The position numbers were made by a program, and so were the translations under genes. From assembly GCA_047651235.1 (NCBI GenBank), contig CP178758.1, positions 3,120,001 to 3,152,000 of the forward strand: 32,000 nucleotides of DNA. Reading direction: 5' to 3'. Source of the DNA: Candidatus Electrothrix yaqonensis. Its GTDB lineage: Bacteria; Desulfobacterota; Desulfobulbia; Desulfobulbales; Desulfobulbaceae. The notes under the pieces were generated by a model. That model was not told the origin of the DNA. It saw only the letters and a program-made list of their open reading frames with translations, and made no database searches. Positions 1 through 32,000 of this stretch are shown piece after piece; position 1 is the stretch's first letter, and the number at the start of each line of letters is the position of its first letter.

Positions 1-828
1 ATCCGTAGTACGCCTGTTATCCGTGATGTCCTGCTGAGCGGCGGCGATCCCTTCCTGCTGCCGGATGAGTATCTGGATTATATCCTCACCGAGCTGGACA
101 GAATAGAGCATGTGGAGGTGGTCAGGATCGGTACCCGGACGCCGGTTGTTCTGCCCTACCGGATTACGGATGCGCTGGTGGCCATGCTGAAAAAACACCA
201 GCCCGTGTGGATCAACACTCATTTCAATCATCCCAGAGAACTGACTGAATCCGCCCGTGCTGCTCTGGCCAAACTGGCTGATGCAGGCATTCCGCTGGGC
301 AATCAGTCCGTGCTTCTGTCCGGAGTGAACGACTGCCCCAGAATCATGCGGACCTTGGTGCATAAACTGGTGGCCAACCGGGTCCGGCCTTATTACCTCT
401 ATCAATGCGATCTCTCGGAGGGCCTCAGCCATTTCCGCACCCCGGTGGGCAAGGGTATTGAGATCATCGAGAGCCTGATCGGCCATACCAGCGGTTTCAG
501 TGTGCCGACCTATGTTATTGACGCGCCCGGCGGCGGCGGCAAAATCCCGATCATGCCCAACTACCTTATTTCCTGGTCCACCAATAAGGTGGTGCTGCGT
601 AATTATGAAGGAGTCATCACCACCTACAAGGAACCGGATTCCTACGAACCTGTTTTCTGTGACCGCAAATGCGATCAGTGTGATCTCCAGCTTTGCCTGG
701 AAGAGGCCACGGAATATCAGCCGGTAGGGATTAAAAAATTGCTGGCAGATTATAACGATGCCGTCTCCCTAATACCGACGGGCAATGAACGGATAGAAAA
801 AAGGGATCATGCTGCCGAAGAAGGATAA
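1..828 (+). CDS. ablA: Lysine 2,3-aminomutase (radical-SAM/PLP), C-terminal ~275 aa; 5' end cut by the window edge
   Basis: Frame +1 is open from base 1 ([20 protein letters not shown]...) to TAA at 826-828. Blocks [52 protein letters not shown] and [15 protein letters not shown] are KamA/AblA family hallmarks, recognised by eye. Confidence 0.9.
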
Positions 829-1699
829 GGTCGAAGCGTATCAGGGCAGCATAATCCAGCACGGGCCGTATAATGACCGGATTTATCTTATGCGGCTCGC
901 CGATCAAACTCCGGCAGATTTTCCGCAGCAGCTGATTGAGCTGGCAGGAGGCAAAGGCTACTCCAAAATCTTTGCCAAGGTGCCGGAAGATGCGTCTGCT
1001 GATTTTCTGCAGGCAGACTTTGTAAAAGAAGCAGAAATTCCTGGTTTCTTCTCCGGCCGAACGGGCGCTCTGTTCATGGCGTATTATCTGCAGAATGCCC
1101 GCAGGCAGGAAGATGATGTTGCAGCCCTGGAAAATATCCTGCATATTGCTGAAGACAAGCGGGGCACAGTAGTGTTGCCTCCTGATGCGCGGTTTATCCT
1201 CCGTCGATGCACCCGGAACGATGTTCCGGCAATGGCGGCAATCTATCAGCAGACCTTTGCCTCCTATCCCTTTCCCATCCACGAGGAAGACTATCTGCTG
1301 GAGACCATACAGAGCCATGTGGCCTATTTCGGCGCGGAAACGAACGGGGAACTGGTTGCTTTGGCCTCAGCGGAAATGGACAGGGAGGTTTCCAATGTGG
1401 AAATGACCGATTTTGCCACCCTGCCTGCTTATGCAGGCAATAACCTCGCCCTGCATCTTCTCCGTTGTATGGAAGAAGCAATGCAGGAACAGCAGCTCAG
1501 CACGGCCTATACCATTGCCCGGGCCGCATCCCCGGCCATGAATCTCACCTTTACCCGGGCCGGATACTATTTTGCCGGTCGATTAAAAAACAACACCAAT
1601 ATCTCCGGTAAGATTGAGAGCATGAATGTGTGGTATAAACCGCTCCGCCTCTCACCGAAAGAATCCGCCAGGCCAATCAGCAGAATAAAAGGGTGTTGA
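809..1699 (+). CDS. ablB: Putative beta-lysine N6-acetyltransferase (GNAT)
   Basis: 296-aa ORF overlapping ablA by 20 nt. The C-terminal half has a GNAT-like core ([11 protein letters not shown]...[22 protein letters not shown]). The ablA-ablB pairing is the known N-epsilon-acetyl-beta-lysine osmolyte pathway layout. Confidence 0.75.
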
Positions 1700-1824
1700 A
1701 AAGTAGTTTGTCCCGTAGCTGTAATGATGGCTTTTTTTTTTCGCTTTGAGACCTCCGAAGAACTTATTCCGACCTGCTTTCCGGGGTTAATCTATTGAGT
1801 TCAACCAATAAAGATTCCGTGCTC

Positions 1825-1941
1825 TTATCTGTCGCTGTATTTGCGATACAGCTGCTTGACTTCGTTTACAGACAGTCCGGTAATTTCGGCAATAACCTTT
1901 ATCTCCAGACCTGTACGTTTTCCGTCATAATCTTTTCCTTG
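1825..1941 (-). pseudogene. Decayed gene fragments: a start-less 38-codon tail ending in an HTH-like motif, overlapped by a 9-codon stub that copies the 5' end of the 4221-4508 gene
   Basis: The minus frame reads ...QGKDYDGKRTGLEIKVIAEITGLSVNEVKQLYRKYSDR* (stop 1825-1827), with TGA just upstream and no start codon. In another frame, ATGACGGAAAACGTACAG (1928-1911) plus its upstream AAGGAaAAG copies the RBS and first 6 codons of the small TM gene at 4508. Confidence 0.35.
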
Positions 1942-1969
1942 TCATGGAAGAGGATATCCAGCCTTGGAG

Positions 1970-1994
1970 TATCAATGCGAATTAGGAGTTGAAA
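1970..1994. repeat. 25-nt dispersed repeat, copy 1 (inverted relative to copy 2 at 22714-22738)
   Basis: tatcaatgcgaattaggagttgaaa is the exact reverse complement of tttcaactcctaattcgcattgata at 22714-22738. Similarity extends to about 31 nt with 2 mismatches. Confidence 0.85.
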
Positions 1995-2151
1995 ACCGAT
2001 CCGATAGACCTCCTGTAAAACTGCCTGTTCTTCCGGGCGGTGCGTCTTCCCGCTTTTCAGAATTGATACCGGTCAGACGGCGGAATGATTCGGGACGGCG
2101 GGACAGTTTTTCATGAGTATGATTTTTCGACCTCTAGGGGGATGGCAGTAC

Positions 2152-2178
2152 AAAAAAAGTGGCTGAAAAAATATCAGC
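2152..2178 (-). terminator. Weak candidate intrinsic terminator after the TPR gene
   Basis: On the minus strand: GCTGA-tattttt-TCAGC, then cac and TTTTTTT. The stem is only 5 bp. Confidence 0.3.
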
Positions 2179-2222
2179 ATCCGCCGTTTCTGTCAAATCA
2201 CAAAGTTTTGCGGGAGGTCTCT

Positions 2223-3437
2223 TTATTCCTGCTCTTTCAGCTGGCGTAATTGTTCCAGACACTTCTCCGCCCGCAGGGGCATAGAGATCTCGTGATATTT
2301 ATCTGCGGCCTTTTGCCAATACTCCTTCGCCTGTTGTGTTTTCCCTTGGGCCTGATAAAGTTCGGCAAAGCCTTCCAGACATTCGGCCACACCTTCCCAG
2401 CCCTCAATACGTTCAAACTGAGCTGAAGCCTGTTCAACATACTTTTGGGCAGCAGCAAACTCACCGGTCTGCACGGCCAATTTGCCGAGCATTCGTAGGC
2501 TGTCTGCCTTGCCCACCGATTCATTTATGTCACGGTATACTTTCCGGGCATTTTCAAAATCTCTCCGAGCCGCAGGCAGTTCCGAAAGACGAAGATGCAC
2601 GTCGCCGAGCGCTTGAAGGCAGTTGGCCTCGCCGAGACGAGAACCGATCTCACGGTAGACAGGAAGGCATTCTTCATAACGCTTCCGAGCCGCAGGCAGT
2701 TCCGAAAGACGAAGATGCACGTCGCCGAGCGCTTTCAGGCAGTTGGCGGCAAGGTAGGAATCATCCTCCTTAATCACAGACAAGGGTATCTGCTCCAAGG
2801 CATCCTTGGCCTGCCGGTTGCGGGAGTAGCGCATATCCAGATTTGCCTGCCGGAGCAGAAAATACAGCACTGCCTTATCCGGCAGCCGCTTCATTTCCCG
2901 ATGTTCCTGTACTGCCTGGAGCAGGCTTTCTGCCCTGTCATAGGCAAAATAGGGCGGGTTCGTCCAGTCAACACAGATATTATTCAAGGCATCAGCTCCC
3001 TTATCCGGTTCGGCAATCAACTGGTGATAGATGGTTTCGATCTGCCAAGTAAGATCGTCTTGGTCCTGTTCGGCGCAATAGGTAAAGGCGCAGCGGGAGA
3101 GATCGCAGTACTGCTCTTCATCTTCCAACCAAAGCCGCTCCTGCAACAACCTACGGCTACGTTCATGAACATTATACCGCTCTTCAACGGGATACGGTTC
3201 AACATAGGGTTGCTCAAGCAGTTCGGCAAAATGAGTCTCGCCCAAGGGCTGATCAAGCAGGGCATTGAGAAAAGCACGGTCAAAAAAACGGGGCACCGCA
3301 GCAGCCCGGACAGCGGCTTGCAGTTCTTCCGGCAGCTGGGCCATGCTGAATCGCAGAGACAGCCAGTCACGTTCCTCCTGACTCTCGCAGGCCTGGAGCT
3401 GCTCCAGTAATTCCTGATAGGGATTGGTTTCTGACAT
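2223..3437 (-). CDS. Winged-helix-like N-terminus plus TPR repeat protein (sensor/scaffold part of a split STAND NTPase)
   Basis: 404-aa ORF. Repeated about 40-aa TPR-like units occur (ANCLKALGDVHLRLSELPAARKRYEE / ANCLQALGDVHLRLSELPAARRDFEN, and others). The N-terminal 60 aa (LPEELQAAVRAAAVPRFFDRAFLNALL) resemble the region after the NTPase in STAND proteins. It is in frame with the upstream ORF, and no SD precedes its ATG. Confidence 0.8.
   Translation of the reverse strand: MSETNPYQELLEQLQACESQEERDWLSLRFSMAQLPEELQAAVRAAAVPRFFDRAFLNALLDQPLGETHFAELLEQPYVEPYPVEERYNVHERSRRLLQERLWLEDEEQYCDLSRCAFTYCAEQDQDDLTWQIETIYHQLIAEPDKGADALNNICVDWTNPPYFAYDRAESLLQAVQEHREMKRLPDKAVLYFLLRQANLDMRYSRNRQAKDALEQIPLSVIKEDDSYLAANCLKALGDVHLRLSELPAARKRYEECLPVYREIGSRLGEANCLQALGDVHLRLSELPAARRDFENARKVYRDINESVGKADSLRMLGKLAVQTGEFAAAQKYVEQASAQFERIEGWEGVAECLEGFAELYQAQGKTQQAKEYWQKAADKYHEISMPLRAEKCLEQLRQLKEQE
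2564..2747. repeat. 120-bp-period tandem duplication inside the TPR gene
   Basis: 2564-2614 is identical to 2684-2734 (51 nt). After 2 mismatches, a further 11 identical nt follow (2617-2627 = 2737-2747). This corresponds to one 40-aa repeat unit. Confidence 0.9.
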
Positions 3438-3443
3438 GAGGAA

Positions 3444-4217
3444 TCAGGACAGCCGGGGAAAGGTTTTGATAATCTCGATGATCTTAGCCGGATTCCCCTG
3501 CATGGCGTGGCAGATACCGGCCAGAAAGGTCAGGGGAGGATCAACCGGAACCCGTAATCCCAAAGCCTTGACTACGGGCAGCCAGTGTTCGGCATCCGGC
3601 ACCCCGTACAACGGATGTTCACAGCAGCAGTCAGCCCAATCCTCGCAGGTATCAGTGGAAGGGATCTCCTGCCCGGCCACCACTAGGCGCAACTGACGGC
3701 TGGCACGGGGCAGCCGCACAATGATGCTGTTCAACCAAGTGCGGAGGTCATCCGCCGCCTTTTCATAGGTGTCCACAGCCAATAGCATCGGGTTGTCGAG
3801 CTGATCCGTATCCTGCAACCAAGCGTCGGTCAGCATGATGCGCCGTTCCTCGCGCTCCTCCTTGCCGCCGCTATTGAGAACCACATTGATCTGGTTGCTG
3901 TTGCCCTCAATCTGATTATCCCGGATTTCCACGTTATGCTGTTGCAGCCATCGACTGAAGGCAGGCAGTTTGTCCCGACCCGCATGATGAACCGTGCGGC
4001 TGAAAACCTCGGCGGCATTGACCCCGTCCTGCTTGCAATCCACAAAGATCTGATAGGCATCAGTCGGAGCCATGCGGCGGCAATTACGCAACAGGCTGGT
4101 CTTGCCGCTGCCGGATTGACCGCTGAACAGAAGAATCGGCTCCGAGCAGTCCTGCGTCCATAGGCGGGCAAAGGAGGCACGCGGCCCCTGATAATTCGCT
4201 AAAATATCTGCTTTCAT
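3444..4217 (-). CDS. P-loop NTPase, STAND/NB-ARC-like (NTPase module only)
   Basis: 257-aa ORF with Walker A GQSGSGKTS, Walker B-like MLLAVDTYE, RLVVAGQE after it, and a C-terminal GxP-like motif (MQGNPAKI) as in AP-ATPase/NB-ARC helical domains. Its ATG lies 3 nt after the upstream TGA. Confidence 0.7.
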   Translation of the reverse strand: MKADILANYQGPRASFARLWTQDCSEPILLFSGQSGSGKTSLLRNCRRMAPTDAYQIFVDCKQDGVNAAEVFSRTVHHAGRDKLPAFSRWLQQHNVEIRDNQIEGNSNQINVVLNSGGKEEREERRIMLTDAWLQDTDQLDNPMLLAVDTYEKAADDLRTWLNSIIVRLPRASRQLRLVVAGQEIPSTDTCEDWADCCCEHPLYGVPDAEHWLPVVKALGLRVPVDPPLTFLAGICHAMQGNPAKIIEIIKTFPRLS

Positions 4218-4220
4218 GGG

Positions 4221-4508
4221 TCAGCCGTTGCTGTTGAGCCGGTTCTTGTCCCCGTCAATATCGCTGTTTTCCACTTGGGCACCGTTACGGGCAGTCACTT
4301 CGTTCTCATGGCCTTTAATCTTGGTGCCGGTAATTTTAGTGACCGGTGGTTCAGCCGGGGTATGGGTTTCCCCACCGACTTGGACACCGTCCCGGTTGAC
4401 ACTGATGTTCCCGGAGCGGAGCTTGCCCCGCAGAACAAAGACGACAACGCCGATAACCACCACCAAGGCCACAGCAATAATCAGCGCGAGCTGTACGTTT
4501 TCCGTCAT
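4221..4508 (-). CDS. Small single-pass membrane protein (N-terminal TM helix, Gly/Asn/Val-rich tail)
   Basis: 95-aa ORF with a good SD (TAAGGAGAAGAGC-ATG). The hydrophobic helix is LALIIAVALVVVIGVVVFVL. The tail has loosely repeated (I/V)xGxxNxV-like segments. I recognise no family. Confidence 0.6.
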   Translation of the reverse strand: MTENVQLALIIAVALVVVIGVVVFVLRGKLRSGNISVNRDGVQVGGETHTPAEPPVTKITGTKIKGHENEVTARNGAQVENSDIDGDKNRLNSNG

Positions 4509-4561
4509 GCTCTTCTCCTTATCAACCTATCGAATAGAATATCCTTTCACACTCCGGATAT

Positions 4562-6067
4562 TTACTTCCTCTTCTTCGACTCCTTCTCTTTCACCTCAGC
4601 CTTCAGATGCGGAAACAGAATCACATCCCGAATGGACGGCGAATCCGTGAGCAGCATGACCAGTCGGTCAATCCCGATGCCTTCCCCGGCCGCAGACGGC
4701 ATCCCGTACTCCAGGGCCCGGACGTAATCCGCATCCAACTCCGGATGAATTTCATCATCATCGCCGCGCTCAGCAATTTGCTTGGCAAAGCGTTCATGCT
4801 GATCAATAGGGTCGTTCAGCTCGGAAAAGGCATTGGCGATCTCCCGGCCGGTAATGAACAGCTCAAAACGGTCGGTGATGGTCGGGTCGTCCTCGTTGCG
4901 GCGGGCCAGCGGTGAAACCTCGGCCGGATAGGCCGTGATAAAGGTCGGATCGATGAGTTTCTCCTCCACCAGCAGCTCAAACAGCTCGGTCTTTGCCTTG
5001 CCCGGCCCGGCATCGGGCTGCAGCTTGATCCCGTTCTTTTTGGCAAGCCCCATTATGGTAGTGTCATCCTTGAGCAGCTCAGGATCAATACCGCCCACTT
5101 CGATCAGGGCCTCGTCCATTGTGTAGCGTTTCCAAGGCGGAGCCAGATTCACCGGCATTCCCTGATAAAAAATTTCGGTGGAGCCGCAGACCTGAGCAGC
5201 AATTGAGGAAATCATCTCCTCGGTCAGATCCATCAGATCCTCATAGGTCGCGTATGCCTGGTAGAACTCCAGCATGGTGAATTCCGGATTATGGCGGGTG
5301 GACAGACCCTCGTTGCGGAAGTTCCGGTTGATCTCAAAAACCCGCTCAAAGCCGCCCACCAGCAGGCGCTTGAGGTAAAGTTCCGGGGCAATGCGCAGAA
5401 ACAGTTCCATGTCCAGGGCATTATGATGCGTCCTGAAGGGCTTGGCTGCCGCCCCGCCCGGAACCGGATGCATCATCGGAGTTTCCACCTCCAGAAAGCC
5501 CCGCTCGGTAAGGAACTGCCGGAGCAGACGGATGATTTTCACCCGTTTGCGGAAGGTGTCGCGCACCTCCGGATTAACGATCAGGTCCACGTAACGCTGG
5601 CGGTAGCGGGTCTCCACATCAGTGAGGCCGTGAAATTTTTCCGGCAGGGGCCGCAGGGACTTGGTGATCATGTGCAGCCGGAATGCCTCGATGGACGGTT
5701 CACCGGTCTTGGTCTTGAACAGTTTGCCCTCCACCCCGACAATATCGCCCACATCCCATTTTTTGAAGAGCTGAAATTCTTCGCCCAGCAGATCCCGGCG
5801 GGCATAGATCTGCATCCGTCCGGTTTCATCCTGAAGGTGAAAAAAGGCAGCTTTGCCGAACTTGCGCAGCGACATGATCCGCCCGGCAACCCGGTACACG
5901 GTATTGCCCGGAGCATGGCTTTCCGGCTCTAGGGCATTAGCCAAGGGCAGAATTTCCCTGACCGGTTGCGGATCTTTGAAGCTGTTGCTGAACAGGTTGA
6001 CCCCGGCCTCGGACAGGGTTTGGGCTTTTTCACGACGCTGCTTGAGGAGTTGGCTTTGGTTATCCAT
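4562..6067 (-). CDS. lysS: Lysyl-tRNA synthetase, class II
   Basis: Starts [16 protein letters not shown]. Class II motifs are [18 protein letters not shown] and [12 protein letters not shown]. The start was moved to the ATG at 6067, because the 51-codon upstream extension of the tracked ORF is AT-rich and not LysS-like. Confidence 0.95.
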
Positions 6068-6192
6068 GTTCGTCCATGTACTTTGTCTTATGTCATTAAG
6101 GGTATTGAAGATAATGCAAAATAAATACAGTTGCTTAAATCGGAAAAAGCCATCTATGATGGCACAAAAGTAAACGAAAACAATTTGATACT

Positions 6193-6292
6193 TAACTGAT
6201 GTTACGCAGCCGAAATGCAAAATTGGCAGATTCCACGTTTTGGGTGTCTCAGTAACTTACTGATCTTTTATTTGCGTGCGTAACATCAGTTA
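6193..6292. repeat. 100-bp MITE-like element / long hairpin with perfect 16-bp terminal inverted repeats
   Basis: taactgatgttacgca (6193-6208) is the exact reverse complement of tgcgtaacatcagtta (6277-6292). The right arm overlaps the gatB stop codon. The core 14-mer recurs at 22764-22777. The interior contains gtgtctc and agtaac/ttactg motifs shared with the 7881-7993 array. Confidence 0.7.
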
Positions 6293-7720
6293 TGAATTTT
6301 GCCCCAGCTCCTCCGCAAACAGCTTATTCGCCAGCTGCGGGTTAGCTTTGCCCTTGGTTTTCTTCATCAGCTGACCGACAAAGAAACCTATGACCTTGGT
6401 CTTACCGTCGCGGAACTGCTGGGCCTGATCCGGGTTGGCGGCAATGATCTCCCGGACAATGGCGGCCAGTTCGCCCTCGTCGCTCATCTGGATCAGTCCC
6501 TTTGCTTTGACGATCTTTTCCGGGTCATCGCCGGACTCCAGCATGTGGGCAAACACGGCCTTGGCGATCTTGCCGGAGATGATGCCCTTTTCCACCATCA
6601 GCAGGAGAGCGGCCAGTTGCGGCGCGGTAATCCGGCATTCGCTGATCTGCTCCGGTGCATATTCCCGCAGCAGCTCGGTGGTCATGAAGTTGGCCACCTT
6701 TTTCGGGTTGTTGTATTCCGCGCAGACTTGCTCGAAATAATCAGCTAAGTCACGGGAGGCGGTCAAAGTCGCGGCCACGTCTTCCGGCAGGCTGAGTTCA
6801 GCCATGAAGCGCTGTCGTCGCTCATCGGCCAGCTCCGGCAGTTCAGCCCGCATCCGCTCGATCCACTCCTCATCAATATGCACCGGCACTAAATCCGGAT
6901 CCGGGAAGTATCGGTAATCGTGCGCTTCTTCCTTGCCGCGCATGGATTCGGTTTTATTGCTGTCCGGATTCCAGAGCAGAGTGGCCTGGGTCACGGAGCC
7001 GTTATCCAGAAGGATATCCCGCTGCCTGCGCTCCTCGTACTCAAGAGCGAGCTGGACATTGCGGAAGGAGTTCATATTTTTCAGCTCCGTCCGGGTGCCG
7101 AACTCCGCCTGCCCCTTGGGCCGCAGGGAGATGTTGGCGTCGCAGCGGAAACTGCCTTCCTGCATGTTGCCGTCGCAGATATCCAGGTACCGGACAATGC
7201 TGTGCAGTTTTTTCAGATAGGCCACTGCCTCTTCCGGCGAGCGCAAATCCGGCTCGCTGACGATTTCCAGGAGTGGAGTACCGGTCCGGTTCAAATCCAC
7301 ATAGCTGTTCGGCTCCAGCTCATCATGGACCAGCTTGCCCGCATCTTCCTCCATGTGAGCACGGGTGATGCCGATGGTCTTTTTCTCCCCGTTGACCTCG
7401 ATCTCCAAGCGACCGTGCTCGGCAATGGGCAGCTCGAATTGGGAAATCTGGTAGCCCTTGGGCAGGTCAGGATAGAAGTAGTTCTTGCGGGCAAAACGAT
7501 TCTCCCGATTGATGGCGGAATCCGTGGCCAGGGCCAGCTTGATGCCGTTTTCCACCACCTGCTTGTTCAGCACGGGCAGCGAACCCGGCATACCCAGGCA
7601 GACCGGACAGGTATGAGTGTTGGGCGGCGCGCCGAACTCGGTGGAACAGCCGCAGAATATCTTGCTCTTTGTCTTCATCTGGGCATGAACTTCCAGCCCG
7701 ATCACGGTTTCAAATTCCAT
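6290..7720 (-). CDS. gatB: Asp/Glu-tRNA(Asn/Gln) amidotransferase subunit B
   Basis: 476 aa, starting [25 protein letters not shown]. Full-length GatB-like sequence with the C-terminal YqeY-like tail. Confidence 0.95.
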
Positions 7721-7880
7721 AATGTCATTCAGTTAAATAGTGACGGCGTATTGCGCAATGAATTTTCCTGTCTTGATGTTGGCCAGCTGCCGCATTGTAC
7801 ACAGAATCGGACAGAGGAACAACGGGCAGAGAGCACCCCTCCCGCATTCCGCTCTCACAGCCAGCAGGCACCCTCTTTCG

Positions 7881-7993
7881 GAGACACGAGGTTTACTCGG
7901 GTTGAGTAACGAGTGTTACTCCATCTGAGACACGCCCGTTACTCGAAGTGAGACACACTCATTACTCGGAGGGAGACACGAGCGTGTCTCTGC
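7881..7993. repeat. Tandem array of five 23-nt units, each an imperfect or perfect 7-bp palindrome
   Basis: Units start at 7881, 7904, 7927, 7950 and 7973: gagacac-gagg-tttactc-gggtt / gagtaac-gagt-gttactc-catct / gagacac-gccc-gttactc-gaagt / gagacac-actc-attactc-ggagg / gagacac-gagc-gtgtctc. Units 2 and 5 are perfect hairpins. Confidence 0.9.
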
Positions 7994-8040
7994 AATACCG
8001 ACTGCCTGCTGAAGGCCGCAGGGTGACTGGTAAGTTGCAC

Positions 8041-9396
8041 CTACTCCTTGTTGCCGCGCCGCTGGACGTTTGCTGCGCAGCCTTCTTCGATGTACCATGC
8101 CCCTTTGGTATTGCCCTGAAGATCATTGTCTTCGATAATGCCACCACCGCCATCGCATATACGAACACCCGACCAGCCATTTTTAGAAATGCGGTTAAAG
8201 CGTAGAATCGGATTTTTGGTTGTGTTAATTATAATGCCGCCCTGCGCGTTGGAGAATATCTCATTATGCTCTATCAACCCTTTACCGTTATTACAAATAA
8301 GGACACCAGCTGCTGGTCCATCATGAATGTGGCAGCGACGCAGAATCGGGTCTGCGTCGTTAAGGATTTGAACACATATATTACCTTTGCTTGAAATGTC
8401 GCAATCCTCTATTTCAAGCCTACCTTGCTCAATCCTTATATCATTTAAGGTAAGGTTAGCAACCCTTCCAATGTCAGTTTTTGACAAAATAGCTGGGTTA
8501 CCAACAAGCTGGATAATAATCTCGCTTCGCTCTCCATCACCTATGATCTCAACAGGCTTGTCTATCACAATGCTTTCTTTATACAAGCCGGGTCGCACAA
8601 GAATGCGTGTGCCCGGTTCAGCAGCCTTGAGTGCAGCAGTTATTGTCGCATAGTCACAACGATATAAAGGATCAATAACCAAGGTCGGTGGATCTGTCTT
8701 TACCGTTGGCGCAAGCTGTGGCCTGCTCTCCGACGGTGGCGGAGCGTAATAGTTGTTGATCTGCGTACCGATAGCATTATTGCCCTGCGCAATGCTCTGA
8801 TCTCCTCTACCAGTTTTAGTAAATGTGTTGCTGCTGGCAGGCGTGGAGTCGTCCTTCTCTGGCTGTAAGCAGGATGCTTCCGCCTCACTTCGCTCCAAGG
8901 CCGCAACAATCTGTTCCGCCATTTTAGCAAGAGCCTTGCGCACCGACGATGAAGTGAATTCTTCAAAACGCAACTCCCGCCAGTCCGCATACTGTCGCGC
9001 TGCGAGAACCTGCGCCAGTTTGTCATGTTCCCGCTTTGCTTTATCTTCCAGCACAGGACAGCGTACATAATAGACCGGCAGAATCAGGTCACCCCGTCCC
9101 AGCTCTTCTTCCCGCTTCAGGAAATACTTCAGCTCTTTCCGGCAGGCATTGCTTTTAAAAAAGGCTGGCGTGATGATCGGAATGAGAAAGGTGGTCGCAG
9201 CTAAAGACTCGTGTATGCGCTTCTCCCACGGCTGACCCCAGGCAATGTCCTCTCGGTCTTGAAAGATATCAAACGGCTTGCCGGTCTGCATCCGCACTTC
9301 ACCGCTCAGGCATTCACGGAACCGGGTCAGCCGACCCTGCTCATGCTGGTCGTCCAGATTCACATAACTCATGAAGGCAAGTGCTGTCCGGCTCAC
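8041..9396 (-). CDS. TIR domain protein fused to right-handed parallel beta-helix (PbH1-like) repeats
   Basis: The N-terminal TIR pattern is ALAFMSYVNLDD...DIFQDREDIAWGQPW...FLIPIITPAFFKSNACRKELKYF, which includes the conserved Glu of the WCxxEL-type motif. A linker follows, then repeats such as IEHNEIFSNAQGGIIIN, ILRFNRISKNGWSGVRI and IIEDNDLQGNTKGAWYI. The preferred start is GTG at 9396 (GGAGGGaattgagGTG gives MSRTALAFMSY). The tracked ORF start at 9456 is a TTG. Confidence 0.8.
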   Translation of the reverse strand: MSRTALAFMSYVNLDDQHEQGRLTRFRECLSGEVRMQTGKPFDIFQDREDIAWGQPWEKRIHESLAATTFLIPIITPAFFKSNACRKELKYFLKREEELGRGDLILPVYYVRCPVLEDKAKREHDKLAQVLAARQYADWRELRFEEFTSSSVRKALAKMAEQIVAALERSEAEASCLQPEKDDSTPASSNTFTKTGRGDQSIAQGNNAIGTQINNYYAPPPSESRPQLAPTVKTDPPTLVIDPLYRCDYATITAALKAAEPGTRILVRPGLYKESIVIDKPVEIIGDGERSEIIIQLVGNPAILSKTDIGRVANLTLNDIRIEQGRLEIEDCDISSKGNICVQILNDADPILRRCHIHDGPAAGVLICNNGKGLIEHNEIFSNAQGGIIINTTKNPILRFNRISKNGWSGVRICDGGGGIIEDNDLQGNTKGAWYIEEGCAANVQRRGNKE

Positions 9397-9471
9397 CTCA
9401 ATTCCCTCCGCAGCGGCAAGAGCTGCCTGTTCATCTTCTTGAAGCAGGGGAAACAACTCCCCGGCGCAGCC

Positions 9472-10026
9472 CTACATCCCTGCCAGTTCCGCACCGCTGT
9501 GTACCCACCGGCGCATGTTCACCAGTTCATCCGACCACGCACCCGAAGTCCTGACTTTGATAAACAGACGGAACAGCTCATTGACCAGCTTAATCCCCTC
9601 TTCAAACAGAGATATCCGCTCCAGCACCTGTCCTTCCAGGCTGTCCGGATCATCACTGTCGCCGTCAGCCGCCCCGGCGGTTTTCGGTAAACGGACGCTG
9701 CGGAATTCCATAGTGGCGGCAGTCAGGGTGATATTGAATTCATAATCACCGCTGCCGATTTTGATTCTGGCCTGTTCCGGTTTTTTGCCCAGAGCCAGCC
9801 CGGCGCGGGCCTCTTTCAGTTCGGTCTGCAGGCCCCGGCAGATGAGTTTTTCGCTTTCCGGGCCTTCACCGTATTCCAGCAGCATATGCTTTTCAAACAC
9901 CACCAGAATATCCCCCTGACCGGGCAGCTCAATACTGCCGCCCCGTTCCTCGCTCTTAAACCAGAGCCATGCCAGAAACTCCTGGCCGAGGAAACGCTTC
10001 TCTTCAATAAGCTCAACTAAGTCCAT
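9472..10026 (-). CDS. Hypothetical protein resembling the C-terminal part of RdgC (tentative)
   Basis: 184-aa ORF. LGQEFLAWLWFKSE and the C-terminal helical LFEEGIKLVNELFRLF loosely match the RdgC C-terminal half. This is recognition by eye only. Confidence 0.45.
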   Translation of the reverse strand: MDLVELIEEKRFLGQEFLAWLWFKSEERGGSIELPGQGDILVVFEKHMLLEYGEGPESEKLICRGLQTELKEARAGLALGKKPEQARIKIGSGDYEFNITLTAATMEFRSVRLPKTAGAADGDSDDPDSLEGQVLERISLFEEGIKLVNELFRLFIKVRTSGAWSDELVNMRRWVHSGAELAGM

Positions 10027-10076
10027 AAAAGCATACCCGCCGTTCTCTTTTCCTGTCGGTTAAATACTAAAATCAA

Positions 10077-10682
10077 TCAGAGCAATACTGCCGGTTGAAG
10101 ATCATCCAGTTTTGCCGCTGTTTCCGGGTCTGCCAGCCGGAGCGCAGAGTTCCAGGGAATCTGCATGACCAGAGAAAGATCAAAGGTCTCCCGGAACAGA
10201 TCTTCCAGCAGAGCAATTGCCTTGCGGCTGCCGGAAAAAAACAGCAGGGTGTTGTCGGCGGCATTCCAGCAGAGGTCGTAGACCGACGGCATGGGTGGCG
10301 ACTTGCGTACCAGCTCGGCCCGTATCCGCTCTTTGATCTCCAGGCGGACAGAGCGGCTCAGACGGCGCAGCTCTTTTTCCTGCCTGATCCGAGACTCTTC
10401 CTTGGCAGTGAACTTCCTCAGCACGGCCGCAGACACCTTGCGTTCATCAATCCGCATGGACAGCACCACGTAATCCCCGGCAGCATAGGAGCTGTAGGCA
10501 AAGTCAGCATCAAACATATCCGCCACAGACACCCAGCCGATGGAATACTCATCAATGGTATCGTCAATATCCTGAAACGAGTGCTCCGCCACCCGTTCCG
10601 CAATAAAATCCCAAAAATTCTCCGGCACTTCACCTTCTACTATAAAGCGGGTAAAGGAAGCGCTTCCTGATAATAGTCCCAT
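10077..10682 (-). CDS. RdgC-like recombination-associated protein, N-terminal two-thirds (tentative)
   Basis: The start was moved to the ATG at 10682 (SD AGGAGA upstream; MGLLSGSASFTRF). IGWVS..., RKVSAAVLRK... and LLFFSGSRKAIALLEDLFRETF parallel RdgC blocks. Confidence 0.55.
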   Translation of the reverse strand: MGLLSGSASFTRFIVEGEVPENFWDFIAERVAEHSFQDIDDTIDEYSIGWVSVADMFDADFAYSSYAAGDYVVLSMRIDERKVSAAVLRKFTAKEESRIRQEKELRRLSRSVRLEIKERIRAELVRKSPPMPSVYDLCWNAADNTLLFFSGSRKAIALLEDLFRETFDLSLVMQIPWNSALRLADPETAAKLDDLQPAVLL

Positions 10683-10844
10683 ATCTCTCCTGTCAAAAAT
10701 ACCTGCAAAGCGTTCTCTGCTCTTCTCTGCGCGGCCACCAGACCACAGCGAAATCTTTATAACAAAGATTGCTGCAGGCAACAAGCACTCTCTTCATGGA
10801 CGGACAGAGGAACAGAAAAAACAGACAGGCGCTTTTTTTTTCTG

Positions 10845-10874
10845 TTGACACCTTCCGGCAGAAAATGGTAAAAG
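10845..10874 (+). promoter_or_regulatory. Sigma70-type promoter for the tRNA-Lys/tRNA-Glu operon
   Basis: TTGACA (10845-10850), 18-nt spacer, then TGgTAAAAG (extended -10, 10866-10874). It lies about 20 nt upstream of tRNA-Lys, with an A/T tract upstream. Confidence 0.55.
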
Positions 10875-10895
10875 AGCTGTGCTCGCAGCGCAGTA

Positions 10896-10971
10896 GGGTC
10901 GTTAACTCAGCTGGTAGAGTATCTGCCTTTTAAGCAGAGAGTCGCGCGTTCGAGCCGCGCACGACCCACCA
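10896..10971 (+). tRNA. tRNA-Lys (anticodon UUU), CCA encoded
   Basis: Acceptor gggtcgt/acgaccc; anticodon arm tctgc-cttttaa-gcaga; T-arm gcgcg-ttcgagc-cgcgc. 76 nt. Confidence 0.95.
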
Positions 10972-10982
10972 CAAAAATATAC

Positions 10983-11060
10983 GTCCCCATCGTCTAGTCT
11001 GGTCCAGGACACCGGCCTTTCACGCCGGCAACACCGGTTCAAATCCGGTTGGGGACGCCA
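10983..11060 (+). tRNA. tRNA-Glu (anticodon UUC), CCA encoded
   Basis: Acceptor gtcccca/tggggac; anticodon arm ccggc-ctttcac-gccgg; T-arm accgg-ttcaaat-ccggt. Close to the E. coli tRNA-Glu pattern. Confidence 0.95.
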
Positions 11061-11070
11061 GAAATATCAA

Positions 11071-11102
11071 GGGGTTGGCGGTTCTCGCTAACCCCTTTTT
11101 TG
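11071..11102 (+). terminator. Rho-independent terminator of the tRNA operon
   Basis: ggggttggcg-gttct-cgctaacccc (10-bp stem with one G-U) followed by tttttt. Confidence 0.8.
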
Positions 11103-11122
11103 TTGGGTTCCGAAGCATGAAG

Positions 11123-11211
11123 AGAGTTGTTCCTGTATAAGCTTACAGACCCATTTTTCATTTTTTAAGTGGCTGTTTTTGGGGACTCGGAAGTTATTCA
11201 GGAACAACTCT
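11123..11211. repeat. Inverted repeat pair (18 bp, 1 mismatch) enclosing 53 nt, immediately after the tRNA terminator
   Basis: agagttgttcctgtataa (11123-11140) pairs with ttattcaggaacaactct (11194-11211); 13 bp are perfect. Confidence 0.7.
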
Positions 11212-11370
11212 AAGGAAGCCCAGTGCTACACCCATTCATCTCCCCTGAAAAATCAGTCTGCTACCCTGCCGGGGAATCGGTGACATCAATCACATTTCCT
11301 TCCGTCCTCCTGTCAAAAAATGAATAATCAAAATCAGCCATTTCAAGCCGGGAACTGCGGGTAGTTTAGA

Positions 11371-11496
11371 ATGGAGGTGGACGTGATTGACTATTTCAAA
11401 AATATGTCAGAAGAAACGGGCATCCCTTACCAGAACCTTATCAATTTATACTTAAGGGAATGTGTTGCCAGCAAGAAAAGGCTGACCTTCCAATAA
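11371..11496 (+). pseudogene. Orphan 41-codon remnant resembling the C-terminus of a BrnA/CopG-type antitoxin
   Basis: It reads MEVDVIDYFKNMSEETGIPYQNLINLYLRECVASKKRLTFQ*. The ...G(I/M)PYQxLIxxxLRE... ending is typical of BrnA-like antitoxins, but the N-terminal part and any toxin partner are missing. Confidence 0.4.
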
Positions 11497-11524
11497 AAAA
11501 GGCCGGAGACATCTGCCTCCGACC
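11492..11524 (-). terminator. Rho-independent terminator of the cytochrome/NrfD operon
   Basis: On the minus strand: ggtcggag-gcagatgt-ctccggcc (one G-U) followed by TTTTTTATT. It lies 29 nt after the cytochrome stop. Confidence 0.7.
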
Positions 11525-11552
11525 TTGAAAACGTCACTTCAACTGCTGCGGA

Positions 11553-12419
11553 TCAATGATGATCGCCAGCACCCTCGTAGTCTCCCTTGCTCATACCACG
11601 GGGCAGGGCCGGTGGCGGTTCCGGTTGAATCGGATTAAAGCGATGCTCCTGAACAGTGTGGGGATTGTGGCATTCTGTACAAGCCCACCACCGCTTTTTC
11701 CCTCCGACTTTCCATTCGCCGGTACGCTTGCCGTGGAGACCCATCCGCCATTCGCTGTAAGTAGCGCCGTGACAGCTTCCGCAGACCTTATAGGATTCAT
11801 TAAAGCTGACCTCGTTTCCTCGACGGTCAACCAAGGTGTCACGATTGGCGGCATTATGGCAGTCAAAACACCAGATTGCTCCCCGGCCATGCTGCAGATT
11901 CGTGGCATCGCTGATGATATCCTGATGATTCCCGATCTGGCGGGGATCATTCTTCGGGGCATCCATATTTTCACCGACATAATGACAGCCGCTGCACTGC
12001 ATGTTTGTTTGCTTTATTGTTTTTAAGTGCTCCGCACGGGGCCTGATGACCGCCTGGGCAAAATCGCCACCCGTTTGATCGCCGAAGCTCGGCATGTCAC
12101 CCATAGGTTCAGTACCATAGTAGGGATCGCCGTACCAGAGAACTGCTCCGGTGGTGGGTGAACACTTCACATTGGGATAACCGTACTTGGGGACAGCATT
12201 ATCCACCTTTGAGAGTTCGGTGGCGCCTTTGATACTTTCATAGCATGCAGCTGGTGCAGCATCGGACGCAGCTTGGACTGCACCGGACTCGTCTTGTGCC
12301 GCATCTTCTGCCAGAGCCTCGCCAGGCATATTCTGGAAGAGCAGGCCGCCGGTTACCAAGGCTACGGCAAAAAGGCCGTAGAAAGCTGCTGCTCTCACAT
12401 ATTTTCTCCCTGAAATCAT
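11553..12419 (-). CDS. Membrane-anchored periplasmic tetraheme cytochrome c
   Basis: Four CxxCH motifs (CSGCH, CFDCH, CGSCH, CTECH). N-terminal hydrophobic anchor AAAFYGLFAVALVTGGLLF. ATGA overlap with the NrfD-like gene. Confidence 0.85.
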   Translation of the reverse strand: MISGRKYVRAAAFYGLFAVALVTGGLLFQNMPGEALAEDAAQDESGAVQAASDAAPAACYESIKGATELSKVDNAVPKYGYPNVKCSPTTGAVLWYGDPYYGTEPMGDMPSFGDQTGGDFAQAVIRPRAEHLKTIKQTNMQCSGCHYVGENMDAPKNDPRQIGNHQDIISDATNLQHGRGAIWCFDCHNAANRDTLVDRRGNEVSFNESYKVCGSCHGATYSEWRMGLHGKRTGEWKVGGKKRWWACTECHNPHTVQEHRFNPIQPEPPPALPRGMSKGDYEGAGDHH

Positions 12420-13678
12420 TTCGCATCTCCTTCCGCTGTTTTGGGATCTCGTACCTCACCGGTCAATACGCCGATAGCACCCTTGGTGAGCAGGGTCAGC
12501 ATGATAAAGCCAGTTGCCCAGATGAACAGGACGTTGAAAATTTCAACAAGGGTCGGATGATACACGGCATACTCACCCAGGGGGGTCGGACTGAAGGCCG
12601 GAAAGACCAGCACTGCCGGTTTTTCGATCAGGATGATTAGGAAAACCACCAGACAGAGCACCGGCAACAGGCTGTTGTAGCTCTTCCGTATTGTGGTATT
12701 GAGCAGCATGAGGAACGGTAACACAATCAGGGCCATAGTCATCCGAAACCACGGGGAATAGGCATCCAGACCGTGGTGACCATGCATCATGTACTCCAGA
12801 GAAGCGGCATGATGGGTACCCGGATACAGTTCTGTAAAAAACTCAGAGGCAAAGACCAGGATGATGATCCCCAGACTCCAGACAATGACCTGGGAAAAGA
12901 AGTCAATCACCGAGTCAGCAATATGCAGCTTGCTGAATTTGCGGATCAGGAGGAAAAGCATAATAACCAGAGCAGATCCTGATGCACCGGCCATAGATAA
13001 AAAGGCAAAAGGGAGGACAGCAGTATGCCATGAGGAAATTCCTGCATTGCTGCTGAGGATGAAGGCGGTGACGATATGAATCAGCGGCCCCCAAACCACG
13101 GCTATGTAGATCAACGGGGTGTAAAATTTGGTGTTCATCGGCTGCCCGATATAGCGCATATACAAGAGATAGGAAACCGCCACCAGGTTGATACCAAGAT
13201 ATACGTTCAGTACAATGATATCATAGGTGAGCATCGAACTGGGAAAGTTGAAGATACCCAACCCGGGAATTGCGTGCCACGCTCTGTCCGGCCGACCCAT
13301 GTGGAACATGATGAAGTTGAGGCCGATAATCACGAAGGTCAGAGCGATGATCTCACCAAGGACGGCCAAGTCCTTCATGTCTTTTCGTTTATAGATATAG
13401 GCGGGAATGACCACCAGCACGGCCGCCGCCGCAATATGGGCGGTGAATATAAAGTTGGATATGAACAGTTCCCAAATGATCTGGTCTGTGGCCCCGGTGA
13501 CGATGAGGCCCTTGGTCATCTGCACGTAGGTGGTGTATAAACCCACAACTGCAAAAAAAGAAAGAAAGAGCAGCCAGCCATAGTAGAGGTTTCCTCCTTT
13601 AACGGCATAACTGAAAAAGTCACGGGCGAAAGCTATCGGCTTTTGAGAAGCTGAAGCTATTTGCTTTTTCATTGTCAT
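12416..13678 (-). CDS. NrfD/PsrC-family integral membrane quinone-interacting subunit
   Basis: 420-aa highly hydrophobic multi-pass protein between an FeS subunit and a cytochrome. The layout is as in NrfCD/Psr/Cbc-type complexes. Confidence 0.85.
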   Translation of the reverse strand: MTMKKQIASASQKPIAFARDFFSYAVKGGNLYYGWLLFLSFFAVVGLYTTYVQMTKGLIVTGATDQIIWELFISNFIFTAHIAAAAVLVVIPAYIYKRKDMKDLAVLGEIIALTFVIIGLNFIMFHMGRPDRAWHAIPGLGIFNFPSSMLTYDIIVLNVYLGINLVAVSYLLYMRYIGQPMNTKFYTPLIYIAVVWGPLIHIVTAFILSSNAGISSWHTAVLPFAFLSMAGASGSALVIMLFLLIRKFSKLHIADSVIDFFSQVIVWSLGIIILVFASEFFTELYPGTHHAASLEYMMHGHHGLDAYSPWFRMTMALIVLPFLMLLNTTIRKSYNSLLPVLCLVVFLIILIEKPAVLVFPAFSPTPLGEYAVYHPTLVEIFNVLFIWATGFIMLTLLTKGAIGVLTGEVRDPKTAEGDAK

Positions 13679-13691
13679 TATAAATACCTCT

Positions 13692-14738
13692 CTAATCCAT
13701 GTAATAGAAAAATTTTGGATCGGTGTTATACGCTTCCTTGAACCGGAACACCTTCTTGGTCGCCAAAACCTTCCTTACTTCGCTTTCAGGATCGAGCAGG
13801 TTGCCGAATTTTCTTGCACCTACGGGACAGGCTTCCAGGCAGGCCGGATAGCGTCCCTCTCTGACCCTCTGTAAACAAAAGGTACATTTTTCCATGACTC
13901 CGCGCATGCGGGGACGGTTCCCCAAATAATGGGTCTTGGGATTCATGTCCTCATTCGGTAATACCGGTTCGCCCCAGTTAAAGCGGCGTGCCCAATACGG
14001 ACAGGCCAATTGGCACATCCGGCAGCCAATGCACCAGTTGTAATCAATAACCACGATTCCGTTGGGATCGCGAAAGGTTGCCCGGACCGGACATGCCTTG
14101 ACACAGGGCGGGTCTTCGCATTGATGGCACTGCACCGGAAAATAAATAGCATCGTCTTCCGGAACCTGCTCCGGTTCATAGTAATGCTCGGCAGCACCGG
14201 AAATACCGACATGTTTATCAGCATGACCACCGGATTGGATACCGTAGTCTCCCAAGGGATTGCTGTCAGGAGAGCCCTCGTTCAAATTTTTCAGTTCGAA
14301 CGTGTTATTGCCCCGCTCCATCCGCAACACCCGAATCCACTGGATTGCTGGATCACGGGATTGATTGTTTTCCCTGACGCAGGCCTCAACGCAGCGACGG
14401 CAGCCGATGCATTTGGAAATATTGAGTGCATAGCCGAACAGCACCCCCTCCGGGGCAGGCGTGTCAGCCACTGTGACCTGCTTACCGAACTGCTCTGTAT
14501 AGCGCTCTTCCAAGCGGGCAATGGCCTTTTCCTTCTGGGCGTCACTCATCAGCTCAAAATGCGTCTGCAATGCTTCGGCTATGCTCGTTGCCTCGGCGGT
14601 AGCTGCGGTGGCTGCCGGGGCGGCAACTGTTGCAGCGGCAGTAACCCCCATCTTCTTCAGGAAATCACGGCGGGATTCTTTCGCCTTCCCGTCGTCCTGT
14701 CCTTCAACCATCTCTTTTTTTCTTTTGTCCTCCGACAT
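13692..14738 (-). CDS. Tat-exported 4x[4Fe-4S] ferredoxin-type subunit (NrfC/HybA/PsrB-like)
   Basis: Twin-arginine signal SRRDFLKKMGVTAAATVAAPAATAA. Four Cys clusters (CIGCRRCVEAC, CHQCEDPPCVKACP, CIGCRMCQLACP, CTFC...CLEACP). The preferred start is the ATG at 14738 (GGAGG 9 nt upstream). The tracked ORF extends to 14780. Confidence 0.9.
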   Translation of the reverse strand: MSEDKRKKEMVEGQDDGKAKESRRDFLKKMGVTAAATVAAPAATAATAEATSIAEALQTHFELMSDAQKEKAIARLEERYTEQFGKQVTVADTPAPEGVLFGYALNISKCIGCRRCVEACVRENNQSRDPAIQWIRVLRMERGNNTFELKNLNEGSPDSNPLGDYGIQSGGHADKHVGISGAAEHYYEPEQVPEDDAIYFPVQCHQCEDPPCVKACPVRATFRDPNGIVVIDYNWCIGCRMCQLACPYWARRFNWGEPVLPNEDMNPKTHYLGNRPRMRGVMEKCTFCLQRVREGRYPACLEACPVGARKFGNLLDPESEVRKVLATKKVFRFKEAYNTDPKFFYYMD

Positions 14739-14776
14739 CGTGTATTGCCTCCGTGAATATGGTATCTTGAATACGC

Positions 14777-15085
14777 TCAAGATACCGTCCGGTAATGGTT
14801 ACGCAGGATACGGTCAAGCATCTGTTGCTTCTCTTCCTGGGTCAGGATGACCATTTTTTTGCCGGCCATGATCTGCTGTTGCCGCAAATCCTCCTCAGCG
14901 GAGCGGGCACGGGCGTTCACATCGCCGACTTTTCCGGCGGATTTTGTGATCGCTGTTCCGGTCAAACCGGCAGCCACCACGACACCCAGTGCAGCTGCTG
15001 CCCGCCGGAGAAAGCCCCGCCTGTCGGCAATCACCTCATTCTGCCCTTTGTGCGTACTCACACGCATCATGTGCTCTTCAGCCAT
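14777..15085 (-). CDS. Small protein with a twin-arginine signal/anchor and no recognisable cofactor domain
   Basis: 102 aa with a strong SD (AAGGAGGccgttATG). DRRGFLRRAAAALGVVVAAGLTG is followed by a charged helical tail. It is the first gene of the operon. Confidence 0.6.
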   Translation of the reverse strand: MAEEHMMRVSTHKGQNEVIADRRGFLRRAAAALGVVVAAGLTGTAITKSAGKVGDVNARARSAEEDLRQQQIMAGKKMVILTQEEKQQMLDRILRNHYRTVS

Positions 15086-15688
15086 AACGGCCTCCTTGTT
15101 GTGTACTTTAAAAATTATGCTTATACCTTAAAAACAATATTTTCAGTCCCATCAGCCAAATGCGCCAGTACACAGGTCGGTCAGTGTTCACAGACACAGA
15201 GGCACCCGAATACATACGGGGGAACATAATGTATTCTTACCAAGATCCTTCCGCCTCAAGAAAGGCAGCTACTGAATAACTGCAAACCACGCCGGCAGTC
15301 AAGGAAAAAAGCTGCTGTGTATGGTTTCTTTGCCAGGAGGGGAGTGCGCCTGCCGTCTGTTTTTATCTGCCCTGTTGAGCGCTGAATCTCCCGGCGCACA
15401 GCCGGAAGTTGTACGCATTTTTTTGCAGGATAATATTCATTAATGATAAATCGGGCCGTTTGTGTTCTGATAAGAGAACTGTAAGAAGCATGTTTTTCAA
15501 CATAGCTTCTGAAACGGAAGAACCTATCTAAAAGCAACAAGTTATACAGCAAACAGAAAGACTGGACAACCGGTTTATGTTTCTGCTATCCTCAAAGAGT
15601 TAGTTCAGATAGACGTCCCTGACGCCTCTGCTGCAGCATTAATTGTTGGTCTGCAAAGAATGACCGAAACCTATCCAGGCACCACACC

Positions 15689-16927
15689 ATGAAATCGCCC
15701 TTTCTGCAGATACCGGCTGCAGGTATTTTTTGCCTTATCCTTACTCTCCTCACATCAGCAGCATCCGCTGCCTGCCCTTCCCCTTTCAGCAAACTTATCC
15801 GGAACGGCGGCTATGGTGTCAGTGACAGGAAGGGCAGGATAATTGCCGCCTGCAATCCTGATACCCCCTATGTTCCTGCAAGCCTGTTCAAAATTTCCAC
15901 TGCTCTGGCCGCCCAGTCCATCCTCGGCCCGGATTACCGGTTTACAACGGAATTCTATACAGACAGTGAGGACAACCTGTTTATTAAAGGCTGGGGAGAT
16001 CCCATGCTGGTTTCTGAAGAAATTCAGCTGATCTTTGCTGCCCTGAAAACACACGGGGTACAGCGGATCAACGGGATTTTTGCTGATCCCTCCAATTTTG
16101 CCTTGGAGCATCGGACGCCGGGCCGGGAGGACAGCCACAATCCCTATGATGCGCCGGTCGGGGCAGTTTCGGTGAATTTTAACACGGTTGCTGTCCGGAT
16201 CACGAAAAAAGGCGGGATCGTTTCCGGGGAAAAGCAGACCCCGATGCTGCCGATCATGCGCGAGCTTGCCAAGGGGTATGGCGCCGGATGGCACAGGATC
16301 AACATCTGCCGGGAAAAATGCAATGAGGAGGAACGGATAACTGAATATACAACCGAGCTGTTCCGGGCCCTGCAGAAAGATGCCTGCATTCCGGGAAAAG
16401 GAAAGACCGGGGTTGCCCAGGTACCCTCCGGGGCCAAGCTCGTCTACACGCATCAGAGCAGCAAAACGCTGCATGAGCTGGTGGTCTCTTTTTTGAAGCA
16501 TTCCTCAAATTTTATCGCCAATCTGGTCTATCTGACCTGCGGCGCCAAAAAATTCGGTTATCCCGCCACCTGGGCCAAGGCTGAACAGGCAGTGAATGCA
16601 GTGCTTGTTGAGCAGCTCGGTAAAAAGACTGCTGCCGCCTTTGTCCAGAAAGAAGGCGCCGGGTTGTATCGGGGCAACTGGGTTACGGTCAGGGCAATGC
16701 TGGAGCTGCTCAGGGTGTTCCGACCCTATGCCTCCCTGATGCGCAGACGTCGTGGCGTGCGCACCAAGTCCGGCACTATGAAGGGAATTTATAATTATGC
16801 CGGATACCTTGACAACGGCAATGCCTATGTTATCCTGCTGAATCAGAAACGCAATCAGCGCAGGGCAGTACTTGATCTGCTGAAGAAAGGGCGTTACGGA
16901 AAAAGGAGGAAAAATAAAAAGAAATAA
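15689..16927 (+). CDS. Serine-type D-Ala-D-Ala carboxypeptidase/endopeptidase (PBP4/S13-like)
   Basis: Signal peptide present. SxxK appears in PASLFKISTALAA, SxN in HSSNFIAN, and a KTG-like motif in TKSGTMKG. Basic C-terminal tail. Confidence 0.75.
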   Translation: MKSPFLQIPAAGIFCLILTLLTSAASAACPSPFSKLIRNGGYGVSDRKGRIIAACNPDTPYVPASLFKISTALAAQSILGPDYRFTTEFYTDSEDNLFIKGWGDPMLVSEEIQLIFAALKTHGVQRINGIFADPSNFALEHRTPGREDSHNPYDAPVGAVSVNFNTVAVRITKKGGIVSGEKQTPMLPIMRELAKGYGAGWHRINICREKCNEEERITEYTTELFRALQKDACIPGKGKTGVAQVPSGAKLVYTHQSSKTLHELVVSFLKHSSNFIANLVYLTCGAKKFGYPATWAKAEQAVNAVLVEQLGKKTAAAFVQKEGAGLYRGNWVTVRAMLELLRVFRPYASLMRRRRGVRTKSGTMKGIYNYAGYLDNGNAYVILLNQKRNQRRAVLDLLKKGRYGKRRKNKKK

Positions 16928-16960
16928 AAAGAAAACGCCTCCGTCAAAATGACAGAGGCG
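16926..16960 (-). terminator. Rho-independent terminator after the HesB-like gene
   Basis: On the minus strand: cgcctctgtc-atttt-gacggaggcg (10-bp stem with one G-U) followed by TTTTCTTTTT. Confidence 0.7.
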
Positions 16961-16984
16961 CTGAGGGAAGGAGGATACAAAAAA

Positions 16985-17323
16985 TCAGCCGCAGCTGCCT
17001 GAACTGCAGGAACCGGAGCTGCAGCCGCCACCCCCGCCCCCGACAGGGTTATCGGAGGTGATGGAAAAACCGGACCGGTATCCGGCTTCAAGGAAATCAA
17101 CCTTGATACTGCCGCAAGTAGTGAGCAGACCCTGCTCTACCAAAAACTGCACACCGCCTTCTTCAAACGTCTTGTCGTTGTCCTTTGGCTCATCCAGAGC
17201 CAATCCCAGTGACGGGCCTGCTCAGCCACCCTGCATCAGGGCGATGCGGATTGCAGACTCAATATTATTTTCGGTGAGATATGTTTTCAGATTCTCAACC
17301 GCTGAACTCGTTACTTCCAACAT
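16985..17323 (-). CDS. IscA/HesB-like selenoprotein (in-frame UGA at 17222-17224 read as Sec) with a Gly/Cys/Ser tail
   Basis: Tracked ORFs 17222-17527 and 16985-17203 share one frame. Joined, they read MLEVTSSAVENLKTYLTENNIESAIRIALMQGG-U-AGPSLGLALDEPKDND...FLEAGYRSGFSITSDNPVGGGGGGCSSGSCSSGSCG. The UGA aligns with the conserved Cys of the IscA motif (compare E. coli [21 protein letters not shown]). The start is chosen at the ATG at 17323 (GGAGG 8 nt upstream). Confidence 0.75.
17185..17203 (-). other. Candidate bacterial SECIS hairpin
   Basis: mRNA UUGGCUC-UGGAU-GAGCCAA forms a 7-bp stem with a G-containing apical loop. It begins 18 nt after the UGA. Confidence 0.55.
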
Positions 17324-17570
17324 AAACATAACCTCCGGTTCGTTCTTCATTGAGATCCGATTCGGAATCAGATCGACTCTTCGGCCTTCTATGCCGTATA
17401 TTTTCCGCTTCTTGACTTCAGTTCCTCTTCCGGTTTCCTGCGTAACCGAAAAAGAGTACAATGGAGCAGCCGTTCCATTGCGGGGCGTTCCCTGCAGGAA
17501 AATGAGACTTATTATATAGTACGGCAATTGATGAAAGAAGTCAATGGCGGGCAGGCAGGTTTGAAAGGAG

Positions 17571-17599
17571 TTGCAAAATATTCAGCCGGTTTTTACTAT
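17571..17599 (+). promoter_or_regulatory. Sigma70-type promoter upstream of pfk
   Basis: TTGCAA (17571-17576), 17-nt spacer, TACTAT (17594-17599). Confidence 0.45.
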
Positions 17600-17645
17600 T
17601 ACAGGCTCAGCTGAAGCAACAGGGTCCTCATAAACAGGGTAACAT

Positions 17646-18737
17646 ATGAATAAGATAGTAATATCAACAGGCGGCGGCGATGCGCCCGGCCTGAATGCGG
17701 TTATTTTTGCAATCGTCAACTCCGCAACCAAACTCGGCTGGGAGGTATACGGCAGCCGGCACGGCTATATGGGATTTCTGGACAAGGACGAACTGGTCCG
17801 CCTGATGCCTTCAGATGTGGAGGGCATAACCCCTATCGGCGGCACCATTCTGGGAACCACCAACAAGGGCAACCCCTTTTCCATGCCCGTAAAAAATTTT
17901 GCCGGGGAAGAAAAGCTGATCGATGTCTCGGACAGGGTCATGACCGGGTTCAAGCGCATGGGCTTCGGCTGTCATATTGCCATCGGCGGTGACGGCAGTC
18001 TGGATATTGCCCACCGTTTTACCCAGATGGGCATGCCGGTGATCGGGGTTCCTAAGACTATTGATAATGATCTGGAGGCCACAGACCGGACCTTCGGCTT
18101 TGACACAGCTGTTTCCACGGCAACCGAGGCCCTGGATAAACTGCATTCCACGGCAAAATCCCACGACCGAGTCTTTGTTGTGGAGGTCATGGGCAGGGAA
18201 TCCGGCTGGATCGCCCTGTATTCCGGAATTTCCGGCGGTGCCGATGTGATTCTGCTCCCGGAAATTCCCTTTGATATGGATGCGGTCTGTGAGAAAATCA
18301 GTGAGAACGAACTCCATAACAAACATTATTCCATCGTGGTCGTGGCGGAAGGTGCCAAGGCAGAAGGCGGAAAGGTGATCAGTCGGGGAAAAGGGGAGAC
18401 AGGCAGGCAGGAGCTGCTGCTCGGCGGGATCGGCGAATGGGTTGCTGAAGAGATCCGGCAGCGGATCGGCAAGGATACCCGTTCTCTGGTTCTCGGTCAT
18501 CTACAGCGGGGCGGCTCCCCCACCACCTTTGACCGTCTGCTGGCCCTCCGGTTCGGAGCGGCCGCTGTGCGTATGGCAGCGGCCGGGCAATTTGACCATA
18601 TGGTGGCCTGGACACCGCCCACCATGTCCTCGGTCCCGCTGGAAGAGGCGATCCGCTGCCGCAAGCAGGTGGATCTGAAAAGCGACAAGGTGCTGACTGC
18701 CCGTTCCATAGGGATCTGTCTCGGTGATCAGGAGTAG
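17646..18737 (+). CDS. pfkA: 6-phosphofructokinase
   Basis: Motifs GGGDAPGLNAVI, IGGDGS, PKTIDNDL, MGRESGW and LGHLQRGG. Confidence 0.9.
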   Translation: MNKIVISTGGGDAPGLNAVIFAIVNSATKLGWEVYGSRHGYMGFLDKDELVRLMPSDVEGITPIGGTILGTTNKGNPFSMPVKNFAGEEKLIDVSDRVMTGFKRMGFGCHIAIGGDGSLDIAHRFTQMGMPVIGVPKTIDNDLEATDRTFGFDTAVSTATEALDKLHSTAKSHDRVFVVEVMGRESGWIALYSGISGGADVILLPEIPFDMDAVCEKISENELHNKHYSIVVVAEGAKAEGGKVISRGKGETGRQELLLGGIGEWVAEEIRQRIGKDTRSLVLGHLQRGGSPTTFDRLLALRFGAAAVRMAAAGQFDHMVAWTPPTMSSVPLEEAIRCRKQVDLKSDKVLTARSIGICLGDQE

Positions 18738-18740
18738 GCT

Positions 18741-19418
18741 GTGCTCTCCGATTCTTTGGAGGAAATCTACCGGCGCCTGCTGGAGCATTTCGGGCCGCAG
18801 CACTGGTGGCCCGGTGATACTCCGTTTGAGATTATGGTGGGGGCGATTTTGACCCAGAACACCAACTGGCAGAATGTGGAAAAGGCCATCAGCAATTTGA
18901 AGGCGACAGGTGTGCTGTCGTTTCCGGCCATATCTGCCCTTGACCGGGAAGAACTGGCTGAATACATCCGTCCGGCAGGATATTATAATATTAAAGCAGG
19001 CCGGTTGCAGAACCTGTTTTCCATGATTGAGGAACAGTGGAGCGGTGATGTGGATGCTCTGCTTGGGCAGTCTGCTGCCGTGCTGCGGGAACAGCTGCTT
19101 TCGGTCAAGGGGATCGGGCCGGAGACGGCGGATTCAATTATTCTTTATGCAGCTGAACAGCCGGTTTTTGTGGTGGATGCCTATACCCACCGCATCCTGC
19201 TGCGCCACGAACTGATTTCTGAAGACTGCGATTATCACCAGATGCAGGAGCTGTTTATGGATAATCTGGCTGAAGATACCGCCTTATTCAACGAATACCA
19301 TGCTCTGCTCGTGCAGGTCGGCAAGCGTTTCTGCAGGAAATCCAAACCGCAGTGCAGGGCGTGCCCGCTGGCCGGAGTTAACGATATAAACCTAATGACA
19401 GAGGTTATCCCGGACTGA
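18741..19418 (+). CDS. Endonuclease III-related HhH-GPD family protein
   Basis: 225 aa with a GTG start. Contains [16 protein letters not shown] and the HhH segment [19 protein letters not shown]-terminal [13 protein letters not shown] carries only three Cys. Confidence 0.8.
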
Positions 19419-22400
19419 CCGGTTGAACAGCCTGTTCACTGGGGTGGCCCTGTTTCTTCTTTCTGTCAGTCCGCTGCATGTCAATATACCGGGAAATAAC
19501 GGTGAACATCTCCTGCTCGTTCAGCGGCTTGCCGATATGTGCATTCATACCGGCTTCCCGGCTTTTTTTCTGATCCGAGGTCATGACATTGGCGGTCAGG
19601 GCGATGACAGGCAGGTTTTTATGCTGCGGCATTCTGCGGAGTTCCCGGCAGGCCGTGTATCCGTCCATAACCGGCATCTGAATATCCATGAGTACGCAGT
19701 CAAAGGTTTCAGTCTGCAGGATCTCCAGGGCTTCGGCCCCGTTGCTCGCCACGGTGACAGTAATCCCTTTGCGGCCCAGCAGAATTCTGGCCAGCTCCTG
19801 ATTCAGGGCATTGTCTTCTGCCAGCAACACCTTGGCGCCCTGCAGATCGAAAAATTCTTCCTGCATTTTTTCCCCCTCCCGCTCCTCCGGTTCACTGTCA
19901 CAGGCGGCAAAGGGCAGAGTAAAATAAAATCGGGATCCCTGCCCCACTTCGCTCTCGAACCAGATTGCGCCGCCCATCATCTCAACGAGCTTTTTACTGA
20001 TGGACAGTCCCAGGCCGGTACCGCCGAACCGTCTGGTCGTGGAACTGTCTGCCTGACTGAAGGACTTGAACAGTTTACTCTGTTGTTTCGGGGTCATGCC
20101 GATCCCGGTGTCAGCAACACAGAATTCCAGCATAACGGTACTGTTCCGCCGGTCGCGTTGTTCAACAGTGATGGTCACCCCGCCCTGACCGGTAAACTTG
20201 ACGGCGTTGTTGCCCAAGTTGATCAGCACCTGCCCCAGACGCAGGGGATCGCCCTGCAGCCGGTCCGGAATATCAGCCGCAATATCAACATCCAGCTTCA
20301 GCCCCTTTTCCGAGACCTTCAGATCGATCATATCGATACAGTTCTCAAAGACTTTGGTCAGACGGAACGGAACTGTCTCGATCTCCAGTTTTCCTGCCTC
20401 GATCTTGGAAAAATCAAGAATATCATTGATGATACCGAGCAGAGACTCTGCGGAAATATACACTTTTTCGATATAGTTCCTCTGTTCTTCATCCAGATCG
20501 GTTTCCAGCGTCAGGCTGGACATGCCGAGAATGGCGTTCATCGGGGTGCGAATTTCATGGCTCATATTAGCCAGAAATTCGGATTTGGCTTCACTGGCTG
20601 CCTCTGCCCGCTGCTGAGCCTCGGCCAGTTTTACAGTAATGTATTCATATTCAGTGATATCTTCGAGAATACCGTTGACGGCAAGCAGCCTGCCTGAGCT
20701 GTCCCGAACCGGATGCGAGGAAACCCTGATGGTCCGCAGTTCGCCGTCCGGGTGGAAGAACTGCATGTCATGCTGAACAGAATCGGCTTTACCGTCCTGT
20801 ATTCTGGAAAGGTGAAAACGCGCCTGATCCAGGGATTCCGGAACCCAGTCAATGATTCTGCTCCATGCTATCCCCTTGCCTTTGTGCAGTACTTCCTGGG
20901 CGCAGCCGAAGACAGAGGTCATGCTGTTACTTGCATAGGTCCATTCTTCAGCATCCGGCTTCTGGCTGAACACAACAAACTTGTCGCCGATACTCTCAAC
21001 AAGCTGCTGATATTTCTCCCGGCTTTCTTTCAGCAGGGCTTCTTTTCTCTTGCTCTCAGTAATATCACGGACCAGCTGCAGCACGGAACAGCCGGTGTCG
21101 CTCTCTGTACATCTTGTTGCGGTAATCTCAAAAAATCGTCTGCTGCCCCCTGCAGGAAGAGAGCAGACCGACTTTGCCTCTTTCAGGGCGGTGTTCACAT
21201 GCGGGCAGTACCACGGACTCTGCTCGCCATCAGCCAGAAGGGTGCAATTTTTTTCTGTCATGTCCCCGAACCAGTCGATCATTACCTGATTCATGTAGCG
21301 CACCGTATGATCGTCATCAATAATGATCAGCCCTTCGCCGAGCCGGGCAAGGGCGTCAATAATGGCCGAGGATCGGGCCAGAAAGGCTCTGAGTTCGCTG
21401 TTCACCTTTTTCAGCTCAGTGACTCTGGCATTGAGTTCAGCTGTCCGTTCCCGGACCTGCTGTTCCGCCTTGGCCAGTTTCCAAGCACCGAAGGCAATGA
21501 GCAGCAGCAGGACTGCACAGGCTCTGGTGATCTTTCTGCGGACAGCATATATGATTTCACTGATCACTCCGCTGTTTACACGAGAAACGACCTTCCAGAA
21601 GTACTCATCTGTTTTCTGCGGAACAGAACCGGATCTGCCGGATTCTTCAATCTGCAGCTCCTCCAGCGGCTGCACGGTGCTCCAGACCCATAAACCGTCC
21701 CGGTTGAGCAGAGACCCCTTCTGCCGCTGCCCGATTTCCTGCCAAACTGCCGGGAAACGCGCTTGCAGACGCAGCTCCTGCCGGTTGAACATGAAACCCC
21801 ACTCGTCCTCATGATCAGGGCTGAGCAGCCAGTATCCTTTGCTGTTCAGCACGGAAATACGGTCTCCGGCAGCAGCAGTGGCTGCCTGAAAATTGTCCAC
21901 CATGTTGCGGGCGGAATAATTCAGGATCAGAATACCGAGCCGGTTGCCCTGTCGGTCGCTCAGCGGAGTGGCAATGCGGATTGTCGGCTTCAGGGGCTGT
22001 TCGATTTTGCTGTGCTCGATATTGAGATCCAGGGGTGAGATAAAAATCTCTCCAGGCGCCAGAGCAGCCGCTTCGGTAAAATAATACCTTCCCTGTTTAT
22101 TCTGCAGTTCCTCCGGCGGGATGATTCTCGGCCGGTCCGGCGAATAATCCACCCGTACCCGCTCCATACCGGCGCTATCCAGCCAGCGCACCTGATCATA
22201 TATCCCTTTACTATCTGAAAAAACAACAAAGTCCTCGGCAAGATGCTGCAGATTCGCGCTGTCCGGCCTGCGTATCCGGTCAATCAGCTCATGCTGACCT
22301 GCCAGGTAAAGCAGATCCCTGCAGATGTTCTTCAGGGTATAAGACAATGTGCCCGCCCCCTGACCGACATACAGGGTTTCCCGCGTTATCAGGTGGTTTA

Positions 22401-22503
22401 TCTCGTTTTTTATTTCCTGGCGGCCGTACCACCAGGCACCTACCAGCAGCAAAACGAGAGCGGGAACCATGCGTTTCAGAAACAGGGCGTATTGAATCCG
22501 CAT
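19405..22503 (-). CDS. Hybrid sensor histidine kinase/response regulator (2 TM, Cache-like periplasmic domain, PAS domains, HisKA, HATPase_c, REC)
   Basis: H-box [21 protein letters not shown]-boxes DTGIGM and [21 protein letters not shown] domain [12 protein letters not shown]...[15 protein letters not shown]-terminal TM, about 290 aa, then a second TM. Confidence 0.9.
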
Positions 22504-22713
22504 AATTCACTTTTTCCGTATCCTGTTTACACCGTTGAACAACGATATGACTATGTCATGGTTTCATCTTTCCCGTCAATATAAAATTTCCCTCCTTTTT
22601 GCAGTACCGGAGAAAACCGGCATACAGACTGCTTCAAAGGTCAGGTCAACGCAGGGACTTCTTGTTCATGTCTTCGGGAAATTAGCTGCCGCAATGCTGA
22701 TGCTGACACCGGC

Positions 22714-22738
22714 TTTCAACTCCTAATTCGCATTGATA
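22714..22738. repeat. 25-nt dispersed repeat, copy 2
   Basis: tttcaactcctaattcgcattgata is the exact reverse complement of 1970-1994. Confidence 0.85.
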
Positions 22739-22763
22739 GGCAGTTTCCTCTGTCTAATTATTG

Positions 22764-22777
22764 ACTGATGTTACGCA
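22764..22777. repeat. Third copy of the 14-mer actgatgttacgca (TIR core of the 6193-6292 element)
   Basis: Exact 14/14 match, and 15/16 match to the TIR. No inverted partner is seen nearby. Confidence 0.8.
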
Positions 22778-22829
22778 TTCGGCCCACTTATAGTATGCTG
22801 GAGGCATGAATACAAAATATCTTGATCTC

Positions 22830-22948
22830 TATAGCTGGAGCAGTATAAACTGAATACAGGATCAGCTATCTGAAAGGCGTGAAGGCAAAACTTATGCCTC
22901 TTGTGGGCATATTCAAATTATGTTGCTCCAGCTATAATTTCAGTTTAT
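22830..22948. repeat. Interleaved inverted-repeat pairs in an AT-rich intergenic stretch
   Basis: A is tatagctggagca (22830-22842) and A' is tgctccagctata (22924-22936). B is ataaactgaa (22845-22854) and B' is ttcagtttat (22939-22948). The order is A-B...A'-B', which is not a simple hairpin. Confidence 0.75.
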
Positions 22949-23114
22949 TTCAGAATATTCCAACCCGATCTGCTCTGTCGGACAGCCTTCAGGGCAGACA
23001 GGGCAATCGCATGTCTATAACTTGACCTCCCGACTGACAGGTGAGCTGTCAGGCTCCGCCTGTTCCTGCGTTGTATCGGCTGCAGAAAGACTCTTGCACG
23101 ACTGTTATTTCCCC

Positions 23115-23143
23115 TTGCCGCCTGCCCGGTTCTTCAGTAGAAT
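23115..23143 (+). promoter_or_regulatory. Candidate sigma70 promoter of the Hsp70 operon
   Basis: TTGCCG (23115-23120), 17-nt spacer, TAGAAT (23138-23143). Confidence 0.4.
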
Positions 23144-23164
23144 AATTTCACCGTGTTACCATAA

Positions 23165-23197
23165 ATACTGTATCAGTACTGTATCAATACTGTCTCC
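23165..23197 (+). promoter_or_regulatory. Three tandem 11-bp direct repeats (candidate operator) just downstream of the putative promoter
   Basis: atactgtatca / gtactgtatca / atactgtctcc, with exact 11-bp (one helical turn) phasing. Confidence 0.5.
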
Positions 23198-23279
23198 TTG
23201 ACTTCATGCGGGTTTCCTGCTCCCCTGCACCGGTCTCTGCCCGGAAAAGGATACCCTGCGCATCGGTAACTGTTTGGTT

Positions 23280-25622
23280 ATGAAAAAATCAATAGGCATT
23301 GATCTCGGCACCACTAACTCTGTTGCTGCGATAAAGAAGGTCAGTACAGAAGTCCTGAAAAATGCAGAGGGCGAATATATTACGCCGTCCTGCGTGACTG
23401 TGAAAAAACGCCTGATGCGCAAACCGGAATTCATTGTCGGGCGCAATGCACTGGAATGGATACACCAGGAACCGGGAGATACCATAACTGCGGTCAAGCG
23501 TCTTATCGGGCGGAATTTTCATGACAAAGAGGTGCAGGAGCTGATCACTGAGCATGGCGTACATTACCGGCTTGCATCCCATTCACAGGGTTCGGCGAAC
23601 AGCCTCGCCATTCTGGCCGGAGGAAAAGAGTTCACCCCGGAAGAGATTTCGGCAAAAATTCTGACCAAGATAAAGGCGGATGCGGAAGCTGCTCTCGGCG
23701 ACCGGGTGGATACCGCCGTGATCACTGTTCCTGCCTATTTCAATGATAAACAGAAGCATGCCACCAGAACAGCCGCTGCCTTGGCTGGCCTGAAAGTACG
23801 CCGTCTGCTGCCTGAACCCACGGCTGCAGCTATTTCCTTCGGAGTGGACAGAATCTCTGGTCATGACGGTCGGACCGTGCTGGTTTTTGACTTCGGCGGC
23901 GGAACCCTTGACCTGTCCATTCTGACCATCAGCGGCGGACGGATCATTGAGATGGGCAAAGGCGGCGATATGTGGCTGGGCGGAGAGGACATTGATGCCC
24001 TTATTATTGATTATGTGCTGGAGAAAACCGCAGAGAAGGAACGGATTGCTGATATCGGCGCCTTTCTTGACCGGCAGAAAAAAGCACAGAAAATCAGGTT
24101 TCTCTCTGCGCTGAAAACTGCGGCGGAAAAGACTAAAATTATTCTGAGCAACAGCAGGGAAACCTGTATCGAGGTCCTCGGTCTTCTGCTGGATGATGAT
24201 GGCGATGCCCTAGACATTGAGGTTGACCTGACCCGCGCCCGGTTTGACGCGATGATGCAGCCCATGCTGCATTCCATGCTGGAGCTTGTCCGGGGCCTGC
24301 TTGCTGATGTCCACTTTACCGAAGACCTGATCGACAATATTCTGCTTGTGGGCGGCAGTGCGCGCATTCCCTGTGTTATCAAAGCACTGCAGGGGGAATT
24401 CGGCACAGATCGGGTTCTGCTGCATGAACGGCCCATGCTTGCTGTGGCCGAAGGGGCCGCCATCCTCAGTCATCGCCTTGCCGATACCCTGGAATGTCCG
24501 CAATGCGGTCAGAATGCGGCGCAGCAGGATGCGGTCTGTCCCCATTGCGGCTTTGATCTTGACAGCTATACTGTTGAGCAGGGCGTTGTTGAAATTGTCC
24601 ACACGGCTGCGCATGATTATTTTATCCGGCTGGAAAATAACCGGCGTTTTCTGATGATCGAGAAAAATACGCCCTTGCCCTGCTCCTGCACCGAGGTCTT
24701 TCAGCTTGTTGATGCGGCGCAGCAGCTGGTACATATGAAGTTCTCCAATATGGTCAACGGGCAGGAGCAGAGTATCGGCGATCTCTGGCTCGGCATTGAT
24801 CGGAACGACCGGGAGAAAAGCCCCGGCAGGGAAACAGCGGCGGAAAAGGCGCAGGTCTCCCCGGAACCTGCACGTCTTGCTGTTACCTTGGATATTGATG
24901 AGAATAACCTGGTTTCCGTCAATGCGGCCTTGGTTGATCAGTCTGAGATTGCGGTTTCAAGGACGTTGTCCCGGGGAAAAGCGGACGAAAAACTCTTTCT
25001 TGCCCTTGAACAGGCAATCAGCGATGCTGACAGACGGCAGTACTCGGCCTATACGGTGATTGACCTGCTGAACCGGACCCGCTCCATTATTACAGCAATC
25101 AACCGTGTTGTGCATCCGGTGACCGGCGTGGTGCATGAAGCACGGTATGAAGAGGCGCAGGGCATGATCCGCAAGGCGGTGCAGATTGCGGAGAATGAAG
25201 AGGCGCCGCTGACCCAGATATACTATGCGGAAAGTATGCTGGAGGATTACGGCATGCTGATCGCCCCGGAAATACAGGAAACTCTGCAGGAAAGAATCGC
25301 CGCCCTGCGCCAGGCGGACAGCCACGGTTCCTACGGGGAAACAATGCAGGCCTCCGAGGCTCTTGCCGAGGCCCTGGATGACGACGGACTGGCTTTGGTC
25401 AATACCTTGGTGCAGATCGAGAATGCCGGAGAAATCTGTTATGCCGATGATCCCGGCAAGGCAAAACGGTTTCTCCGGGTTGTTTCAGACGTTCTGAAAG
25501 CGGCCGAAAAAGGTGATCCCTCTGTGGAGGACAAGGTGAATGCAATCATGCCGGAGGTGGATGAAGTGCTGGACAGATACGCCAGAAGTACGCAGAAGAT
25601 CCACAGAGATATCCGCAGATAA
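23280..25622 (+). CDS. Atypical Hsp70 family ATPase with a zinc ribbon inserted between NBD and SBD and a divergent helical C-terminus
   Basis: NBD motifs IGIDLGTTNS, DFGGGTLD and LVGGSARIP. Zinc ribbon CPQCGQNAAQQDAVCPHCG. SBD-beta-like NTPLPCSCTEVF...LAVTLDIDENNLVSVNA. The ATG at 23280 is preferred over the tracked TTG at 23274. Confidence 0.85.
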   Translation: MKKSIGIDLGTTNSVAAIKKVSTEVLKNAEGEYITPSCVTVKKRLMRKPEFIVGRNALEWIHQEPGDTITAVKRLIGRNFHDKEVQELITEHGVHYRLASHSQGSANSLAILAGGKEFTPEEISAKILTKIKADAEAALGDRVDTAVITVPAYFNDKQKHATRTAAALAGLKVRRLLPEPTAAAISFGVDRISGHDGRTVLVFDFGGGTLDLSILTISGGRIIEMGKGGDMWLGGEDIDALIIDYVLEKTAEKERIADIGAFLDRQKKAQKIRFLSALKTAAEKTKIILSNSRETCIEVLGLLLDDDGDALDIEVDLTRARFDAMMQPMLHSMLELVRGLLADVHFTEDLIDNILLVGGSARIPCVIKALQGEFGTDRVLLHERPMLAVAEGAAILSHRLADTLECPQCGQNAAQQDAVCPHCGFDLDSYTVEQGVVEIVHTAAHDYFIRLENNRRFLMIEKNTPLPCSCTEVFQLVDAAQQLVHMKFSNMVNGQEQSIGDLWLGIDRNDREKSPGRETAAEKAQVSPEPARLAVTLDIDENNLVSVNAALVDQSEIAVSRTLSRGKADEKLFLALEQAISDADRRQYSAYTVIDLLNRTRSIITAINRVVHPVTGVVHEARYEEAQGMIRKAVQIAENEEAPLTQIYYAESMLEDYGMLIAPEIQETLQERIAALRQADSHGSYGETMQASEALAEALDDDGLALVNTLVQIENAGEICYADDPGKAKRFLRVVSDVLKAAEKGDPSVEDKVNAIMPEVDEVLDRYARSTQKIHRDIRR

Positions 25623-26776
25623 TGCGCACAGGGAACGCCTGCCCGGTCTGCAGTCTGCAGGGACTGCCGCCCGACATTGAAAAATGCCCCCAGTGTGATG
25701 CGGATCTGACCTGTTTTCAGGCTCTGGATACCCTAGCTGAACACAACAGTGCCGACAGAGCTGACAACGCCGAGGCTGCGGAACAGAAATCTTCATCAGA
25801 CAACCGCGCTGCCGTTTTTCTGCTTCTGTTGCTGCTGGTCCTGCTTTCTCTCCTGTTCCTCTTTTTTTTCTTCAGGACAAGCAATCGTGTTCTGATGCTG
25901 GATCAGCAGGTAACTGCATTGAAGGCTGAAATGCAGACGGCAAAGCAGGCGGACAGGAAGCAGAACCCGGAACAGAACAAAGCTGCGGCAATATGTGCGC
26001 TCCCGGTGCAGCAGCCCAAGGCAAAGGAAAAAGAAGAGTGGGAGAAAGATCCCGACGCTGAGCACAAAGAACAAAATCAGGAAACAAAGGAGGAAGCGCA
26101 GGCCGATGGAGTTGCTGCGGTAACCTCCTCCGGGGACAGGCTGCGGAAAGGCCGAGCTGGAAACGTGCAGCAAAGAGAACAAAGCAGTAGAATAAACGTG
26201 ATAACCATTGTAAACGTTGCCGAACCTGCAGCAAAAGTTACAATCGCAAAGAGTACGGTAGAAGAACCGGCAACCCTGCAGGCACAGAAGGTTGTAAAAA
26301 CAGCAGAACCGGACTTATCGGATCTGCCGGAATCCAAAGCAGGCAGCGGGGCAAGCGGAAAGCCGACAGCAGCGCTGCCTGTCCTGCAGCCGCCCCCGGC
26401 CCGGCGATGGCCGGACAGTACCTTTTTATATCAGACCGGGCAGGGTGATACGGTATGGGGGATTGCCGAGCATTTTTACGGGGACGGCAGATACTATCCC
26501 GTGATTATGGAGCAGAATCCGGACCTTGTGATCAGCAGAGTCAGCAAGGAACAGATTCTCCGGCTGTTGAGCGACCGGAGCGCGCTGCGGAACTTTTATG
26601 CCCGCCGGATAGAACGGCGGGACGGTCTGCTGGTCTGGAAGCATGAGATACTTGCTGGTGAGACCCGGCAATCCATTCAGGCCCGTTTTGCACCGCCCGG
26701 TTCTTCCGGCAGAGTTTTCTATGCGCAAAATCCAGCGATTGTTCCCGGCAGAATAGTGAGGATTATTCTCCAGTAG
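25622..26776 (+). CDS. Zinc-ribbon / single-TM / coiled-coil / low-complexity / tandem LysM-like envelope protein
   Basis: The start overlaps the Hsp70 stop (TAATG). Contains CPVCS...CPQCD, TM helix AVFLLLLLLVLLSLLFLFFFF, and a K/E/Q-rich spacer. LysM-like segments are GDTVWGIAEHFYGDGRYYPVIMEQNPDL and AGETRQSIQARF...YAQNPAIVPGRIVRI. Confidence 0.7.
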   Translation: MRTGNACPVCSLQGLPPDIEKCPQCDADLTCFQALDTLAEHNSADRADNAEAAEQKSSSDNRAAVFLLLLLLVLLSLLFLFFFFRTSNRVLMLDQQVTALKAEMQTAKQADRKQNPEQNKAAAICALPVQQPKAKEKEEWEKDPDAEHKEQNQETKEEAQADGVAAVTSSGDRLRKGRAGNVQQREQSSRINVITIVNVAEPAAKVTIAKSTVEEPATLQAQKVVKTAEPDLSDLPESKAGSGASGKPTAALPVLQPPPARRWPDSTFLYQTGQGDTVWGIAEHFYGDGRYYPVIMEQNPDLVISRVSKEQILRLLSDRSALRNFYARRIERRDGLLVWKHEILAGETRQSIQARFAPPGSSGRVFYAQNPAIVPGRIVRIILQ

Positions 26777-26875
26777 CAGGAGGTACCTGACAGGTACTGC
26801 CGTACTCTGCCTGTTTTTTCGTATTTTCAGCCAACTTCCGGGAGACAAGAGGGAGACAGAGAAGAGCAGGAGCCT

Positions 26876-27742
26876 ATGCAGGAAACCAGTCAGCAAGAGA
26901 TAAATAAAAAGATAACCGAATACTACAGGGCGCTTACCCCGGCCTATGAAAAGTACTCTGTGCAGTCGAACAATATTCACTACGGCTACTGGGAGAAAAC
27001 CGCCCGGACAAAATCGCACAGGGAAGCTCTGGAGCACATGAACGCCTTTGTGGCAAAAGCTGCTCAGGTACAGGCCGGAGACAGGGTGCTTGACGCAGGC
27101 TGCGGCATGGGCGGCAGTTCAGTCTGGCTGGCAAAGATATTCGGCTGCCGAGTGACCGGCATAACGCTCTGCAGTGAACATATTCCCCTTGCGGAACGCT
27201 TTGCCCGTGAACATAAGGTGGAGCATCTGGTGCAGTTTTTCTGTAGAGACTTTGCCGACACCGGTTTTGAGTCAGCATCGTTTGATCTGGTCTGGGTCCT
27301 GGAAAGCTGCTGTTACGCTGCCGATAAACGGGATTTCATCGCAGAGTCGGCCCGATTGCTGCAATCCGGAGGGCGTCTGATTGTTGCGGACGGCTTTCTG
27401 CAGAAAACAGCGCTTTCTGCAGAAGAACAGAAAATGTTAGATTGCTGGATGCACGGCTGGGCAGTACCGAATGTCATAAGTCCGGACCAGTTCGGCCGAC
27501 ACCTTGAAGACTGCGGATTTGAACATATAACTTTTTCTGATATAACAAAAAATATCATGATGACTTCGCTGTGGATGCACCGGTTTGCCAAGCTGATCTA
27601 TCCGGCAGCGCGCATTATGGTCAAGCTCGGTTTCTGGCCTGAGCAGAAAAAAGGACACTGGCAGGCGGCGTTGAAACAATTCCATCTCTTTGCGGATCAT
27701 ATCGGTTGCTATGGCCTTTTTCAGGCGCGCAAAATCGGCTGA
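26876..27742 (+). CDS. Class I SAM-dependent methyltransferase
   Basis: Motif I VLDAGCGMGGSS, then IHYGYWE and LLQSGGRLIVAD. Substrate unknown. Confidence 0.85.
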   Translation: MQETSQQEINKKITEYYRALTPAYEKYSVQSNNIHYGYWEKTARTKSHREALEHMNAFVAKAAQVQAGDRVLDAGCGMGGSSVWLAKIFGCRVTGITLCSEHIPLAERFAREHKVEHLVQFFCRDFADTGFESASFDLVWVLESCCYAADKRDFIAESARLLQSGGRLIVADGFLQKTALSAEEQKMLDCWMHGWAVPNVISPDQFGRHLEDCGFEHITFSDITKNIMMTSLWMHRFAKLIYPAARIMVKLGFWPEQKKGHWQAALKQFHLFADHIGCYGLFQARKIG

Positions 27743-29420
27743 GAGCTGTCCTCCGCAGCATAAGGAGCACGGGTCACGTTCTCCGGCAGAGCTGTATGAT
27801 GCGGGCTTTGCCCTGGCGCAGGCAGGCAGGTTGGCGGAGTGTCTGCATTGCTGGCACCGGATACCGTCGTATGCGCCTGAGTTTGTTGCCCAGAAAAACA
27901 CGCTGGCTGCTCTGCTGATCCGGAAATGGGCGGACCGGCTCGTTCAGGAGGGAGATCCACTGGAACAGGTTGAGGAAATCCGACAGCAGCTTGATGCCCT
28001 GACAGACTTTGCGCTTGATCCTGTGCAGATAACGGGCCGGGATGAACTGGTCAGCTGCTGCCAGTCTCTGCATCTGGTCCGGCTCTGGCAGGAGGGACGG
28101 AACCGGGAAATTCTGCAGACAGCAGCCGGACAGGAACTGCTACATCCCACAGTGCTGGAAATCCGGGCCAAGGCAGCCTATCAGGTCCTAGCAGCCTACG
28201 GGGCACAGACATTACCGGCTGAGGTACGGCAGTTCATTGACTGCTGGCTCTCAGCCCTGTTCCATCCCGCAGTTCTTCGGACCTTACCGGGCGGCAAGGG
28301 TGAGATGGGGGAGAAGGAAGAGCAGCGGCAGAAACTGCTTGCTCTCGGCAGGAACATGGTCTGCCGATATGCCGGGCAGCAGCAGGCAGACAGCGGTAAG
28401 CAGTTTACCCGGCAGTGGGAAGAGGAGCTTGCCCTGCTTGAAATATTGCAGAGTGCAGCCTTGCCTCCGGAAGCTGAGCAGACGCTCCCTGTACCTTCTG
28501 TATATACCCCGGCCTTGGCCTGGCAGACAGGAACAGCCGATAAGCTCTGTGCCATAGTACGAAGCTGTCAGGAAAAATTCGCAGACAATGAACAGTATCT
28601 GGCAGTAGGGGCAGCCTATTCATTAGCCGGTCCTGCGCTCCTCATGGTGCGAAGCGGCCAATATGACGAAGCGGCTGCTGAACTTATTCAGCTGGATAAC
28701 CTGCCGGAAAAAGAAAGCCCGGATTCGTTTATTTTTATTGCTTACGGACTGGTCAGAGCGGCTCTGGACAGCGGGTGCCATTATCTGGATGTCGGCAGGC
28801 ATCAGGAGGCGGAAAAAATATTACTTTTTGTTCTTCCGCTGGTCCCCGATTTTCCCTCTCTTCAAGAGCAGCTGCTCGCAATGCTTGCCGAAGAAGATGC
28901 ATACGATGATGCCGACAGGGTGGCAGTGGCCGTCAATTGTCTGACAGAACTGCACAGGACAGCCGTCTCGGATGAAATCAGCAGAGCACTCAGTTCCGTC
29001 CTGACCAGACAGGTGATTCTGCAGCACAGTGCAGGCGCGACACCCGGCGATGTGCTGCTCCAAACCATAAAAAAGGCTGTTGAGCTGAACCCTGAGGATG
29101 CCTTTGCCCGCATGACCCTTGACGATATCAGGGCGGACCTGGAAATAGCTGAAATGCGGCAGGCCGTGATTGACGGCAAACTGGCGCGGGCCGCCGGGAT
29201 CGCAGAAAAAAGCAGGTATCCGCAGGTAAACGAACAGTTTTTTCACTTTGCCGCTCAGGTGGTTGAGCAGATTGCAGCAGGAGATTACCCTGATCCGGAG
29301 ACAGCCGTGCTGCTGCTCCGGCAGCTTCTGGAACATGTTCTGCAGCTCAACCCTGCGCATGCGGTAGTGCAGGAGGTCGAGTGTCTCCTGTATGACCTGG
29401 AAGATCAACTGGAGTTCTGA
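27690..29420 (+). CDS. Large all-helical TPR-like repeat protein (start uncertain: ATG at 27690 or 27711, both overlapping the methyltransferase gene)
   Basis: 576-aa ORF with TPR-like segments (AELYDAGFALAQAGRLAECL, SGQYDEAAAEL, VGRHQEAEKIL, AVELNPEDAFA). No catalytic motif recognised. Confidence 0.65.
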   Translation: MRIISVAMAFFRRAKSAESCPPQHKEHGSRSPAELYDAGFALAQAGRLAECLHCWHRIPSYAPEFVAQKNTLAALLIRKWADRLVQEGDPLEQVEEIRQQLDALTDFALDPVQITGRDELVSCCQSLHLVRLWQEGRNREILQTAAGQELLHPTVLEIRAKAAYQVLAAYGAQTLPAEVRQFIDCWLSALFHPAVLRTLPGGKGEMGEKEEQRQKLLALGRNMVCRYAGQQQADSGKQFTRQWEEELALLEILQSAALPPEAEQTLPVPSVYTPALAWQTGTADKLCAIVRSCQEKFADNEQYLAVGAAYSLAGPALLMVRSGQYDEAAAELIQLDNLPEKESPDSFIFIAYGLVRAALDSGCHYLDVGRHQEAEKILLFVLPLVPDFPSLQEQLLAMLAEEDAYDDADRVAVAVNCLTELHRTAVSDEISRALSSVLTRQVILQHSAGATPGDVLLQTIKKAVELNPEDAFARMTLDDIRADLEIAEMRQAVIDGKLARAAGIAEKSRYPQVNEQFFHFAAQVVEQIAAGDYPDPETAVLLLRQLLEHVLQLNPAHAVVQEVECLLYDLEDQLEF

Positions 29421-29704
29421 TGAATCCCTATAAACTGCTCAACGTTACCCCGGAGGCCACACCGCAGGATATTGTCCGGGCCTCTGTCCTGGCCCTGCAG
29501 GAGCGGCAGCATGCTGCCCGTGATATTGCCAAGGCCCGCAAACAGCTGATGAATCCGGCAACCAAGTTGATTCTTGACTTTGTCTATTCTGTTGACTCCG
29601 AGCCGTTTATCCGGGAGGCGATCGAAAAACTTACAGCCGGAGAAGAAGAGGTACCGAAGATTGAAGATATGGAGCGGCTTGATATTTTCGCCTGTCAGGC
29701 ATGA
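29420..29704 (+). CDS. Small J-domain-like protein lacking the HPD motif
   Basis: TGATG overlap with the upstream gene. NPYKLLNVTPEATPQDIVRA...DIAKARKQLMNP mimics J-domain helices I-III, but the HPD loop is absent. Confidence 0.5.
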   Translation: MNPYKLLNVTPEATPQDIVRASVLALQERQHAARDIAKARKQLMNPATKLILDFVYSVDSEPFIREAIEKLTAGEEEVPKIEDMERLDIFACQA

Positions 29705-30177
29705 AGAGAAAAGAAGATAAACAGCTGGTTGCCCCGGACGCGCTGGTGCGGGAAAGGCTGGTCGCTTTTCAGCGGGAAATCGCTGAGCTCAGGCGGAACA
29801 GCCGGGAACAGGAAGAGGCATTCCGCAGCCGGGAACAGGATTTACTGCTCAGTCTTTTTGAGGTGCTGGATGCCTTTGACAATGTGGAAAGAAATCTCCA
29901 AGGCAAAGAGGAGCTCCTCGGAAAAACCGGACGCCGTCTGCTGAACAATACCCGCGCTATCAACCGGAAACTGCTGCGTCTGCTCCGATCCCGCCAGATT
30001 GAACCGCTGGACCTGCAGGACAGCAAAGCCCGGATGGAGCAGTGCCGGGTTGTTGCCACCCGGCCCGATCCGGAACGGGAGAATGCAGAAATTATCCTAG
30101 TTGAAAAAAAAGGTTATGTCGATACAGCGCAGAATCAGGTGCTCCGCAAGGCCGAGGTGGTGACAGTACGGAACTGA
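29701..30177 (+). CDS. GrpE-like nucleotide exchange factor
   Basis: ATGA overlap with the upstream gene. The coiled-coil N-terminus is followed by LFEVLDAFDNVERNL (GrpE LPVIDSLDRAL block). The C-terminal beta domain is ILVEKKGYVDTAQNQVLRKAEVVTV (GrpE KGY..G..lR.A.V.V block). Confidence 0.75.
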   Translation: MKRKEDKQLVAPDALVRERLVAFQREIAELRRNSREQEEAFRSREQDLLLSLFEVLDAFDNVERNLQGKEELLGKTGRRLLNNTRAINRKLLRLLRSRQIEPLDLQDSKARMEQCRVVATRPDPERENAEIILVEKKGYVDTAQNQVLRKAEVVTVRN

Positions 30178-30290
30178 TTATCGCAGGTTCCGCTGCCAGT
30201 ACCCGCCCCGGGAAGTAAGGATCAGCCTGCTTTTTTCACTTTCTCTGTTCAGCCTGCTGCTGCCCGCTCACTCAGATGAACCGCGAGCTT

Positions 30291-30557
30291 TTATCGAACC
30301 ATTTTGGTTAACTTTATATAAATAATCTTCTTCTTTCCTCCCTCACAGCTTCCCACAATCTTCCCCTGAGTAACGATGCCTTGTTCCACTTCCCAAGTAT
30401 AGACAATATCCAGTATATATGATTTCACTCCTGCGGCATTGATCTTCTCGGCGATCTCTGCTTTAAGTTCTTCACAGGACTTTATTGCAGCATATACCTG
30501 ACCGCTCCCCAAAAGCACCATTAACAATCCAACAACAAAACTCTTCATAACACTCAT
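30291..30557 (-). CDS. Small secreted protein, DUF1161-like
   Basis: Signal peptide present. The pattern C-x2-LKAEI..KI...GV..Y.L.IV......G.IVGSCEGG.KKI.Y is typical of DUF1161. SD GGGGGA lies 7 nt upstream. Confidence 0.65.
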   Translation of the reverse strand: MSVMKSFVVGLLMVLLGSGQVYAAIKSCEELKAEIAEKINAAGVKSYILDIVYTWEVEQGIVTQGKIVGSCEGGKKKIIYIKLTKMVR

Positions 30558-30647
30558 AACAGTATCCCCCTTTTATTTTTTGTAAAAATGCTGACGCAGT
30601 CGGCGAAGACACCTCTGTCCCCTGCCCGCTACCTTCTTTAATTTCAA

Positions 30648-31148
30648 TCAAATACACCGGTCAGAACCTGCAGCTTCCCGGAGCCACTGTTCAACTTGGA
30701 TCGGCAAGGGCTGTCTGCCTGCACTTTTTACTGTGCCGTTGATCATCAACGCCGGGGTCATAGTGACACCGGCCCGCCCGATTTCATCCGGATCATAAAT
30801 CTGTTCGATATCAGCAGCCAGCTGCAGCCGGTCAAGGATATCAAGAATAAGGGTCTGCAGACTGCTGCAGCTGACGCAGCCGGTCCCGAAAATACGGATA
30901 ACCAGGGCTGTGTCCTCCTGCGGTTCTGCACCGCAGTGCCTGCGGTACACCTCCAGCAGGGCCTGCCGGTATTTTTCCTCGCTGCCGGAAGGTATATAGT
31001 TATCTCTGCTGATTTCCGTAAAAAGAAAATGTACAGCCTCCTGCTCATCAACCTGCTGCCGGGCAATACTGTTCAGAGCAGTATCCAGACCGAGGAGACC
31101 GATACTGACCTTGCCGATACGTATAAACCGTGGAGCTGCCGCGTCCAT
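30648..31148 (-). CDS. Thioredoxin-fold protein (MTH895/redox-active disulfide protein 2-like C-terminal domain) with an unknown N-terminal domain
   Basis: IRIFGTGCVSCSSL...TMTPALMINGTVKSAGRQP matches the small CxxC thioredoxin_3-type fold. The N-terminal 80 aa are unassigned. Confidence 0.65.
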   Translation of the reverse strand: MDAAAPRFIRIGKVSIGLLGLDTALNSIARQQVDEQEAVHFLFTEISRDNYIPSGSEEKYRQALLEVYRRHCGAEPQEDTALVIRIFGTGCVSCSSLQTLILDILDRLQLAADIEQIYDPDEIGRAGVTMTPALMINGTVKSAGRQPLPIQVEQWLREAAGSDRCI

Positions 31149-31169
31149 ATTTTTTCTCTGCCTGTCCAG

Positions 31170-31853
31170 TTAACCGTTGATCACGGCAAGCATCCGGTTA
31201 ATAACCTCATCTACAGCCAGCTGCGATGAATCAATCAGCACGGCGTCTTCGGCTATGATCAGCGGGGCAATCGTGCGTTCCCGATCATTCCGGTCCCGTG
31301 CAATAATCTGAGCCAGAATCTCCTGTTCATCTACCTGCTCTCCCCGTTTGCGTAACTGCCCGACCCGGCGGCGGCACCGCTCTTCCGGGGAGGCATCCAG
31401 ATAAAATTTCCAGGCCGCATCAGGAAAGACAACCGTGCCGGTGTCCCGGCCGTCCGCAACCAGCTGCCCGGCCTGCCCCATTTCCTGCTGCATTGCGGTC
31501 AGGCGGGCCCGCACTGCCGGAACCGCTGAAACCGCAGAGGCAGCCATGCTCATTTCCGGGCTGCGGATAGCCGCGCTGATATCCTCTCCGGCCAGCAGCA
31601 CCCGCACATCCAGCCCGGTCTCCACAGGGGGGAGCAGTCGGAGAGCAAGTTTTTCCAGCAGCAGAGCCAGAGCATCTTGCTGATCGGCACTTTCCGCCCT
31701 GATCCCGGCTTGAGCGCAGGCATAGGCCACAGCCCGGTACATAGCACCGGTATCCAGATAGGTATAGCCCAGTGCATCGGCCAGTCTGCGGCTGACCGTG
31801 GATTTGCCCACTCCGGACGGGCCGTCAATGGTGACCACCTCCAATTTTGCCAC
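31170..31853 (-). CDS. cmk: Cytidylate kinase
   Basis: Contains VVTIDGPSGVGKSTVSRRLADALGYTYLDTGAMYRAV. The start is placed at GTG 31853, after the hisC stop at 31888. The tracked ATG at 31934 would overlap hisC by 47 nt. Confidence 0.85.
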   Translation of the reverse strand: MAKLEVVTIDGPSGVGKSTVSRRLADALGYTYLDTGAMYRAVAYACAQAGIRAESADQQDALALLLEKLALRLLPPVETGLDVRVLLAGEDISAAIRSPEMSMAASAVSAVPAVRARLTAMQQEMGQAGQLVADGRDTGTVVFPDAAWKFYLDASPEERCRRRVGQLRKRGEQVDEQEILAQIIARDRNDRERTIAPLIIAEDAVLIDSSQLAVDEVINRMLAVING

Positions 31854-31887
31854 AGCCTTTCCCTGCTGCTCAGATTGCTCAAACTGT

Positions 31888-32000
31888 TTAGACACAACCC
31901 AGCTCCTGCAGACAGGTAGCCAGTGCAATAACAAAACGCTGGTTCTCTTCCTGCGTTCCCACGGTGATACGGATAAAATTCGGATAACCGTACGCCTTCA
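31888..32000 (-). CDS. hisC: Histidinol-phosphate aminotransferase, C-terminal 36 codons (partial at window edge)
   Basis: The minus frame reads KAYGYPNFIRITVGTQEENQRFVIALATCLQELGCV*. The FIRITVGT.EEN ending is characteristic of HisC. Confidence 0.6.
   Translation of the reverse strand, partial: KAYGYPNFIRITVGTQEENQRFVIALATCLQELGCV

Follow-up and report, generated by a model that had tools for sequence, protein, structure and literature searches.

A cassette of three genes encoding a small membrane protein (ORF1), a P-loop ATPase (ORF2) and a TPR protein (ORF3) was identified in the window, a stretch of 32,000 nucleotides from Candidatus Electrothrix yaqonensis (GCA_047651235.1 CP178758.1:3120001-3152000). 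The cassette is a widespread, uncurated NLR-like system that combines a membrane protein with an ATPase and a TPR sensor. It is probably the operon of an NLR-like (STAND-type) system for conflict or defence, conserved as three genes whose products stay permanently separate. The combination of the small protein, the NTPase (~257 aa) and the TPR protein recurs in 56 loci, with identities as low as ~30%. The preliminary description of this DNA had proposed an effector/P-loop NTPase/TPR-sensor plan of the NLR/Avs type, which was supported as a split system by profiles, fold and related loci; among the three origins that it had considered (a nonsense-split gene, regulated readthrough and a genuinely split three-component system), the data support the last. 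PADLOC has a model for neither the NTPase nor ORF1, and the putative immune role is therefore read from the architecture. The features of the cassette and its flanks are listed in Table 1.

Table 1. Coordinates of the cassette, its motifs and its flanking elements in the window.
Feature	Position	Strand	Basis or remark
lysS, upstream housekeeping neighbour, outside the system	4562..6220	(-)	Pfam tRNA-synt_2 (E 8e-95), tRNA_anti-codon
Shine-Dalgarno AAGGAG, serving ORF1 only	4515..4520	(-)	sequence reading
ORF1 (95 aa)	4221..4508	(-)	upstream of the NTPase in nearly all loci
ORF1 hydrophobic helix, residues 7-26 (LALIIAVALVVVIGVVVFVL), then R/K residues	4431..4490	(-)	Kyte-Doolittle
ORF1 motif copy r1, residues 56-73 (VTKITGTKIKGHENEVTA)	4290..4343	(-)	alignment; hhalign pairing with NTPase loop
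ORF1 motif copy r2, residues 77-93 (AQVENSDIDGDKNRLNS)	4230..4280	(-)	alignment
Junction 1, ORF1/ORF2	4212..4226	(-)	AAC GGC TGA CCC ATG; 3-nt spacer
ORF2, stand-alone AAA+/STAND-type P-loop NTPase (257 aa)	3444..4217	(-)	Pfam, AF2, Foldseek
Walker A GQSGSGKTS, residues 33-41	4095..4121	(-)	G33, G36, G38, K39 invariant
NTPase loop motif r0, residues 94-114 (HNVEIRDNQIEGNSNQINVVL), between Walker A and B	3876..3938	(-)	alignment, hhalign
Walker B LLAVDTYE, residues 145-152	3762..3785	(-)	D149, T150 nearly invariant
GxP-type lid motif GNPAKI, residues 241-246	3480..3497	(-)	G241, P243, I246 invariant
Junction 2, ORF2/ORF3	3432..3452	(-)	CTG TCC TGA TTC CTC ATG; 6-nt spacer
ORF3, TPR protein (404 aa)	3437-2223	(-)	
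ORF3 N-terminal constant domain (~215 aa): helices, winged-helix-like unit, helical arm	2793..3437	(-)	alignments, AF2
YNVHERSRRLL, ORF3 residues 88-98; invariant His, Glu and Arg past beta-wing	3144..3176	(-)	alignments, AF2
ORF3 TPR sensor region, TPR_12-type units	2223..2792	(-)	Pfam TPR_12 (E 6e-28)
Terminator-like hairpin and T-run, ~45 nt past the ORF3 stop	2162..2178	(-)	

Domain make-up of the three proteins

The profile check suggested in the preliminary description for the middle ORF had a divided outcome: Pfam AAA_22 matched ORF2 above its cutoff (28.3 bits, cutoff 27, E 2.5e-6), whereas AAA_16 (28.2 bits, E 3.1e-6) stayed under its cutoff of 32.6 and NB-ARC was not matched in the profile search. 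Further sub-threshold matches were obtained for nSTAND1 (18.1, cutoff 27.1), nSTAND6 (16.1) and nSTAND5, and NACHT was found below threshold only, on some relatives. The AF2 model of ORF2 (pLDDT 89) comprises a nucleotide-binding domain and a helical lid of the AAA+/STAND type. Foldseek matches were 2qen, 1fnn, 8bob_C, 2fna and 8jns (E 4.5e-6 to 1e-4), with a fold resembling PAB2304, Cdc6/Orc1, MalT, SSO1545 and CED-4. The Walker A, Walker B and GxP-like motifs reported at the outset are all present, and the family motifs read GxxGxGK (invariant) and hhhhDT(Y)E. With both Walker motifs and an AAA+-related fold in the model, ORF2 has a P-loop nucleotide-binding domain (NBD) like that of STAND NTPases. 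In some relatives, the NTPase is joined to a TIR, trypsin, caspase, PNP_UDP_1, EAD7 or wHTH domain.

In the AF2 model of ORF3 (pLDDT 94), strands at residues 79-81 and 88-90 are followed by a helix that starts past H91, and the winged-helix-like unit follows the pattern H-H-beta-beta-H. F52, D53, H91, E92, R95, W131 and H138 are invariant in the N-terminal domain, for which sequence-profile searches returned no support of winged-helix identity. The segment YNVHERSRRLL is a candidate counterpart of the winged-helix His ('MHD') motif of STAND proteins, an equivalence suggested by the alignments and the model. The GxP motif is located at the C-terminus of ORF2, and the winged-helix-like unit with H91, E92 and R95 on the separate chain of ORF3. 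Among the top ten structural matches of ORF3, the sole one that was not TPR-only was the STAND-TPR protein 6mfv (427 aligned columns), which lends the winged-helix assignment some structural support. The parallel check for TPR_12 in the third ORF was clearly positive (Table 1), and a C-terminal repeat sensor, as in STAND NTPases, is present on a chain separate from the NBD. A 120-nt unit of ORF3 was recently duplicated (2527-2627 and 2647-2747, 82% identical over 101 nt); the number of TPR units differs among relatives, with protein lengths of 404-718 aa, and in L055 the constant N-domain is retained while a patatin replaces the TPRs. L006 is 91% identical to the window in the NTPase, 76% in ORF1 and 53% in the TPR protein; the corresponding values for L029 are 89%, 40% and 54%. 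By this comparison, the NTPase changes far more slowly than either the sensor or the effector.

ORF1 is a small single-pass membrane protein and the proposed effector. It consists of M-T-E, a hydrophobic helix with a maximal 19-residue Kyte-Doolittle mean of 3.49 (at residue 7), a short linker and two C-terminal copies of a motif; ahead of the motif, there are only the helix and ~25 further residues. Most members of the family have D or E at position 3. No Pfam match was found for ORF1. Assignment to the Bell/HeLo-type helical bundles was considered and rejected, as ORF1 lacks a Pfam match and has one helix, with only this helix and the acidic position 3 in common: it has ~50 residues before the motif and one very hydrophobic helix, whereas the Bell domain is a five-helix bundle of ~100 aa.

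A motif common to ORF1 and the NTPase loop, and the effector slot

The motif common to the membrane protein and the ATPase loop is a new observation and the most notable feature of the cassette. It comprises ~17 aa, is rich in G/N and in charged residues and follows the pattern h-x-h-x-x-N-x-x-x-G-x-x-N/Q-x-I-x-V, with two copies at the end of ORF1 and one in the NTPase. G66 (in r1) is nearly invariant in the family alignment. Invariant residues of the NTPase loop are G105, N108 and I110, and its residues 100-106 have a pLDDT of <50 in the AF2 model of the isolated NTPase. When the ORF1 profile was aligned with the NTPase profile using hhalign, the single match paired motif and loop (E 2.8e-4 over 21 columns, at a probability no higher than 41%). 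Within this locus, r2 is the copy that fits the NTPase motif best without gaps, with a BLOSUM62 score of 30. Cognate pairs reached a mean score of 26.8, compared to 7.8 +/- 5.6 for shuffled tails, and 59% of them lay above the 99th percentile of the shuffles; they also scored higher than non-cognate pairs (permutation p = 5e-5, a value inflated by relatedness among the loci). The presence of the motif is linked to that of a separate partner: it was found in the loop of 118/132 stand-alone NTPases but in only 2/25 of those fused to an effector or adaptor (Fisher p = 6.5e-16, likewise inflated by relatedness). As in amyloid pairs, the C-terminus of the effector and the adjacent receptor thus bear the same short motif, although the receptor copy is internal.

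Depending on the locus, the ORF1 position is taken by a TM helix, an alpha/beta-hydrolase or EAD7, with the N-terminal part of ORF1 swapped for the hydrolase in L036 and for EAD7 in L032 and L040. ORF1 is absent from loci that encode TIR-NTPase and TPR proteins or NTPase-PNP, TPR and EAD7-TCAD9 proteins. Loci in which the NTPase is joined to TIR or PNP lack both ORF1 and the loop motif, as would be expected of an exchangeable effector. A profile search detected no EAD in the three window proteins; EAD7 is found in relatives, at the ORF1 position and at NTPase C-termini.

Known bacterial amyloid pairs include Bell-domain proteins and NLRs with BASS1-10 (Dyrka et al. 2020, 10.1101/2020.01.06.895854) and Bab/Agp with BASS11 in E. 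coli (Ibarlosa et al. 2024, 10.1101/2024.11.07.622273). In such pairs, the effector begins with a hydrophobic helix, is acidic at position 2-3 and ends in one to three pseudorepeats, of which the receptor carries only one copy; alternative effectors include alpha/beta-hydrolase, TIR and CHAT, and the pairs are encoded at short or overlapping intergenic distances in multicellular bacteria (10.1101/2020.01.06.895854; 10.1101/2024.11.07.622273). The cassette resembles them in the small effector immediately upstream of the receptor (often overlapping or at a spacing of <=10 nt), the short G/N/Q-rich motif at the effector C-terminus (sometimes as 2-3 pseudorepeats) with one receptor copy, the hydrophobic helix and the acidic residue near the N-terminus (position 3 in ORF1) and the alternative alpha/beta-hydrolase, TIR and CHAT/caspase effectors, including 'all-in-one' fusions. 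Cassette relatives are linked to EAD7, as is BASS11, and cable bacteria are filamentous, in line with the multicellular/filamentous hosts of BASS pairs. The receptor copy of the cassette, by contrast, is situated in the internal Walker A-B loop rather than at the N-terminus. This internal site, which differs from all described amyloid signalling pairs, and the many charged residues of the motif speak against a contact of the amyloid type. The receptor is also divided between two chains, one with the NTPase and one with the winged-helix-like domain and the TPRs.

Fungal HET-S/NWD2 (HRAM) likewise has two pseudorepeats on a membrane-targeting effector and one on an NLR, with N and G at turns and charged residues flanking hydrophobic in-out positions, and it takes effect through an N-terminal helix at the membrane, as proposed for the cassette. 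However, there is no sequence homology, the rung measures ~19-20 aa in the cassette compared to 21 aa in HET-s, and the receptor of the cassette is split and carries its motif internally.

The logic of effector, P-loop NOD and TPR-like sensor is shared with Avs1-21, bNACHT and AP-ATPase-TPR (PMC13581612, 10.1101/2022.07.19.500537), and single-chain STAND/NLR defence proteins also have an AAA+/STAND-type NTPase fold, a repeat sensor that evolves fast and effectors of the same kinds. They are single polypeptides of 1000-2000 aa, whereas the cassette encodes chains of 95, 257 and 404 aa and breaks after the lid (GxP), before the winged-helix-like domain. Searches of Pfam, NCBIfam and PADLOC did not place the cassette proteins in Avs, NACHT or NB-ARC. 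Membership in the Avs family was rejected: PADLOC gave no Avs match for any ORF, the NTPase profile matched Avs4 (PDB) with an E value of 0.31, and there are three chains. In EAD-coupled systems, the same small adaptor is found on the core and a separate effector (Kaur et al. 2020 PMC7159879; 2021 PMC8195603), and the constant core, variable effector slot and, in cassette relatives, EAD7 are further points of likeness (PMC7159879; PMC8195603). By contrast, the adaptor in the window is a short, presumably beta-type motif instead of a helical Death-like EAD, and the cassette is not among the described ternary (vWA-MoxR), GTPase, EACC1 and nSTAND systems.

Proposed mechanism and genomic neighbourhood

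In the proposed mechanism, the winged-helix-like domain of ORF3 with its invariant His would complete the nucleotide-binding switch in trans, and the fast-evolving TPR array would act as the sensor. Binding of a trigger to this array would be followed by NTP-dependent oligomerisation of the NTPase, which would gather the exposed loop motifs. The clustered loops would then dock or template the paired motifs of the cytoplasmic ORF1 tails, with stacking of beta-rungs as in HET-S/NWD2 and BASS pairs, and the clustered ORF1 helices would harm the membrane, leading to abortive infection or cell suicide. It is possible, and put forward here only tentatively, that the cassette represents an undescribed, widespread class of split NLRs in which a beta-rung motif is presented from the NBD loop, the winged helix acts in trans and polymerisation of the ORF1 tails kills the cell. 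If so, amyloid-type immune signalling would extend to Desulfobacterota (cable bacteria), with a new receptor geometry; the beta-rung contact would be amyloid-like or a heteromeric beta-solenoid, with an oligomer of the 257-aa NTPase as the template.

The extreme hydrophobicity of its helix makes it likely that ORF1 is permanently anchored in the membrane, so that it could be a tether and not a killer. In the same split module, it would then hold the NTPase by beta-strand pairing as a membrane tether or inhibitor, and the output would be a different one, for instance a signal to unlinked effectors with an EAD, or the sequestering of a target. L055, in which ORF1 is kept alongside the patatin fused to the third protein, and L032 and L040, in which the ORF1 position holds an EAD7 adaptor only, would suit such a role. 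It is nevertheless rather unlikely, given that the alpha/beta-hydrolase at the ORF1 position of L036 bears the same C-terminal motifs, that both ORF1 and the loop motif are missing where TIR or PNP is joined to the NTPase, and that two effector copies face one receptor copy, as in HET-S/NWD2 and BASS.

As initially reported, the cassette starts 53 nt past the end of lysS, and no terminator-like site was found in the gap. The accompanying view that it is appended to a housekeeping transcript is plausible in this genome but not general, since relatives have other neighbours: murJ and fusA in Electronema, and toxin-antitoxin-type genes in L003, L007 and L029, located between lysS and the cassette in the latter two. 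Neighbours of this type, like the variable effector slot and the rapid divergence of sensor and effector, are in keeping with a conflict system. The position directly 3' of lysS would fit a non-immune NTPase-TPR switch of the MalT/AfsR type, co-expressed with lysS and exerting housekeeping control from the membrane; MalT is among the best structural matches, and one NTPase relative (P0062) is fused to a Trans_reg_C DNA-binding domain. Because of this wHTH domain, some members may be transcription regulators. For the cassette itself, a regulatory switch is unlikely, because the neighbourhood is not conserved (murJ/fusA, RelE/HTH or HEPN-MNT/HicB/HigA, depending on the locus), the domains in the variable slot (TIR, caspase, trypsin, patatin, PNP, EAD7) are those of cell death or immunity, and the TPR array evolves fast, with changes in repeat number.

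Reading frame and gene junctions

The start coordinates of ORF1, ORF2 and ORF3 are each 2 mod 3, so that the three ORFs share one frame. Uninterrupted translation yields 762 codons with exactly two internal stops and the terminal stop, and 1 and 2 sense codons separate stop and next start at junctions 1 and 2, respectively. The layout given in the preliminary description was thereby borne out, as was its statement that only the first ORF has a good Shine-Dalgarno sequence; none was seen ahead of ORF2 or ORF3 when the sequence was read.

With programmed UGA readthrough (or selenocysteine insertion), such a layout could yield fused products reaching ~760 aa, which would be the active single-chain Avs-like protein. 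Apart from the common frame and the short distances, this notion is favoured by spacer lengths divisible by three in most relatives among the cable bacteria and by the first stop, UGA followed by C, which is a weak termination context in E. coli. It is highly improbable in view of the related loci and appears already largely refuted by them. Of the 32 related loci in which both junctions could be read, only 8 keep the frame across the two; 7 of these belong to the cable-bacteria clade (one inheritance) and 1 is independent (L012). The other 24 do not share the frame, and 11/32 have a 4-nt overlap at both junctions. Going by these counts, a shared frame is no commoner than chance, in accordance with the naive 1/9 expectation cited earlier, and the significance attached to it was not sustained. 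ATGA/GTGA overlaps predominate, being present at the NTPase/TPR junction in about 30/48 loci and also at many ORF1/NTPase junctions. The spacer at junction 1 measures 3, 9, 4, 6 or -4 nt among relatives, the frame is broken by a 5-nt spacer at junction 2 in L006, the stop is TAA at junction 1 of L007 and at junction 2 of L045, and the spacer codons vary. No stable RNA structure was detected 3' of either TGA (z = 1.14 and -0.48). The conservation of in-frame layout, stop identity and downstream context expected of programmed readthrough was therefore lacking among orthologues, which encode three proteins in different frames, an outcome that the preliminary description had itself named as speaking against fusion. 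NTPase-TPR fusions were absent from 36 close homologues of the NTPase (37-91% identity, 172-266 aa, none exceeding the stand-alone length) and from the best 150 of 1621 distant representatives obtained in an exhaustive profile search (E<=1e-3). The common frame appears to be a lineage accident, a by-product of spacer lengths in cable bacteria that is without function.

That the cassette is a single STAND-TPR gene recently split by nonsense mutations and now decaying as a pseudogene, as the shared frame, the in-frame stops and the missing Shine-Dalgarno sequences of ORF2 and ORF3 might suggest, can be dismissed, because the three-way split is retained with the same domain boundaries down to ~30% identity, each ORF begins with ATG directly past the preceding stop, and purifying selection is evident for all three from their many invariant residues. 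In the split operon, ORF2 and ORF3 would be translated by termination-reinitiation coupling across stop-start distances of 3 and 6 nt; coupling or re-initiation, as already envisaged, is the best reading of the junctions, with stop-start overlaps occurring in most relatives.

Operon layout and the common reading frame

The cassette comprises ORF1 (a proposed small membrane effector), ORF2 (a stand-alone P-loop NTPase) and ORF3 (a winged-helix-like and TPR protein). The start coordinates of all three ORFs are 2 mod 3, which places them in one frame, and continuous translation of 2223-4508 (minus) yields 762 codons, interrupted by two stops ahead of the terminal one. The boundaries read GGC TGA CCC ATG between ORF1 and the NTPase gene (junction 1) and TCC TGA TTC CTC ATG between the NTPase and TPR genes (junction 2). 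Among the three ORFs, only ORF1 has a Shine-Dalgarno sequence. The gap between lysS and ORF1 measures 53 nt, and a scan of this spacer for terminators returned no terminator-like site; a hairpin followed by a T-run lies 3' of ORF3, which is annotated as 'tetratricopeptide repeat protein' in NCBI (100% identical entry of a cable bacterium). The preliminary description of this layout proved accurate in every detail. The gap between lysS and ORF1 also includes, just 5' of the Shine-Dalgarno sequence, an inverted repeat rich in A/T that was not scored as a terminator in the scan and could be an operator.

Coordinates of features in the window and in loci with related cassettes (L numbers)
Feature	Sequence	Position	Strand	Details
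ORF1	window	4508-4221	minus	95 aa
ORF2 (NTPase)	window	4217-3444	minus	257 aa
ORF3 (TPR protein)	window	3437-2223	minus	404 aa
Duplicated TPR units in ORF3	window	2527-2627 and 2647-2747		101 nt, 120-nt spacing, 82% identity
Hairpin and T-run	window	2178-2162		3' of ORF3
Shine-Dalgarno AAGGAG	window	4520-4515		ORF1
AATATCC-N11-GGATATT	window	4521-4556	minus	inverted repeat
lysS	window	4562-6220	same as cassette	upstream of cassette
gatB	window	6290-7720	same as cassette	upstream of cassette
TIR-beta-helix gene	window	8041-9456	minus	471 aa
RdgC-like gene	window	10077-10784	minus	
Cytochrome c7 / NrfD / 4Fe-4S cluster	window	11553-14780	minus	
PAS-histidine kinase-receiver hybrid	window	19405-22503		
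Toxin-antitoxin-like ORFs	L007	2419-3700		between lysS and cassette
Toxin-antitoxin-like ORFs	L029	745-1317		between lysS and cassette
Broken TPR gene	L007	4781-5331		
Patatin-type third gene	L055	1372-3027		
EAD7 + TCAD9 gene	L058	3477-5600		707 aa

Of the readings previously offered for the common frame, a genuinely split three-component system is very likely, in the form of a translationally coupled operon. The NTPase homologues (n = 36, 37-91% identity) were all 172-266 aa long, none exceeding stand-alone length. An exhaustive profile search with the NTPase, in which 1.84 billion representatives were screened at a cut-off of E<=1e-3, yielded 1621 relatives (190 at E<=1e-30), which constitute the family as representative clusters at 50% identity; the best 150 of the 1621 were nearly all 250-270 aa in length, and no NTPase-TPR fusion was found among them. 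With two sub-alignments, 56 related loci were retrieved, and the three genes were mapped in each. At junction 2, stop and start overlapped by 4 nt, as ATGA or GTGA, in about 30 of 48 loci, and the arrangement TGA + 6 nt + ATG was confined to L012 and the clade of cable bacteria. Junction 1 was an ATGA overlap in many loci, with spacers of 1, 3, 4, 6, 9, 12, 16 or 22 nt elsewhere, and both junctions overlapped in 11/32 loci. Together with the missing ribosome-binding sites, this stop-start geometry indicates classical termination-reinitiation coupling of ORF2 and ORF3, as judged from general knowledge of bacterial translational coupling.

A recently nonsense-split gene was rejected because the three-way split is conserved among the 36 homologues and the best 150 of the 1621 relatives. 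Readthrough into a fused product, the reading that the single frame had suggested, is highly improbable. Among the orthologous loci, the junctions often lay in other frames, the outcome named beforehand as counting against the single-frame reading: both were in frame in 8/32 loci, seven of which belong to cable bacteria, i.e. to one clade counted as a single inheritance, so that the common frame fits the 1/9 chance expectation. The frame is broken by a 5-nt spacer in L006, whose NTPase is 91% identical to that of the window, the stop is TAA at junction 1 in L007 and at junction 2 in L045, and the spacer codons vary among close relatives without conservation. Folding of the 67-68 nt of RNA after each TGA gave no extra stability relative to shuffled sequences (z = 1.14 and -0.48). 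Selenocysteine or structure-stimulated readthrough was dismissed on account of these folds and the TAA stops. The common reading frame is a coincidence and an ordinary feature, not to be pursued as recoding.

The NTPase, the TPR protein and the variable effector slot

The tripartite immune-type architecture envisaged in the preliminary description was upheld as a split coupled operon with a variable effector slot, an AAA+/STAND-type NTPase and a proposed TPR sensor. On the middle ORF as a member of the STAND/AAA_16 NTPases, the evidence was mixed: AAA_22 scored above the Pfam cutoff (E 2.5e-6) and the predicted fold, by its Foldseek neighbours, is of the AAA+/STAND type, whereas AAA_16 (E 3.1e-6) and nSTAND1 stayed below threshold, as did nSTAND6 and NPHP3_N. 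The AF2 model of ORF2 (pLDDT 89, pTM 0.85) consists of an alpha/beta nucleotide-binding domain and a helical lid, ends just after the invariant G241-x-P243 and matched PAB2304, Cdc6/Orc1, MalT (TM 0.58, rmsd 4.7), SSO1545 and CED-4; PDB sequence-profile searches with the NTPase and the ORF3 N-domain returned P-loop or TPR noise only.

ORF3 carries TPR_12 repeats in its C-terminal half (Pfam E 6e-28), preceded by an N-terminal domain of ~215 aa that is conserved family-wide, with invariant F52, D53, H91, E92, R95, W131 and H138. Its AF2 model (pLDDT 94), predicted from just 13 sequences because the word-indexed protein database yielded few N-domain matches, shows three helices followed by a helix-helix-beta-hairpin-helix unit. 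An invariant His directly after the wing, in YNVHERSRRLL, would correspond in position and style to the 'MHD' His that STAND proteins carry in their winged helix. Profile searches with the N-domain gave no winged-helix support, a Pfam scan of 25 ORF3 N-domains gave no matches, and the STAND-TPR structure 6mfv (427 aligned columns) was the only match to ORF3 among the top matches that was not pure TPR. In L055, the N-domain is kept while the TPRs are swapped for a patatin phospholipase, which marks this domain as the NTPase's constant partner. The third gene of this variant, also found in L052, encodes the N-domain, patatin (E 3e-25) and DUF3734; an ORF1 of the TM type and the loop motif of the NTPase (described below) are both retained.

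The number of TPR units differs between relatives (protein length 404-718 aa) and thus changes quickly. The duplicated units in the window (ANCLKALGDVHLRLSELPAARKRYEE and ANCLQALGDVHLRLSELPAARRDFEN) stem from a recent tandem duplication. In L007 (a Ca. Electrothrix marina MAG), the TPR gene is broken: its ORF stops after 78 aa and similarity resumes in another frame, so that it is a frameshifted pseudogene or else was misassembled.

ORF1 starts with M-T-E. A 20-residue helix of very high hydrophobicity (Kyte-Doolittle mean 3.49) comes next, then basic residues, and the protein ends in two copies of a motif. Across the loci, the ORF1 position joins a constant C-terminal module to a variable slot, which is filled by a TM helix in most loci, a 369-aa alpha/beta-hydrolase (Abhydrolase_6, DUF676) in L036, EAD7 in L032 and L040 (E 1e-19 and 8e-24) and a TM helix with motif and EAD7 in L035. 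Among the family members from the profile search, the NTPase is fused to TIR (P0083), a trypsin-like peptidase (P0109), a caspase (P0118), PNP_UDP_1 (P0101), EAD7 (P0073, P0113, P0130) or a wHTH domain (P0062). ORF1 is absent from a locus with TIR-NTPase and TPR genes (ATGA overlap) and from one with NTPase-PNP, TPR and EAD7-TCAD9 genes. In L058, the EAD7 + TCAD9 gene lies directly 3' of an NTPase-PNP_UDP and TPR pair, and despite this neighbour the NTPase itself lacks EAD7.

A motif common to the ORF1 tail and an NTPase loop

The motif of the ORF1 tail has the form h-x-h-x-x-N-x-x-x-G-x-x-N/Q-x-I-x-V; its two copies in the window are VTKITGTKIKGHENEVTA and AQVENSDIDGDKNRLNS, and the family consensus is ISGNKxxGxxNxIxV ... 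VxVxDNxxxGxxQEIxV. One copy, NVEIRDNQIEGNSNQINVV, is located in the NTPase between Walker A and Walker B (invariant G105, N108, I110), in a loop whose residues 100-106 have a pLDDT below 50 in the isolated AF2 model. Profile-profile comparison of the ORF1 and NTPase families gave this motif-loop pair as the sole match (E 2.8e-4, probability 41%, 21 columns). When the NTPase motif was scored without gaps against the ORF1 tail of the same locus, the best scores averaged 26.8 over 34 loci, compared with 7.8 +/- 5.6 for shuffled tails, and 59% of loci lay above the 99th percentile of shuffles. Cognate pairs scored higher than non-cognate ones (21.8; permutation p = 5e-5, inflated by kinship of the loci), with striking likeness in L049 (SGNTLKG / SGNTLKG), L041 (DNKIRG / GNKIRG) and L032 (GNVLAGVNNSINVA / GNTLVGKANSIRVA). 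The loop motif was present in 118/132 stand-alone NTPases versus 2/25 with a fused effector or EAD7 (Fisher p = 6.5e-16, kinship ignored), as counted with a loose pattern, a stricter regular expression under-counting. With this distribution, it behaves as a docking element for a separate ORF1-type partner, and motif-mediated docking of ORF1 onto the NTPase loop is moderately favoured by these sequence comparisons. Amyloid-like templating through the common motif, suggested by analogy, is a tentative and rather doubtful extension.

The cassette resembles known amyloid signalling pairs, namely the fungal HET-S/NWD2, the bacterial BASS pairs (10.1101/2020.01.06.895854) and Bab/Agp, an abortive-infection system validated by experiment (10.1101/2024.11.07.622273), in that the small protein carries two motif copies and the receptor one, the N-terminal hydrophobic helix of the small protein is preceded by an acidic residue, the genes are adjacent or overlapping, and alternative alpha/beta-hydrolase, TIR or caspase effectors and 'all-in-one' fusions occur. 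Unlike in every described amyloid pair, the receptor-side motif lies inside the NTPase domain and the receptor is split between lid and winged-helix-like domain. A Bell domain is far larger than ORF1, which probably sits permanently in the membrane.

Given these parallels, a five-step sequence is proposed; what was observed is the architecture and the relationship between the motifs, and all else is conditional. The TPR array would bind a trigger, the NTPase would oligomerise, and its loop motifs would cluster; the clustered loops might then template the ORF1 tails, or stack with them, through a beta-rung/amyloid contact, and the clustered ORF1 membrane helices could damage the membrane, with a lethal output. 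The main rival explanation casts ORF1 as a tether or inhibitor and not as the killer. Should beta-templating by the loop of the NTPase hold, it would provide the first receptor-side signalling motif inside an NTPase domain, and cable bacteria and their relatives would be the fourth lineage linking amyloid-type death signalling to multicellular bacteria.

Conflict-system signature and genomic neighbourhood

Prokaryotic conflict systems combine a constant core with exchangeable death/immunity domains and a fast-evolving sensor (PMC7159879, PMC8195603), and the cassette is like them in its constant core, swapped effector domains and fast-evolving sensor. In the closest relatives, identity to the window was 89-91% for the NTPase, 40-76% for ORF1 and 53-54% for the TPR protein (70-71% for its N-domain). 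A role of the cassette in conflict is probable, and it was classed with the NLR-like conflict systems that recruit their effectors through an adaptor. The three-gene set was not described in the conflict-system and amyloid-signalling literature searched, nor did a literature search return a paper joining 'amyloid signaling' with 'cable bacteria'. No model specific to ORF1 or to this NTPase exists in PADLOC, NCBIfam or Pfam, and the cassette proteins are named 'ATP-binding protein', 'EcfA2', 'hypothetical' or 'TPR protein' at source; lacking a PADLOC model and generically annotated, the family is a candidate for addition to catalogues of defence systems. This compact, abundant cassette represents an NLR dissected into three functional parts as separate proteins, so that effector recruitment and the nucleotide switch are individually testable and each part can be expressed, mutated and swapped alone.

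The neighbourhood of the cassette varies, with murJ/fusA in Electronema and RelE/HTH in L003; a tblastn search of plasmids with one family member returned no match. In two Electrothrix genomes (L007, L029), toxin-antitoxin-like ORFs, judged by eye from their translations as HEPN-like, nucleotidyltransferase-like, HicB-like and HigA-like HTH, separate lysS from the cassette, which gives the 3' flank of lysS the look of a variable hotspot. In the window, a second conflict-type gene on the same strand, just 5' of gatB-lysS and 3.5 kb from the cassette, encodes a protein that combines a TIR domain at its N-terminus (TIR_2 E 2.6e-11) with a right-handed beta-helix at its C-terminus (Beta_helix E 3e-17). 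Further along lie an RdgC-like gene, a cytochrome c7 / NrfD / 4Fe-4S cluster of ordinary Desulfobulbaceae respiratory genes and a large PAS-histidine kinase-receiver hybrid.

Follow-up and report, generated by a model that had tools for sequence, protein, structure and literature searches.

The window analysed here, a 32,000-nt stretch of the genome of Candidatus Electrothrix yaqonensis (contig CP178758.1), carries between two conserved genes a reading frame whose product joins a TIR domain to a beta-helix. This locus raises the question of whether such a protein could by itself constitute a defence system, what its beta-helix would recognise, and how the gene came to occupy its present site. 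A first-pass annotation, made from the letters of the DNA, had proposed a one-gene, NAD-depleting sensor; of that interpretation, the domains, the retained Glu, the lack of an adjacent known partner and the insertion are upheld by the present analysis, and the beta-helix as the sensing half is supported, whereas the carbohydrate-binding role is not; the acquisition does not look recent, and the hairpin array is not specific to the gene.

The gene, the TIR domain and the linker

The gene is complete (8041..9396, minus strand; 451 aa), extending from a GTG start at 9396 to a TAG stop at 8043-8041, with GGAGG 8 nt upstream of the start codon and with homologue N-termini (MSRTALAFMSY) that agree with this start; a longer frame beginning at TTG 9456 is unlikely in view of those N-termini and of the ribosome-binding-site spacing. 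The product read from GTG is 100% identical to a 451-aa database protein (P0001), which also fits this start. Pfam, AlphaFold2 (AF2) and Foldseek resolve it into three parts, namely a TIR domain, a disordered linker and a right-handed beta-helix, with a mean pLDDT of 83 for the full-length AF2 model. The architecture proposed for 8041-9396 is thus borne out by the profile searches that had been recommended, which detected TIR, Beta_helix and NosD, and by the structure prediction.

The TIR domain (aa 1-175; 8872..9396, minus strand), the putative effector head, was recognised by Pfam as TIR_2 (2.6e-11, 44.5 bits against a cut-off of 28) and as TIR (1e-7, 32.3 bits against 21.3), and most of aa 1-176 reached a pLDDT of about 75-94 in the AF2 model, with alternating strands and helices consistent with the TIR fold. 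Foldseek searches of the PDB returned plant and bacterial TIRs, with a probability of 1.00 for the TIR structures of RPP1, L6, SNC1, TLR and AbTir. The motifs originally quoted for this domain (AFMSY, DIFQDREDI and IPIITPAFFKSNACRKEL) are all found in the protein. The claim of a retained glutamate also stands: the residue is Glu88 (codon GAG, 9133..9135, minus strand; motif S-N-A-C-R-K-E-L), putatively catalytic, which together with 13 further TIR residues shows no variation among 45 homologues (Desulfobulbales, Streptomyces and Acidobacteria), S10, Y11, D47, W57, T76, P77 and C85 being among the invariant positions. In phmmer alignments, E88 is paired with the Glu of flax L6 ('SKWCLMEL') and with that of AbTir (7uxr, 'KNWTEYEL'), the catalytic residue of these proteins. 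AbTir, flax L6 and RPP1 are the closest solved TIRs by sequence and fold, and have the C/W-x-x-E helix motif and the aligned Glu in common with the window protein; however, the Trp of the AbTir/L6 WxxxE motif, four residues before the Glu, is Ala in the window family (A-C-R-K-E), the E-values for the single window sequence are just 2e-3 to 1e-2, and the domain context differs. Because of the fold and of the invariant Glu at the AbTir/L6 catalytic position, the domain is regarded as probably NAD+-cleaving, and to judge from its profile scores, fold and residues it looks like an intact enzyme.

The disordered linker (aa 176-232; 8701..8871, minus strand) comprises roughly 55 residues with AF2 pLDDT values below 50. 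It had been described as Pro/Ser-rich, and both residues are indeed enriched, but so are N, Q, G and T, giving an N/Q/G/S/T/P-rich composition rather than a simple Pro/Ser one. Its conserved N/Q/G-rich segment, SNTFxxxGxGxQSIAQGxNAIGTQINNYYAP, is kept in the cable-bacterial copies and also in a TIR protein with a different C-terminus (locus L032), and is absent from the Streptomyces and Acidobacteria members of the homologue alignment.

The beta-helix and its relatives

According to Pfam, AF2 and Foldseek, the C-terminal half of the protein (aa 233-451; 8044..8700, minus strand) is a right-handed parallel beta-helix of the FBXO11/CASH type. It is laid out as an N-terminal cap (ILVRPGLYKE...EIIGDG) followed by few PbH1 coils, no family member having a smaller number of repeats, and appears in the AF2 model as stacked short strands with pLDDT above 90. 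It scores with Pfam Beta_helix (3e-17, 63 bits against a cut-off of 25.9), with Pfam NosD (6e-6, above the curated cut-off) and with TIGR03804 (26.7 bits against 19.45). The more specific TIGR04247 NosD model reached 38 bits against a cut-off of 300, so that this assignment does not apply, and nos genes were not found near the window gene.

A HMMER search with the beta-helix over 1.84e9 representatives returned 7608 relatives, FBXO11-like proteins among these, and proteins combining F-box and zf-UBR domains stand within the top 150 of the 1.84 billion. The CASH repeats of FBXO11 align with the window beta-helix at 32-41% identity over 101-148 residues, in many registers, and 'F-box protein 11' is the existing pipeline label of many bacterial members in the databases. 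Pfam found neither an F-box nor a UBR zinc finger in the window protein, which is not an FBXO11 orthologue because the CASH repeats alone are shared; the repeats are homologous, but the window protein has a TIR head and would act by cleaving NAD+ instead of by ubiquitylation.

With the beta-helix alone as query, 36 of the best 148 matched representatives bear the window-type TIR. The remaining 112 include other TIR_2 domains (14), Pkinase (27), caspase (7) and Hsp70 (at least 4), as well as SIR2_2, PNP_UDP_1, ParA-like, CHAT, EAD1/EAD7 and F-box plus zf-UBR. The SIR2 head carried on this type of beta-helix matches ThsA (1e-33) and Dsr1/Dsr2, a sister protein (P0127) presenting such a ThsA/Dsr-like head on the same beta-helix, and for the PNP and caspase heads there are matches among the effector models of PADLOC. 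In these comparisons, the beta-helix behaves as a module shared under interchangeable effector heads. This exchange of death or effector heads, together with the diversification and recombination of the beta-helix described below, supports the earlier proposal that it forms the sensing half of a one-gene NAD-depleting system. The CASH repeats of FBXO11 recognise protein substrates (PMC8825234); by analogy, the ligand of the window beta-helix is most likely a protein, e.g., a component of a phage or other invader. The repeats also have strongly conserved charged residues (RRNRIHDGK / LEDNDIF), whose role may lie in the structure rather than in ligand binding.

The fold had previously been associated with carbohydrate or surface binding. 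Under such an explanation, the beta-helix would bind or modify carbohydrate, in the latter case in the manner of an epimerase, lyase or esterase, with a cell-envelope or cytoplasmic glycan as its target and the TIR as scaffold or regulator. It draws on the closest solved structures by sequence and fold, namely AlgG/AlgE mannuronan C5-epimerases, pectin methylesterases and PL6 alginate lyases (pectin methylesterase, AlgG and alginate lyase being the Foldseek matches of the beta-helix in the PDB), and on weak Pfam matches to Pectinesterase and DUF1565 in the cap region. AlgG/AlgE and pectin methylesterase do have in common with the window protein the right-handed parallel beta-helix fold and the PbH1 repeat signature, but they are exported carbohydrate enzymes with merely 10-16% identity to it, whereas the window protein has its TIR beta-A strand at the very N-terminus, leaving no room for an export signal, and is probably cytoplasmic. 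Moreover, by sequence it is closest to FBXO11-type CASH repeats and to bacterial proteins fused to effectors, not to carbohydrate-active enzymes, and the low TIGR04247 score also speaks against a NosD-like role. We consider action on a glycan very improbable, and a carbohydrate or surface binder is not the best description of the beta-helix.

The neighbourhood comparison covered nine homologue places (eight look-ups, one of them shown twice). Neither ThsA, SIR2 or another TIR partner, nor a ThsA-like, SLOG, Macro or other effector, adjoins the gene in the window or at these nine places, in agreement with the first-pass annotation; the flanking genes at the nine places are unrelated housekeeping or toxin-antitoxin genes, and outside cable bacteria the neighbours at the places examined are mostly ordinary metabolic genes. 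Since no neighbour is conserved across the nine places, the functional unit is taken to be one gene. Many bacterial TIRs make signalling nucleotides (bioRxiv 10.64898/2025.12.03.692087). A signal-producing TIR like Thoeris ThsB, which would work through a cyclic-ADPR-type product on an effector whose gene lies in another part of the genome, could find favour in this and in a weak NCBIfam similarity to ThcB4 of type III Thoeris (NF058526, 5.7e-5; 22 bits, below the cut-off of 220). Nevertheless, no effector is adjacent in the window or at the homologue places, and the same beta-helix bears the direct-acting SIR2, PNP and caspase heads, which argues that the head itself is the executioner; a diffusible signal is thus quite unlikely to be the output.

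Existing catalogues capture little of this protein. No PADLOC v2 model covers its whole length, the sole PADLOC match being PDC-S66 (3e-8) over aa 62-130 of a 471-aa reading, which is the TIR core, with no match to ThsB and nothing on the beta-helix; the NCBIfam model FxsC (NF040588; TIR-like, FXSXX-COOH system) gave 56 bits, below its cut-off of 130. No description of the TIR plus beta-helix architecture was found in the searchable literature, including the Aravind-lab conflict-system papers and the 2025 TIR survey. With more than 1,456 near-full-length relatives, 7,608 clusters at 50% identity for the beta-helix subfamily, and named members from cable bacteria, Streptomyces and Acidobacteria, the TIR-beta-helix family is large and undescribed, and is missed by current defence catalogues.

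The p184-gatB site in cable bacteria

In the window, the TIR-beta-helix gene has as neighbours an rdgC-like gene, p184, gatB and lysS. It is flanked upstream by p184 (9472..10026, minus strand), encoding a conserved 184-aa protein with no Pfam match, and downstream by gatB (6290..7720, minus strand), identified by Pfam GatB_N (1.6e-126) and synteny. The synteny comparison proposed in the first-pass annotation confirmed that the gene is an insertion between conserved genes: p184 abuts gatB in 70/74 Desulfobulbales loci, where the gap is at most 241 nt (median 36 nt), and among the Desulfobulbales loci compared only cable bacteria have an insert there. In these 70 loci, p184 adjoins gatB with no TIR gene between them, and p184 was rejected as a functional partner for that reason. 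Electrothrix and Electronema both have the TIR-beta-helix gene at this one site upstream of gatB, and two Electronema genomes have a second paralogue adjoining serA; therefore, the gene is an old cable-bacterial resident, and the horizontal acquisition originally suggested holds as an insertion but not as a recent one. Carriage on a known mobile element was likewise dropped. No homologue was present in 50,697 phage records and no full-length homologue among 72,556 plasmids, the partial plasmid matches being a TIR alone on an Agrobacterium plasmid and distant Streptomyces beta-helices; mobility is thus not obvious.

The cable-bacterial gap carries either the TIR-beta-helix gene, or a TIR whose C-terminus is different together with an MNT/HepT pair, or an Abi_alpha gene (PADLOC candidate PDC-S47, 9e-42) that is fused to the old tail and has XisH/XisI/Uma2 or TumE in its vicinity; MazE/PIN is also found nearby in cable bacteria. 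The old tail corresponds to the last 19 codons of the window gene (AWYIEEGCAANVQRRGNKE) plus the stop (8041..8100, minus strand), a conserved 3' segment that is kept elsewhere as a junction or scar upon gene replacement. The Abi_alpha genes of L001 and L004 (sister species) end in this same 19-codon tail, as confirmed at the nucleotide level, orphan remnants of it persist in L002, L032 and L093, and one relative carries scars alone in place of the gene; E. marina, E. gigas and L002 have all lost the gene by deletion or replacement. Judged from these comparisons, the p184-gatB site in cable bacteria is a hotspot with defence-type cargo that has been repeatedly swapped, and the TIR-beta-helix insertion appears to be old and subsequently lost, replaced or recombined.

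The five-unit hairpin array that had been noticed 3' of the gene was confirmed. Imperfect palindromes of 18 bp, five in number and recurring every 23 nt (7881..7990), lie between the TIR-beta-helix stop and the gatB leader; a pattern search with their consensus (GAGWMAC-N4-GTKWCTC) gave 5 matches against 0.01 expected by chance, and the RNA fold of the region has z = -5.6. The array is present at the same position, with 5-9 units, in L004, L026, L027 and L032, and absent at L087 and L081. Its palindromes belong to a dispersed repeat family and are not specific to the TIR-beta-helix gene. Rfam gave no match in this region, and promoter and terminator scans remained at chance level.

Base composition had been read as a sign of acquisition. 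The GC content of 300-bp windows across 8100-8700 is 41.7-44.3%, at or below the 5.4th percentile of the window, against 57.3% for gatB, so that the gene is AT-rich as reported; however, this is limited to the beta-helix half (GC 0.455, GC3 0.425), the TIR half (GC 0.545, GC3 0.60) being near its neighbours p184 and the rdgC-like gene (GC3 0.63-0.64), with gatB and lysS at GC3 0.70-0.75. Several cable-bacterial copies show such a difference in GC3 between their two halves, and the low-GC beta-helix also occurs in Electronema JM, Electronema JC and E. aestuarii; owing to this restriction and recurrence, recent horizontal transfer was discarded as the cause of the low GC content.

The phylogenies of the two halves are discordant. 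Proteins P0003 and P0013 are 68% identical in the TIR and 91% in the beta-helix, while for P0043 and P0061 the values are 96% and 59%, respectively. In 12 cable-bacterial copies, column entropy is higher in the beta-helix (0.96 bits) than in the TIR (0.56 bits), whereas across phyla both are about equally conserved (1.17 bits for the beta-helix vs 1.12 for the TIR). These alignments indicate that in cable bacteria it is the beta-helix, the candidate sensor half, that diversifies and recombines. The window beta-helix is just 56-61% identical to the other cable-bacterial copies, and this divergence, together with a first-coil deletion ('LTLND-IRIE'), several further departures from the repeat consensus and the gene scars in relatives, would fit a decaying, non-functional family remnant with minimal repeats and an AT-rich beta-helix at a locus that is eroding in relatives. 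Conversely, the frame is intact, all invariant TIR and beta-helix core residues are retained, the AF2 pLDDT stays above 90 all along the beta-helix, and Electrothrix sp. AR5 (P0002) has this beta-helix variant too, with 88% conservation, which makes it an allele type under constraint; decay is scarcely credible for this copy.

A more serious alternative is that the protein is a programmed-cell-death, stress or kin-conflict regulator of filamentous bacteria rather than an anti-phage system, in which the beta-helix would respond to a protein of the cell itself or to a damage signal, and the TIR would draw down NAD+ so that one cell of the filament is sacrificed or made quiescent. The conserved position upstream of gatB in Electrothrix and Electronema, the serA-adjacent paralogue in two Electronema genomes, the provenance of the named members (cable bacteria, Streptomyces and Acidobacteria) and the conservation of the beta-helix across phyla are in its favour, as are the sister architectures with caspase, CHAT and EAD domains, which are typical of 'conflict systems of multicellular prokaryotes' (PMC7159879). 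An immune sensor that evolves rapidly would not usually keep one site in two genera or a beta-helix conserved across phyla; both features could reflect a conserved ligand of endogenous origin. Against this, the gene is dispensable, as seen from its deletion or replacement in E. marina, E. gigas and L002, the substitute at replaced sites is a gene of abortive-infection type (Abi_alpha, PDC-S47), and the mosaic, diversified beta-helix of cable bacteria is more easily reconciled with a changing target from outside than with a fixed endogenous one. We regard a regulator of this kind as unlikely.

A proposed effector-sensor and its wider setting

Starting from the observed domain identities, conserved Glu, absent partner, insertion and cassette turnover, head-swapping and beta-helix mosaicism, our preferred reading, to which we assign a probability of about one half, is that the gene would encode a single-chain, ligand-triggered, NAD-consuming effector-sensor, probably cytoplasmic, with an abortive-infection outcome. 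The N-terminal TIR would be an NAD+-cleaving enzyme, tethered by the flexible linker of roughly 55 residues to a C-terminal FBXO11-type CASH beta-helix that would act as the recognition module, binding a protein of, e.g., a phage or other invader. Binding of the ligand would relieve autoinhibition or cluster several molecules, allowing the TIR domains to assemble the composite active sites that TIR enzymes need, and the consumption of NAD+ would then lead the infected filament cell to stop growing or die. Weighing against this reading are the PADLOC coverage, limited to the TIR core, the negative phage and plasmid searches, the mostly ordinary metabolic neighbours outside cable bacteria, and the fixed site and cross-phylum conservation noted above. 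In this scheme, we infer the cleavage of NAD+, the identity of the trigger, the assembly of several molecules and the outcome for defence.

Among known systems, DSR1/DSR2, TIR-Avs/NLR-like and TIR-SAVED/TIR-STING proteins resemble the window protein in an N-terminal NAD-targeting domain with a C-terminal recognition module, in having no obligatory partner gene and in a predicted logic of activation by assembly. However, the window sensor is a right-handed beta-helix and not the C-terminal sensor region of DSR2; the protein has neither the STAND NTPase nor the TPR/WD40-repeat sensor of Avs/NLR-like proteins, and it lacks the nucleotide-binding SAVED or STING domain. Thoeris ThsB, another bacterial TIR, resembles the window protein in having a conserved Glu where related TIRs have their catalytic residue, as well as in an implied sensing of infection, but the window gene has no adjacent ThsA or other effector, and Thoeris models score far below their cut-offs. 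To our knowledge, a large C-terminal beta-helix is not a feature of any ThsB.

A broader and more tentative reading, which we hold to be doubtful as a whole, joins several propositions. The FBXO11-type beta-helix would be an unrecognised, widespread prokaryotic target-recognition module, placed under TIR, SIR2, PNP, caspase, kinase and Hsp70 death or effector heads, and FBXO11, the substrate receptor of a eukaryotic E3 ligase, would descend from it. In cable bacteria, the exchange of cassettes at fixed sites through recombination at the 19-codon tail would yield discrete specificity alleles, and the N/Q/G-rich linker segment might be an amyloid-like element for clustering of the TIR.

FBXO11 is a human lymphoma and neurodevelopmental-disorder gene. 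As a PDB sequence search returned no solved structure of its CASH domain, the bacterial homologues are possible tractable models of how this domain binds proteins, and the link would be one more example of a module that eukaryotes have in common with the conflict systems of prokaryotes. If the proposed function is true, the right-handed beta-helix would be a new sensor type among bacterial single-protein immune effectors, and the cable-bacterial locus, with its head and tail swapping and its visible scars, would constitute a natural experiment on the exchange of immune specificity modules in an uncultured multicellular bacterium.

Architecture and composition of the TIR-beta-helix gene

The gene under study, read on the reverse strand from window position 9396 to 8041, encodes a 451-aa protein in which a TIR domain, a linker and a right-handed beta-helix follow one another. 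Its GTG start at 9396, preceded by GGAGG 8 nt upstream, coincides with the point where homologues begin (MSRTALAFMSY...) and with the start of a database protein of 100% identity. Pfam searches returned TIR_2 (2.6e-11), TIR (1e-7), Beta_helix (3e-17) and NosD (6e-6), each above its curated cut-off. An AlphaFold2 model built from a 45-sequence alignment (mean pLDDT 83 and pTM 0.52 for the whole protein) displays a confident TIR fold at aa 1-176, a very confident beta-helix at aa 233-451 (pLDDT >90) and an unstructured linker at aa 177-232; because of this linker and the pTM value, no fixed mutual orientation is assigned to the two domains. Foldseek searches against the PDB matched the N-terminal half to plant, animal and bacterial TIRs (RPP1, L6, SNC1, TLRs, AbTir), and the C-terminal half to pectin methylesterases, AlgG/AlgE epimerases and PL6 lyases. 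The agreement of ORF, Pfam, AlphaFold2 and Foldseek therefore confirms, at the coordinates given there, the fusion described in the first-pass annotation.

The 45 aligned members come from Desulfobulbales, Streptomyces and Acidobacteria; all of them share 14 TIR residues, among them S10, Y11, D47, W57, T76, P77, C85 and E88. By phmmer against PDB sequences, the segment FFKSNACRKEL pairs with FVKKNWTEYEL of AbTir and YADSKWCLMEL of flax L6, and E88 falls on the glutamate that is catalytic in both; the earlier claim of a retained NADase-type Glu thus holds. AbTir and L6 carry Trp four residues before this Glu, whereas the window protein has Ala at that position.

Within the otherwise disordered linker, a conserved N/Q/G-rich segment, SNTFxxxGxGxQSIAQGxNAIGTQINNYYAP (aa 189-217; window 8772-8829), occurs in all copies from cable bacteria (Electrothrix and Electronema) and in a TIR protein of Electronema PJ with a different C-terminus, so that it travels with the TIR domain. 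It is absent from family members of other phyla, and a search of the other ORFs in the window and the fetched loci did not find it. The segment loosely resembles the G-phi-Q-phi-G amyloid-signalling motifs that have been described beside TIR2 domains of filamentous bacteria (bioRxiv 10.1101/2020.01.06.895854), a likeness we regard as a lead only.

The gene had been described as AT-rich, which stands for the beta-helix half (GC 0.455, GC3 0.425) but not for the TIR half (GC 0.545, GC3 0.60). Values were 0.55-0.56 and 0.63-0.64, respectively, for the neighbouring p184 and rdgC-like genes, and 0.57 and 0.70-0.75 for gatB and lysS. The GC3 split between TIR and beta-helix recurs in Electronema JM (0.70/0.42), Electronema JC (0.70/0.43) and E. 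aestuarii (0.58/0.44), and was not seen in Streptomyces, Acidobacteria-like or other copies.

Cassette turnover between p184 and gatB

Among 492 tblastn-confirmed stretches, we kept 80 Desulfobulbales loci with p184 (184 aa; 9472..10026, reverse strand), 74 of which also contain gatB (6290..7720, reverse strand). In 70 of these 74, 23-241 nt (median 36) lie between p184 and gatB; the other four have wider gaps, three of them bearing the name Electrothrix or Electronema and the fourth (L027) no label beyond Desulfobulbaceae. A TIR-beta-helix gene lies in the gap in the window, in L003, L026, L027 and L093, and in the complete genome of Ca. Electrothrix aestuarii, where XisH, XisI and Uma2 follow it; in Electronema JM a copy sits immediately upstream of gatB, with different upstream neighbours. 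In E. marina (L001) and E. gigas (L004) the gap holds instead a 300-aa Abi_alpha protein (Pfam 1.8e-44; PADLOC candidate PDC-S47, 9e-42), whose final 19 residues are those of the TIR-beta-helix protein, in frame, with nucleotide identity beginning exactly at the 'AW' codons. Electronema PJ (L032) keeps TIR and linker with an unrelated C-terminal region, and there the TIR gene is followed by the scar 'GVGIFEDNDLRGNKE*' and a MNT/HepT pair. In L002, all that is left of the TIR-beta-helix gene and of Uma2 is orphan pieces of their 3' ends.

The 19-codon tail, AWxIxxxCEANVQRRGNKE, was located at window 8041-8100, L001 2105-2164, L004 11400-11458, L002 about 3215-3330 and L032 about 12150-12190, and in L093 as a second orphan tail beyond a repeat array. 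It outlasts replacement or deletion of the remaining gene, as an in-frame Abi_alpha fusion or an orphan scar, a pattern suggesting that recombination favours this junction when cassettes are exchanged. A second paralogue adjoins serA in Electronema JM (L088 7001-8431) and Electronema PJ (L089 6098-7567), in the latter beside Uma2 and a MazE/PIN pair; the family therefore has at least two fixed sites in cable bacteria. Since gap contents differ among species, the TIR-beta-helix gene is accessory and resides in a hotspot, where the alternative cargo is toxin-antitoxin- or abortive-infection-like. The insertion between conserved genes is borne out, but a recent horizontal acquisition is not supported, as the gene was present in cable bacteria before the Electrothrix/Electronema split.

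The five-unit hairpin array noted 3' of the gene is real: five 18-bp imperfect palindromes (GAGWMAC-N4-GTKWCTC) with a 23-nt period at window 7881-7990. Arrays of 5-9 units occupy the same position between conserved flanks in cable-bacterial relatives (L004 11520-11660, L026, L027, L032, L093, L108), and are missing from Electronema JM and E. aestuarii. Because units combine different half-sites, not every single hairpin is preserved; as RNA, the array folds more stably than shuffles (z = -5.6), and it has no Rfam match. Similar 23-nt-period arrays of 2-6 units occur in metagenome contigs L091, L092, L094, L097, L099 and L103, several closing with a terminator-like hairpin and TTTTT run, and none was found in viral contigs. 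Since no TIR-beta-helix gene lies within the fetched stretch of these contigs, the array is one of a dispersed family of intergenic repeats that probably belongs to Desulfobulbaceae or cable bacteria.

Nearby, the RdgC-like gene and p184 (9472-10784) form a pair that many Desulfobulbales loci retain upstream of gatB. The former matches Pfam RdgC weakly, over profile positions 22-162 of 298. In p184, which has no Pfam match, there is a 'FLAWLWFKSEE' motif, and p184 may be the C-terminal half that a split RdgC lacks. Just past lysS (2223-4217, reverse strand), an AAA_16/AAA_22 ATPase ORF (257 aa) adjoins a TPR_12/TPR_10 ORF (404 aa); the two could derive from one STAND/NLR-like gene that was split, and are a candidate for a second locus of conflict type in the window.

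The beta-helix as a shared module

The beta-helix is built of 46-residue double units (NPTLRRNRIHDGKxxGVxVxxNGQGTLEDNDIFxNAxAGVxI), whose number differs across the family (proteins of 451 to about 720 aa) and is minimal in the window copy; that this copy is decaying is the least probable explanation considered, its TIR domain keeping the invariant residues. A beta-helix-only HMMER search over 1.84 billion representatives yielded 7,608 proteins at E <= 1e-3, of which 791 reach E <= 1e-30. Among the best 148 of the 7,608, 36 carry the window-type TIR subfamily and 112 do not; the latter include proteins with Pkinase (27), other TIR_2 (14), caspase (7), at least four Hsp70, and CHAT, SEFIR, ThsB_TIR, EAD1/EAD7, WD40, SIR2_2 (P0127), PNP_UDP_1 (P0142) and ParA-like (P0179) domains. 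The SIR2 head of P0127 matches ThsA (1e-33) and also Dsr1/Dsr2; for the PNP and caspase heads, the matches are to effector models of PADLOC.

Four of these 112 are eukaryotic F-box proteins, three also with zf-UBR, the FBXO11 architecture; by BLASTP the window beta-helix aligns with one FBXO11-like protein at 32-41% identity in many registers. CASH repeats are the substrate-recognition part of FBXO11 (PMC8825234). From the varied heads and FBXO11 substrate recognition, it follows that the beta-helix is a shared recognition or scaffold module beneath interchangeable effector heads. The closest solved structures are carbohydrate enzymes, with only 10-16% identity, whereas the best-understood relative, FBXO11, binds proteins, not sugars; a glycan-directed module is accordingly a very improbable reading.

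Separately, the window encodes (23274-29420, forward strand) a 782-aa Hsp70-like protein with a zinc ribbon and a C-terminal region of roughly 350 aa without Pfam match, followed by 384-aa and 576-aa ORFs without Pfam match and a methyltransferase; elsewhere, FBXO11-type beta-helices occur fused to Hsp70 heads (P0154, P0204, P0229).

The two halves of the protein display discordant relationships. The window copy shares 84% identity in the TIR and 59% in the beta-helix with P0003, and 84% and 88% with Electrothrix sp. AR5 (P0002); the corresponding values are 68% and 91% for P0003 vs P0013, and 96% and 59% for P0043 vs P0061. Column entropy was 0.56 bits (TIR) and 0.96 bits (beta-helix) in 12 cable-bacterial copies, and 1.12 and 1.17 bits, taken as equal, in all 45 sequences. 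Variable beta-helix positions concentrate in coil turns and exposed sites, with a fixed Asn/Ile/Gly core. From these observations we infer that discrete beta-helix types have been recombined onto TIR heads, as for a specificity module.

A candidate one-protein effector-sensor

The absence of an adjacent TIR partner was upheld, as across nine places in five lineages no conserved gene sits next to the family member, and the gene behaves as a one-gene unit. PADLOC matched only the TIR core (PDC-S66, 3e-8), and NCBIfam FxsC, NosD and Thoeris models scored far under their cut-offs for the window protein. A signalling TIR of the Thoeris type, whose effector would be encoded elsewhere, is conceivable but rather improbable. 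The family had no match in phage records and no full-length match in plasmids. An unannotated stretch of an Agrobacterium tumefaciens plasmid (NZ_CP116698.1, 33290-33844) encodes a TIR 43% identical to window aa 6-190, with no beta-helix match. In databases the proteins go by generic names ('right-handed parallel beta-helix repeat-containing protein' or 'F-box protein 11'), and our literature search found no paper on this architecture; as far as we found, the sensor class, the family size and the FBXO11 link have not been previously described.

The main rival, a cell-death or stress role in multicellular bacteria that is not phage-directed, appears unlikely, though the likeliest of the alternatives. 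We favor, with a probability of about 50%, a one-protein, ligand-triggered, NAD+-consuming effector-sensor. Directly observed are the domain architecture, the conserved Glu, the one-gene unit, the hotspot and its turnover of cassettes, the swapping of heads and the diversified sensor half. The beta-helix would recognise a target, most likely an invader protein; binding would cluster or de-repress the TIR domains, which would assemble and hydrolyse NAD+, and the infected filament cell would be arrested or killed. Such a protein would have in common with DSR1/DSR2, TIR-NLR/Avs and TIR-SAVED/STING the logic of a NAD-targeting head and a fused sensor.

Follow-up and report, generated by a model that had tools for sequence, protein, structure and literature searches.

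Among described systems, the gene cassette analyzed here comes closest to the HSP70/GrpE/DnaJ-or-TPR arms of the GAP1-N2 GTPase-centric conflict systems (Kaur, Burroughs, Iyer, Aravind 2020, eLife; PMC7159879). The core of these systems consists of a GAP1 protein and one or two TRAFAC GTPases. According to the proposal of that article, assembly close to the membrane and cell wall is threshold-dependent and controlled by HSP70, GrpE and DnaJ/TPR-fused proteins. The cassette likewise combines an HSP70 with a dedicated GrpE and a DnaJ- or TPR-bearing partner, and it also contains zinc ribbons, transmembrane (TM) segments and putative peptidoglycan-binding domains which point to a placement at the membrane or wall. 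In contrast, it is devoid of GAP1, a TRAFAC GTPase, an FNIII-repeat protein and vWA, and its J module lacks the HPD tripeptide. GAP1 and TRAFAC GTPases were absent from the five conserved families and the window neighbours examined; a GAP1 protein was found only beside one distant relative of this Hsp70, locus L084. The GAP1-N2 systems occur mainly in Actinobacteria and Firmicutes, whereas the cassette is found mainly in Desulfobacterota.

The presequence translocase motor of mitochondria consists of mtHsp70/Ssc1, Tim44, Pam18, Pam16 and Mge1, and Pam16 works with the genuine HPD J-protein Pam18. By functional analogy, the cassette resembles this motor in its predicted membrane-tethered Hsp70, its dedicated GrpE-family factor and a J-like subunit which, like Pam16, lacks HPD. 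However, it encodes no Pam18-type HPD J-protein, no translocon is evident, and its anchor is unrelated to Tim44; homology is limited to Hsp70, GrpE and the J fold. The polar landmark proteins FimV and HubP combine LysM, a TM segment and cytoplasmic TPRs and are, to our knowledge, not coupled to an Hsp70 cycle. Peptidoglycan-binding LysM outside and TPRs inside are predicted for the cassette as well, and the anchor of one distant locus (L085) itself bears TPRs. Unlike FimV/HubP, the cassette anchor would have the opposite polarity with its N-terminal zinc ribbon inside, and the parts are distributed over two proteins.

An adjacent TPR solenoid and J-fold, apparently fused in L089 and L090, are reminiscent of the eukaryotic TPR-J co-chaperones DNAJC3/P58IPK and DNAJC7. 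Similarly, a conserved motif at the position of EEVD in Hsp70 recalls the EEVD-TPR docking of Hop, CHIP and TOM70. The differences are the J-fold without HPD and the basic character of the motif (phi-x-R-D-phi), which is a candidate docking site only. In E. coli, HscB and the membrane-anchored DjlC carry functional HPD J-domains; the lids of HscA and HscC are short, and neither protein is known to use GrpE. The cassette shares with HscA-HscB and HscC-DjlC/DjlB (mentioned in PMC13580251) an Hsp70 paralogue encoded beside its own co-chaperone; unlike the cassette, these systems have no TPR or LysM partner. A literature search found no description of the five-gene cassette.

Gene Organization and Conservation of the Cassette

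The window, i.e. the whole stretch of 32,000 nucleotides of Candidatus Electrothrix yaqonensis (YB6) DNA that was analyzed, contains six co-directional open reading frames on the + strand within positions 23274–30177. They lie at 23274/23280–25622, 25622–26776, 26876–27742, 27690/27711–29420, 29420–29704 and 29701–30177. Direct reading of the sequence showed the overlaps TAATG 25620–25624, TGATG 29418–29422 and ATGA 29701–29704 and a gap of 99 nt in front of the third frame. This confirmed the six frames and the coupling overlaps described in an initial annotation made from the same sequence.

The cassette is rare. It was found in about 90 of 185,579 species genomes, mostly of Desulfobacterota, and among 1.84 billion proteins 163 cluster representatives were obtained. 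For comparison a set of 82 related loci was used. Downstream sequence of 5.5 kb or more was available for 46 related loci; tblastn detected all four partner genes of the Hsp70 gene in 36 of these, and in all 36 they were collinear; ORF clustering added the small J-like gene in five more loci. Only five gene families were common to the loci. By this comparison the conserved cassette consists of the genes for Hsp70, a membrane anchor, a TPR solenoid, an HPD-less J-fold protein and GrpE. The initial annotation had seen here a private, non-canonical Hsp70 set with a GrpE, an HPD-less J-like protein, a Zn-ribbon/TM/LysM partner and a TPR protein, and the comparison supports this set and its conservation as a block, without the methyltransferase discussed below.

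Amino acid identity amounts to 38–75% for Hsp70 (median 54%), 21–49% for the TPR protein, 25–61% for the anchor and 29–69% for the J-like protein. Among distant loci, L083, L087 and L088 show the same gene order as the window, while the order in L085 and L086 is permuted to TPR-small-GrpE-Hsp70-anchor. L089 and L090 contain four genes, and in both the helical protein ends with a J-like segment; probably the J-like module is fused to that protein in some distant clades. GrpE was lost in L007 and L013, and most of the cassette in L011 and L082.

Hsp70 and Membrane Anchor

The first gene (23280–25622, + strand) encodes a long-tailed Hsp70 of 780 amino acids counted from ATG, or 782 from the TTG at 23274. 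The protein is composed of a nucleotide-binding domain (NBD), a Zn-ribbon insertion, a divergent SBD-beta, a lid, an extra helical tail of about 125 amino acids and the C-terminus ...KIHRDIRR with the conserved basic motif at the EEVD position. The NBD matched PF00012 with a Pfam E value of 2.9e-98. In 83 sequences (66 core members and 17 distant relatives) residues D8, T11, K70, E171, D194, G196–198, T199, D201 and G342 (DnaK numbering) are invariant, and the protein is predicted to be ATPase-competent. The acidic hairpin 206–217 is deleted or neutralized, N170 is replaced by P and D393 by H. As judged from these positions, the surface for canonical J-domain docking is deleted or changed. The SBD is too divergent for detection by single-sequence search; for SBD-beta and lid, a family profile matched more than 25 Hsp70 SBD chains in register, including mortalin, DnaK and Hsc70 (best E value 8e-4).

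The zinc ribbon (24486–24557, + strand; amino acids 405–428) is inserted after the NBD, ahead of the interdomain linker, and matched Zn_ribbon_3 with 27.9 bits versus a Pfam cut-off of 27. All four cysteines are invariant in alignment A1, and the ribbon is restricted to some clades. Its spacing is CxxC-x10-CxxC; the ribbon itself had been recognized before, with a spacing of x13 which was not correct. The DVLLLD linker is absent; in its place are the zinc ribbon and, after it, an I-V-H segment.

The start codon of the anchor gene (25622–26776, + strand) overlaps the Hsp70 stop codon (TAATG). The anchor consists of an N-terminal zinc ribbon (approximately 25637–25708, + strand), a conserved CFxxLDxL motif, a single TM helix (approximately 25808–25873, + strand; amino acids ~63–84), a coiled coil, a low-complexity spacer and two LysM-like repeats (approximately 26414–26773, + strand). 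The TM/coiled-coil region is FtsL-like in similarity. In the predicted topology the N-terminal ribbon would be cytoplasmic and the coiled coil and LysM periplasmic. The LysM-like motifs proposed earlier gave no Pfam match in the window protein and only a weak NCBIfam match (E value 8e-6), but orthologues exceed the Pfam cut-off of 20.9 bits for PF01476 (40.4 bits over two stretches for L074, 22.3 for L047 and 21.6 for L003). The family HMM recovered the anchor in distant clades. In those examined, zinc ribbon and TM helix are kept, in L090 with the ribbon seen only after upstream extension of the ORF, and several of these clades have no LysM on the anchor. Since LysM and the Hsp70 ribbon are each missing in some distant clades, neither can be essential to the core mechanism.

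TPR Protein, J-Like Protein and GrpE

The third conserved gene (27711–29420, + strand) encodes an all-alpha TPR-type solenoid of 569 amino acids according to the NCBI annotation. In YB6 the protein is N-terminally truncated compared to the family norm of about 685 amino acids. Its AF2 model (pLDDT 84.3) found almost exclusively TPR or TPR-like helical-repeat proteins among the best 50 Foldseek matches, with a probability of ~1. TOM70 and P58IPK were among them, with a likeness at the level of the repeat fold alone (TM 0.2). Thus, the TPR-like nature proposed by the initial annotation holds for the solenoid fold, although there is no significant Pfam TPR match in the YB6 protein. In orthologues of full length, Pfam TPR_2 and TPR_19 exceed their cut-offs solely towards the N-terminus, and it is this TPR-positive part that was lost in YB6, which explains the missing match.

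The start of the J-like gene (29420–29704, + strand; 94 amino acids) overlaps the TPR stop codon (TGATG). The AF2 model of the protein has a pLDDT of 85.9, and nearly all of its best 50 Foldseek PDB matches are J-domains (probability ~1 for the top-ranked). Alignment to the J-domain with hhalign resulted in a probability of 83% and a P value of 8.8e-6, with the HPD loop deleted. Structure model and hhalign both indicate the J fold with helices I–IV and the helix II/III hairpin, and the C-terminus carries a conserved LxxLxIFD-type motif. The protein remained below the Pfam PF00226 cut-off (13.5 versus 27.8 bits). The HPD tripeptide between helices II and III is needed for the stimulation of the Hsp70 ATPase by J-domains. 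It is absent, and the loop deleted, in every one of the 30 members aligned and likewise in all distant homologues. Consequently, the protein is a J-like and not a J-domain protein, as already proposed. The cassette had also been described as a complete Hsp70 cycle. This goes too far, since the cassette has no gene for an HPD J-domain and the J-docking surface of the Hsp70 is remodelled.

The last gene (29701–30177, + strand) overlaps the J-like stop codon (ATGA) and encodes a short GrpE-family nucleotide exchange factor of 158 amino acids. The previously suspected GrpE identity is supported by 45.7 bits for PF01025 (Pfam cut-off 25.8) over profile positions 33–163 of 165. The protein scored below every NCBIfam housekeeping GrpE equivalog cut-off. 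It is conserved in 54 loci and present in distant clades. Altogether, Pfam and NCBIfam models, family profiles and structure searches upheld nearly every domain assignment made before.

Proposed Function of the Cassette

On balance, the five genes probably form a self-contained specialized Hsp70 module that is held at the cytoplasmic membrane, on its inner face, and in this clade also attached to peptidoglycan. The anchor would recruit Hsp70 to fixed envelope sites via its ribbon and/or the CFxxLDxL segment. The TPR solenoid and the J-fold protein, whose genes are translationally coupled in YB6 and in some distant clades apparently fused, would behave as one adaptor which docks on Hsp70. The contact may be made by the conserved C-terminal phi-x-R-D-phi motif of Hsp70 or, on the side of the J-like protein, by its LxxLxIFD tail. 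Because HPD is lacking, this adaptor would position or gate Hsp70 rather than fire ATP hydrolysis in the manner of DnaJ, and GrpE would reset the cycle. The output may be ATP-driven holding, remodelling or assembly of an envelope client encoded outside the cassette, or of the anchor itself. No effector, client or enzyme is conserved across the cassette loci. Within marine Electrothrix, and likewise within Electronema, the synteny of the cassette is stable, as would fit an accessory function that is kept by vertical inheritance.

Two other functions were considered, both of them unlikely. The locus might be an NTPase-centred conflict or defence module akin to the GAP1-N2 GTPase systems, with the GTPase lost or supplied in trans. 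Its parts list is shared with these systems (PMC7159879), and about 4.5 kb upstream of L084 there are a GAP1-N2/M/C protein and an HSP70-vWA fusion. A patchy and rare distribution, the fast evolution of TPR protein, anchor and J-like protein compared to Hsp70 and variable flanks, some with defence or mobile genes (type III CRISPR RAMPs in L001, MazEF and a retron-type RT in L002, an integrase in L085, MmeI and AAA_15/21 in Electrothrix), are also in line with conflict. However, the conserved block contains no GTPase, GAP1 or recognizable effector, none of its five proteins matched PADLOC-DB 2.0, and no defence cassette built on an Hsp70 was found in the literature search. Moreover, many cassettes are located amid housekeeping genes, as in the window (PFK, endonuclease III-like, Cmk) and in L087–L089; Hsp70 identity broadly tracks taxonomy, and the synteny within genera is stable. 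A similarly small chance is given to trans-envelope signalling. Here, the LysM/coiled-coil ectodomain would report the cell-wall state through chaperone titration, with Hsp70 binding and release at the cytoplasmic ribbon of the anchor in analogy to BiP-Ire1 or DnaK-sigma32, and the TPR protein would relay the signal to partners such as neighbouring two-component systems. The anchor resembles bitopic sensors and anti-sigma factors in its predicted layout of cytoplasmic zinc module, TM helix and periplasmic ligand-binding domain. Histidine kinases or response regulators adjoin the cassette in about 12 loci, including a divergently transcribed hybrid kinase in the window; in all Electronema loci examined, an RR-HK pair of the same direction directly precedes the cassette. 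A Ser/Thr kinase follows the permuted cassette of L085, and an operator-like repeat is private to YB6. Against signalling, the cassette has no conserved output domain of DNA-binding, sigma-factor or enzymatic type, several clades lack LysM, and the kinase neighbours vary in type, side and orientation and belong to genes very common in these genomes. The divergent sensor kinase noted in the initial annotation is not a conserved neighbour.

A six-gene machine with the SAM methyltransferase as integral part, as first annotated, is very improbable. In YB6 the class I methyltransferase gene (26876–27742, + strand; Pfam Methyltransf_11, E value 6.6e-19) is co-directional with the cassette, starts 99 nt after the anchor gene and runs 32 nt into the TPR gene, and its SAM motif is intact. 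However, no homologue was found in any of the 82 related loci, every other cable bacterium included, and a family-wide role in the cassette was rejected for this reason. The gene occupies exactly the place of the lost N-terminal ~180 amino acids of the ancestral TPR protein. By sequence comparison it is a strain-specific later insertion in YB6, outside the conserved machine; in PADLOC-DB 2.0 it alone matched, to a generic MTase model. Even less credible is a housekeeping DnaK/GrpE pair with odd decorations. According to published reports, 98.9% of bacteria have dnaK, and derivatives of DnaK occur alongside the canonical set (PMC11019930, PMC13580251). Among the NCBIfam models the NBD is closest to DnaK, and GrpE is adjacent. 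Nevertheless, the Hsp70 reached only 332 versus 648 and 325 versus 823 bits for the DnaK equivalogs (NF001413/TIGR02350) with a match that spans essentially just the NBD, and it also remained below the HscA cut-offs. A canonical DnaK (985 bits) is located on the same contig as the distant cassette L089, 6.6 kb away. Housekeeping identity is effectively rejected because of the score below cut-off, the rarity of the cassette and this co-existing DnaK, in accordance with the earlier view that the Hsp70 is not a canonical DnaK.

Upstream Region

The initial annotation described a repeat-rich leader with an operator-like repeat in front of the cassette. Three phased 11-bp direct repeats similar to ATACTGTATC were found at 23161–23196 (+ strand), against 0.7 copies expected by chance in the whole window. 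A search of the 82 related loci did not recover this repeat; apparently it is lineage-specific. Apart from it, the repeats of the leader come down to one 27-nt inverted repeat. Just 5' of the direct repeats, a consensus scan detected a sigma70-like promoter match, TTGCCG-17-TAGAAT (23115–23143, + strand), a match alone which is no proof of function.

Gene Organization and Conservation of the Cassette

Six ORFs on the plus strand span positions 23274–30177 and encode an Hsp70 (23280–25622), a membrane anchor (25622–26776), a methyltransferase (26876–27742), a TPR protein (27711–29420), a J-like protein (29420–29704) and a GrpE (29701–30177). The Hsp70-like protein matches, with 100% identity, an "Hsp70 family protein" encoded on a 3.74-Mb contig of the cable bacterium Candidatus Electrothrix sp. 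YB6. The translational overlaps described in the initial annotation (TAATG at 25620–25624, TGATG at 29418–29422 and ATGA at 29701–29704) were all read in the sequence, and the gap of about 100 nt ahead of the methyltransferase gene measures 99 nt. The GC content of the region is unremarkable. The genes flanking it encode, to one side, phosphofructokinase, an endonuclease III-like protein and a hybrid sensor kinase transcribed divergently and, to the other, DUF1161, a thioredoxin-like protein and cytidylate kinase.

Relatives of the locus were searched in one genome per species, with a profile built on the C-terminal part of the Hsp70. Among 185,579 species 90 relatives were found, and 80 loci were retained. 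The carriers are nearly all Desulfobacterota: every sampled cable-bacterium genome (Electrothrix, Electronema), Desulfocapsaceae, Desulfonema magnum, Desulfobacter latus, Desulfotignum and Desulfatiglandales; the remainder are a small number of MAGs whose labels name other phyla. When the C-terminal profile was run against 1.84 billion cluster representatives, 163 matches were obtained at E ≤ 1e-3, and canonical DnaKs were not reached among them.

All four partner genes were detected by tblastn in 36 of the 46 loci that have 5.5 kb or more of downstream sequence, and all 36 are collinear. The gene for the J-like protein was recovered in five further loci by ORF clustering. All-against-all clustering of the ORFs revealed that only the five cassette families are common to the loci, while the flanks differ. 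The conserved block therefore consists of the Hsp70, anchor, TPR, J-like and GrpE genes, not of the six genes initially proposed.

The distant loci L083, L087 and L088 carry the identical five genes in identical order. In L085 (6058–13233) and L086 the order is permuted to TPR, J-like, GrpE, Hsp70 and anchor, and a Ser/Thr protein kinase containing TPRs comes next; the anchor of this permuted cassette has cytoplasmic TPR repeats, and a tyrosine integrase lies upstream. Two further distant loci, L089 and L090, contain four genes. In both, a J-like segment was seen by eye at the end of the helical protein, and the J-like family HMM matched the L089 protein with an E value of 0.004. The helical protein is likely a fusion of the TPR and J-like proteins. 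The independence from gene order together with the likely fusion supports the cassette as a functional unit and indicates that the TPR and J-like proteins work together as a single adaptor.

Erosion of the cassette was also observed. GrpE is undetectable in two Electronema loci, L007 (Electronema halotolerans) and L013 (Electronema sp. JC); in L013 the J-like ORF also extends to 261 aa. L011 kept the Hsp70 and the anchor alone, and in L082 dnaE directly follows the Hsp70 gene. Cassettes that are nearly identical were also seen in MAGs under the labels Promethearchaeota (L029), Victivallales (L039), Nitrosomonas (L057), Spirochaetaceae (L024, L036, L042) and Elusimicrobia (L063, L079). L029 is a 2.6-kb contig with 0.29x coverage. 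For the short contigs among these, contamination during binning seems a likelier source than transfer.

The Hsp70

Residues 7–402 of the Hsp70 match Pfam HSP70 (E 2.9e-98), and residues 405–428 match Zn_ribbon_3 with 27.9 bits (cut-off 27). The spacing of this ribbon is CxxC-x10-CxxC and not CxxC-x13-CxxC as annotated initially. A search of the PDB with the single sequence matched nucleotide-binding domains (NBDs) only. With a profile of the region following the NBD, more than 25 Hsp70 substrate-binding domains were matched in register, the best being mortalin 423–611 (E 8e-4). A divergent SBD-beta and lid are thus present, the SBD-beta in line with the initial annotation. An extra helical tail of about 125 aa comes after the lid; it terminates in ...IHRDIRR and indeed lacks EEVD. 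Close to this C-terminus (~25596–25619) a phi-x-R-D-phi motif recurs across clades, reading IHRDI in the window and FHRDV, FDRDV or FYRDV in distant clades. As a candidate docking peptide, this motif could bind the TPR protein or the Hsp70 substrate site.

For a survey of functional residues, 66 core and 17 distant family members were aligned with E. coli DnaK, whose numbering is used here. The catalytic and phosphate-binding residues D8, T11, K70, E171, D194, G196–198, T199, D201 and G342 are invariant in all of them, so that the intact ATPase claimed for this protein is borne out at the level of sequence. The family differs from DnaK in a shortened and neutralized hairpin 206–217 and in the exchanges N170 to P, D393 to H and D481 to N; R167 is retained solely in the core clade. 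These sites are J-domain contact positions in the DnaK-DnaJ complex (PDB 5NRO). The pattern fits co-evolution with a partner that has no HPD and argues against ordinary control by a DnaJ. The zinc ribbon is inserted at the junction of NBD and linker, adjoining the J-contact site, and is restricted to some clades. An obligatory pairing of this ribbon with that of the anchor was considered and discarded, because several clades without the Hsp70 ribbon still possess the anchor ribbon.

The window Hsp70 is almost certainly not the housekeeping chaperone. It misses the NCBIfam DnaK equivalog cut-offs (332 versus 648 bits) and belongs to a very rare family. L089 encodes a canonical DnaK (985 bits) 6.6 kb from the cassette Hsp70 (299 bits). 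Furthermore, dnaK is reported to be present in 98.9% of bacteria, and DnaK derivatives reportedly accompany a canonical set (PMC11019930, PMC13580251). Consequently, the housekeeping reading was rejected.

The Partner Proteins

The anchor possesses the N-terminal zinc ribbon (CxxC-x11-CxxC) and the transmembrane segment (a single strongly hydrophobic stretch at about aa 63–84) that had been described for it. The LysM motifs also described are less evident: the window protein shows a weak LysM match besides a weak FtsL-like TM/coiled-coil similarity, and orthologues exceed the Pfam cut-off (40.4 bits over two stretches in L074). Ribbon and transmembrane segment are kept in the distant clades; in L090 an extension of the ORF beyond its called start, in the upstream direction, is needed to reveal the ribbon. 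LysM was dismissed as a core component since the anchors of L087, L089 and L090 lack it.

The TPR protein gave no significant Pfam match. A model built with AF2 from an eight-sequence alignment (pLDDT 84.3, pTM 0.70) is wholly helical, and the best 50 Foldseek matches listed are almost exclusively TPR or TPR-like helical-repeat proteins, TOM70 and P58IPK among them. Model and fold search, within these best 50 matches, agree with the TPR-like assignment made earlier.

The third ORF encodes a generic class I SAM methyltransferase, as annotated. Its placement as an integral member of the unit did not hold, since no homologue was found in the 82 related loci. The closest full-length TPR orthologue, P0402 (742 aa), aligns with the window from its residue 181 onward, at nt 27780, and no trace of a P0402-like N-terminus is left in the window. 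Between 26876 and 27780 the methyltransferase gene has taken the place of about 180 aa at the N-terminus of the ancestral TPR protein; in orthologues, no other part of that protein has Pfam TPR matches. Thus, the methyltransferase occupies the site of a lost TPR-positive N-terminal module. In other marine Electrothrix the same end was truncated independently, even further, and no methyltransferase was acquired.

The J-like protein (94 aa) was matched to the J-domain profile by hhalign with 83% probability, with the HPD loop deleted. Nearly all of the best 50 Foldseek matches of its model (pLDDT 85.9) are J-domains. HPD was found in none of 30 aligned family members and is missing from every homologue examined in distant clades. 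A search of PDB sequences with the small-protein profile yielded coiled-coil noise and two weak J-domain matches only; the assignment consequently rests on hhalign and the fold search, which together favour the J-like fold without HPD that had been suggested. At its C-terminus (~29669–29690) a conserved LxxLxIFD motif is a further candidate docking peptide for the TPR protein or the Hsp70 substrate site. The sixth protein was correctly recognized as GrpE-like, with a Pfam GrpE score of 45.7 bits (cut-off 25.8).

Proposed Function and Alternatives

From sequence and models, the cassette can be described as a conserved autonomous module of a non-canonical, ATPase-competent Hsp70, a dedicated GrpE, a predicted TPR/J-like adaptor and a putative bitopic zinc-ribbon anchor. 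The adaptor cannot work by the HPD mechanism. We propose that the anchor, which bears LysM repeats in the clade of the window, ties the Hsp70 cycle to membrane and cell wall; the adaptor would bind the Hsp70 without firing hydrolysis, and the machine would hold or remodel an envelope-associated client. Confidence in this functional reading is moderate because no output domain is conserved. A more far-reaching version is rather unlikely in our estimation: a previously unrecognized class of bacterial Hsp70 following eukaryote-like rules, in which the tail motif docks in a TPR co-chaperone, the J-like module gates the ATPase instead of firing it, and the zinc-ribbon/LysM anchor fixes the Hsp70 to the wall, so that a cytoplasmic ATP-driven motor is coupled to peptidoglycan.

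The cassette might instead belong with the GAP1-N2 conflict systems as a relative that has no GTPase. A parts list in common with those systems (Kaur et al. 2020, PMC7159879) speaks for this, as does the distant locus L084 (1–13037): here, a GAP1-N2/M/C protein and an HSP70-vWA fusion are encoded ~4.5 kb upstream of a distant Hsp70 relative. L084 is a possible evolutionary link to those systems. PADLOC returned no match for the five conserved proteins, and we consider this origin improbable. Equally improbable is a device for cell-wall signalling that operates by chaperone titration. In L084, the Hsp70 relative is followed by a helical protein of 445 aa and a J-like protein of 64 aa; two Big_2 proteins and one reverse-strand gene separate this group from the GAP1-N2/M/C and HSP70-vWA genes.

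A full-text search of the literature gave no description of the cassette, the nearest being Kaur et al. Each part belongs to a known family. A 2026 review raises the question of what many bacterial DnaK "derivates" do (PMC13580251). The cassette offers a clean case, namely an Hsp70 accompanied by a dedicated exchange factor, adaptor and membrane receptor, and is of real interest to chaperone biology. Strictly conserved ATPase residues, combined with the loss of the J-docking surface and of the partner's HPD, make a J-independent or differently gated Hsp70 cycle testable in bacteria; the system would also be physically tied to peptidoglycan. Experiments are feasible because the cassette is retained in cable bacteria and in the cultured relatives Desulfonema magnum and Desulfobacter latus.

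Neighbourhood and Leader Region

Neighbours at other loci are diverse: some are housekeeping genes, others belong to CRISPR, toxin-antitoxin or restriction-modification systems or encode integrases. Synteny is stable inside marine Electrothrix and inside Electronema, and the genes flanking the YB6 cassette share none with the other cable-bacterium loci. Histidine kinases of differing forms adjoin the cassette in about a dozen loci, which may be chance in kinase-rich genomes. The divergent hybrid kinase of the window is located at 19405–22503; all Electronema loci examined carry a co-directional response-regulator/histidine-kinase hybrid immediately upstream (7184–8248 in L009, with equivalents in L007 and L011–L014). 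Further upstream in the window lies a polysulfide-reductase-like electron-transfer gene trio (11553–14780, minus strand) for a multihaem cytochrome c, an NrfD-type membrane subunit and a 4Fe-4S protein, and a PBP4-type D-Ala-D-Ala carboxypeptidase is encoded at 15689–16927. At other loci, neither the trio nor the carboxypeptidase gene shows linkage to the cassette.

The leader contains a consensus match to a sigma70-like promoter (23115–23143), followed after ~20 bp by three 11-bp phased direct repeats, ATACTGTATC, GTACTGTATC and ATACTGTCTC (23161–23196). The phased operator-like repeat noted previously is therefore present in the window; it was not found in relatives (0 of 82 loci). Its spacing of one helical turn suggests an operator of the response-regulator type. 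Between the kinase and Hsp70 genes, at 22830–22936, a 27-nt inverted repeat with 85% complementarity encloses 53 nt and occurs once in the window. Rfam gave no match on 22000–32000, this element included. It folds into a long hairpin of -43.9 kcal/mol (z = -4.85; none of 200 shuffles folds as well), which could be a small RNA, a terminator/attenuator or a MITE remnant.
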